NCBI GenBank assembly: GCA_030167865.1
Contig: JALAGF010002523.1
Coordinates: 1-48,646, forward strand
DNA from: Craspedostauros australis
Lineage: Eukaryota
Direction: 5' to 3'
DNA: 48,646 nucleotides
Shown here: positions 1 through 48,646 of the stretch, piece after piece
Layout: every line of letters starts with the position of its first letter
Position numbering within the stretch: position 1 is the first letter of the stretch
Position numbers and translations under genes: made by a program
Notes under the pieces: model-generated
Seen by the model: the letters and a program-made list of their open reading frames with translations, nothing else
Database searches by the model: none
What the model was told of the DNA's origin: nothing

Positions 1-2335
1 CCACAACTCTGGATCTCGACAACTGATCCACAGCCCAGATAAAGCAGCAACTTCAGCATGCCTACTGCCACTGCCCAATCCTCGACATTGTTTCGCAACA
101 ACCCGCCTCACCCACGCGAAATGTGAGTGTGTCGATAAAGGACACGACTGGACATTGGTCGAAACACGACTGAGAATTTCGAATCCAAGTCGCCCCTCTA
201 CGTTCGCATGCCTCACGTGTTTAGTCGTAGACTAATGCGAAAAATATAAACTTTTTAACTACAAGGCCCAGAAGCTTGTAACTTAACCCATATACTATCT
301 ACAACATAATAGGATGATTAAAGTAAAAATATTAAAAATCCGCATTTGTATACTATCGTATCCTGAATGGGGTCATACGCGAAGTGAAGCGACTTGAGCA
401 AGAAGCGCTAACGTATCCCATGTGTACCATGTATAGCTCACGGCTCGTGGGGCTCGTCCGCTTACATAGCTCACCTTTGTAGGCAGTACCAACCCTGCAC
501 ATGATGCAACTCCCTACGACTTCGCGAACGAGTGAGAACACAGTATTCTGAACATCGGCAGAGCGTGGGAAGAGCTGGTCTGCTCATGATCACAAGCGGC
601 ACCACAGCCATCCGCACTTCACCATAGTAGTCATCCCAACCAAAGCTCTATCAGCCCCAGCAGGCTATCATCACTGAATTTCTCGATGACTATCGCCTTC
701 GTGAATCAGCGCTGTGCACTGCATTGCCTTGTGCGAGGGAGAATCACAGGCGAGCCCCTTCGCACGGCGATGACTCAGTCCAAACCAATGGCACAGACGA
801 ACACTGAATTTCATGTCATCTTCCCTCTCTCTGTCTGTCTTCGTATTCTTCTGGCGCTCATCAAAGAGTTGTTTCCTTGGGGAGTCCAGCACTTCCCTTC
901 ATTGACCATGTCGCGACAACGAATCTCACGTTCCGATCACCTGCATCACGCTCATCCATGCTCACCACGCACACCACGCACACCACGCAAGGTTCGTTCC
1001 ACACCAACATCGTATCTATTCTCGGAAGATTGGAGGCCAGTGATGATTCCCATCTCAACGTGCGAGGTTTGTCATGATTCCCACAGAAACACACAACTTC
1101 CAACTATCCAGATCAACGAATGATCAAATTTGGTGGACGCATCTGCCATGAGATAGCGCCTCTCCATTCCCAAGAGCAAACAGCCGACGAAGATGTTGCC
1201 TTTCTGTTCAACGAAGATTCTGACGCATCGCTCGGACACGTTATGCTGTCCAACATTCAGAGCGCCTCCAAGGAGCTTTTTGCTTTGTCTTTCTGTCCGA
1301 ATCTCCACGATGTGCTTTATGCATAGTCCTCTGCGAATGCCATACGTGCCTCTCGAGGACTGCTGTCTTTGTCCCTCTAGAGATTACTAGTCGTACTGCA
1401 CGTATACAGAGTATAGAGTCAGAGTACCAACTCTATGTCAGAGGAGATCACAACAGATTGTTGGGGGAGTGAGAATCCGAATAGTCGTACAATAGCACGT
1501 GTGGGTATGTGAGCGCGTGGATGTGGATGGGTTCCCTGGCAAACACCTTCACAATGACCAACGCGTGCCACCGATGGCGACGATGACGACGATGGCGGCT
1601 GCGATGTGGACGAACACAATGAGAATCAGAACTTCGTATCTGTGCATTGGAGAGATTCTCCTCAATTGCTTCCTCCTTCACTCGTGCGCTGCTCGTCTCG
1701 TTGTTTGACGGTCCTGTGATGTAGTAATACCGGATGTGACACACTAGTGGTAGATGTTGCTGCTACTGTCGCAAGCGTTCCCCAGAGCATCTTCCACCGT
1801 CAAAGTCGACAATGCCGCCAGTATGATCAACATCGCCGATTGCTGCAACATCTCCCAAACTCGTACAACCTCGTGTTCATGAGAGTATGGATACGACCAT
1901 GCATGGTGACGCACTCGCAAGATGACATGCATTTGAAGAACAGATATTGTGAGCAGCTGTTATGTGGTGTGCTATCGAATGTTATCATTTCCCCTTGACT
2001 CATTCTGTGCTGTTGTTGTTGTTGTTGTTGCTGCTGCTGCTACTCCCATTGCCACCATCATGTCATTGCGCAAGCATGGTAGTATGGCAGAGCGATGGTG
2101 CGATGCAGTTCTGGTTTTAGCTGTGCCGTTGCTGCTGCTGCTGTGCCTTGTGTGATGAATTGTGTGTTGCTGCAATCAAAAGTTTGCCACAACCCTGCTG
2201 TTATTGAAGGCCCTCCGACCATGCATGCGTTTGTGCATTCATTGATCGACGGCCCACTTCCCTGCCCTGCCCTGTCATGCTCCATTCTGTGCTTGCTAGC
2301 CAGAATACCCGCTGCGGATATGCGCGTAGGTATGC

Positions 2336-4783
2336 TTATCCGTGCAGACGGCCCCACACCTTCTCGAAGAAGACACGGCGCCACCCTGGCTCCATCCTTG
2401 GAGATCGACCCTTCTCGATCTTCAGCTGCACGAGACGGTCCTTCACTTGGTCCGGACACTTCCTGCACTTCAGCACGTGAGCGTGGATGTTCTGGCTCGT
2501 GGAGTTGGTCGAAAAGCTCTTGGACGAGACCGGGAAGTACTTGCCAAGACCGGCGTGGCCGTTGCAGTGGCGGCATTGGAAGCCGGGGTATCCCACCGGG
2601 CCCTTCGAGCGGGCCACGAAGCGGTCAGCCTCAGTGAATCGGCATGGCTCCACCTGCCGCATGAGGTAGTAGACGTACGGCGGGATGGCGTCGACGTCGG
2701 ATGGGAAGACGATGTACTCGCCCGAGTCTTCCGCGGATGTCTCCTGGGTCAGGACGTCTTGCATCTCGGACGCGGCCGAATCCTTGGACAAGGAGGGGAC
2801 AAGGATTGCGGCAGATGATGGCCACGTTCTGTTCGCTTCCGCAATATTCCTGTGCGTTGCCAGGGTTGGCGGTGCGATGGAATTTCTACCCGGAGAGCCG
2901 ATTGCCATGGTGCGCATGGGGATCTTGGCTCCCATCTTGGCCAGCGCCTCTTCGCGGACGATCTCCTTTGGGTCCTTGCTGAAGCGGATACCATCGGGCG
3001 TGTCGATCATGCCCAGCGCCCGGGCCGAATCGGCCCAGTACTGGCGGGTGGTTGGCACCCACTCGTTGTTGTTGACGAGCGTGGTGAGCCTTTCGCGGAT
3101 CGGAGGCGGCACCATGGGGCAGACGCCCAGGTGGACCTTCTGCCAGCGCTTGACGGACTCGTAGATGCCACCGAGGCTGGTGGGGAAGGACACTGCGGCG
3201 ATGCCCTTCTCGGTTGGCGGAAGGTGCTTGCAGAAGCAGCACTGGATGCCCACCTGGCTGAGGCTGATGCGGCCGCGCTTGGACGTGCGCGCCACGTGGT
3301 CCTCAGTCGCGGTGAAAACTTCGATGCATTCCTTGCGAATGTAGCAGTTCAGCTCGGACAGCCACTCCTGGTCGGGCCCGTCCAGTGCCATGCACATGGA
3401 GCCGGAGAAGCATGTTCTGGGGCCCTTGGCCGTCATGACGGAATGGGACGAGGAGGAGGACGTCGTCGTCTTGGCGGATTCCATGGACTCGTGTGACATG
3501 GTGTTTCGAATCTCAGAGATAAGCTTGCTCTGCTGACCCATCAGGGGCCGGTGCAACCTGTTCGCGGCGTGTCCCTCCCGGACATTGTCGCGCTCGGATG
3601 GCTTGAAGTAGAGCTTGCAGATCTCCTCGTGGACGCAGGCCGCCTCGAAGGTGTGAAAGGCAGCGACGTTGCAGTAGTCGCAAATCCATTGCGAAGGGTT
3701 GTGATTCAGCGCCGGTTGCATGAGCCGCGAGGGCGGCGCCATGAATCGCGTTCGCTGCGCCCAACGCTGCGGAGATGCCGATGATGGTGGGATGGCATGG
3801 TGGGGGTGCATGTGGTGGTGGGCAGGATGCCCGTTGGGCCGCCCGTGCGGCGGTGCGTGCATGTGAGGATGCTCACCACGGAACGGTTGTTGTGAAGGAT
3901 GGTGGTGGAGGTGATGCATGTGGGCATGCGGCGTCATTTGGCCGCGCGGGCTGACAAAAGGATGCTGGCGTGATGCCACCATAGACGTTGGCGCAGCCCC
4001 TGGCGGAGGAGGCGGTGGGAGGGACATGTGGTGGCCGCGGGGCATTTGTGGTGGAGTCATGTTTCCACGGCCGTGCAGAGCTGCTGCTGCTGGGTTACCC
4101 ATGAAGCGTCTGTGCGGTGAATGCGTCGCGGCTGTGGGCATGAAGGCACCGCGACGACCAGCTGCATGGAACATGGGGGTTTGCGGCGTGACGAGAGATG
4201 GATGAGGCGCGGCGGCGTCGTCGTCGTCGCCACCATCCCTTGGTGCATTGGCGCCGTCGTCATCACGAGATGGGACTGGTGAGTCTTCCATGAGCTGGCC
4301 GTCACCTTCCTCCTTGGTCTGGGGGTGGAAGTGGACCCGCCGGCTTGCGGTTGACTGCGCGCATTGGGGCAGCGATTCCACGGACATGTCTGCCTTCGGC
4401 GATCTCGTCTCCCAGGATGCTGATGCGGCAACCCGAATGCCATCATCTTCCCCTCGTTCCTGAGTCTTGTCGCGGCTCTCGTCCTCTTCGACCTTGGTGG
4501 TCTCCCCGTTCCCGTTTCTAGCCCCCGCTTGCGAGCCGCCGGGCTGGTTGTACTTGCTGTTGGGGCTCAGGGCAGCCAGAGACGCCAAGGCCATGGCCGA
4601 CGCAAGCTCGATGTCTGGCTTGTTGGGCTTTGATTGCTTCGTGTCCTTGAGGATGACCTCGGACTCGTCGGACACCTTGCGGCGCTTGGTCAGCGGCGGC
4701 TTCGGACTAGCACCTCGCATTCGCTTGGAGCTTGCATCCTCGGAGGCCATTCCAACAGCAACGGTGGCGGCATCTGCTGTCAT
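2336..4783 (-). CDS. Putative Zn-binding nuclear/regulatory protein (~815 aa) with a C2HC-like finger and two tandem Cys/His domains
   Basis: Part of ORF 2336..5248. The likely start is the ATG at 4783 (MTADAA), because upstream the frame runs through microsatellites. Basic NLS-like KPPLTKRRK, Pro/His-rich low-complexity region, WICDYC..HEEIC, and two related domains (VGIQCCFC..FP..HLGVCP and PGFQCRHC..FP..HVLKCRKCP). Confidence 0.75.
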   Translation of the reverse strand: MTADAATVAVGMASEDASSKRMRGASPKPPLTKRRKVSDESEVILKDTKQSKPNKPDIELASAMALASLAALSPNSKYNQPGGSQAGARNGNGETTKVEEDESRDKTQERGEDDGIRVAASASWETRSPKADMSVESLPQCAQSTASRRVHFHPQTKEEGDGQLMEDSPVPSRDDDGANAPRDGGDDDDAAAPHPSLVTPQTPMFHAAGRRGAFMPTAATHSPHRRFMGNPAAAALHGRGNMTPPQMPRGHHMSLPPPPPPGAAPTSMVASRQHPFVSPRGQMTPHAHMHHLHHHPSQQPFRGEHPHMHAPPHGRPNGHPAHHHMHPHHAIPPSSASPQRWAQRTRFMAPPSRLMQPALNHNPSQWICDYCNVAAFHTFEAACVHEEICKLYFKPSERDNVREGHAANRLHRPLMGQQSKLISEIRNTMSHESMESAKTTTSSSSSHSVMTAKGPRTCFSGSMCMALDGPDQEWLSELNCYIRKECIEVFTATEDHVARTSKRGRISLSQVGIQCCFCKHLPPTEKGIAAVSFPTSLGGIYESVKRWQKVHLGVCPMVPPPIRERLTTLVNNNEWVPTTRQYWADSARALGMIDTPDGIRFSKDPKEIVREEALAKMGAKIPMRTMAIGSPGRNSIAPPTLATHRNIAEANRTWPSSAAILVPSLSKDSAASEMQDVLTQETSAEDSGEYIVFPSDVDAIPPYVYYLMRQVEPCRFTEADRFVARSKGPVGYPGFQCRHCNGHAGLGKYFPVSSKSFSTNSTSQNIHAHVLKCRKCPDQVKDRLVQLKIEKGRSPRMEPGWRRVFFEKVWGRLHG

Positions 4784-4796
4784 GCTGCTTGGCTGG

Positions 4797-5030
4797 AGAG
4801 AGAGAGAGAGAGAGCGGGGTGGAGTGCAGTGCAGCGAAGTCGAGTGGAGTACGTGGAGGTGATGTGTATGATATGGAAGTACAGAGTAGTAGAGCGGTTG
4901 ATTCGATGCTCTTATTGTGGACGGTGATCGATGGACGATGGGATCAATTTTGTGCACAATTGGGAGAGAGGATGTGCTCGGTTTGTTTGTGGTTGTGTGG
5001 TTGTGTGGTTGTGTGGTTGTATGGTTGTGG
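4797..5030. repeat. Microsatellites (GA)n and (GTTGTGTG)n upstream of the start codon
   Basis: GA run at ~4797-4813; GTTGTGTG-like units at ~4990-5030. Confidence 0.8.
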
Positions 5031-6488
5031 AGGTGCGTGACAGCAGCAGCAACGTGGCCTGTACAACGATGTATGGCAGAGTACAAGGTTCGGCTGCAAG
5101 CAATGGAGTGTGAGTGTGCAAGAGCTCGCTGCGCTTGTTTTGGAAAAATCTCACACAACGACAACAGCAAACACACCAGCAACAGTGACAACCGAACCCA
5201 AACAAAGCCCACACCACGACACGACACGACACAACACATCGCAACCAACCAACATTTGACGATGGATTCAACCGAAGATTTTTGGATTTACGGAAGAGCT
5301 GCGCCATCGTCAATCTGGCGAATGCCTGTTTGCCTTGTTGCGATGCGCGTTGTCGGCAGTCAAAGCACGATGGTGCGTTAGATTCAAATTTTGTTGTGCG
5401 GTCGTCATCAAGCAACTCCGTGACGGCGATCGCGAAATTGTGAGCTCACAAGAAAATCAATCGCGCACTCCAACGGCCACCGGGCGTGTCGCTGCGACCA
5501 ATGACATCCTCACGTTTCGTCCTTATTTAGACGCGCGCGGTGCGATGCCCATGGCGCACCCAAAATGATGTGCACCATGATGGGGATTCTCACAAGAAAC
5601 GACGGCGCGGCGGTGAGCGATGTTGCTGACAAACATGTCTCCCTGTGCGGACCCATCATAAATCTAGCATTCAACTTGTCTCCCATCTTCCGAGTTGTTT
5701 CCAACGTCTCAAGGTTTCGACAAAATTCAAGTCCAACTCAGCGCCCACTATGTCACATTCAGCGGTCGGAAGTGCGCAGAAGAAACATGTGACATCGGAT
5801 TCATGCCAGTCAGCCACACACAACCTTTCGCATCAACGTGCTCCCAGCTCCCAATGACTCATCTCACATTCATGTTTCGGAGAAGAAGACAGGAGAAGGA
5901 GTGTCACCGGATGAGGCGCAAGAGGTGTAGGAGTAGGAGCGGATCTCTCTAGCCCGTTTATCAGAGTCGTCACCTGCAGTTTCCTTTCGTTGGTATCAGT
6001 CGGCACATGATCTTCGGTATGATGAGTGAGCCTACTCCGCGAGTACTCTATTCCACTCTATTCTACCCCACGCAAATGTGATCAATCTTTGGCATCTTGG
6101 CATTGCCGGAAAAGCTCGAGCGGGACCTGCTCGTACGTATCTGCCGATGCGGCTGTCTTCTTTCGTTGCTCCCTCCTGCACGGGTGCGGTGAGCCACCGC
6201 CAACCAGGTGGATAGAACTGGCTCCCAACAGCGTCGCGAGTGCGAATGCATGTGCCAGCTACAACTTGAATGCGGATTATGGTCTCGGACGCAAGCATTC
6301 AATTGATACGTTGTTGTGGGCAATACAGATGGTACAAGTGATTGATGCTGGGGTATTCGAGTGTTCTATTGCTATTCTTGTTGTTGTTGTTGCTGCTGCT
6401 GGGTCCATCAACTGCTATACGATGCTCGCATGTACCGTGGGCATCACAACCAGACAGGAGGCGCTGCAGACTATCGTGCTCCGTCTCA

Positions 6489-8192
6489 TTATGCCGCTGC
6501 TGTGGCTGCACCAGCATCCGCTAACGCCAATGTCACCACTTCTTGCGCGGCTGTGCCTCCTTGCGCATCCACGGGTGAAGCCTTGGCCATGGACTCAATG
6601 AAATCGAACCAATAATTCTTCGTGAGGCGCTCCCACTGGTATGACTGCGACTCCTTGGCGATAATCTTGGCGTACTCTCTCTCCAGCAATGCTGGCGTGA
6701 TATCCTCCACGTGTTCCACCCACAGCACCGGCAATCCGTCGAACGTTCGTCGCCAGCCATCATGCGGGCGTTCGTAGCGCTCGATGATGGGGATCGTCAT
6801 CATCATCAAGGCATCCCATATGCGGTAGGAATCCCAACCCAAGCCCGATGGGCAGAGGATGAATTTGGATCGCGCCAACTCCTCCATGTAGAGGTGATTC
6901 CGTTGTGTTTGGCTCGCAGGACAGGACGAGGCCTGGTCTTTGCTTTTGGTCTTGGCTCCGCCGCGGCAGTAGGTGTTGGTCATGTTCGAATATCCCGCTT
7001 CTGCGAAGTTGTGAATGACCCGCGCGGACATGGCTGCTCGGTGTTGCCAACCGCTGTCGTTGATCATGAGCAACTGCGTCTTCTTCGGCGTTGGTTTGGT
7101 GATTCCATTCTGTCCGTGCAGCCATGTGCCTGTGTAAATCCTGAAGAGCGCCTCCTTCATGCCGAGAGGGATCGAGTGGGCCTTGGGGTGATCGATTCCA
7201 TGATGCTGCGTCGTGACGAATCCAAGCATGTTGGGGTGATCCAGATACTCCATGGCTTCTTCGCGCGAGCAAAGTCCATCGCGGTTGGCCCATGCATCCG
7301 GTCCAGTGCCGTAGTAATAGTTCTTTGTCCGGTTGTGGACATACACGCTGAGCGCACCGACGTTCTCGTCGAATTGGGACAGCATCACGTGTCGCTTGAC
7401 CGAACCGTACCTCTTGAAGTCTCGGACAGATAGGCACATCCCCATCGAGCCGGTGTAAATGTACGGGTGCATCGAGGTCTTCCAGATGTTCTCCCGCACT
7501 GCAGGATCGCCAGGAGTACTGTACCTAAGCTGCTTGAACTCCTGGCGCTCCTTGAAAGGATCGAGGCCTTTGGGATGCTTGGGCCACACGATTCCGGTTT
7601 CTTTGGTGATGATGTTGCGAAAGTGACTCCACGTATTGAGGTAGAATGCATCAATATCTTTCTGCGAGACAGACTCGTAGGGCTGTTGCTGATCTTCGAT
7701 CGGCGCACTCAGGCTCGAAGATATTTGCATGGGAGCTCCTCCATCAACATTCACCTCAGGTGATGACTGTTGATCAGCAACTTCCATGACAGCATCCTCG
7801 ATCGGTTCACCACTGTTGGCTTGGTGCAGATCCATGTTGTCCACATCAGCAGCAGCATCAGCAGCAGCAGCGGTAGCCGCAGGAACTCCAGTATCCGAAT
7901 CAAGACTGAAGGAAAGATGATCCGAGCTGCGCGTGCGCGGCTTGGGTCGCAGCGCGGGTGTGTCCTTATCGTAGAACGACGACACGAAGACAAGCAGCGC
8001 GCAGATCCCAACAATGAGGAAGAGGGCGATCGTGTTCGGCAGTCGGATCTTGCGCCTAGGGTGCTTGGACTCGTCCGCGGTGCCTCGGGAACCGCCACTG
8101 ACGGACCCGGACCGACCAGGGGTATCGCCTGCACGTCGTTTGTGGACCATGGGGAACGTCGACGGCGTGCTTCTTCGGTTCATCTGTTTCAT
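6489..8192 (-). CDS. Type II membrane exostosin/GT47-like glycosyltransferase
   Basis: Long ORF, first ATG at 8192. Short basic N-tail, one TM segment (IALFLIVGICALLVFVSSF), a stem region and the GT47-like motif SKFILCPSGLGWDSYRIWDALMMMTIPII. Confidence 0.75.
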   Translation of the reverse strand: MKQMNRRSTPSTFPMVHKRRAGDTPGRSGSVSGGSRGTADESKHPRRKIRLPNTIALFLIVGICALLVFVSSFYDKDTPALRPKPRTRSSDHLSFSLDSDTGVPAATAAAADAAADVDNMDLHQANSGEPIEDAVMEVADQQSSPEVNVDGGAPMQISSSLSAPIEDQQQPYESVSQKDIDAFYLNTWSHFRNIITKETGIVWPKHPKGLDPFKERQEFKQLRYSTPGDPAVRENIWKTSMHPYIYTGSMGMCLSVRDFKRYGSVKRHVMLSQFDENVGALSVYVHNRTKNYYYGTGPDAWANRDGLCSREEAMEYLDHPNMLGFVTTQHHGIDHPKAHSIPLGMKEALFRIYTGTWLHGQNGITKPTPKKTQLLMINDSGWQHRAAMSARVIHNFAEAGYSNMTNTYCRGGAKTKSKDQASSCPASQTQRNHLYMEELARSKFILCPSGLGWDSYRIWDALMMMTIPIIERYERPHDGWRRTFDGLPVLWVEHVEDITPALLEREYAKIIAKESQSYQWERLTKNYWFDFIESMAKASPVDAQGGTAAQEVVTLALADAGAATAAA

Positions 8193-9380
8193 TACGCACG
8201 CGGATCGTCCCCAAGGTCCCAAGCTAGGCTATTCGGTATGGGGAATGCAGCTGCTCTGTATTCCGGAGTGTCCTCGTGGTATTCGCGCCCTGTCTCTGCA
8301 CCTCCTCTCTATGCGGCTGTGCTCGCAGAGTAGTCCTAGTGCTTTCTCAGAGGCTTTCTCGGTAATCCTCTCAGCGATTCCCTCAGTGATTGCCTCCAAC
8401 TGCCTCTCCAAGCTGGCTGCTCTATGCTCTATGCTCTATACCCTACACTCTATTCTAATGCTGCTGGAAGGCAATGTCGAGAGCGATTGAATATAATGCA
8501 GCACGAATGAGGAGAAGGAACCGTCGACGACAGATGCACAGCAGCAGGAAGCCTCCTCGTTGATGGTGATTGTGCCTCTGTTTCCTCTTTTGAGTCTGGT
8601 GTTGGAGGCAGTACGAACTAACCACGGAAGCAATTTCGCGTGTTGTCGCTGTTCGTGCGGCGATGTCCGCCATGGCGATCGTTGCAACAAGACACAAAAA
8701 CAGGCATTTCTGTGTCTCCATTTGCACGTGGCGATTGTTGCCAGAAATCAGGCCTCGTTAACGGACGGACTACTACGAGCCTGAAGAAGTACCTTGACAA
8801 GGAAGGAAGTATCGAAGTAGTACCTAGAATTCCATAAGGTACCGTAAAAAGTGGAATCACATTGAATCTTAATTTATGAATTTACCGCCGATACAATTAT
8901 AACGTCTATTGACAAAGACGTTATTTTGAAGACCGGCCGGATCGTTGGAACACGATTGAATCATAGCGTGTCCTTTACAGGACCAATGTGAATTGATCGT
9001 ATGAGTCGTACGTGCCTCCTCATGACATTCCAAATTTGTCATGACAATGAAGCGCTTCCACAAATGACATTTCGTTTCAATGAGTCCGTTCAGTCGTCTT
9101 CAAAACGCTCAATCGTGACTCGACTGGCCAAGCATTCTTGGAAGCGACGCGTTTTCGTGATGCAAAGCGGCAACAAGATCATCTTTCCCGTGCATCACCA
9201 AAAGCACAAGAAGCAACAGTTGGATGGAGACCGCAGATCTTTCTTTGAATTCGTCCGTACTCGGCGTGAATGTACATACGACCCCAGGTGTGTTCATTGG
9301 ACACAACAAAACCACTCTATGGCGCATGCACTGAAAGGCTTGGCATGCTCGTCCATACACAAAGCGATACTGCAGCAACC

Positions 9381-9971
9381 ATGGCATTCAACAACTTCTT
9401 CCTTCTTTGCTGCGTCGCGACGGCCGCTTTCCTGCTCGTGCTGCCCCAGGCCGATGCCTTCCAGGCGGCTCGTTTGACGAGCCATCGGGCTGTCGTCCCT
9501 TCGGCAATGACATCGGCAATGCCGTCTGCTTCGATCCTTCGCCCACGCAAGGATGTCGCATCCGCCTTGCAGGCCGCCAACGATGGTGACGATGATTCCT
9601 TCTTGCCTGAGCTCGCGGAATCCGACCAGCTCCTCTTGGGCGGCCTTGGGACCTTCGCCGCCTTGGTCACCTTCTACTCCGAATTCACATTGAAGACAAC
9701 AGGATGCGGACTGCCCGCAGGTCCATTCGGGTTGGTCGGACTGGTGGAAGGCCTTAGCTATCTGGGCGTCACCGGAGTCGCCGCATTCTCCTTGGTGACG
9801 AAGGTCAAGACCGGAGAAGGATTGCCAGCGGGACCGTCCGGTCTGCTGGGTGCTGCCGAAGGGTTGTCGTACCTTGCCATCGTTGCTGGCTTGGTGGTTC
9901 TGGTGTTGCAGATCACCAACTTTGGTTACGTCCCCAACGCCGTGCCGATGGAGGGTGGGATGTGCAGTTAG
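9381..9971 (+). CDS. Plastid-targeted conserved membrane protein with an internal duplication (196 aa)
   Basis: Signal peptide ending ADA-FQ, followed by a Ser/Ala/Arg-rich transit peptide. Three hydrophobic segments and the repeated motif TGxGLPAGPxGLxGxxEGLSYL. From memory it resembles plant At3g50685-type plastid proteins (not verified). Confidence 0.75.
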   Translation: MAFNNFFLLCCVATAAFLLVLPQADAFQAARLTSHRAVVPSAMTSAMPSASILRPRKDVASALQAANDGDDDSFLPELAESDQLLLGGLGTFAALVTFYSEFTLKTTGCGLPAGPFGLVGLVEGLSYLGVTGVAAFSLVTKVKTGEGLPAGPSGLLGAAEGLSYLAIVAGLVVLVLQITNFGYVPNAVPMEGGMCS

Positions 9972-10619
9972 AACATCCGTACTGCTCGTACGAGTAATGC
10001 CGTTCTTGCGGCCAGATGGGATCTTCGAGGCGACGCTGAACCGAGCATGCAAGCGATGGAACACTCAGATGGGCGTACGAACAAAGAAGGGAGTGCATAC
10101 CGATGCACTATGAAGATGCAGTCCGAATGCTGCATGGACACAGGATGGTACGGATGCGCAGGCCTCGAATCTCGATTGCGTGATGTAATAGAACTTTAGA
10201 AGAAGAGGAAGCATTTTGAGCATGGACTCCAGTGTCGCTGCTGTAACATACTATTGTTCTCTCTCTCTCTCTCTCTTGAGCATTCTGCGATGACAGCAGG
10301 GACATGCGTGCTGTAATGTGCTGCTTCGAGTCGAGTCGAGCAGAGTGAAGCATGGTGGAGTGCTCTACAACCAGTCTACTCCGGAGTGGAGTCGCGTAAG
10401 GTGTTGATTCGAATCCTGTGGAAAACCGGAGATTCGAATGACCCCAACAGTAATGACGCACGCATTGCACCCATCAAAGTTCTCAAAAATGAGGACCGAA
10501 ACAACAAGGCACACAAGCCGCCCATCCACTTCAGCTCGACCTGACGATAGCGACCCAATCCTCGTTTGCAATACAATCGCACCCACTTGCACGAGTACTC
10601 GTAGCTGAACAGCAAGACA

Positions 10620-11630
10620 ATGACAGGAGCCGCACAATCCCACCCGAGAAGCACGGCGGCGATGGCCGCTGTGGCTGGAGCTGCCGTCACATCCATCGCC
10701 TGGTACCTGCATCAAAGGGCAGCCAGCGACGCGAACAAGCGATCAGAGACCATCCCAGCCGAGCTGCAGAAATGCAAGTACGCGGCCGAGCTCACGCTGG
10801 CAGTCGCCATGGCGATCCGCACAGGAAACAACATGGTGGGCTTCGCCAACGCCAAGGGAACGCTGACAGAGGACACGTTCAACCTGGGCATCGAAACCAA
10901 GTCTGGTGATGCCGACTTCTGCACCAAGGTTGACATCGAAAACGAGGAGTACATCATGGCTCAGATCCAAAAGGCCTTCCCCTCCCACAAGATCATCGGA
11001 GAGGAAACCACGGGAACGGGCGAAATCGATGCTCTCACACACACGGCCACCTGGATCATCGATCCCATCGATGGCACCACCAACTTCGCGTCCGGCATCC
11101 CCCTTACCTGCGTCAGCATCGGGCTGTGTGTTAACAAGGTCCCTGTCATGGGTGTCATTTACGCACCACTCACAAAGGAGCTCTACATGGCGGTCACGGG
11201 TTGCGGTGCCTATCGCAACGGCGATCACATCGCGCAGCGATTCACCTCCAAGCCATTGAACCAGGCGGTCATCTGCTGCGAATTCGGATACCCGAGAGAC
11301 AAGCCCTCCATCCAAAAGATGGTGGGCGCCGTGGAACGGATCATGGAGAACGGATGCCGCGCCATCCGGCAGCTTGGAAGTGGCTGCTTGGATTTGGCGT
11401 ACGTGGCAACTGGCCGGCTGGATGTCGTTTACGCTGGAGTGGCTGGCGAAGGGTGGAAGCCATGGGACTATGCTGCTGGTGTCGTCCTCCTGCAGGAATC
11501 AGGATGCCTGATCGAGGGTATTCCAGAAGAAACGCGCGGTGCTCCATTCGATCTCTACTCCACGTCATTGATCGCCGCAGGAAGTCGCGAACTGTTGGAT
11601 GAATGTCGAAAGATCGTCACCAACAAGTAG
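10620..11630 (+). CDS. IMPA: Inositol monophosphatase family protein
   Basis: Signature motifs GEE, WIIDPIDGTTNF, GS(G)CLDLAYVATG and WDYAAG. Short hydrophobic N-terminal segment. Confidence 0.92.
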   Translation: MTGAAQSHPRSTAAMAAVAGAAVTSIAWYLHQRAASDANKRSETIPAELQKCKYAAELTLAVAMAIRTGNNMVGFANAKGTLTEDTFNLGIETKSGDADFCTKVDIENEEYIMAQIQKAFPSHKIIGEETTGTGEIDALTHTATWIIDPIDGTTNFASGIPLTCVSIGLCVNKVPVMGVIYAPLTKELYMAVTGCGAYRNGDHIAQRFTSKPLNQAVICCEFGYPRDKPSIQKMVGAVERIMENGCRAIRQLGSGCLDLAYVATGRLDVVYAGVAGEGWKPWDYAAGVVLLQESGCLIEGIPEETRGAPFDLYSTSLIAAGSRELLDECRKIVTNK

Positions 11631-11977
11631 CTCGCAGATAGAGTAATCAATCCGAGCGACGTGGCATGTGAAGACTCTGGCCGATTGCGGTGCACAAGCC
11701 AAGGCATAAGCGTCCAGGCAAACCGGCAATTCAACTCATGGTACAACGGTATCAGGGTTTTCTTCGCGTCCAGCAAGTGCTGTGCCATGATAGACACAAG
11801 TAATGCGATCGACGACACGGAAACCATGCAACTCTGCCTCGTCTCCACACAAGTGTTTGATACACTCCTATTGTACATTAGTATTGCACATACTAAAGAG
11901 TAGTCGTCCGCATGTATCCGTACAGCATCACTATAGACTACTCGCATTACATCTACGAGCTACAATTACGACGGTGC

Positions 11978-14900
11978 CTACCGCCGTTTTGTTAGCGCGG
12001 CGCTTCTGTGATGGCTGTTCGAAAGTGAGTTGCTCCTGGGTGCAAGTTCGATGGAAGGTATCATGGGATCACGTTGCTGCCAGCTGGAATTCGTGGAACT
12101 GCCCAAGAAGGGCATAGTTTCGCCGCTGCTTCCACCAACATCATCGTCGTCGTCGTCGTCGCGGTCCATTCCGACACTGGCGTTCTGTGGGTTGCGATCA
12201 GCCGCGTTGCTGCGGCCGCGTGCAGTGAACACGTTGCGCCGTCGGAACTGACCCCTAAACGTCACGAGTTTGATCCAACATGTGTGCACGAGGATCTTTG
12301 CCGGATGGGCATACTCCTTGCCGGTCTGGTACAGGAATGATATCGTTGACGCGAGAAGCATGATGGAACAGGCTCCGTACAACCAAAGGAACATCAAGGC
12401 GTATGGTGAGAAGAAACCAGGTCCGACCAGATTGATGTGATCCTCATACACCTCAGTCCCCACAGTCCACGCAGCGAGCATTTCGCCACGCGAGAATACA
12501 ACACCAGGATTCGTGTCGCGTTTTCCTCCTTTCGGTACATCGACATGCATTTGCTTGCTGCTTCTGATCAAATCACCCTCCTGGTTCATCTTCTCGAGCA
12601 GCTTGCGCATGAAACTGTCTGATTGCAGGATATCATTGGATACTCTTTCCGCAGTCATGGCCAGAGGATAAAGATCATCAATGTTGCATCTGGCTTCCGT
12701 GGCTGCACTCAGAACTGCGCCATCCTTCTGATTCCAAGCATCCTCGGTGACGGACGGTGGATTATCTGAATGCAGCAATTTGCGTCCGCCTCTTCTGTTT
12801 GGATCGCTTCTTTGGCTTGTCTTGGCTGTGCCATGGGCGGGAGGTGGATGGACTCCACTCTCACCCATACCCATATTCGTACCCTTGCCCCTACCTTCAC
12901 TCTTGATCTTGACTTTGGTATTGAAGATAGAGATCTGCACAACCACCTTGGTGCCCTCTTCTGAGGACGCCTCCGCGTTGACGCCAACCCCACCGCTGCC
13001 TTCTTGCGACACGGGAGCTAGTGGCCATGGCAAGATGGCGATCACATCCACGTCGCCGGCACCGAACAGTCGCGGCTCGTCATTCTGCACGAACTCATCC
13101 GTGTGGACAGCAGCCACGATGGAGTTTGCGAGCTGTTCTGTGACGCGATGATCCCACTGTGTTGCTTGGAAGTCGTCAAAACCAAGAATCGCATGCACCA
13201 GAAATGGAACGCGACACGTATCCAACCGGCTGCATGCCTTGACGTGACATGGTCGGACATCACGAGAAATCTCCCTGCAGGTGCCATTAGATGATCCAGC
13301 AACGTACTCCTGAGTATTGCCGTTGTTCGCTGATCCTCCGTCGAGGACGTGCGGCAACGCATCGAGCGCCGAGGACAAACGCGTTTGCTCGCACGAGTAA
13401 TCACATCCACTCCATCGATCCGTCTCGCAGATATCATCCACGTCAGCTCTTCGTTCCGCATCGCTGTGAATGCTACCATCTTGCGATCGATGATGGATGC
13501 GCAGCGCCTCGTCGCAGGATATCTCGCACTTGCGATGCTCCGTGCATATACCGGATCCTTCGCACGTCACTTCGGATGGATCCAGATAGTACTGATGAGG
13601 CTCGCCCGCTTTCGTCGTCAGCTCGGCAGCAAGATCCTGACAACTTCGCCCCTCAGCAATGCCTGGAGTGTCAATCAGCCGCGTCCATTCTTCCGTTCCC
13701 ACCAGCGCCACGTTGCTGGGCGTATCGGATTCCTGACAGATACGAATGTCAGTACTTTCATAGCAGCTCTTGGTGAGTATCGGAGCGTTGTTGACGAACC
13801 TGCAATCCTCATCGAACTGCTCGGATATCTTGGAAAGCTTCTGGGTCTTATTCTGCGCCGCCGTGTCGTAAGCGCAAGAGCTGTGCGCAAAGCCGATGCG
13901 GTAGCTGTTCCAATCGAAGAGCACGTTATGCCCTTGCATGGCGTTGGCCCCGAGCACGCTGCCGACCGATTCGGTGAAGAAGAGGCGGGAGTGGTACATA
14001 TCCAACGGCACCGAGTACTCCATGTAAGACGTGGCAGGAATGGCGATGAGCAAATCGTTGGGAGAGGCTGGATCCAGCTGTCCGACCTGGCCGACCAGAT
14101 TCTGAGCTCCGACGCCGTTCATCCGTCCCGGGCTTTCGCATTGGATCAAGACGGTCGGCAGCGCCTGGATCTGCTCGTCCGTCAATCGAATCGGGTTGTG
14201 GTGATACTGCGATCCCACTGCTTCCTCCCACGCCCGGCTGAATGCGTCCGCGGCCTCGATGGAGAGGTAGGTGTCCGTGGTGCCGCTGTCCACGATAGTT
14301 CCCTTCCCTGCGTTGATGACGTCGAGATGAAGCGGGACCTTGGCGATGCGATTCAATTCGTTGGGCGATTGGCCGTCAAATTTGAATTCGAAACCGCCGC
14401 CCTTGGCGATGAACATGGCCTTGACGTGGACGGTGAACCATCCGTGCGCGCGTGCGTTTCTTGCGTAGATCATCGGCGACGTGTCGAGGGTGGAGGAGAC
14501 ACCACCGAGAGTCATGATGCCAGCCGTGACACCGCGCTTGGAGGTCCCGAACTCCTTGCGGAAGCACAGGGCGAAGATGCTGTTTTCGAGCTTGCCCGCC
14601 TTCCATAGGCGTCTGGCGATGTTGAATTTGTGCGCGGACATGCCCATGATGCCGCTTGCCAGCTGCGTGACGAAGAGTCCCTTGCTTTGCTTGAGGCAGC
14701 CGAACATGAAGTTGATCCTCCGCGATTGATCGTTGGTCTGAGCCGCCTCCAGCACATCCTGGCCGCCCACGTAGACCATGTCCCGAGCCTGGTAGGCGTA
14801 CCAGGACGATCCTTCCGTGTAGGATTGCTGAAACTGGCATTCGTTGACGGCGCCGTTATCTTCCATCCTGCTGGCTTCGTTGGTGCGCGCGCGCGTGTAC

Positions 14901-16153
14901 GTGTGGGTGCGTGTGCCCATGCATCGATTGGTGATGGGCGGAATGCACTCGGAGCAGTTGAGAGCGTGGAATGTGGAGCTGCGCGATGGATCAAAGTAGG
15001 AATCCGCATGGTTGTTGCCACAAGTATCACAACCTGTGCACGGGAATGCAGTGAAGTGGCTGCCCGTGTCGATGATGACGCTTTGGCGTTGCGGTGTGGG
15101 CGATCCGACCCATAGGTTTGCGTAATGCGTGCCATATCCTTGCGATAATGTGACAGCCTGGTAGTTGTCGTATTGGTGACGACCCTGGTAGACGATGGGC
15201 GACGACCTCTGCGTTTTACCAGCCAACGATTTCAACCAACTACTGTGAGAGAGTGCTCTTCTTGACTGAGGAGGCGGGTCGGATGAATGCTGAGATTCGG
15301 GCGCAGCACGTTGCGGTGTGGCTCCGCCTTGGTCTGGCAACTTCCTCGTATCGATATCACTGTCAGTACCGTCACCGTCACCATCACCATCATCGTGATC
15401 GTGGCCGCCATCGTGATCACCGTGTTCTTCTGCACTGGTACTGGTACTGTTACTGCTACCACTACTGCTACCACCAGTAGCCACATTGGTAGCCACATTG
15501 GTGGTCGCATTGATCGTCATGTTGGCATGAAGGGCATTTGAGTAGTCATGCGAGTAGACCCCACCCCAAAACGACTGCAGATCCATTCCATTCCGTTTGC
15601 GATACCTGATCTCGTATCGACTCAGATGACGGTATTCATCCCATTGCCTCCTCTCATCGTTGGGCATCGTGGACAGCGTGGAATAGATGCCATTCAAGTT
15701 GGGATGCTGCCATCGTTTGGGGATGGTCATGTGGCGCAGGACGTGGTCCTCAGAGTCGCGCTGCGTCGCATTGTTCCTTTGCGCATAAGCGTTATTGCTT
15801 GCATTGAACGACACGTCGGGCTTCTGTTGATGACGGAGACGACGACGATGACGACGACGCTTGCCGTGCTGACGAGCAGCCTCGAGGCGCACAGCCGTGG
15901 GGATCAAGTCGAGAGAGATGGCCTTGATTCCCGTCGGGAGCCGATGGGCCTCGTTGCTGATGGTGCCATTGATGATGACATCGGCTTCTCTCCTTGTTGC
16001 ATCCATCACATTGGTTGCATTGGTTGCAGCAGGGAAGGACGACTGATGACATTCCGCAGACAGCTCATGGACCGCCAACATGCAGAGAGGAATCCCTGCA
16101 AGAGCAAGAATCCAACCAAGAAGGATCATGGCCGCCATTGCTATGCGATTCAT
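11978..16153 (-). CDS. Membrane-anchored A1 aspartic protease, plasmepsin V/ASP5-like (1391 aa)
   Basis: N-terminal hydrophobic signal and two catalytic motifs, IIDTGS and IVDSGTT. Cys insert FPCTGCDTCGNNH, flap QSYTEGS, and LGA..FD....RIGFA..C. Cys-rich TSP1-like region (WSGCDYSC) and a C-terminal TM segment. Confidence 0.9.
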   Translation of the reverse strand: MNRIAMAAMILLGWILALAGIPLCMLAVHELSAECHQSSFPAATNATNVMDATRREADVIINGTISNEAHRLPTGIKAISLDLIPTAVRLEAARQHGKRRRHRRRLRHQQKPDVSFNASNNAYAQRNNATQRDSEDHVLRHMTIPKRWQHPNLNGIYSTLSTMPNDERRQWDEYRHLSRYEIRYRKRNGMDLQSFWGGVYSHDYSNALHANMTINATTNVATNVATGGSSSGSSNSTSTSAEEHGDHDGGHDHDDGDGDGDGTDSDIDTRKLPDQGGATPQRAAPESQHSSDPPPQSRRALSHSSWLKSLAGKTQRSSPIVYQGRHQYDNYQAVTLSQGYGTHYANLWVGSPTPQRQSVIIDTGSHFTAFPCTGCDTCGNNHADSYFDPSRSSTFHALNCSECIPPITNRCMGTRTHTYTRARTNEASRMEDNGAVNECQFQQSYTEGSSWYAYQARDMVYVGGQDVLEAAQTNDQSRRINFMFGCLKQSKGLFVTQLASGIMGMSAHKFNIARRLWKAGKLENSIFALCFRKEFGTSKRGVTAGIMTLGGVSSTLDTSPMIYARNARAHGWFTVHVKAMFIAKGGGFEFKFDGQSPNELNRIAKVPLHLDVINAGKGTIVDSGTTDTYLSIEAADAFSRAWEEAVGSQYHHNPIRLTDEQIQALPTVLIQCESPGRMNGVGAQNLVGQVGQLDPASPNDLLIAIPATSYMEYSVPLDMYHSRLFFTESVGSVLGANAMQGHNVLFDWNSYRIGFAHSSCAYDTAAQNKTQKLSKISEQFDEDCRFVNNAPILTKSCYESTDIRICQESDTPSNVALVGTEEWTRLIDTPGIAEGRSCQDLAAELTTKAGEPHQYYLDPSEVTCEGSGICTEHRKCEISCDEALRIHHRSQDGSIHSDAERRADVDDICETDRWSGCDYSCEQTRLSSALDALPHVLDGGSANNGNTQEYVAGSSNGTCREISRDVRPCHVKACSRLDTCRVPFLVHAILGFDDFQATQWDHRVTEQLANSIVAAVHTDEFVQNDEPRLFGAGDVDVIAILPWPLAPVSQEGSGGVGVNAEASSEEGTKVVVQISIFNTKVKIKSEGRGKGTNMGMGESGVHPPPAHGTAKTSQRSDPNRRGGRKLLHSDNPPSVTEDAWNQKDGAVLSAATEARCNIDDLYPLAMTAERVSNDILQSDSFMRKLLEKMNQEGDLIRSSKQMHVDVPKGGKRDTNPGVVFSRGEMLAAWTVGTEVYEDHINLVGPGFFSPYALMFLWLYGACSIMLLASTISFLYQTGKEYAHPAKILVHTCWIKLVTFRGQFRRRNVFTARGRSNAADRNPQNASVGMDRDDDDDDDVGGSSGETMPFLGSSTNSSWQQRDPMIPSIELAPRSNSLSNSHHRSAALTKRR

Positions 16154-16293
16154 GGCGGCAAGATCATTGGGTGTGAACCTTTGTGGACCGTTGGCGCGAG
16201 GAGAGACCTCGCTGTGTTATGCTGTGATGGGATTGATGTTTGCGCTGCTGGGTTGGATGTTGTGGCTACTCTTGTATTGTAATGCTCTATTGT

Positions 16294-16330
16294 AATAGAA
16301 TAGAATATTCTATTATTCTATTCTAGAATA
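16294..16330. promoter_or_regulatory. AT-rich palindromic nGAAn/nTTCn array (HSE-like)
   Basis: aatagaatattctatt (16299-16314) is a perfect palindrome, and attctagaat lies at 16320-16329. About 140-180 bp upstream of the protease ATG. Function is inferred only. Confidence 0.3.
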
Positions 16331-17021
16331 TATTAATATGTGATGCGGAGATGTACTATCATAGAGTATTTGTGCCACGCCCAGCTCGTGCGAACATGGT
16401 TCCACGAGTTCACTCTCTACAACTACACGTACGAGTCCACGTATGATTTGCAAGCCGAAGCGCCTTTCTGTCCCCCAACTGATTTTCTTCCGTTCGCAGA
16501 ATCGCGAGGAATTGTAGATCGAACTGCTTACGAGCTACTCCATCGCTTTGTGCCACTCTGTCAACTCTCCAGATTATACATAATATATAGTATAGTAGAT
16601 CGTACGTGTGCGAGTATGCGCAGCGCAAGGAGAATGCTTCTATGCACAACTTCAATGCAGCGGCGTGATGGGCTTAATTCCGCCACTATCATGTATTAAT
16701 GTTGGATACGATTCACTTCGTAAGAGACCAGGGCAGAGGAGATGAGAGCGCTCGCGAAGTAGAGGATATCTGTATGGACCACGCCGAACGAGCAGGACGT
16801 AGTGTGTAGGATACGTCGGCGTGAATTTGGGTGAGGCACCTTGTGCTGCTTGTTCCATCGACTCTTTTGATCGGCGCTCTGCGTTCTGTGGCCGTCCAGG
16901 CATGAGTGTGAATTGTTCCAGGTCTGTGCATTTGTACTCGTGAACATGCAGTGTAGTCTTCACGTCGTCAGATCTGTTCCAGATCAGTGGAAAACTGAAG
17001 AATATCATTGCCTGCAGAGAG

Positions 17022-20000
17022 CTAGTTTCTGCATTTGCGTCCACCTTGGCCGTCTGTTTTTAGACTTCTGCGAAGGAGATATCTGCTTGGAGGAGGGTCA
17101 CTGCCACCGCCACCACCACCTGGACGTTCACCTCCTCTGTCGCCACCTCCTGGACGTTCACCTCCTCTGTCGCCACCTCCTGGACGTTCACCTCCTCTAT
17201 CGCCACCACCTGGACGTTCACCTCCTCCATCGCCACCACCTGGGCGTTCACCTCCTCCATCGCCACCACCTGGGCGTTCACCTCCATCGCCACCTCCTGG
17301 ACGTTCACCTCCTCCATCGCCACCTCCTGGGCGTTCACCTCCTCTGTCGCCACCACCTGGAGGTCCATCACCTGTAGGTCCATCGCTGCCTGGACCATCT
17401 CCTCCATCGCCACCACCTGGGCGTTCACCTCCTCTGTCGCCACCACCTGGAGGTCCATCTCCGCCTGGAGGCCCATCTCCACCTGGAGGTCCACCACTTC
17501 CCGGTCCACCTGGACCATCGCCACCCGGTCCACCACCACCTGGAGGTCCACCACCACCCGGAGGTCCACCGCCACCTGGAGGTCCACCACCACCTGGAGG
17601 TCCACCGCTGCCGCCGTCCTTGCAGCCGTCTTCTGGGGTTTGCTGAACGCAAGCGTCGCCGCTGCCGCCACAGCACAAGGAACAGCATGTGCAATCCACT
17701 TCATTGGAGTCCCTGCAATCTGCGGCAATGAAGGTCTGTTGATCCTCCCACAGGCCGCAGACCTCGCTGGGCATCGTGATTGGTCCGAAGTTGTTGTGTT
17801 GGATCTCGAATCTGTCGAGGTTGGCGAGTTCGCCGTATTCAATTGAAATACCACCGGTCAGTTGGTTGCCGGCAACGTTCAGGGTATCTACGGGTATTGG
17901 CACATGAGGTAGAGTATGGTGGAACAGAACAGAACAAAACAGACCAGAAGAGGGTGTTGTCGTGTCGTATGTTTGCGATGGAGACGGGGAATGAAACCAA
18001 GAACGTTGAATTGAACTGGAGAGGTGAGGAATGGTGGCTGACATAGAGCTTTGAAACGAAGAGGCGAGCATCACCACGAATCGCAATCGCGACAAACCAG
18101 AATACTCGCAGCATGCATGCTCACTAGCGGCACTTACTGATGTTGGTCCATTCCGCAGCGAACCTTGGAGGCAACCCTCCCGTCAACTTGTTATCCTTGA
18201 CGGAGAACGATTCGATGTGCTTCAGGTGGCTCAGCTCGATCGGCAGGTCTCCACCGATGAGTTGGGAGGCGAGGTTCAGCTTGACGACTTGATCAGGTTT
18301 GTCGCAAGTGACACCTGGCCACTCGCACAGCCCCTTGTTGTGCGTCGAGGCGACGAGTGCATTCGACGATTGGCCATCGTTGCGTCCCACGTAAAGGATC
18401 ATGATACCGAATGCCTGCAAGAGAGTCTCGTCTGTCGATGTGATGCAGGACACCAGAGCGCTGGACGAGGCCTTCAGAACGTCGCCGGGGCACAGGATCA
18501 GCATAGCCTGTGCTTGTGGCGTGCTGGGATCTTCCAAGCTTGCCTTGTCCACTGTGCTCGACTTGTTCTTGAGGACTTCCATGAAGTTGAATTGCTCGGG
18601 TGTCAGCGCACTGAGAAACTCTTCCCTGGTCTGGCTGCTGGTGGCATCGTTGTTGTCGCCGCTGTCGTCACCAGAACGAAGACCGACCACGACACCCACG
18701 ACAACGCCGATGACGAGCACCAGGCACATCATGGAGAAGAGCAGGATCATCTGAAGCTTCCGAGACGACTCGCTGTCACGGTTCGCCCTGGCCTTGTTGG
18801 CTGCCGCCTTGGAGGGCTTCTTGGGCTTGGGTGCGACGGTTTCCACGGGCGCTGGTTGCTCGTTGACGTTCTGGACATCGATGGGCGCAATGGCCTCGTC
18901 CATCATCTGCGCTCGGACTTCGCCGATCATCTGTTCCCGTACCTCGCGGATGAGGTCGTCTCTTGTGACGGCGGTTGCCATTGCCAGGCCCTCGTCTGCG
19001 TCGGCGCCTGACGGGTCCACCGCTCCCGTGGAATTTTGGAAGGCGAGCGCCGAGGGAGGCGCGACGGCCGCGGAAGTAGCATCGGAAGTACGCGGTGGGG
19101 TAGCGTTCGCGGCAGAACGCTGGCGGCTTTGAACCGCAGAGGCCTGAATGTCAGGAGCTGGCCCTTCCGTCGATTGTCCAAAGAAGTTGATGGTGGCATT
19201 TTCATCCTGGTCGTCGTCGTCGCTGTCATCGCTGTCATCGCCAGCGAAGTCCTGCACATGGGTGCTGCCTGCCATGCCCTGGATCGCCACTGCCCCAGCA
19301 GAGCCATGCGTCGACTTGCCTTTCTCCTTGTCCTTGCCCCCCTCCTTGTCATCCTCGAACTCAGCCGATGACTTCCTGTGATAGTGCATGGAAGCACCAG
19401 GCGTGGACAAGTTCCTGACTGGCGGTGTGGCGCTCTTGGTCCTAACCGTCGCGGTCGCCGAACCGGAGGCTTGCGCCTTGATCTGCTGATCCGTGAGCCC
19501 CTGGGATCCTGAGCTCTGTTTGCGTGCTGCAGATGCCGCGCTGCTCCCCCTTTCGGAGCGTGATCGTGGCCGTCGATGGGCCACCGAGCTGGAAGCAGCG
19601 GCGGCACCAGCGGCGGCACCAGCGCCAGCATCGCCGGAAGCTTCATTCCCAGCAACCATCTCGCCGGATGGGGTGCCATCAGTGAGGTCGAGGATGGCGC
19701 TCTCGAAGTTCCGCAGAGATGTCGGCGGTGCTTCTGCTTGTGCTTGTGCTTCGTCGTTGCTCCTTGGTGCGGATGCCTGATCCCCCGAGACTGGCGCCTT
19801 CTTTTTCTTCTTCTTTGCTCCAACCTTCTTCTTCTTTGTTCCGACCTTCTTCTTTCGTTTTGGTTTGGCGTTTGTGGTTGTGTCTGCGTTTGCATCTGCC
19901 ATAGTGTCCGCCATAGTATCTGCATCTGCGCTCACATTCGCGTTGGAGTCAGCGTCGCCAGTGCCGTTTGGATCATCGCTGTTGATCACCAAGACGTTGG

Positions 20001-20547
20001 CATCAGCTCCGGTCTCGGTGCCAGCGTTGTCACCCTCCGCCGTCTCCTTTGCCTTCTTCGCTTTGGCCTTCCCTTTGCCTTTGGCCTTGCCCTTGGCTTT
20101 TCCCTTCGCCTTGCCTTTGACTTTCTTCTTCTTCTTGGTGGTCGTAGTTGTGCTTGTGGCGGTTGCTGGTGCTTCTGCTTCTGCAGTTACTTCTGCTTCT
20201 GCAGTCACTTCTGCTAGTGCTGCTGCAGTTACTTCCGTGGCCGCCTCTGCCGGCAAGCTTGCTGGTGCCTCCGCAGTTGCTTCTGTGGCCACATCCGCGC
20301 CCTCAGTGGGGCTCGGGCTTGAGGGGGCACTCAGGTCCGCATCGTTGGCCCGAGCGACTGGCTCCGAATCCGCCTCAACTGCCGTCTCAGCATTCTCTGT
20401 CTTGCCATTGCTGCTGCCATTGGAAGCGCTATTGCCATTGCTGCTGCTTTCGTCACTTGCCTCCTTGTTGGGGTCGCTGTTGGTCTCACTGTTCGTCTCG
20501 CTGCCGGTCCCGTCGCTGATCCCGTCGGTCTGCTTGTCATCCTCCAT
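17022..20547 (-). CDS. Type II membrane leucine-rich-repeat protein with a Gly/Pro/Arg repeat tail (2 exons: 20547-18138, 17887-17022; 1091 aa)
   Basis: A phase-1 GT-AG intron joins EWTNI-N-TLNVAGNQLTG in frame. Long disordered N-terminus, TM segment (ILLFSMMCLVLVIGVVVGVVVGL), LRR N-cap CEWPGVTC, plant-type LRRs (LxxNxLxGxLP), Cys cap CTCCSLCC, then GGGPP/GGGDRGGERP repeats. Confidence 0.85.
17099..17610 (-). repeat. Coding minisatellite: ~30-nt GGGDRGGERP units and ~18-nt GGGPPG units
   Basis: Plus-strand unit ccacctggacgttcacctcctctgtcgcca is tandemly repeated with variants. Confidence 0.9.
17888..18137 (-). other. Spliceosomal intron (250 bp) of the LRR gene
   Basis: Donor GTAAGT at 18137 and acceptor TAG ending at 17888. 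Removal restores LRR periodicity. Confidence 0.82.
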
Positions 20548-21736
20548 GGTGATTCTGTTTGTGCTTCTCCGCTTGTGCTCTTCTTGCTCTTCTTGCCTTG
20601 CTCTTCTTGCTCTTCTTGTCTCGTGGAAGGCGGCTCCGCTTCTGCTTCTGCTGACGGTGCTGTCCTGTCGTCCTCCTCCTGATGTTGTTGCTATTGTTGC
20701 TGCCGCGCTCCTCTCTTGTGCAGTTCAGGAGGCTCTGCTCTATCTCGATGGTTGGTGTAACCCAAGAGCAAGGAACAAGAACAAGCTCCGAAGACAATCG
20801 CAACTGCGCAGGAGGGCGGCTGGTTCCACAAAGAGGGTGGTGTCTGTGCTCGTTTCCATGTTTCTCTCCGTGCTTTCGTTTTCTTAGGTGGAACTGCAAC
20901 TCCCCAATTCGCGGCTGATCCCGCCCCATTACGAGCACGAGCACGAGCACGATCACGAGTAGACACAGAAGCGTTCGCATCAAATCGGTTGCCGCCATCA
21001 TCATCGCCACACAGCGCCAAAAAAGACCAAGGCGGAGGAGCCGCGACTGTGTCAGTCCTTCACCGGCTGACGACCACGAACAGACATCTTGCTTAATTCC
21101 TTCAAAGACACCAAGCGTGACGATGCGACATCACATACCCAATCAAAAATCTGGCATGAAACCAAGGAGAGGCTGAACTGTCAATCCATGTCACATCACA
21201 ACACCCATGCCTCTAAATATCCTGGACGCAAGACAACGGAATTTACAGCCTTCATGGAACACCAAAAACAATAAATGGGTGCCATGGTCGTACATTGGGC
21301 ACCACGTTACCTACACCGGCCGGTCACTCGCTCCCTCGCGTGCAAAAGTGACTACCGCGTCAGACGGCCAGACGAATATCATCTCATCGAAATCGAAGAA
21401 ATTCATTTCCTATCTTCGTTCTACTAGACGTGTCTCGCGCTGCGTCCGTCGCACTTACGAGCCATTACGTGTTGCTTTACCTATTGCGTTGCTCCATCAG
21501 GCACCACATTGATGTTGGAATAATCGTATGTACAGATCTGACAAGTCCCTCGGTACGTCATTGGCCATACTCGTACCCTGCAAGAGAAGGATACGGTTCT
21601 GCCGGCAACTGTCTTGGTGCAGTTGGAGTCTGTGTGGGGATGGCTGGCATGTTGCGATGCACAATACAATAAATATTATGATACAATACTCCAGCTCTGG
21701 CGATACTCGTAATGTGCCGCTTCTTTCCTGTTGGCG

Positions 21737-22456
21737 TTAGACACGAAGGCTGGCAGGACTGTGTACAGAAGTGTGGACGAGATCAGGCTCTCCCATGATC
21801 TTGGCGACGTCCCGAGGCGTTTCGTGGAAGCGATTACGGGCATTGACGTCAGCATGGCAGGACTTGATGAGATACTCGATGCAATCGCGACTGAGACCCC
21901 AGCATGCCTGATGGAGCGAGGTGCTGTGATCGTCGTCCATGCTGTTGATGTCCATGTTGCAGCCCTCCACGAGATACTTGGCACAGCCCAGATGGCCCAG
22001 CCGGCATGCGTCATGAAGCGGGCTGTTTCCACCCAACCGGCGAATGTTGACATCGACATTGCACGCCTCCACCAAGTACTTGGCGCAATCCAAGTGGCCG
22101 CTGGTGCATGCTTCGTGGAGCAGAGATCGGCCGCAGATATCTTGGCTGCTGACGTCAGCACGGTACTGTTCAATGAGGATCTTGATCAATCCCAGTTTGC
22201 CCGCAGAGCACAAATGGTGCAGTGGGGTCTTGCCATCTATGTCTCTGCTATTGATCTCGACATTGCAAGATCCAATCAGGAACTGGATACACTCCATCTG
22301 CGCGTTGCTACATGCCGCATGCAGCGGAGTTCCGCGATGCGAATGTCTGACCATGTTGATGTCGCCGTCTGGATTCTGCTTCTTCCATTCCTTCACGACG
22401 TCCAAATTTCCTGCCTCCGCAGCGTCGATGAGTTTCATGCCTGTAATAGTTCGCAT
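21737..22456 (-). CDS. Ankyrin repeat protein (239 aa)
   Basis: About six ankyrin repeats (GTPLHAAC, GKTPLHHLC, GRSLLHEAC, GNSPLHDAC, STSLHQAC, ETPRDVA) with DIN/DVN linkers. Confidence 0.9.
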   Translation of the reverse strand: MRTITGMKLIDAAEAGNLDVVKEWKKQNPDGDINMVRHSHRGTPLHAACSNAQMECIQFLIGSCNVEINSRDIDGKTPLHHLCSAGKLGLIKILIEQYRADVSSQDICGRSLLHEACTSGHLDCAKYLVEACNVDVNIRRLGGNSPLHDACRLGHLGCAKYLVEGCNMDINSMDDDHSTSLHQACWGLSRDCIEYLIKSCHADVNARNRFHETPRDVAKIMGEPDLVHTSVHSPASLRV

Positions 22457-23659
22457 GGTGATGTGATCGATCTTCCGATGATTGGTTGGGTGTTGGTACT
22501 TCGAGACTTGAGAATCAGTGTTTCGGTACTAGATGATAACGTACAAATACGTTTAATCGTTGATTGGTGGTCGCGTATCAATTGTAATGAACGATGAATG
22601 CATGGAGAGTGAGTGAGTGAGATGCTCGAAGAATACTATCATGGCAGACATGAGATACGTGCATCTCCAGACAACGAATCGAAACTCAAAGCAATTGAAA
22701 GGGAAGTGCCAACTCGCATGGGCGATGGCGGTATCTGTGGTTGATACTCTGTCGACATCTTTCGGGGGTTCCGCGCATGTGCCATAGGAGTACATGCATT
22801 ATTCCATACGCAGTGTTTTTCTCACTCACTTGCTGGATCGCCTTTGGATTGGAACTGGTTTGATCGTCTTCGAGTGATGACTGCTGCGACTTGCGATGAC
22901 AATCTATTATATGTCGTTGGATCAGGTCGATGGAGATTGTGATCTGATTTCAACGCTGCGCCGTACTTCTTCCTCTTTCCGTCGGATGATCTCCGTGATT
23001 CTCTACGCTTTGGCTTTGATCGATCCACGATGCTATGCACCGTGGCGCCTGCATTCGTTCCACGACGACTGGCATCCCATCGTTAATTTCGCATTGATCT
23101 TGTAACACGAAGGGTGAGATTGCAGAGTTTTCTCCATTTGCTCAGCCAATGTTTGTATGGCATGTGCAGCTCGGCGCGGAATTGCTACGTTGAGTGGCCA
23201 GCAAGTGGAGCAGCTCCGTTGTTGCACCTAAAGGAACTCCGCCTGTTTGTTCGTGGCCACGGTTGGCCGGCGAAGGTTGGCCTTGATTGTCGAAATCTTG
23301 GTACCGTGGCCCGTCTTGCGACTACAATTGCAATTGCATCTACGCTTGGGTTGGTTCGTGCTGGCGCTGTCGAGAGGGATGGCTGCGCCGCTGGCAACAA
23401 ATGTTGTCTTGCCGCACTGGATGGTTTGGTTTGGTTTGGTTTGGCCACATCATCTGGGCCATTCGTACGAGTGCTCGTAGCGCATGCGACGATCACACGT
23501 TGGCACGGCTTGCACTGTTTCCATGAATAGAAACGTTGACCTCTGTTCGCGATGTGCGCAATGAGCGTTAACAGGGAAGGCCCGACACTGCGTGATACGA
23601 GTAGGTACGAAGAAGACGTATGTTGAGTGCTCTTTCGCTAGTATCGTACTCGTAGAGTA

Positions 23660-24799
23660 TTAGGCGCCTTCCTCGCTGGTGATGACCAAAGTACCCTCGT
23701 AGAAGACTGGCTTTGGTGGTCGGGTCCACAATGGTTGCGGCGGTCCACCAGCAGCATCAGCGGGCGGCTTGGCGGCGCTCTCCTTGGTCGTGGCTTGCTC
23801 GGCGGGTGGCTTGGCATCGCCATGGCCCTGCTGGAACGCCGTTCCCTCACGCCAGGCCTGGAAACTGGCGCGATCCTTCCAGATGGTGGTGCTGAGGTAG
23901 GTCGGTTCCTCGTTGGTCATCTCGACGGTGCCATGGCCCTTGGCCTGTCCGTCACGTCGCAGCATGGAGAAGGTGACGAAGCCATCGCAGTCCTTGAGCT
24001 TGCTCTCGCGTTGCGCCCATCGCTGCTCGAATGCAGGTGCGTTTTCGGGTGGGACGAAGAATTGATTCTGGGCGACGAAGCACTCGGTGGGGAGGTTGGT
24101 GACACCATCGGCAGTGACGCTGCGCCAGCCATCGACGATGTCGTACGATGTGTTCGGGGCCGTGGACTGCATGAGAAGTCCGTCGTAGAAGGCAGGACGC
24201 GGTGGTCCACGCAGAATGAAGGCGGAGTTGACCATGGTGGAAAGGAAGGCGCCGATGGAAGTGCCGCCGTGGGCCTCCTTGAAGGCCTCTCCCTTGCGCC
24301 AGGCGGAGAAGTGGGACTTCTTCTCCCAGATGGTGAAGGAGACGTAGTTTCCCTGGGCAGAGTCGGCATCGGTGCCCTCATCGTAGGCGCAGGAACCGTC
24401 GTCGTTAAGCTGCACGCGTCTCATGAGGTGGAAGTAGCGGAACCCATCGAGCGTGGCCAGCTTGGACTTGCGCGTGGCCCATCTCTTCTCGAACTTGGCG
24501 CCTTTGCCGCTGCGCACCGCGAAGCGGTTGGTGGCCATGTAGCGATCTCGTTTCAGCAGTCCCTTCGCGGTGAACTTGCTGTCGTCATCCTCGTCATCTT
24601 CATTGCTCTCATTGCCAGCGCCCTTCGCGGTGGAGGAAGCTTCGCTGGTTGTGGTGGAGAACAGGGAGGTGCTGCTCGTTGGAGCAACTGCCCCCAGCGA
24701 AGCCACTTGCGATTGCGATGGAACGGCAAAGGCAGTGGCAGTTCCCATCAACGTGACAGCGACGAGCGCTGCGATGAGTGTCGTTTCGGTCAGCTTCAT
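23660..24799 (-). CDS. Plastid-targeted tandem ABM-domain protein, IsdG/HmoA-like heme-degrading monooxygenase (379 aa)
   Basis: Start MKLTETT at 24799. Signal peptide ending ATA-FAVP plus a Ser/Thr-rich transit peptide. Two ABM domains: TNRF..FEKRW..DGF..TIW....F.AW....F..AH and QNQF..FEQRW..DGF..TIW....FQAW....F..GH. Confidence 0.85.
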   Translation of the reverse strand: MKLTETTLIAALVAVTLMGTATAFAVPSQSQVASLGAVAPTSSTSLFSTTTSEASSTAKGAGNESNEDDEDDDSKFTAKGLLKRDRYMATNRFAVRSGKGAKFEKRWATRKSKLATLDGFRYFHLMRRVQLNDDGSCAYDEGTDADSAQGNYVSFTIWEKKSHFSAWRKGEAFKEAHGGTSIGAFLSTMVNSAFILRGPPRPAFYDGLLMQSTAPNTSYDIVDGWRSVTADGVTNLPTECFVAQNQFFVPPENAPAFEQRWAQRESKLKDCDGFVTFSMLRRDGQAKGHGTVEMTNEEPTYLSTTIWKDRASFQAWREGTAFQQGHGDAKPPAEQATTKESAAKPPADAAGGPPQPLWTRPPKPVFYEGTLVITSEEGA

Positions 24800-25373
24800 C
24801 TTGGTCGTTCCAATGGCGTCTCTCAGCAGTGTCTGTTGGGAATCCAATCGCAATAGATCAAGTTACTGTTTGTGGCAAGATGATCTTGCTCGTCGATGCA
24901 GTTATTATGACTATTGTGGATGACGGCGGAAGCAGGCAACGCGAAGCAACATGTGCACAACGAGGAGGGCGAAGATACGATACTCGTGACACCAGAGAGA
25001 CAGAGGGCGCAATCAAGAACACAAGAGAGCGACCGAGTCAGAGAGATGGCGACAAAGAGTATCTTTGTGGATGAGTCCGATGGACCAGTTCGATTCAAAC
25101 GAAAGACGAGAAAAGTTGGAGAGACGCAGACGCCCGTTGGTCATTGGGCGTGACACCAACTCTTGTCACCGAGGATCACAAAGGAGATGCGCTCTGCAAC
25201 ACACTCTCTCCGGTTCTCTCGGTGCATCCTGGAGAGGAGAAACAGAGTACTACTATCCGTGTGGTGCTTCACTTCATCGTTTCCGTGGGGCACGGGGGTG
25301 ACACCGCACTGCGCTACGCTCCATGTCGTTTCATTTCATTCCGACTCCTTCCAACGCTTCATCAGCCGGCAAC

Positions 25374-26192
25374 ATGAGCAGAAACCAAAGCAGCAAGACA
25401 AGTCCGATCCCGATCGCTTCGGCCGTCGGGTTGGTGTACTACCTTGCCATCGCTGTGGAACCTGTGCAACGCAAGCGGGTGGTGAACGACGTTGCCATTC
25501 CTGCGTACGGATTGGGCGTGCTCGCGTTCCTGCTTGTGCAATTCCAGAAATGGAGACGGCGACGCTGGCAGGCGCAGGAACTGCGAGTCAAGGTGGCGTT
25601 GCAACGGGAAGAGCGAATTCGACAACAGCAAGAACGAGAGCTGCAGGTGCGCCAGAAGGAACAGAAGCGATCGCTGAAGGACAACGATGCGTCCGCGCTG
25701 TGCCTATCCGGCGCCTACAAGCTCACGCAGAATCACAATTACGAAGCATTCCTCGGCGCCCAAGGCGTGCCATGGGCGCTGCGCGCGGCGGCCAACACAG
25801 CGCGACCGACGCATCGCATCACGCACGTCGGGAATGCGCTCACGATCAAGATCGAGGGCATCATCGAAACGCAGACGACCTACACCATCGAGGGTCCGCC
25901 GGTGCGCAGCGCGGTGCGCGGTCGCGTCTTTGAGGACGCCGTGACGTACTGGAGGCGTGACGATGCGGGGACGTCGGCGATATTGGGGTCATCGAAAGGG
26001 GCATCCGACGATGATGCCAATCCCATCATCGGGATCAAGGTTCAGAAGCGCGCCATCAATCAGGGGTATGGAGTCGATGTGCGGCGGAGATTGTCGCATG
26101 ATCAGAAGACGCTCATCTCGTCCTGCATCATCACATTCGATGATCATCGCAAGGATATCGCCTGCAAACAGATCTTTCGGCGTGTGGAATGA
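25374..26192 (+). CDS. Membrane-anchored coiled-coil + FABP/calycin-like protein (272 aa)
   Basis: Two N-terminal hydrophobic segments and a Q/E/R coiled coil. These are followed by LSGAYKLTQNHNYEAFLGAQGVPWALRAAA, matching the FABP N-terminal pattern, and a C-terminal C.QIFRR strand. Confidence 0.72.
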   Translation: MSRNQSSKTSPIPIASAVGLVYYLAIAVEPVQRKRVVNDVAIPAYGLGVLAFLLVQFQKWRRRRWQAQELRVKVALQREERIRQQQERELQVRQKEQKRSLKDNDASALCLSGAYKLTQNHNYEAFLGAQGVPWALRAAANTARPTHRITHVGNALTIKIEGIIETQTTYTIEGPPVRSAVRGRVFEDAVTYWRRDDAGTSAILGSSKGASDDDANPIIGIKVQKRAINQGYGVDVRRRLSHDQKTLISSCIITFDDHRKDIACKQIFRRVE

Positions 26193-27085
26193 GATGGGAT
26201 GGGATGGGATGGAATGGGATGAAATGGACCGCGCAGTCAGGCAATGGATTGAGCAAGGGGGGCGAGCTGCTTGCGCCATGCTCGTACCATACGTACATAC
26301 ATACTCAAGCAACAGCATGCATGGTGCTATGCGCTGCAATGCACACAATCATGGTACGTGGACAGGGGAACCAATGAAAGAAAGAAGAAGGAATCAATGG
26401 ATGAATGGATGAAAGAGGCTTGAAATGAACAACCAACCAACCGATCAACGAAGCAACCAAGCAAGCAAACTAAATGAAAAAACAACTGGACGGATGCATG
26501 GAGCGCAAGGTTGATTCCAGACCAACCATGGAGAGCCTGCAAATCACCAGTCAAATAAGCTACTGCACGTACTAAATACTAAAGTATAGCATAATATTAC
26601 ACAAGCTACAAGTGCGAACGCTGCGATCCACGTCGAGGACCATTCGAGTGCGCTGCACACATCAGCTGCTCTCCTGATACTCGTAATCGTGGATGGTATC
26701 GAGAGCTCTTCCATTTCGGGAGGAAGAAGAAGTTTGGCACACGAGTGGACAGGGATCCCGTTTGACGTCACCGGCAGAACCTTCCACAATCTTCGCCAAT
26801 GGCCGAAAAATCAGGATCCGCGTCGCGTTTTGGGTGATGTTCGGTGGTGATGGGACGTGGATTGGCATCAGCGACAATGGAGAGAGAAGAGTAGGTCGTC
26901 GGCTGCTGCGGAGCGTGCGCGAGCCATTGGTAGAGACACACGCAACGCTCACCTCAACTGCGCTCCTGGGAGCACGACCGCACCTGCAGGTTCCAACCAA
27001 GACACAACGGCGCAACCACAACCAAAGCTTGCTTCGATACCGACAGCGGGTGCTGACACAACCACAGCGCCGCAGCAAGTGCAGA

Positions 27086-30000
27086 ATGTCCTTGATCGCT
27101 GCCATCAACTCAAGCACAAGGACACGAACGATATCAAGCCTCAGTAGTAGCCTCAGTGGTAGTCTCAGTGGTAGCCTCAGTAGTAGCACCAGTAGTAGCA
27201 CTAGCATCCGCAGACGCAGACACAGACACAGCGCAGCCTTTCCATTGAGACGCTACCTGCCGCTGCTTCCCCTCTTCGTCTCATCCTTCGTGTGCAGGCG
27301 CTCCATCACCTCGCTTTCTTCTGCTGCTGCTTCTGCTCGCAACGGCGCCGCCACTGCATCAGCAACCTCAAGGCCTCCCTTCGCCTTCGCCTTTGCCATC
27401 CATCCCCAAAAGCAGACTCGCACTCTCAGCCGCGGCCTCTTTCCTGGTCAGAACTCCCACGGCATCAGCAGCAGCAGCAGCAGTACAGGCAGCAGCAACT
27501 TCCTCTCCACCATGTCCCCTGCCATGCCCCCTGCCATGTCCCCTGCCGCAGCAACAGCCGCAGGCGCCATCGACAGCACCCTGCCCAAGGCCGAGACGGG
27601 CATCCTGGATCTCTGGAGCAAGAGCCCGGAGGCCGATGGCCGCGGCATCGTCATCGGCATCATGGACTCCGGCTGCGACCTGGCGGCTGCCGGTCTGCAG
27701 ATCGCGTCCACGGGACAGCCGAAGTACATAGACTTCTTGGACTGCAGCGGCGACGGCGATGTCGACATGGCCAAGACCGCCAACATCACGCGTCCCGAGG
27801 ACGCTGCGGGGCCGCCCACAGTCAAGGGACTCTCGGGACGCACCCTCAAGCTCAGCCCGGACTGGCTGCCGGAATCCGCCACCGAGCTTCACCTGGGCGC
27901 CGTGCGTCTCTTCGACATCATCCCGGGCACCGTGGCGAGGCGCGTGCGCACGGAGCGCAAGACCTACTTCCAGACCCTGCACCACACCTCCACCTGCAGC
28001 GTGCAGGACCAGATCAAGACGCTCGAGGAAGCCGCCAAGGGGAAGGACGCGTCCAAGCTGCAGCTCAACGACGCCAAGACCTTGCTGGAGCAGCTCACGG
28101 CCAGCATGGAGGACTACGACGATGCGGGGCCGCTCATGGACGTCATCTCCTTCAAGGACGCCAGCGGCGTGTGGAGGGCCGTGCTGGATCTCAATGCCGA
28201 CGGCGATCTCACCGGCACTCCCGCCATGGCGGCCTTCGCCGTCGATCGCCAGATGGGCACCTTGGGCTTCGGATCCGCCGTCACCTACTGCTTCCAATTC
28301 TTCGAGGATGGCAAGCTCCTCAGCATCGTCACGGACGGTGGTTCCCACGGCACGCACGTCGCGGGCATCGCGGCTGCAAACTTTGATGATCCCAATGCAG
28401 CAGCCGCGTCCACGGATGGCGACGCAACGGCACCGGTACCAAATCCAAAGAACGGCGTCGCTCCTGGCGCGCAGCTGGTGGGGCTCAAGATTGGCGACGG
28501 CCGTGTAGACACCACGGAGACTGGAACGGCGCTGGTGCGCGGTCTCATCACCGCCAAGAAGTACAACTGCCACCTCGTCAACCTCTCCTACGGTGAACCA
28601 TCCTGGCAGCCTGACAATGGACACGGACGCGTCGCGCAGACTTTCGCGGATGCCGTCTACAAGTGGGGTATGACTGTCTTCACATCCGCTGGCAACAATG
28701 GACCGGCCTTGTCCACCGTGGGATCGCCAGGAGGCATCACGGCGCCCATCACCGTCGGTGCCTACGTCTCCCCACCCATGATGAGGGAGCAGTACTCCAC
28801 CTTGCCTTTGGGAGACGACGCCGACAAGCCCGACGAAGCGATCGGGCTGCGAGAAACATCCTACAGCTTCACGTCGCGCGGTCCAACACCGGATGGTGCT
28901 TTTCCTGACATCTGCGCTCCGGGTGGCGCCATCGCGCCTATTCCACGCCACACATTGCAAGGCAAGGCGCAGAAGCATGGCACGAGCATGTCGTCTCCCA
29001 ACGCCTGCGGCGTTGCAGCATGCGTCCTTTCTGCCGTCTTCCAAAAGCTCAAGGCCGCTGGCGGCGATGGAGAGATCATTGTCAATCCAAACGAACTCAA
29101 GCGTGCGCTCCTCAACACCGCCAAGCCAGTTGATGTCGCCGAGCCGTTCGGGCAGGGCATGGGCTTGATCTCCGCGGTCGATGCCGTCGATTACATCCTC
29201 CAGCACCATGGCAAGCAAGGCCAGGACACCAACTTCGAGGTCGCCGTATTATCCCGCGGCAACAGCAACACGGCGCGTGGAATTTACATCCGCAACGCCC
29301 CCGAGCTGCAGCATGGACCAATGACCTTTGATGTGCGCGTCACGCCACGATTTCAGCATGCCATGCAACGCACCGAAGAGGAGGTGGATGAAATCGTCAA
29401 TCTCGAGCTCGACATGGAATTCAAGGTGCAGTCGTACATTGGTGATGCCGTGGATTGGGTGTCGTGTCCCGATCACATGACCTTGCTGTCGGGACGGGAA
29501 CGCGGGCAATCATTCGCCGTTCGCATCGATCCCACCAAGTTGTCTCCTGGCGTGCATTACGCCAAGGTGCAGGCCATCGAAACCAAGGATCCGGCCCGCG
29601 GCGCTCTGTTCTCTGTGCCAGTCACCGTCATCGTGCCGCACAACATGGATGCCACCACGGGAACGCCGGGCGTGGTGGAACCCACGGAGAATGAATTTGA
29701 CTTGACGATGCCTTTCTTGCTCAAGCCAGGCATCCCCGAACGGCGTTTCATCACAGTCCCGCAGGGTGTCGAATATGCCATTCTCAAAATCCGCAAACCC
29801 AAGTCATCCAAACTCAACAAGGGACCTCATCGCATCATCGTTCACACCATTCCATTCACGAGCACAGACGTGCACCATGACATGGTCCAGTCCAAGCGAT
29901 ACCTCACGGTGAGAGAAGACGATATGGGAAATCCGCTCGAGGTCAAGCTGAGGGCACGAGGCGGAGCGACTCTGGAGGTTTGCATCCAGCTCTCATGGCT

Positions 30001-31762
30001 GTCCAACCCAGAACCGGTCGAGCTGGACACGACCCTGGAATTTCATTCCTACAACTTCAAGGCTGCACCGATGTTTGCCACGCACGCGCTTCGTATTGGA
30101 TCCTCCACGGAATTCGCACGTACCGAGGTTGGCGCGCCGCTGCGAACAGAGATGATCAATCCGAAGGCCACCTTGAAGAGCGTCCATCGCACCATCCGAC
30201 CGAAGAAGTGCACCATATCCACCGCACTTCCAGATCGCGACGTGTTGCTGCCATCGGATGCCGAGGTCCGCGCTGCTCCTGCCGATGAACCACCGGTGGG
30301 CACGCTCATTCACCAAGCCCATTTGGATTACGAATTCGAGTTGGATGCAAACGACATGTCCGTCACGCCACGATTGGCGTCCCTCTTCTTTCAGCTTTAC
30401 GACAGCCCGATCGACTCGCAGCTATGGGCACTCAAGGACTGCAACGGGCAGATCCTCCAGTACGGCGGGGCCATGCACGACTCATCCGCCGTCACGCTCA
30501 AGAAGGGCAAGTATTCGCTGAACCTGTTGCTGCGTCATCCAGAACGCGCGGTGCTCGATGCTTTGAAGGACATTCCGATGCGTCTCATGTTCGACTTGAA
30601 GGGGAGCAACGCGCTGGACTGCAGCGTGTACTCTGAATTTGATGCGGCATCGACGCCTGCCGTCACCGCAAAGCAAGACAAGGGCATCATCCCTCGCAAG
30701 GCGGTCGGCAAGCGCACCATGAAACGGGGCACCTACAAAAGTCTGTACGTGTCACGCCCAACGGGCAAGATGCCAACCTGGATCCAACCTGGCGACGTCA
30801 TGACCGGAACATTCTACGTCGACAAGGACAACGCACTGTCAGGCATGTCGTTAATTTACGAATTGCCACCGAAACCAGCCAAGAAGTCTGACGACAAGTC
30901 ATCATCATCATCATCATCATCGTCGTCGTCTGAGAGCAAGAAGGATGAAGATGACGAAGCGAAGGATGCGGAAGCATTGGAGAAGGCGATCTTCGAGGCC
31001 AAGCTGAAGCATCTCAAGACGCTGCGTTCCAAATCGGAGGCGTACGCCAAGCTCTCTGACGCGTTGAAGGAGGAGAAGCCAAACGATCTGAGTTTGAGGA
31101 AGGAATTGCTGGAGTATGCAAAGTCTGCCAAGAAACCAGAAGATGTGGAAGATGAAGATGCGTGGCGAGCTGGTGAGATCGCGACGGTCGTGGATGCCTT
31201 GACGGCAGAGGGCGGTCCTATTGACACCGCCAAGCTGGCGCAGTACTTTGGCTGCAACAGCAGCGCCATCGATGAAGATGAGGAGGAGGACAGCGAAGAG
31301 ACGAAGAAGGCGAAGGAGCTCAAGAAGGAGATGGACGATCAGCGCAAGACGCTGCGTTCAGCTCTGTACAAAAAGGCCAGCGCGCTGGGCAAGGCGTTCA
31401 TGAAGCTGAAGAGCACTGAGGGCAGCGCTGATGCAGACGTCGAGGCTGCCAACGAAAAGTTCGTGACCGCCATGAAGGAATGCAAGGTATGGGTCAGCGG
31501 CGCCAGCGATCTGTCGGGCGACGAAGAGAAGGAAGGATACGCGTTGCTTTCGGCGCAGCTCGACATTGCCAAGGGCAAGCCAGCCGCCGCACTGGCTGGT
31601 CTGCGCAAGGCGTTAAAGGACATGCCAGCGAGTTCCAAGAAACGCAAGGAAGTTTCGCGGCAGGTCATTGAGCTGTACCGCACGCTGGGACTGGAGCATT
31701 GGGCTGAGAATTGGGAGAATACCATGTTCCAGCAGTTCCCCGTCACCTCGCAGACGCTTTAA
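27086..31762 (+). CDS. TPP2: Tripeptidyl peptidase II (subtilisin S8 family)
   Basis: Catalytic triad motifs IMDSGCD, GSHGTHVAGIAA and GTSMSSPNA. TPPII-typical LKIGDGR, NLSYGE and SAGNNGP, a large insert between Asp and His, and a long C-terminal domain. The start is uncertain (ATG 27086 or 27512). Confidence 0.92.
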   Translation: MSLIAAINSSTRTRTISSLSSSLSGSLSGSLSSSTSSSTSIRRRRHRHSAAFPLRRYLPLLPLFVSSFVCRRSITSLSSAAASARNGAATASATSRPPFAFAFAIHPQKQTRTLSRGLFPGQNSHGISSSSSSTGSSNFLSTMSPAMPPAMSPAAATAAGAIDSTLPKAETGILDLWSKSPEADGRGIVIGIMDSGCDLAAAGLQIASTGQPKYIDFLDCSGDGDVDMAKTANITRPEDAAGPPTVKGLSGRTLKLSPDWLPESATELHLGAVRLFDIIPGTVARRVRTERKTYFQTLHHTSTCSVQDQIKTLEEAAKGKDASKLQLNDAKTLLEQLTASMEDYDDAGPLMDVISFKDASGVWRAVLDLNADGDLTGTPAMAAFAVDRQMGTLGFGSAVTYCFQFFEDGKLLSIVTDGGSHGTHVAGIAAANFDDPNAAAASTDGDATAPVPNPKNGVAPGAQLVGLKIGDGRVDTTETGTALVRGLITAKKYNCHLVNLSYGEPSWQPDNGHGRVAQTFADAVYKWGMTVFTSAGNNGPALSTVGSPGGITAPITVGAYVSPPMMREQYSTLPLGDDADKPDEAIGLRETSYSFTSRGPTPDGAFPDICAPGGAIAPIPRHTLQGKAQKHGTSMSSPNACGVAACVLSAVFQKLKAAGGDGEIIVNPNELKRALLNTAKPVDVAEPFGQGMGLISAVDAVDYILQHHGKQGQDTNFEVAVLSRGNSNTARGIYIRNAPELQHGPMTFDVRVTPRFQHAMQRTEEEVDEIVNLELDMEFKVQSYIGDAVDWVSCPDHMTLLSGRERGQSFAVRIDPTKLSPGVHYAKVQAIETKDPARGALFSVPVTVIVPHNMDATTGTPGVVEPTENEFDLTMPFLLKPGIPERRFITVPQGVEYAILKIRKPKSSKLNKGPHRIIVHTIPFTSTDVHHDMVQSKRYLTVREDDMGNPLEVKLRARGGATLEVCIQLSWLSNPEPVELDTTLEFHSYNFKAAPMFATHALRIGSSTEFARTEVGAPLRTEMINPKATLKSVHRTIRPKKCTISTALPDRDVLLPSDAEVRAAPADEPPVGTLIHQAHLDYEFELDANDMSVTPRLASLFFQLYDSPIDSQLWALKDCNGQILQYGGAMHDSSAVTLKKGKYSLNLLLRHPERAVLDALKDIPMRLMFDLKGSNALDCSVYSEFDAASTPAVTAKQDKGIIPRKAVGKRTMKRGTYKSLYVSRPTGKMPTWIQPGDVMTGTFYVDKDNALSGMSLIYELPPKPAKKSDDKSSSSSSSSSSSESKKDEDDEAKDAEALEKAIFEAKLKHLKTLRSKSEAYAKLSDALKEEKPNDLSLRKELLEYAKSAKKPEDVEDEDAWRAGEIATVVDALTAEGGPIDTAKLAQYFGCNSSAIDEDEEEDSEETKKAKELKKEMDDQRKTLRSALYKKASALGKAFMKLKSTEGSADADVEAANEKFVTAMKECKVWVSGASDLSGDEEKEGYALLSAQLDIAKGKPAAALAGLRKALKDMPASSKKRKEVSRQVIELYRTLGLEHWAENWENTMFQQFPVTSQTL

Positions 31763-31923
31763 AACGCTAGTGTGTATTGTACGACGCAGGAGATCGTCTA
31801 CTCGAGTGTTTGGATTGATTGTTGAGTGCCCAAAGTCCATTCGTCTGCTCTCGTAAACTCTTCGTGTTCGTCATGACAGGACAGGGCAACTCGTACGTAT
31901 TATATGAGTATACATTCTACATC

Positions 31924-33335
31924 TCATGGCAACTCGTGGGCCCCGAGCAAATCCGCCGTCTTTTGCCGAACCCCCAGCGTGCAATTCAAAGCATGGATTG
32001 GAGACCGCTGGTGTTCCTCAACGTTTTCGTTGGACAGACTAAGCCACGCCAGGCTGTAAAAGGCATGCAGCATGTCGGGATACGCTCCAACCATCTTTCC
32101 GAATCCACCAAACCGCGGTGTCTGGCAGGTCATGATGAAATTACGCAATGGCAGCTGCTGCAACAGCCGATCCTGCCCCAGCAACCGCAGCGTTCCGCCA
32201 ATCCAGTACGAGTAGCACGTATCCTCCGCCTTGCCGGGACGCCCCTGCATGCCACCGATTTGACGACGCACGCACCACGACACCAAATCTCGTCGCCAGG
32301 TCATGCCAGCATCATCGTCGTCCAAAACTTCGTTCAATTTGCCCATGAGCGTGAGCGCCGCTGTGCCACAGAATGTCGAGCCACCATGTCCCTCCTGTTG
32401 GCGTTTGAATCAGAGCATGAAGGTAGAACATTGTATTGCATGAAACGATGTGGTGTGGCGTGGTGTAGTGTGGTGTTAGTACGACGCAGTGAGTGGCTCC
32501 GCACAATATTTGGAGTAGGCGAGCTGCCCAATGGCTCCGCATCCCGTGCATCATGACTGACAAGAACACCTTGACAACCACCATCGTCGTTGAAAATGGG
32601 TGAACACAAAGATAGATGCAGGTACATAGATAGATAGATCGATAGATAGAGATACAGAACAAATGTACGCACCTGACCGGGTATCAACCCGATGGCACCA
32701 TCAAAGGAGCGACACGACCGGATGTAGTCCACCGCACGATCGACGTCGCACCCGGACCAATCCTGGAGGACGTAGGATATGACGCAGGCGCAATATAGAA
32801 AGCGCAGATCGTGCTCCGTGTTGTGACCCGAGACGCAGTTGAAGCTGCCATCGGGCTGCTGCAAGGATTTGAGCGAGGCCGTGATGGCGCTGGCATTGAT
32901 GCGGGACAGGTCATCGCCCAGCGTGCGCAGGGAGACCAACGCCGTGTACGTCATGGCGATGTGTCCTTGCAGGTATTCCTGTTTGGGACTCTCGCCCAGG
33001 AATGTGCCACCCAGGAATCCGGCCTGATCGGCAGTCGAGACGGGGGTGCCGCCGTCGTCATTGTCACGGCCATCGTCAATTGCACCAGCTGCGACATCAC
33101 CTTGCCTCGTCAGCTGCAGACTGTAGATCCATTCGATGAGCACGGGCTTGGACAGGTGCAGCTGTCGCAGACGGTCCGGGTCATCCCAGACGCCCAGCAA
33201 GTCCAGCGCCTGCACCGCGAAATGGACCAAGGTGAGACGGTTCGTGTCCAACTTGGTGTATGGCTCCGGCAGCTTCTGCAGAGAGTAGGCAAAGTACCGA
33301 ATGTGGCGTTCCGTATCGAAGGTTGGCAGGCTCAT
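31924..33335 (-). CDS. PGGT1B: Geranylgeranyl transferase type-1 subunit beta (2 exons: 33335-32673, 32394-31924; 377 aa)
   Basis: Motifs DTNRLTL, GHIAMTYTAL, EHDLRFLYCA, spliced PGQ|EGHGGSTFC, GRPGKAEDTCYSYWIG and PDMLHAFYSLA. Confidence 0.9.
32395..32672 (-). other. Spliceosomal intron (278 bp) of GGTase-I beta, containing a (GATA)n tract
   Basis: Donor GTGCGT at 32672 and acceptor CAG ending at 32395, phase 0. Removal restores the prenyltransferase repeat motif E.HGG.TFC. Confidence 0.88.
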
Positions 33336-33873
33336 GGTTCTGTGCATGGACCGGCGTGGACAGCTGTGGGAAGTTGTGGGAAGTTGTGGCAGGTATGAGT
33401 GCGGATGGGTTTTGTCCGAGCTTGGGCTTTGGGAGATGTGCTCTCCTGGTCGAAAGGGCCTCTTCTGTCCTTGCTTGTGGTCGTGTCTCTGTTCGGTTGG
33501 GTTCGTGTGGTATCTTTGGTCGACGGCGACTGCGGATGGTCGACACAACAGGTAGAAATCGCGCAGAGGCCACAAGAGAAGAACAGTCGAAGGGGTCATG
33601 TGGAGAATGGTCCCAAGATGACTTTTCTGCTTTGTGTCGCAATTCGCGCAAACGAAGAGATGGCTTTCTCACATCTTTTTCTCTTTCTGTCACATCGATC
33701 ACTGATCAGCAAAAGATCATAGTTGTAGAATACTATTCTCATAAATACTTCGAGAGAGTTGGAGAAGTGAAACGTGCAGTAAGCAAGGAGCAAAAAGGAG
33801 CATCCTAACCCACTCTCTCACACGGTTGAGTGACAACAACTCAGCACAACACAACACAGCGCAGCCCATCACC

Positions 33874-35202
33874 ATGCTGCAGATATTCGATGACAACGAT
33901 GAAGGCGCCGCATGGAAGTTCCCGCTGCTGCTGTCAACCCTGGCGGGTGCATCCACCTGCGTGGGCGCAGCCGTGGTCTTCTGCTTCTCCGCCGAGGTCA
34001 TCCGCGACACCATGACGTTCTCCCTTGCGTTGGCCGGATCCGTCATGATCACGGTCTCCGTCATCAGCATCGGGCCAGAATGCCTCAACGGCATCGCCTG
34101 GACGATGGATGAGGCTGCAGCCGACGAGGACGAGGAAGACTCATCGTTCACGCCGATGTACCTGCTCTTCGCGAGGCTCTGCTGGTTCTTTGGTGGTTGC
34201 ATCAGTTACATCCTCCTGTCCAAGCTGGCATTTCCTGAACCGACGGATCTGGTGCTCGAAGGCGGTGGTGAGGGCGGTCATCATGCCCACGGTGGCGGTG
34301 GCGGCATCGGTGGACACAGCAGCCATGCAATCAGCAAATCACCTCGAGATGTGCTCACGGAGGAGAACTACGAGATGCAAAAGCTCATGGGACCAGCGGA
34401 TTCCGATGGATTCGGTTCCCATCCATCATCCAACACTTCCACTACAAATGACAAATTCCAGCCACGCCGATCCAGCACATTCAGCAGCGACGATGGCGAC
34501 GGCGCGGAGGCATTCTCAGCAACGCGCAAGAAGGATGCTGCCCAAGCACGTCAAAGGCGGTCACCCAAATCCCCCAAATCGCCGTGCGGCCGTTCCGAAG
34601 ACGACAAGAGCGCGGGCAGCTATTCCAATCAAAAACAGAAACACTCCAAATCCACGCACGCCGTCTTCCAATGGTCCTCCGGCGCGGACCTCCAATCCGA
34701 CGAGGCCAAACGATCCTGGCGCGTCGCGATGCTCCTGTTCGTTTCGCTTTTATGCCACAACTTCCCCGAGGGCCTCGCCGTGGCCGCCAGCACAATGGAG
34801 TCGCGCCATCTCGGCATCACCGTGGCGGTGGGCATCCTGATTCACAACATCCCCGAGGGTATCGCGATCGCGGTACCGTGCGTGGCCGCGCGCCCCGACT
34901 CGCCGTGGCTGGCCTTCCTGCTGGCGAGCGGATCGGGATTGGCGGAACCGCTGGGTGCCTTCCTGGCGCTGTGCGTGCTGCCGAGCGGCAAGCGCATGCA
35001 GACGTCGGCCTTTCTGTCGATGGAGTGCATACTGGCGTCGGTGGCGGGCATCATGATATCGGTGGCCTTCGTGGAGCTGTATCCGGAGGCCTGGAGGCAT
35101 GGGATGGGGCAATGGAAGGATGCGGCGAAGACGATGTGGTCCATCGGTCTTGGAACTGTCCTGGGTGCCGTCATGATGGTAATTACAGAGTTATGCATTT
35201 GA
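33874..35202 (+). CDS. zupT: ZIP family (ZupT/GufA-type) divalent metal transporter (442 aa)
   Basis: TM4 HNFPEG and TM5 HNIPEG metal motifs, SGLAEPLGA, and a long cytosolic loop with GHHAHG..GHSSH. Confidence 0.9.
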   Translation: MLQIFDDNDEGAAWKFPLLLSTLAGASTCVGAAVVFCFSAEVIRDTMTFSLALAGSVMITVSVISIGPECLNGIAWTMDEAAADEDEEDSSFTPMYLLFARLCWFFGGCISYILLSKLAFPEPTDLVLEGGGEGGHHAHGGGGGIGGHSSHAISKSPRDVLTEENYEMQKLMGPADSDGFGSHPSSNTSTTNDKFQPRRSSTFSSDDGDGAEAFSATRKKDAAQARQRRSPKSPKSPCGRSEDDKSAGSYSNQKQKHSKSTHAVFQWSSGADLQSDEAKRSWRVAMLLFVSLLCHNFPEGLAVAASTMESRHLGITVAVGILIHNIPEGIAIAVPCVAARPDSPWLAFLLASGSGLAEPLGAFLALCVLPSGKRMQTSAFLSMECILASVAGIMISVAFVELYPEAWRHGMGQWKDAAKTMWSIGLGTVLGAVMMVITELCI

Positions 35203-35776
35203 TCTTGATTGCGGCAGTGCATTGTCTTGTGTTGAGTGCTGGAATACTCGACGTGTTGCTCCAGAGACTTCTTTGTTGATGTGCGAGTGTGCTGCTAATC
35301 GTGCAGGTAATGGACGGCACGCTGTTTCTCTCAAGGTGTGAGGTGGTGTTGGTGATTGGAGTCGAACCATCTTGTGTCATCGAACTTGCACTGAGACGTC
35401 ATGCAATCATGACAAGTTGATGTTGGTGTGAGCATCAGACATCCATCCACTCGAATGTGGTTGTCAAACAACTATTGTACACAACACCACAGCATGCTCT
35501 GGTCTTGATCGCAAATCTACCAACTCTCGTGAACTATGTTGTGTTATCGTTACCATATGCATTCCATCACTCTACTCGGAAATGAATGAAGCTGTGGATC
35601 AATGTCGGCAACGGATATGAGCGAGATTGGTCTGCGGATGCTGCAACCCAAACGTGTTGCTGATCGCATTCCTATGCCAGAGTCGCCTTTCCGACCATCT
35701 CCCATTCCAGGTGCCTGTTGGTGGTGTGTCTTTGCAAGATACCAAGACGCAGTATCTAAAGCTGCAAAGACGGTGT

Positions 35777-35866
35777 GGTTCTTCAGTCTGGTTTGCACGG
35801 CTCGATCAGAGATTCAAAGGAGAATTTGAAATCGAGCTCGATGCATACCAAACGTCATTCATACCT
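35777..35866 (-). promoter_or_regulatory. Candidate SECIS-like stem-loop downstream of the peroxiredoxin stop codon
   Basis: Minus strand AUGAC (35858-35854) and UGAA (35785-35782) flank a long, manually paired stem: GUUUGGU/ACCAGAC, UGCA/UGCA, GCUCGAU/AUCGAGC and UUCAAA/UUUGAA. Confidence 0.55.
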
Positions 35867-36076
35867 AACAGGTGTGGGAAGAGGGAAGTGTTGGAGGGAA
35901 GGGGACGTGATGGGAGGAATGCGAAGCTACAGCATCCAGGTCTCCTCAGGGACGGGACATGCCGAATGGCAAGCAGTCCCCTTGGATGCCAACTCCTGGG
36001 ACGTGCGACGGGACTCCATGTCTGCGCTGAGGACAGCGCATGTCTGTGCCCACCGGAAAGGGGGTCCAATGGAGCT

Positions 36077-36664
36077 CTAGGCTTCAGCCTTGATGGCCTC
36101 GAGCATGGCATCGTGGAGGGTGTCGGTTGGGTCGGAGTCACCGGCTGGGTCGTCCTCGGACTCGGAGACGGCGACGTACTTGACCTCGCCGTTGACGACG
36201 TGGATGGCGAAGCGCTTGGAGCGTCCGATGATGCCGACGGAGGGTGGGCCTGGGTGGGTCATCTCCATGCCGAGTTCCTTGGTGAACTCGGCGGCTGGGT
36301 CACCCATGAACTTGACGATGTTGTCAGCGTAGGTGGCGTCGCCGATCTGGTCGGCGGCCCAAGCCTTCATGACGGCTCCGTCGTTCACGCAGTAAACGAG
36401 GACCTCGTCGACTCCAGCCTCCTTGAGAGCGTCTTGATTCTCAAGGTAGCCTGGAACCTGGATTGCAGATCAGGTTGGGGTGAAGGCTCCTGGGAGGCCG
36501 ACGATGATCATGTTCTTGTCGGCGGCGTACTCGTCGATCTTGACGAACTCAGGAGGGAAGCCGGAGTGGAGGCTGGCGGCTGGGAGCTTGTCGCCGGCCT
36601 TGATGGTGAAGGCGAGGCTGGAGGCCACCGAGAGGGCGGCGGTTGCAAGAGAAAGGACTCTCAT
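36077..36664 (-). CDS. PRDX5: Prx5/type II peroxiredoxin with probable selenocysteine (TGA at 36472-36470), 195 aa, with signal peptide
   Basis: One continuous frame: ...IKAGDKLP...VGLPGAFTPT[TGA]SAIQVPGYLENQDALKEAGVDEVLVYCVNDGAVMKAW...GRSKRFA... The TGA sits exactly at the peroxidatic Cys of the PGAFTPTCS motif. Confidence 0.88.
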
Positions 36665-37647
36665 GGTTGCTTCTGTTGCTTGGCAGAGTTAATTTTATGA
36701 CATCACAGGGGCTGTGCCATCCCCAAGGAGTAGTAGTCGAGCGCCCGCAGTTCGTATTGGTGGGCTGTTCCGCACTCTGGTGAGGCGATGAAATTACGCC
36801 TTCATTTCTGAGTGGCCATCTGCACGAAAGCCGCAAAGTTCGAGCAGAATGCAATCCAAAGATAGCGCAGAAACACGCAACTCTCTCTTCGTTGGTGGCT
36901 GTTGGCCCCAGTTCTCATCCATTGGCTGCGCGGTGTCACCACAGGTGGCGCGTGTCAAGAGCGAAAGAGAGGGAGAGACGTCGGAGAAATCCTCGCGTTT
37001 GCCGATTCAGCAGGGCGTGCGTCATCATCGGCATACCCGCACGACGGTCTGACAATGGCGAATCTCCATGAAGAATCGAGTCGTGCATGAATCAAGATCA
37101 ACACGACTCCACGATCCGGTTTGATCACATTGACTCATTCGAAGTTCAATACGCAACGGTCGAATGTGAGCGAATTCAAATAACAACTCCCAATGTCGGT
37201 ATGTTTGTATTAAACAATGAATATAGTATATCAAGTTTACTTATGGGATGTGTCGTGGATGCATGTCGCATCTTCTCCAAACATTATTCGAAACTTTCTC
37301 CAATGATCTTTGCTGTGATGTGAGGATCACAAACACGAATGAAATCAGCAATTCTTCTGCTAGTGGGAGTGAACGAGGTGGTGGTGTCAATCGGTGCAAC
37401 CAACTTTGCTCTGATGGCGTGGCAACGGCAACGATGTCGATGAAGTGACGAGAAGCTTGTGCCCCGCACCGAGAATGACATGGGGAAAGCAATACGAGCA
37501 GAGCGTGCACCTGGTGGTGCGATACGAAGATCTTCTCTCGCCCTTCTCGTTTCGTGGACACAACATCAACAACATCAACAGCATCAGCAACATCACTGAC
37601 TCTGTGATCACAAGAAGAACAAAGCCACCTCAAGCCAACCTACCACC

Positions 37648-38190
37648 ATGTCTGACAACTACGAAGCCACCAAGGTCGCCACTGGCGAGGCCACCATCAA
37701 CGCCATCCCAACCCCAGGCGTCAAGCGCGGCCACGTCTGCTGCGGAGGATGCTGCGATGTGCGTCGCGCCACCATCATCGTGAACATCATCATGCTCTGC
37801 ATCACCCTGCTCGGCCTCCTCGGAGTCGCCGCCGCGAAGGGCGTCGCCTCGCAGGCCGCGGAGAACGCCGACGATGACGAGACGATCACAAGCCTGCAGG
37901 CACTCAGCGATGCCCCTGTCGGCGTCCTCGTCGCCGTCCTCCTGGTGCAGTCGGCGTGCTACGTCTGCGGCATCTTCGGAGCCATCAAGTACAACTCCCC
38001 GCTCGTCTTGGTCGCCTTCGTGTGCTACTGCGTCACCTTCGCATTCGATCTCTTCGGCGCCAACATTGTGGGCATGATCATCACCGCCTGCTTCGCTTAC
38101 CCTCACTTCTTCCTGCACCAGGAGATCCGTAACGGCGTCATGACCCCAGAGAACTACATCAACGAGCAGCAGTCGTGCTGCTGCGTGTAA
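37648..38190 (+). CDS. Small four-TM Cys-rich membrane protein ending in CCCV (180 aa)
   Basis: GC3-rich coding-like ORF with an N-terminal CCGGCCD cluster, about four hydrophobic segments and C-terminal EQQSCCCV. Confidence 0.75.
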   Translation: MSDNYEATKVATGEATINAIPTPGVKRGHVCCGGCCDVRRATIIVNIIMLCITLLGLLGVAAAKGVASQAAENADDDETITSLQALSDAPVGVLVAVLLVQSACYVCGIFGAIKYNSPLVLVAFVCYCVTFAFDLFGANIVGMIITACFAYPHFFLHQEIRNGVMTPENYINEQQSCCCV

Positions 38191-39989
38191 GGCTGCAGTT
38201 ATCCGCACGCCAGGATGGAATCGTAACATCGGTTTTTATGGACAGACAGCCGCAGGACGAGAAACAAGGGTGGAGAGCGAGCGAGTGTGTTAGTGAGGAA
38301 GTGAGTGAAAGATTGAGTGAGTGGAGAGGGACAGCATCACACTCCATGCCAAACGCTTGGACGATGCGTCATATGTGCTGGTACAAACGAGAAGCAACAG
38401 GAACAAGACAAGCAACGAAACACCGTGGATTCCTCGGTTGGTGAGAACAACCAGCTTGGCCGGTCCTCTACGATTCAATTTCAAATCGAATGGAATGAAC
38501 GAGAAGAGGGGACCGAGAGGCACGGTACCTGAATCGGTTTCTCCAAAGAAAGCAACGAATGCAATCATACCATCTTTTGGGTGTGGGACTTGGATCAATG
38601 ATCATATCAGAATGGACATCGTCAGGAAGCGAAGTGGACAAGTGGGAGCTGTACTCAAAATAGTGCGCAGGTAATTGCATGGTAGCGTACCATTTAGGAA
38701 CACAAGATATCTTCACGCTCTGCTGATCACACCTTTCTCGCATCTATGGGCAACAGGTGGAGCATCACAGGTATCGTTGATGTTGTGAGAGCATCGAGCA
38801 CGCACTGATGGAAATGTTGTTGACTGAGATGAGATGCAAGAGCAAGTGCGTAGCATCGTATCCAGCCTCATTGCATGTCACCAACACGATCTGTCCATCA
38901 TTCAACTGGTGACTGTGAGAGCAGGTGGGTCCACAGTTGCGAGTGCGGCTGATCTACATCACCAAAGAGGTGCCCAAACGCATCCGCGCCACACCCCAAT
39001 CTGTGAGACGGAGAAGGCTAATACAGATGGATGATGAATCGTGTGCAATCCATCTCCCAACCCAAGAGAAGGATGAACATCGGACGACACTCCACCAAAC
39101 GTATCCGATGGAAGCTCGGCGTCTCCTCCCGATCATTCTTGGACATCCCAACATCGCAGATCACGCATCACAGATCTCCGAAACACCCGACACAGGAGAA
39201 ACCCAAGGAGGGGTCGGAGAAGTTGCTTCTGGCGCGAGTTGGAGTATGCACGTGCTGAACACAATGAAGTACGTGGGTCTTGTTCACCCCGTGTGCGTCC
39301 GTTGATGTACCATGCAGAACGGATATGATAAGTCGTGTTGATGTCGATGTTGATTGGAGGCAAACCCGAGGTGCCGGATGCCAGATCATGGTCCCGCTCC
39401 AAAGTTGCTCCGTTCGATGCGAAAATCGAATCGAAACGGAAATGTTGTGAATTTAGACGTGCAAAGGTGCGCGATGGAGATAATCGAGATGCACATGAAG
39501 AAAGGAGTTGGGAAAGGATGATGTGGCGTTGTTGAAGTTCCAGATGGCAATGTCCAATGTGACACGGATGGACCGGATTCGAATGGTTTTGGTCGTGCAT
39601 AATCGGCTTTCTCCTCCCGAATACAACACGATACAGAGGCAGAAGAGGCTTTCGTGGTCACAAATACACGGTGGGATGTGATGACAATCGCGGCATTGGT
39701 GATGATGTCAAGGCGAATCGCCTCCACCCACTCTGCATGGACATCAACACGTATTCGTACTCCACGAGTGCGTCGTCTATTCGACGCGAGAGTTGTTGCG
39801 GTTCGACAAATGAAAGCACTCGTTGGTACAATAGGTCGTTAGGAGGCACACACACGAGGACCAACGCAAACAGAGATGTGTGATGCAAGAGGCGCAGGAT
39901 ACTCGGAGAGTGGGTAGGCAGTATTCTACATCATGGACGGTGCTGCAGGAGCATCAAGCTTCCCTTGATGTCGATGTCTCATAAAACTT

Positions 39990-40122
39990 GCAACAACAAC
40001 AACAACAACAACACAATCCAACCAAACGAACATCTCATCTGCCACCAGCAACAGCAATCGCAATACTCAATCGCAATACTCAATCGCAATACTCAATAGC
40101 AATAGCAATAGCAATAGCAATA
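39990..40122. repeat. Simple repeats (CAA)n, (GCAATACTCAATC)x~3 and (GCAATA)n upstream of the metzincin gene
   Basis: Directly visible tandem units. Confidence 0.8.
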
Positions 40123-40144
40123 CTGAACACAAGACATAGCAACG

Positions 40145-41469
40145 ATGAGTCCCAACATCGTCATCAAGAACACCATGTCCGACACCAGCGAAAGCGACAT
40201 GGAGGAAGGAGTCGAGCATGCATACGTCCCTCGTGCCACCCCCTCCCCAGTCAACGGCACCGCGGCTGCCGCCAAGGAACAGCAGGCCAAGCAGATCGAA
40301 GAGCCACCGGCCACCTTCTGCTCACGCATCAAGTGCATCGCCTTCTTCATCTTCATTGGGATCGGCGTCATCGTTGGACTGTCGCTCATCCTGACAGGCC
40401 GCGCAAATCCTGTCAGCTACTTCGTCCCCGTGGACCCTCCTGGCAAGAGCGAGGCCAACCGATGGGATGCCACTGCCGGATTGACCCTCATGGTGGAGAA
40501 TGCCTGCACCGACGACTGGAACCCATTCTTCGAGGCCTCCATCAAGGCATGGAACGAGACGGATGCTCTCAACCTCAAGACGTCCCGGGTTTCCGTCGAT
40601 CCGCAGTGCTCCCCGCGCAACGGCCGTCTCAAGGTCTGCAACAGCGACTACGGCGATACGCCGTGGCATGGGATCAACATCATCCTCATCGACAAGTTCG
40701 AAGGCACCATCGTGCACTCCACATCGCAGCTCAATGACAGGTTCATGGATGATGACGCCGATCGCACCTACCTCATGTGCCACGAGAACGGACACGGTAC
40801 GTCACTGAGAGTTTGCAGACAAGAAAATGATTGTGATTGTGATTGTGCTTGCGCATAGAGTATATGTGTGCATGAACCATGATATCATTCCAATTTCTTT
40901 CGTGGCTCACGTGCTCTTGCCCACACAATTATCACAAACGAATTATGCTACTCTGCTTTACTCTACCCGCCGCCACTACCGTCATCATCCATACAGGCTT
41001 TGGGCTCCCGCACACCGATGAGGACCACTTCAATCGTGATCGCGGCGACTGCATGGATTACACCATCCGCACGCGCAACAACCAGGTACCTGGGAGATTC
41101 AACTTGGATCTGCTGGTCCAGCTGTACGGAACGCCCGCCAAACCTTTGGCAGTCGATCCCAAGACGCTGCCGAAGGATGGCGAAGCGGTTGCGTCGACCG
41201 GGTCGGACCCAACGCAGCCGCCGCCGCAGCAACCACCGACGAACAACAACAACGGTGGCAACAACAATGGAGGAAACAAGGACAAGGAAGATAAGAAGGA
41301 AAAGGATAAGGAGAAAGACCGCAGACTCGACCAGGGTTCCGGCATGAGCGACGCGGACATTGTGGCGCTCGAGCGCGAGGTCGCCATGGAGTGCGAGGAT
41401 GAGTTCTGCATTGTCGATGTGGATGATCAGTTCCGCATCCTCATCAATCAGTTCCTGAGGGCGCCTTGA
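40145..41469 (+). CDS. Type II membrane metzincin (matrixin-like) zinc metalloprotease (2 exons: 40145-40796, 40997-41469; 374 aa)
   Basis: Splicing gives HENGHGFGLPH (HExxHxxGxxH) followed by a Met-turn-like CMDY. N-terminal TM segment IAFFIFIGIGVIVGLSLIL. Confidence 0.85.
40797..40996 (+). other. Spliceosomal intron (200 bp) of the metzincin gene
   Basis: Donor GTACGT at 40797 and acceptor CAG ending at 40996, phase 1. Confidence 0.85.
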
Positions 41470-42418
41470 GAAATGGCCAAGTGAGGAGCTCTCGCATCGT
41501 TTCGAAGATGAGCATGTATGCCGTGGACATACATACGGACATACCATGTGAACTCTACCATGCCACCACTCAACAGTAAGAATAGATAAAGTAGATGGAG
41601 TTACAGAGAAGCATTCGGGCTCGTCATTCTCGAATGATGTGTGGTACCATTCGCAATCGTGAATGCTGACGCCTACTCGCATACCCATGCGATCAAAGGA
41701 GGCATCTCTGTGGTCGCTTCGTGGCTTCTCGTTTTGGGTGTCCTGAGGTGGCACGCAATCAGAATTGTGCAGAGGACATATGTTGCGTGCTCTGTCCTGT
41801 AGAATCTCTCCCACTTGCATGAGACAACTATGCTAGGAACATGGACGTCAACGTCAAGAGCAGAACTTCCATTCCAGGCAGAATTCGAGAAATTCCTCAA
41901 GGTCGCACGCATCTTCGGCCAAGTTCTTGCATTTACGTTCGTCGGAAATGAGGAGATCGTTCTTGATTACTCTGCAATGGAATACTATACATACATATTG
42001 GTGTGGTAGTTGCTCTCTTCCTCCTTCTTGTGCTGCCGCTACGTCGTTTTGTGCTGCGACATCTTCTACCCACCTCTGTTGCGAAAATTTATACACCACG
42101 TCTCGATGAGATCCTGCGCCATGATGCCAACGCACCTGGAATGGTGTTGTTTGTGTTTGGAGATGCGACGGGTACTTCCTTTCCTCCCACCACCCTTGGC
42201 TGTGACGATGGTGGCACCTTTGGTGTATTCATGATTGTCCTCATTGGCATTGGCATCCACCAACACCAACACCACCAATGGTGTTGCAAGTGCCGTTGTC
42301 ACTGTTGCTGTCACTGCCACTGGCATTTCTGTTGTTGCATTTTCGTCTCCTCCTAACACAATCACGAGTGATCGATGCTATCAATCGATGGCAACTTGTT
42401 CGATAATTCGCCATTCTC

Positions 42419-43528
42419 CTAATCATTGGCGATGGCAGCAGCGGTCGTGCTTATGTTCCTGCGACCGGTCTGCCTTGCCGAGAACTTCTTGTCCTCATGC
42501 GTGTATGCCAGGACCAAGGCAGCATCCAACAAGCCCAGGTGGGTTCTGTTGACGTTGCGCCGTTCGTTTTCTGGCTCGTTCTTCAGGATCCACCCACCCT
42601 TCTTCGATGGCACGATCATCTTTCGCCTCACCGACATGTTGGACTGCAAGATGTGATGGATCTCGCGGCATGCTTCCTTGTCGGATGCCACGTCGTAGGT
42701 TTGGCTGTCACGGTTGTACTTGAAGAATCGACCACCGCGACGGTACACCCACTGCACCATCCTCTCTGCGTACGCTCGGCGGTCGTGGGTCCAGATGCCC
42801 TGCCAAATCTTCTTCATGTCCCGCAGGTGCTCGAGGAGCAGCTGATTGCCCACGTTGCGGCGGTGTCCCGGTCCTTTCCCAATGATGACATCGAAGAGCG
42901 CGCGCCTGTCCGTGGGCCTGCTCTTCGCCACCTTGTACAACCCAGCTTGAGTTGCGAAGCCAACCGCGATGTGTCGCTTCAGCATCTCGTCCAGCATGCT
43001 GGAGATGATCTTTCGCAGTTGGGCCTGATCCTCTTCGGTGTCGTCGAATTCTTCAAGATCGCTGCTGGTTCCTTCCGTTGTTGCGAAGTTATCATTTTCA
43101 TCGCCCTTTGTGGCCTCTTCCTCATCGCTATCATCGGTGGCGTTTCCCAAGCTGTCGATGCCTTCGCAATCCTCTGCATCAAGACAGACGGAGTTCTTCG
43201 TGTCTCCTTCATCGTCATCTTCGTCTTTTCCTTCCTCCTTCTCCAGCTTCTCACCCGAAGGCAGACCGCAGTCGCGATCAGCATGTTGTCCAGCTCGACT
43301 CTCATCCTCACCGCCATCGGCAATGCCCATGCTCACTTGAGCACCATCGCATCCGTCCACTGACAACTCTTCATCCGAAGAGCCAGGCTCCGATTCGCAG
43401 ACGGTGGTACTGCACTCGTCTTCGGAAGCATCATTGGAAGCTCGGATCATGGCCTCTTCTCTCTCGTAGTCTCCAGCGCGAACATCGATCAGTGCGATGT
43501 TGTTGAGTGGTAACGGGCGTGACATCAT
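42419..43528 (-). CDS. Acidic N-terminus + DUF6824-like domain protein (369 aa)
   Basis: DVIIGKG.....VGN.....GGRFFK.....Y......A..EI pattern typical of the diatom-expanded DUF6824 family; Asp/Glu-rich N-terminal half. Confidence 0.7.
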   Translation of the reverse strand: MMSRPLPLNNIALIDVRAGDYEREEAMIRASNDASEDECSTTVCESEPGSSDEELSVDGCDGAQVSMGIADGGEDESRAGQHADRDCGLPSGEKLEKEEGKDEDDDEGDTKNSVCLDAEDCEGIDSLGNATDDSDEEEATKGDENDNFATTEGTSSDLEEFDDTEEDQAQLRKIISSMLDEMLKRHIAVGFATQAGLYKVAKSRPTDRRALFDVIIGKGPGHRRNVGNQLLLEHLRDMKKIWQGIWTHDRRAYAERMVQWVYRRGGRFFKYNRDSQTYDVASDKEACREIHHILQSNMSVRRKMIVPSKKGGWILKNEPENERRNVNRTHLGLLDAALVLAYTHEDKKFSARQTGRRNISTTAAAIAND

Positions 43529-44704
43529 ACTCGTAGCGATGTGTGGTGCCTTTCTTGTACTTTCTGGAGGATGTGGTCGAGGTCGAGGTCGCTTGCGAGA
43601 GAGGATGCAGCTGCGTGCTTCTAATGTTGTGCGCTATGAGTTCTTCTCGCGAAAGGCGCGAACTATGATGGCGGAAGCTGCTGCTGAAGTCGAGCGTTGT
43701 TCTCTGGAGGCTGTTGGAGAAGTTGCAGTGCCCAGGATGATGTCTGGCTCAACGCATTGGTTGGCGTCGCGTCAAGAGCCAAGCCGATGCCTGTGATTCT
43801 GGGATGTGAGAAATCGTGATCGCGATCTCTGTTCTCTTTCTGCGAGTCCTCTGGTTGCTCACTTGCCGAACGCTCAGTTGGACATGATGGATGATGATGG
43901 GCGATGGCACTGAAAAGAACAAGAGGCACGTCTCCTCCACTGATCTCGCTTCCCCAGCCGCTTCGGAAGATGATCATCTGTTCTTTCGTGCAGTCTGTGG
44001 CCCAGACGAGCATGGCATTCATCTCTCTCCTGGGTGTCAACGGAGAGGAACAGTCGCAGGCACCGACATCATTTGCGTGCCCAACGAGTCGGCATGTCCC
44101 GATTTCGCGAAAGCATGATGGCAGGCAGTTGCACAAGGACAGAACTGGTGAAGAAACTTGGAAAAGTCCGCGTGACTCACGACTCGTGAAACAGCGTCCT
44201 CAACTTCCGCTTGGGACATTTTCGTTGGCTGAGCATGAATCGAAGTGGTCGTTTGTGGCGCGAAGATTGCTCTGGCACTATGTTAGGCCCAGTTCCATTT
44301 CGAAAGATACCTTTTGGGTCATTCCTGGCAAACACGACATCCCCGCGACTTTGCTGATCAGCCAGCAATGCTGTCACAACACAACACCAGTTCGCACCAT
44401 CACTTCTGCTGGCACGTACGTATGAATGATGTTCCAACACAGTACTATACGAGCTATTGGTCGAATGATCAGCTTCAGACAGGGAATGAACAGTTAAGTG
44501 TAATACTTCAGGATCCATGGTCGCACTACTGGGTGTGCGTATGGTATGAGTAGACTCGTAGTGTGGTATCTGTACGAGCCACTCTCTCGTGCGATTGCAC
44601 AACAGGTGCACTCTGTAAATTCTCGGGAGATGGGAATGAACGCGTGGTGCCTTGTGAAGGTGGCTGCGATCAATACTCCAGAGTAGTCGTACGAGTGGGA
44701 ACCA

Positions 44705-45817
44705 TCACACACGCATTGCTCCGTGGGATGAATGGCGGGCAGCTCGCTGGTGCGTTTTCATCTTTGCTCGCTGGTTGCGTCTGAGAGTACGGAAACAGTT
44801 CTGGATCTTGCGGATGATGCATCGTGGCGACAATTCATCGTACTTTCCTGTGCTTTGATTCAGGCAAAGGAAGCGTCCACCACTGCTCACAACGATCTCC
44901 TTGACTTCTGCAATTATGCTCAGCTTCCTTGGTCTTGACATCCCACCACCGTAGTACGCAACAATTCTATTCTTGACTGCCCCAATGTAACGTCTGTATC
45001 CGATGGCAGTGCTGCATTTCGCACCCTTTCCACACAGGATGTCATAGTTGGTCACCTCGCTCTCTGTTATCCCAACGGTGCATTTGCGATGGGGAACATC
45101 GTGCGGCGCATTTGGTGTGTTGCAACCTGCGTGGTCGATGCAACGTTGGTTGCCATGAGAGGATGAAGTCATGGCAACGTTGGCGACGGTGGCTATGTCC
45201 TTCGTCCGTGCCATCGGGGCTGCTCGCACTGGTGGGAACGACGGAAATGTGACGTGCTGTTCAATTGTACTTTGATTTGGAGCAGCGTCGCTGTTCGGGC
45301 AGGTGATGTCGTCGCTTGCCTCTTCGTGTATGTGTGCGACTGCGGTTGCGTTCAGACTGGCGGCGTGATCTTGCTGACTGCATATCAGGGTCAGATAATC
45401 GAGTGGATCCACTATGCCTGAATCACATTCGTCTAACCATGGCTCGGCAACTTGCACAGGACTGTCGTGGGTGCTCCATCTGGCCGCGCCTTCGTGCAGG
45501 GGGCTTGCAAGGGAGATTGCACTTGAGAGCAAACTGCGGTCGTTTCTGTTGCCAAGGAACGTGCCGAAATGATTGGCAGTAGCCACAGTCTCGGTATTGA
45601 CGTGCTGGTTCCAGGTGCCCACAACATGATCGTTCAAATGGTACCGCTCGCCTGGTGCTTGCGGCTCGTTTGATCCACCCGAGAACATTTCCATCGTTTT
45701 CGCAAATGTTGGCCTCAACACGAGTACTTCGTTGGCTTTAATACCAGTGTACGAGTCGAGCAGGGTAAATGCAGATTGCTCCACTCTATTCATTTCGTTC
45801 GCGTGTTGGAAGAGCAT
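44705..45817 (-). CDS. DUF6824-like domain protein (start uncertain)
   Basis: C-terminal DILCGKG...GYRRY...K.SII.EV..IV...GGRFL.....Y.EL......KIQNCFR. Confidence 0.65.
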   Translation of the reverse strand: MLFQHANEMNRVEQSAFTLLDSYTGIKANEVLVLRPTFAKTMEMFSGGSNEPQAPGERYHLNDHVVGTWNQHVNTETVATANHFGTFLGNRNDRSLLSSAISLASPLHEGAARWSTHDSPVQVAEPWLDECDSGIVDPLDYLTLICSQQDHAASLNATAVAHIHEEASDDITCPNSDAAPNQSTIEQHVTFPSFPPVRAAPMARTKDIATVANVAMTSSSHGNQRCIDHAGCNTPNAPHDVPHRKCTVGITESEVTNYDILCGKGAKCSTAIGYRRYIGAVKNRIVAYYGGGMSRPRKLSIIAEVKEIVVSSGGRFLCLNQSTGKYDELSPRCIIRKIQNCFRTLRRNQRAKMKTHQRAARHSSHGAMRV

Positions 45818-46584
45818 GTCGAGATGCAAGAGGAGTATGAGGAGTAGTTGGATCTCATCTGATTTCAGCGTGGCCGTGTTGGCTTGAGACCAGCAAAAGG
45901 GACTGTGTATTTTCATCCAAAGCGATGATGACGGCCTCCTCATACGAGAACAGAGGCTTGCATGCTGAGGTCGCTCTTCATCGCTGATGTGTGTTTGGGG
46001 CTCCCGGCAACTACGATTGTTTCTCAATCAAAACTATAGTATTCCACGAATATCGTGAAGTCTGTAGAGGAGAGTCCGTGAGATGTTGGTCGCAGCCTCG
46101 GAGGTGGACCGATCTCTCGCTCTGTTCAGAGAGAGAAAGGAATCACCGACTCAATGTCGCGCAAGGAACATCAGCATCAACCGCAGAACCAGCGACCAAA
46201 GTGGGCGGAACCTTGATGCGTCAGTTCTCATGTCTGAGGGAACGGTCGCACAGGACTGCTTCGCAAGGCTGATGGAGTTGATGATGGCAGAGGCATGTTC
46301 GTCCCGAAGTTCTCAGGTGAATACACGTCGCCAAGTGATGTGCGAGCAAGTCTGTCTTGGGACGACTGGTGCAAGAGGAAATTTCTCATTCCAAGTCGTC
46401 TCGACAAGTTGCCAGCAGAGAGCAGAGGACGTATGTACGAGTAGAGTAGAACAGAGTCAAGTATGCATCTTTCTATCACTATTGTACGAGTGCTCTACCT
46501 TACGGACATGTCGGCCAAGCCGTCGCTCATCCTTGGGGTCTCTTGATTCCTTCCGATCTTGTTCCCTCAGGTAGTTCCCTTCTT

Positions 46585-47007
46585 TCATGCTGCTTCCGCA
46601 GATGGCTCATCCTTGGCCGCCTCTTGAAAGCAATTTGGAAGCGCACCATCGCCATGCACGTCGGTGAACCTTTCCTGGGTCTTGGCGCACTGGCGGTTCC
46701 GGTACTGAGGGGAATCGTCGGTGAGGCTGTGGCATTTCAGGCTGTTGCACAGCAAATCGCAGAGGAGCTCCTCAGTGCCGCTGTAGGCCACGGAGCAGTC
46801 GAAGTCACCTTCTCTGTAGCCAAGCGCACTGATCTTGCCTCCGTACCTTCCCTTCCGCTTGTCGCCGCCACCGTATTTGTTCGCAGTCTTCTTCGCACCG
46901 TATCTGTCACGGCGATTGCTTGGCCCGGCAGCGACGAAGGCGCCGTTCATGAAGGCTGCTGCCGCGAGGATGGCGAAGATGAGGATGCTGTCAATTTGTT
47001 TGTTCAT
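46585..47007 (-). CDS. Small secreted basic/Cys-rich protein (140 aa)
   Basis: Signal peptide (ILIFAILAAAAFMNGAFVAA), a basic region with three (R/K)YG motifs, and a six-Cys C-terminal domain. Confidence 0.6.
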   Translation of the reverse strand: MNKQIDSILIFAILAAAAFMNGAFVAAGPSNRRDRYGAKKTANKYGGGDKRKGRYGGKISALGYREGDFDCSVAYSGTEELLCDLLCNSLKCHSLTDDSPQYRNRQCAKTQERFTDVHGDGALPNCFQEAAKDEPSAEAA

Positions 47008-48646
47008 GGTTGAGAAGCGATGAAGAAGTGGGAGACGCGAAGATTAGATTGCGGTCGATGTGTTGTGGTCTGTTGCGGTTGACGGTTTACGTCGTCGGAG
47101 GTTGTTGATTTTATGACAATATGTGAATGTCAATTAAAGTCGATGTTGTGTACGAACATGTCGAGTACGAGCTTGTGTGCAGACCAGACGCACTGGAGAG
47201 CACGAAGGAACATGAGGCAGTGCCTTTGGCATTCATTGTGGTGAGGCGGAGTGTCGTCCTAATGCGTACTCACAAAGGATCCGGAGTTGGAAGAACTTCC
47301 TTGCTTTCCTCTTTGCGCGCATCAATCCTCTTCCTCCTTCTCCAGCGGTGAAGAAGCTGGAGGGTGAACGGAACCCCCTTGACAGGTCAGGCGCTGGGTG
47401 CTTCGCGTCGGGTTGCCGCAGTCGCCAGTGTTGTTGCTGTCTGCTATACTCTGTGCAGCATGGACACCTGGACATCTGCGCTCACAAGGTAGCGACCATC
47501 TTCCAGGGTTCTCGATTTGGACACAAAGCTGCTCTGTGAACTCACCGGCCGCCTTCATCTCGCCTCCAGGGCTGGAATGGCAGAACACGACCTATGAGCA
47601 GGTCGTTTGGGAGCTGCAATGTTCCGTGTAGAGCGGCGGGCGAAGGATGAAAGGAAGAATCTTCCGCTGCCTCCCGTTCGGCGGGTGCAGGCGCATACTT
47701 TGATGGACAGCTCGCACAATAGTTGGCGGAAGCTTCGCAGGACAGTCTCGCCGCTATTCATCGGTGCGCTTCCATTTGCCCCAGCATCACGGGGACTTGC
47801 ATCGTCAATGGTATCTTTGCAGGTCTGTGGCCTCCGCAGGCGATTGGCACGCAGCGGGCGTCCCATCGGACCTGGCAGAGGTCTTGGTGCGAGGTCAATC
47901 GTTTTGCTCTCGGCATCACTGTAGGGGAAACCACGTGCTCGGCGTTGAAGTTGTCGAGGAGACAAGGCTTGGGTGGCTGATGATGGTGGCGATAGTCGTG
48001 CGAAGTCGGATTTGGCGCTGGGATACTGCCCATCACATCATCGGCTCTCGCGTTTTCGGAGATGCAATCAGCCTTCCGAGCAGTCTTGCCGAGTGTCTGT
48101 TGTTGAAGTGGAAGCTGGTGACATTGGAATCAGTGCCAAAGCTGCCTAACCATCGGAATTGGTGGAGAGCCGGGCGGTTCTTCCTTCCTCGATCAGAGAC
48201 GAGGGGCATGGGAGTTGCTGTGGATGTTGCAAGTGTGTGAGGGGTGTGGGCGCTCTTCTCGTGTATGACCCAGGTGAGCGAGTGGACCAACCTTTGGTAA
48301 AGTAGAGTGGCACTTTTTCTTCGATTACAACCAAAATAAGCATACCATCCTACTCATTATAGTGTCCATAGCAACAGGAAAATTACCCAGAGCCTTGGAG
48401 TCCGTAGTTTAGGTTTTATGGACCTGTCAATGTGCGCTTTTTTGGACCACTCCTAAACTGAGCGATAGACATCCGACAAGTTCGATCCAAAATAACGTGT
48501 TNGTGTTCTTGGTTTTGGCGAATTTGTTCACATTTTGAATTAATTAGTCCTTATTTTGTTCATCCATTTTCGCCGCCAGTCTCCGTCTCATCCTCGTGCG
48601 AATCGCATCCCTCACTTCTTGCGGGACCATCTCTTCGTTCTCCGCG

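Follow-up and report, generated by a model that had tools for sequence, protein, structure and literature searches.

The published consensus for the SECIS core is UGAN/KGAW, as given in the part of PMC3753652 available to us, and the primary pattern of SECISearch is set out in the accessible text of PMC2375036 as NTGA-N10-13-AA/CC-N15-39-GA. The AAR motif is treated as a defining part of the element: it is essential in mammals, and pattern-based searches require it. According to the portion of a review that we consulted (PMC2792357), mutation of the AAR in mammalian elements blocks Sec incorporation, and the AAR was without a known partner when that review was written.

Sec-containing peroxiredoxins of Thalassiosira pseudonana (two) and Ostreococcus are printed with GAFTPTU in the text of Lobanov et al. 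2007 as far as consulted (PMC2375036), and PRX is named among the most widespread algal Sec proteins in the corresponding part of Jiang et al. 2020 (PMC7539508). The same partial source reports diatom selenoproteomes of 20–44 genes, compiled through the conserved regions flanking the Sec-TGA.

Here we describe a locus in a 48,646-nt stretch of Craspedostauros australis DNA (contig JALAGF010002523.1; the whole stretch is called the window) that carries a clear selenoprotein gene whose only plausible SECIS is without an AAR at the required spacing; the same is true of 10 of 20 candidate elements behind orthologous genes. The selenoprotein itself is already known, because Sec-peroxiredoxins have been published and PRX is listed in algae, and so are many diatom selenoproteins. 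We found no description of AAR-less SECIS elements in diatoms in the literature on atypical, AAR-less or algal SECIS, as far as its text was accessible.

The host gene encodes a PrxV-type selenoperoxiredoxin

The peroxiredoxin frame on the minus strand (Table 1) is broken once only, by TGA 36472-36470 at residue 65, within the motif GLPGAFTPT-U-S. Reading this UGA as Sec yields a 195-residue peroxiredoxin, with the frame staying open for 130 codons past it. The Pfam Redoxin profile (PF08534) spans the UGA, covering residues 22-171 (E 5.7e-23, 81.8 bits against a cutoff of 26.6), and the gene belongs to the PrxV/Redoxin group by both its Redoxin domain and its PGAFTPTC(U)S peroxidatic motif (alignment A1). 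The translation suggests a hydrophobic N-terminal stretch.

In a large protein collection, 1,662 of 2,045 candidates are homologues at E ≤ 0.001 (best 74% identity), and the named entries among the best 120 come from diatom transcriptomes or genomes. The closest protein relatives, P0001 (74%) and P0106 and P0109 (75-77% identity), are absent from the set of DNA loci described below. Tryptophan occupies the Sec position in P0001-P0005 and P0007 (6 of the 10 homologues retrieved), where the source has read TGA as Trp; this misreading by the source's gene caller is seen in public collections among the orthologues P0001-P0007 and P0012. Other entries are disturbed at the same place. P0106 and P0109 start directly after the UGA position, P0119 (Nitzschia inconspicua) is without the residues around the Sec site, as though the gene model had jumped them, and P0009 is garbled at the Sec position.

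One scan of metagenome and metatranscriptome contigs, with an alignment of 13 proteins as query, returned 80 related loci, most of them about 1 kb long and mRNA-like. GAFTPT is present in 76, and the codon that follows it is TGA in 57, TGC or TGT in 18 and TCA in one (L002:245-247, GAFTPT-S-S), the last being due to a genuine replacement of the peroxidatic residue by Ser or to an error in a single base. The Redoxin domain running across the UGA, the 57 of 76 loci with TGA and the published GAFTPTU sequences together show that this gene needs a SECIS.

A hairpin with a SECIS-type core lies behind the gene

A hairpin with a kink-turn-like core occupies the minus strand of the 3' region, its AUGA starting 218 nt past the peroxiredoxin stop codon; in the ortholog candidates this distance is 65-207 nt. 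The element had been proposed in an earlier reading of the DNA (the original prediction), whose letters for the minus strand read identically in our analysis and whose estimate of about 220 nt after the stop agrees with the measured distance. The core, AAUGAC/CUGAA, has the kink-turn form (A/G)UGA-N plus K-GA-W, and its tandem G.A/A.G pairs would be non-Watson-Crick, as predicted from the letters.

Table 1 Features of the peroxiredoxin locus and its surroundings, in window coordinates
Feature	Position	Strand	Basis
PrxV-type (Redoxin) peroxiredoxin CDS, 195 codons	36077..36664	minus	frame, Pfam, homologues
Start ATG; stop TAG	36664-36662; 36079-36077	minus	peroxiredoxin frame
In-frame UGA, Sec codon at the peroxidatic Cys position (GAFTPT-U-S)	36470..36472	minus	ortholog codons and published Sec-peroxiredoxins
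3' UTR as covered by one assembled X1 contig	35505..36076	minus	public run, only guessed to be RNA
Whole SECIS-like element including weak helix I	35772..35865	minus	folding and covariance-model match 35775-35866
5' half of the kink-turn core, AUGA-C, preceded by GA (GAAUGAC, GA-AUGA-C 35860-35854)	35854..35858	minus	
Helix II, 5' strand, GUUUGGU-A-UGCA	35842..35853	minus	pairs with 35786-35797
Upper extension where the AAR loop usually sits	35798..35841	minus	MFE
UCAA, sole unpaired AA on the 5' side	35826..35829	minus	unpaired probability about 0.8-0.9 (partition function)
Helix II, 3' strand, UGCA-A-ACCAGAC	35786..35797	minus	pairs with 35842-35853
3' half of the core, U-GA-A (U 35785, GA 35784-35783, A 35782), fits KGAW	35782..35785	minus	
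Convergent ZIP zinc-transporter gene	33874-35202	plus	Pfam Zip, E 3.5e-27

Directly above the core, 11 of the 12 positions of helix II are paired, with one A.A mismatch, in both the MFE and the centroid structure, so that the GA/AG core and 12-position helix originally described are both present. Above helix II come a U bulge (35841), two C-G pairs (CG/CG), an A bulge (35838) and an 8-bp stem (35837-35830/35807-35800). In the MFE structure the apex consists of that stem, GCUCGAUU/GAUCGAGC (8 bp), an internal loop UCAA/CUCU, a mini-stem AUUC/GAAU (4 bp) and a 6-nt loop UCCUUU. The stem continues for about 14 further bp, close to the 15 first proposed; the long upper stem stands, and the UUCAAA/UUUGAA form given for its tip is the less stable one (-29.6 kcal/mol, against -32.4 for the MFE including a 3-bp helix I).

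Helix I is weak, as predicted, with 3-5 bp in two alternative registers. One pairs GGU 35865-35863 and UG 35861-35860 with CA 35777-35776 and ACC 35774-35772, and the other pairs the same GGU with ACC 35779-35777. A second AUGA lies immediately before the core AUGA, at 35859-35862(-) (UAUGAAUGAC), and part of it is used by one helix I register.

Folding of 35770-35875(-) with RNAfold, the check that had been proposed, gives a stable hairpin (-34.2 kcal/mol, z -4.25; none of 200 shuffles as stable). The complementary strand is equally stable (-38.0, z -4.5), so stability does not choose the strand, which is set by the core letters and the gene. No repeat of the hairpin was found elsewhere in the window.

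The hairpin has no AA or CC at the canonical spacing

AA and CC are both absent 10-13 nt past the AUGA, and the hairpin is therefore outside the canonical class as defined by the apical motif. The first AA lies 27 nt past the AUGA, that is, only at nt 28, with no CC in between; the observation that AA is missing from its usual position thus holds over this whole interval. The window has a type-II-like apex, which is reached 10 more bp and two bulges out from the kink-turn, and its AA lies at 27 nt against the usual 10-13.

Lacking AA or CC at the required spacing, the hairpin cannot fit the SECISearch primary pattern, whatever its fold, and SECIS-first searches that are built on that pattern must miss it. 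To this extent the expectation that standard searches may miss the element was right. SECISearch3 could still report elements without a canonical AA at a lower grade, a matter on which its source paper, in the parts consulted, is silent. The Rfam SECIS families (among them SECIS_1, RF00031) gave no match in the window at E ≤ 10. They also matched none of 32 ortholog loci, the textbook-looking L009, L040 and L052 included, so the Rfam negative is uninformative and does not bear on whether standard searches fail here.

The hairpin is the only sound SECIS candidate behind the UGA gene

We scanned both strands of the window (97 kb) for [AG]UGA...GA cores with at least 11 of 12 helix positions paired, and did the same in dinucleotide-shuffled windows. 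The shuffled windows gave 1.1 +/- 1.06 matches each and the real window gave two. Exactly one 5' core passes the scan in the 877-nt 3' region between the stop codon and the convergent ZIP gene, where about 0.01 would be expected. The other match in the window, 39681-39806(+), has 11 of 12 pairs; it is absent from the MFE structure (z -0.71) and is taken to be the expected chance match.

The canonical pattern occurs six times in the 1,077 nt past the stop codon, in no case with a sound helix. The best of these matches, CUGAU 35809-35805 with AA after 12 nt and AGAU 35757-35754, has 8 of 11 positions paired and a mismatched first pair. Relaxing the spacing over 37000 to 35000 of the minus strand gave 96 matches, the best having 7 of 10 pairs and again a mismatched first pair. 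No canonical SECIS with a sound helix therefore lies elsewhere in the UTR. The alternative core noted originally near 35525-35570 does exist (GUGAU 35570-35566 ... CGAG 35529-35526); only about 4 of its 8 helix positions are paired, and it passed no scan.

Ortholog 3' UTRs contain related candidates

The first 500 nt of 55 ortholog 3' UTRs were scanned for [AG]UGA and GA with at least 7 of the first 8 helix positions paired. A candidate is present in 30 of the 55 real UTRs, against 7.9 +/- 2.3 in shuffled sequences and 6 on the reverse complement. The letters AATGAC occur 26 times in the same 55 UTRs and 7.5 +/- 2.7 times in shuffles.

We aligned 20 of these candidates, which we had picked ourselves with pairing and AUGAC among the grounds for choice. 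Every aligned row has AUGA and GA, and almost every one has A in front of AUGA and C and G behind it. Pair types vary widely at the seven lowest pairs of the helix; a pairing percentage for these rows would be circular, because pairing was a selection criterion and several rows were picked for AUGAC. The window hairpin carries the same non-required flanking letters, A-AUGA-C-G and C-UGA-A, as the ortholog candidates.

We searched the window on both strands, without filters, using a covariance model built from the 20 candidates with the window excluded (R1). The top match of R1 is the hairpin (35775-35866(-), 22.7 bits, rough E 0.015), followed by a match of 12.5 bits. The runner-up, 10445-10507(+) (AAUGACG...CCGAAA), has no helix between its halves and no UGA gene was seen upstream of it. 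By the scans and by R1 alike, the hairpin picked out in the original prediction is the best and only SECIS candidate for the UGA gene. None of the 80 related loci resembles the window 3' UTR at the nucleotide level.

From AUGA to GA the ortholog candidates span 41-94 nt and the window element 76 nt, which indicates that long upper stems are common in the ortholog set. Two related loci, L026 and L033, share the flanks CUGUAGG-AAUGACGAU ... C[UC]GAUACGGGA[GA] and have very different upper stems of 64 and 78 nt, which suits them to a comparison of what is free to change above the core. In Rfam, the candidate stretch of another locus (L013:768-850) matches snoZ159, a family of C/D-box snoRNAs, below threshold (25.6 bits, E 0.72); C/D-box RNAs form kink-turns too.

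AA-type and AA-less elements are interleaved in the protein tree

AA stands at 10-13 nt in 6 of the 20 ortholog candidates (L001, L007, L009, L010, L027 and L047). CC is found at this spacing in four (L014, L026, L033 and L037), where it may be chance; CC-type elements are those assigned to vertebrate SelM and SelO. The other ten (L003, L004, L005, L006, L008, L011, L012, L013, L025 and L054) have neither.

We compared these types with a quick maximum-likelihood tree of 64 proteins, which took in the full set of 58 Sec rows together with 6 of the 19 rows without TGA. The window protein falls in a clade of ten (SH-aLRT 95) together with L001-L008 and L010, and the canonical AA is missing in 6 of the 9 Sec rows of this clade. 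Sister pairs are split: L001 has AA and L008 has none, and L010 has AA and L006 has none. Ten of the 11 AA-less rows lie in one 22-row clade (support 94), and every candidate found in a prasinophyte-like clade is of the AA type.

The recurrence of AA-less elements in the protein clade of the window marks them as a recurrent variant, not a one-off. They share no common apex, and with AA-type and AA-less elements forming sister pairs, the suggestion of a single lineage-specific type is not clearly supported. The distance from AUGA to the first unpaired AA is also scattered across 21 elements (10-17, 20-33, 38-45 nt, or no such AA), with no second mode, so that one extra helical turn was rejected as a family rule and is kept as a description of the window element only. 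A broader statement, that selenoprotein mRNAs of the diatom clade commonly use SECIS elements without AAR or CC at the canonical one-turn distance, the type-II-like apex in the window lying about one extra helical turn out, strikes us as doubtful.

UGCA stands about 10-14 nt past the AUGA, in the usual place of the AAR, in the window element (35842-35845(-); UAUGCAUC) and in L004 and L005 (UAUGCACU, GCUGCACU). It may be there by chance, because these amount to only two independent observations.

Sequence coverage of the 3' region

Two contigs assembled from a public run that we only guess to be RNA (X1), the sole run to contain this stretch, cover the 3' part of the locus. The first, 774 nt long, matches 35505-36278 with 0 differences and 0 gaps, and the second covers 36277-36631, including the UGA codon. 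By the colinearity of the first contig, a single intron-free molecule holds the stop codon, the hairpin and a further 277 nt. If X1 is RNA, the 3' UTR would tentatively be at least 571 nt long and intronless, with the hairpin included, and the transcript would not end before 35866, given the span of the contig. X1 has no cover on 34300-35504 and 36632-37251, which is compatible with RNA and was not counted as evidence. X2 and X3 contributed short conserved coding pieces only, at less than 95% likeness, and nothing for the UTR.

The two X1 contigs meet at 36277/36278, where mean depth changes from 454 (3' part) to 7.4 (5' part); a bias of cover toward the 3' end, an abundant shorter form or the assembly itself could account for this step. 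The hairpin sits in an 874-nt spacer common to the 3' regions of the convergent peroxiredoxin and ZIP genes.

The hairpin as a probable SECIS, and the alternatives

We conclude, with a probability of roughly 75%, that the hairpin 35782-35858(-), together with its weak helix I, works as the SECIS of the peroxiredoxin mRNA. The element fits in its core, flanking consensus, helix II, position and uniqueness, and departs in the AAR, which makes the hairpin a SECIS variant and not a standard member of the class. SBP2 binding and Sec insertion by the hairpin would follow by analogy with the eukaryotic SECIS elements that have been studied. AUGA 35858-35855 and GA 35784-35783 would form tandem sheared G.A/A.G pairs, giving a kink-turn that binds SBP2; SBP2 would recruit eEFSec carrying Sec-tRNA(Sec), and the ribosome would then read UGA 36472-36470 as selenocysteine at the peroxidatic position. 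The most economical reading, as these data suggest, is that the machinery of this lineage needs no AAR at the canonical place.

The functional SECIS could instead be another fold or lie at another place in the 3' UTR, for example CUGAU 35809-35805/AGAU 35757-35754 or an element too irregular for the scans, with the big hairpin as an alternative or regulatory conformation; we consider this unlikely. CUGAU/AGAU is the only match to the primary pattern that has most helix positions paired (8/11), with AA 12 nt past its UGA, and our scans, which do not tolerate bulges, left 25 of the 55 ortholog UTRs without a candidate, so they do miss elements. However, besides the mismatched first pair, three of its eight pairs are G.U and its UGA is preceded by C, not A/G. 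It is also without the A-AUGA-C-G letters common to the ortholog candidates, R1 finds no second match in the UTR, and the fold would reuse the 3' arm of the hairpin, making it mutually exclusive with a structure of -34 kcal/mol.

A quite unlikely explanation is that the hairpin is an inverted repeat in which AUGA and GA are coincidental. It would then be left over from a mobile element, give rise to a small RNA, serve either convergent gene as a 3'-end or stability element, or have no role at all. The equal folding of both strands would suit such a repeat, as would the end of the ZIP gene at 35202, which means that the region could be ZIP 3' UTR too; the core-plus-helix motif moreover arises about once per window by chance, and one such case was seen at 39681-39806. 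Against this, the window holds no other copy, and the hairpin stands in the expected place behind the only UGA gene, matches the ortholog candidates in its flanking consensus letters and is the top R1 match. Were it not a SECIS, the gene would be left without a recognisable one.

It is very improbable that the gene has a genuine stop at the UGA or is in decay, in which case it would need no SECIS and the hairpin would have no bearing on it. The window contains no tRNA gene, and hence no Sec-tRNA gene, as this reading would allow, but the frame is open for 130 codons past the UGA with the Redoxin profile continuing through residue 171, TGA is retained at this codon in 57 related loci, and the X1 contigs cover the region unchanged.

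If the hairpin is confirmed as the SECIS of the peroxiredoxin mRNA, the AAR requirement is not universal. Confirmation would also mean that nature offers, behind one and the same protein, a series of elements with and without an AAR in which the role of the AAR could be studied, and would make a case for core-only models in algal searches for new selenoprotein families. If AA-less elements are functional, the complex of SBP2, eEFSec and the ribosome either ignores the AAR or reads a different geometry, and SECIS-first searches miss novel selenoprotein families in these algae. The further proposal that diatom selenoproteomes are undercounted finds little support here, since homology surveys already list Sec-peroxiredoxins. 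Published diatom selenoproteomes being mainly homology-based, known families are unlikely to be undercounted and only truly new ones could be.

Comparison with known SECIS systems

The T. pseudonana and Ostreococcus Sec-peroxiredoxins belong to the same protein family as the window protein and have the same GAFTPT-U-S active site, judging from the text of PMC2375036 available to us. After Sec, L010 and L007 resemble the two T. pseudonana sequences published there, whereas the window protein is unlike both around Sec. The elements of the L010 and L007 type have AA 11-12 nt past the AUGA, where the window element has none.

CC-type elements (NTGA__CC__GA) show that the apical AA is not universal; as described in the same source in the part consulted (PMC2375036), they nevertheless keep an unpaired dinucleotide at the canonical spacing, whereas the window has neither AA nor CC. 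The long-mini-stem SECIS elements of Ostreococcus, Chlamydomonas and a Dictyostelium deiodinase-like gene resemble the window element in the long stem above helix II. As described in that text, they keep unpaired apical A's (AAA being stated for Dictyostelium only), which the window element does not, and the Ostreococcus SECIS has G before the quartet where the window has A (PMC2375036).

Compared with eukaryotic type II (form 2) elements, as defined in the accessible parts of the SECISearch and SECISearch3 papers (PMC2375036, PMC3753652), the window hairpin is without the unpaired AA or CC at 10-13 nt, and U and A bulges flank two C-G pairs in that place. In the rest of its architecture it is like them, lying in the 3' UTR of a UGA mRNA and having an AUGA-N/N-GA-N core from which a 12-position helix II rises, followed by another helix and a small apical loop; the weak pairing below the core, with its two registers, would correspond to helix I.

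Follow-up and report, generated by a model that had tools for sequence, protein, structure and literature searches.

The DNA analysed here, a stretch of 48,646 nt hereafter called the window, carries on its minus strand a gene that, judged by its sequence and a predicted structure, codes for a Prx5-type (type II) peroxiredoxin in a single exon (36077..36664), with a hydrophobic leader at the N-terminus, an in-frame TGA in the active-site motif and a candidate SECIS element in the 3′ flank. Minus-strand positions 36664 to 36077 form one reading frame of 195 codons followed by a TAG stop at 36079-36077. Its sole interruption is a TGA at 36472-36470, which is codon 65 (U65), in the context PGAFTPT-TGA-SAIQVPGY, and the frame otherwise contains neither a frameshift nor a second stop. 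In the program-made list of open reading frames the gene appears as two entries, one of 64 amino acids with an ATG start (36470..36664) and the other of 103 amino acids from an internal GTG (36077..36388), both in the same minus-strand frame and separated by 27 codons reading SAIQVPGYLENQDALKEAGVDEVLVYC. The first-pass annotation had taken these two entries as a single frame, and rightly so: reading TGA as U gives 195 residues, of which U65 is the only one to depart from the standard reading.

The peroxiredoxin gene is convergent with a gene for a ZIP zinc transporter at 33745-35199 (+; Pfam Zip, E 6.2e-27). Opposite the peroxiredoxin gene itself, an antisense ORF at 35621-36697 (+) matches no Pfam family and was put down to the GC3-rich coding sequence that it overlaps. 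Elsewhere in the window lie an uninterrupted frame of 1691 codons for a tripeptidyl-peptidase II-like subtilase (26687-31759, +), a prenyltransferase gene of at least two exons (32337-33668 and 31927-32409, −), genes for an inositol monophosphatase (10605-11627, +), an ankyrin-repeat protein (21740-22528, −) and an ABM-domain protein (23663-24862, −), and two neighbouring ORFs with a DUF6824 domain each (42422-43633 and 44708-46027, both −; E 8.5e-08 and 3.1e-09, respectively). At 16763-18182, frames of short tandem peptide repeats (HLL.VHLL..., TSS.ATSWTF...) are found on both strands, and the region is likely a tandem repeat at the level of DNA.

One public sequencing run, X1, contains 84% of the sampled words. 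Its kind was guessed to be RNA, and it may also be DNA or the assembly's own sample; for these reasons X1 is not taken as independent proof of transcription. Within 35400-37100, the X1 contigs cover 35505-36631. The two contigs, 35505-36278 and 36277-36631, have no differing letters, gaps or joints, the TGA included, and the former (774 letters, 0 differing, 0 gaps) runs without a break on the minus strand from the C-terminal half of the coding sequence to the candidate SECIS element. The TGA had been expected to appear unspliced and unchanged in RNA-seq reads, and the X1 contig that crosses the codon, with RNA as the guessed kind of the run, has neither a joint nor a difference there: within the X1 data set, the TGA is confirmed and is not spliced out. 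The two contigs abut at 36277-36278, and their word depths are 454 and 7.4, values that cannot rank the parts of the gene.

Protein family, fold and active site

When the frame is read through the TGA, it matches the Pfam Redoxin family, which has the thioredoxin fold, with an E-value of 5.7e-23 (81.8 bits against a cut-off of 26.6) over residues 22-171, a range that spans the TGA. The read-through protein also matches 27 distinct PDB sequences, all of which are Prx5, type II or Ahp1 peroxiredoxins save one entry titled thioredoxin reductase, the best match being 3uma (E 2e-24). In the PDB alignments, codon 65 falls on the Cys of PGAFTPTCS, which confirms the proposal that the TGA occupies the catalytic position of Prx5. 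The 27 codons between the two listed ORFs, which had been described as normal Prx5 sequence, likewise align residue for residue with the solved Prx5 structures. Because the Redoxin match spans the TGA and peroxiredoxins of the PDB have Cys aligned with it, the frame is more than a product of chance.

An AlphaFold2 model built from an alignment of 25 sequences has a mean pLDDT of 86.7 and a pTM of 0.84, and in this model residue 65 directly precedes a helix of residues 66-75. The top Foldseek matches in the PDB are all of the Prx5 type, including Vibrio vulnificus Prx3, PRDX5 of Arenicola and human, 3uma of Sinorhizobium meliloti and PrxD of poplar, with TM-scores to the target of 0.84-0.93. 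Throughout the 25 aligned sequences, P58, G59, A60, F61, T62, P63, T64, S66 and Q69 are invariant, so that the active-site motif P58-G-A-F-T62-P-T-U65-S66 (36467..36493, −) is conserved on both sides of the TGA. The PxxxTxxC motif is present as P58GAFT62PTU65, in which UGA stands where Cys would be encoded. R148 and R151, which align to the RSKR of 3uma, are also invariant, and C92 is nearly so; one of R148 and R151 would be the catalytic arginine. Taken together, the Redoxin and PDB matches, the predicted fold and the invariant residues lead to the conclusion that the gene, as far as sequence and model can tell, is that of a Prx5-type peroxiredoxin whose catalytic position is occupied by UGA.

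The solved Cys-type Prx5 structures (human PRDX5, 1hd2; poplar PrxD, 1tp9; Arenicola PRDX5, 2wfc; S. meliloti, 3uma) share with the predicted protein the same fold, the PGAFTPxCS motif and the Arg-bearing strand RSKRF, at 30-39% identity, but they have Cys where the gene described here has UGA. Unlike them, the predicted protein begins with a hydrophobic leader and ends in an acidic extension (DDPAGD...) shared with its diatom relatives. The leader, MRVLSLATAALSVASSLA, is followed by F19 (36611..36664, −) and looks like a signal peptide. The AlphaFold2 blocks of residues 1-20 have a pLDDT of only 51-60, and in relatives ...SAF or AAF is found just ahead of the mature domain. The junction of the leader with Phe resembles the 'ASAFAP' motif of plastid targeting in diatoms, and the leader may have a targeting role.

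The codon among relatives and constraint downstream of it

The names among the best 120 of 1662 protein relatives include the diatoms Corethron, Dactyliosolen, Eucampia, Cylindrotheca and Nitzschia. In these 120 proteins, the residue recorded at the site is W in 87 and C in 21, and in the remaining 12 it is another residue or the motif was not found. Trp cannot act as the peroxidatic residue of a peroxiredoxin, and therefore the codon was checked on DNA. For this comparison, 81 motif sites were collected in 80 loci from metagenome and metatranscriptome contigs. The codon at the site is TGA in 55, TGC in 21, TGT in 4 and TCA in 1, so the exchange between TGA and a Cys codon anticipated by the first-pass annotation does occur at codon 65 (55 TGA against 25 TGC or TGT). 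The TGA sites belong to the closer loci (40-62% identity), and the TGC and TGT sites are mostly in more distant, bacterial-looking loci. One relative of the Cys form, P0011, is 60% identical in a gapless alignment of 186 residues that places its Cys exactly at position 65. We read the W in the protein records as a TGA translated by gene callers, a reading that was checked on the DNA loci rather than protein by protein.

It had also been claimed that gene finders would truncate or split such a gene, and several records bear this out. The closest relative among the shorter database proteins, one source of which is a marine transcriptome project, is 92-95% identical and is recorded in two pieces, one of 64 amino acids ending in ...PGAFTPT and the other a C-terminal piece of 95 amino acids. 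Contigs of the same two lengths, 1119 and 1229 nt, are given for each piece's cluster, from which it would follow that the two pieces share one contig. Two other relatives, P0107 and P0110, begin just past the UGA codon, and the Nitzschia inconspicua model P0120 skips the codon (PGAFTP|IPNYLENQ). One related locus, L030, has two active-site motifs within one frame, PGAYTPT and PGAFTPT, each with a TGA after it (stops at 978 and 1353), which could be tandem genes or a fusion with two Sec residues.

Relaxed selection downstream of the TGA had been named as a mark of a pseudogene. In the alignment of 25 sequences, 31 of the 43 invariant columns fall after residue 65. The in-frame GC3 is 0.83 before the TGA and 0.80 after it; the remaining downstream frames have values of 0.67 and 0.39. 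In comparison with six TGA-bearing loci, downstream pN is 0.21-0.28 and pS is 0.53-0.90 (pS being largely saturated), and upstream pN, at 0.28-0.36, is above downstream pN. From the conserved columns, GC3 and low pN, relaxed selection after the TGA is excluded; purifying selection and codon bias are both retained there.

The meaning of TGA elsewhere in the window was also considered. The ZIP frame stops at TGA after matching its Pfam profile as far as position 320 of 323, and W102 of the peroxiredoxin gene is encoded by TGG. The window has 51 other stop-to-stop segments in which one or two TGAs occur, and in none of them does a Pfam domain extend over a TGA; the sole Pfam match among them, the prenyltransferase, lies between the two TGAs of its segment. 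Given the ZIP stop, the 51 segments and the TGG of W102, a general reassignment of TGA is unsupported.

A candidate SECIS element in the 3′ flank

On the minus strand, 221 nt past the stop codon, a stable hairpin is found at 35868-35773 (35773..35868) that probably serves as the SECIS element of the gene, as suggested by a scan for core and stem, by the stability of its fold and by a covariance model. Its core is AUGA at 35858-35855 with the partner UGAA at 35785-35782 (GA at 35784-35783) and 12 stem pairs, and it was the one candidate given by a gap-free scan for AUGA...GA with a stem over the 780-nt 3′ flank. Only two matches to AUGA...GA with 12 pairs occur on both strands of the whole window (97 kb), and 12 pairs were reached by 16 of 2000 dinucleotide shuffles of the 3′ flank. 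The region folds as one long hairpin with an MFE of −36.7 kcal/mol (z −4.47), and none of 200 shuffles folds as well.

A covariance model, R1, was made from 15 elements of related loci, the window being excluded, with an 8-bp helix above the core. Its best match in the window is this same hairpin, with a modest score of 17.1 bits and a rough E-value of 0.05. The second match in the window (14.6 bits, E 0.22) is at 35576-35625 (+), where no selenoprotein gene is seen, and it shows how high the noise of R1 reaches. This second match, which lies opposite the 3′ flank of the peroxiredoxin gene and about 375 nt downstream of the TGA stop of the ZIP gene, combines a very short loop with two non-standard pairs, has no TGA-interrupted ORF nearby and is probably noise. 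When R1 was run with no filters on 47 loci not used in training, all 13 matches of at least 11.5 bits were downstream of the stops of TGA-bearing ORFs and on the coding strand, and the best match elsewhere in these loci scored 11.4 bits. L008 and L023, whose elements had been held out on purpose, gave 24.6 and 17.0 bits, respectively, and with default filters none of 20 matches at E up to 1 was in a Cys-type locus. Since the training elements of R1 had been picked by a scan that requires stem pairing, a count of covarying pairs would be circular and is not used as support.

How does the hairpin compare with known SECIS elements? It agrees with canonical eukaryotic SECIS elements (type I and II) in its place in the 3′ UTR, in its AUGA...GA core and in the stability of the helix that rises from it. 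With UGAC/UGAA, the core agrees with the published consensus UGAN/KGAW (PMC3753652), and its context GAAUGACG...CUGA recurs in relatives. In contrast to the canonical elements, the hairpin lacks the unpaired AA or CC at 10-13 nt from the core, as seen in a scan with the primary pattern, and it has a rod-like upper stem of about 70 nt with single unpaired A residues. It consequently fails the primary pattern of SECISearch, which is described as NTGA_10-13_AA/CC_15-39_GA (PMC2375036). Candidates in L005, L021, L028 and L032 have a similar long, rod-like upper stem.

Other searches gave blank or mixed results. The strict SECIS scan (core, at most one mismatch, helix I) was blank over the 3′ flank. 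With the published primary pattern there were five raw matches, and a stem of 8-9 pairs was present in just one of them, a CUGA site at 35809. This weak site was judged a less likely SECIS than the AUGA site, since its UGA is preceded by C and the site falls within the stable hairpin. The Rfam SECIS families had no match on 35400-36900, on 35760-35885 or in 20 related loci, and were silent also on six relatives with canonical-looking elements; as these six were likewise missed, the blank is uninformative. No tRNA, tRNA-Sec included, was found in the window by ARAGORN. In a census by gap-free scan, a canonical element was found in 18 of 52 TGA loci, core plus helix only in 14 and none in 20, and the corresponding numbers for 22 non-TGA loci were 1, 2 and 19.

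As a tentative and rather doubtful extension, the SECIS elements of this gene and of a subset of related diatom Prx5 mRNAs (for example those of L005, L007 and L021) might be a lineage-specific variant with a long rod. The AUGA/UGA core would be kept in such a variant, and the canonical unpaired AA or CC 10-13 nt above it would possibly be absent. Were this true, pattern-based SECIS finders would miss the variant, and the selenoproteomes of diatoms would be undercounted. In another related locus, L024, two nearly identical canonical SECIS elements are found in the same 3′ flank, at 759-819 and 1151-1211, with scores of 41.3 and 40.0 bits.

Readings of the UGA codon and the predicted enzyme

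The reading preferred here is that a nuclear gene of a diatom-like alga very probably encodes a Prx5-type peroxiredoxin in which Sec replaces the peroxidatic Cys. The first-pass annotation had called the product a Sec-containing enzyme, a view now strengthened by the alignment of the codon with the catalytic Cys, by the presence of UGA in relatives, by selection downstream of the codon and by the SECIS-like hairpin. Could the UGA instead be a true terminator, or be leaky for Trp, Cys or Arg through a near-cognate tRNA, so that the gene would make mainly a 64-residue peptide and use no selenium? The lack of the canonical apical AA or CC, the blank Rfam search and the TGA as the normal stop of the neighbouring ZIP gene would all be in keeping with termination, but a 64-residue product would be without the whole fold and the catalytic residue, and yet conservation, codon bias and purifying selection extend over the 130 downstream codons. 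Retention of UGA exactly at the position of the catalytic Cys in 55 loci marks Sec rather than leaky termination, and the 3′ flank has a SECIS-like core with its stem; termination or leaky readthrough is very unlikely. It is an extremely small chance that the gene is a pseudogene or that the codon is truly TGC or TGT and was altered in sequencing or assembly. One base separates TGA from either Cys codon, and the sole run found to contain the stretch may be the assembly's own sample; yet the covering X1 contig has no differences, 55 related loci have TGA, a relative of 92-95% identity breaks at the same point, and the frame keeps its GC3 and a pN well below pS with no frameshift or further stop.

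Removal of the TGA as part of a short intron can be practically dismissed. The Nitzschia inconspicua model that omits the codon is in its favour, but splicing would delete the catalytic residue together with the invariant S66 and Q69, the X1 contig is continuous over 36277-36631 with no joint, and the 27 codons past the TGA align with solved Prx5 structures. A removal such as that in P0120 would take out only a few codons, presumably far too short a length for a spliceosomal intron. Just as negligible is the chance that TGA is a general sense codon in this organism, for example for Trp, in spite of the W recorded in 87 of the best 120 relatives: W102 of the same gene is written TGG, the ZIP frame ends at TGA with its profile almost complete (320 of 323), no Pfam domain crosses a TGA in the 51 other segments, and Trp is unfit as a peroxidatic residue.

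A bacterial Sec-containing peroxiredoxin is PrxU of Eubacterium acidaminophilum. In the diatom Thalassiosira pseudonana, 16 selenoprotein genes including two for peroxiredoxins have been described, and the Sec tRNA has been sequenced (Lobanov et al., 2007; PMC2375036). A later survey counts peroxiredoxin among the Sec proteins that are spread most widely through the algae, and puts the selenoprotein genes of diatoms at 20-44 (Jiang et al., 2020; PMC7539508). For another diatom, Fragilariopsis cylindrus, several copies of tRNA-Sec are recorded (Santesmasses et al., 2017; PMC5330540). The Sec-peroxiredoxins of T. pseudonana and other algae, compared here by their description in these texts only, are likewise peroxiredoxins with an in-frame UGA and a SECIS in the 3′ UTR (PMC2375036; PMC7539508). 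They differ in that the candidate SECIS described here would fail the pattern of those studies.

Sec-peroxiredoxins of diatoms have thus been known since 2007, and this gene is at most one more member of an established type. Its correct annotation adds one selenoprotein to the antioxidant set of the organism and bears on the selenium demand of marine diatoms. Standard gene finders split or truncate the gene, and the public records of the family are wrong in having W at the site, fragments or a skipped codon. The atypical shape of the candidate SECIS is the sole part of possible specialist interest.

An outline of how the Sec-containing peroxiredoxin would be made and would work is as follows. 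The UGA at codon 65 would be recoded to Sec in translation, for which the 3′ UTR hairpin (35868-35773) would recruit a SECIS-binding protein together with the elongation factor specific to Sec, loaded with Sec-tRNA(Sec). In the predicted enzyme, the selenolate of U65 would be placed at the start of helix 2 beside T62 and R148/R151, and, if Sec chemistry operates at position 65, it would attack peroxide and become a selenenic acid. The selenenic acid would then be reduced by a thiol partner, most likely glutaredoxin with glutathione or thioredoxin, possibly through the nearly invariant C92.

Glutaredoxin may be the preferred reductant, by analogy with two related proteins. One is a relative of 287 amino acids, P0046, in which a glutaredoxin is fused to the Redoxin domain with W (presumably TGA) at the peroxidatic position, and which points to glutaredoxin as the reductant of the clade. 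The other is the Prx5-glutaredoxin hybrid of Haemophilus influenzae (1nm3), a structural relative with a similar Prx5-type domain (E 1.5e-18, Foldseek rank 22). Unlike the hybrid, the gene described here has no glutaredoxin domain, and glutaredoxin is its putative partner. At codon 149 (36218-36220, −), between the two invariant Arg residues, most relatives of the Sec type have Cys (GRCKRF), and the protein encoded in the window and a few close relatives have Ser (GRSKRF), a difference that may bear on a mechanism with a resolving Cys.
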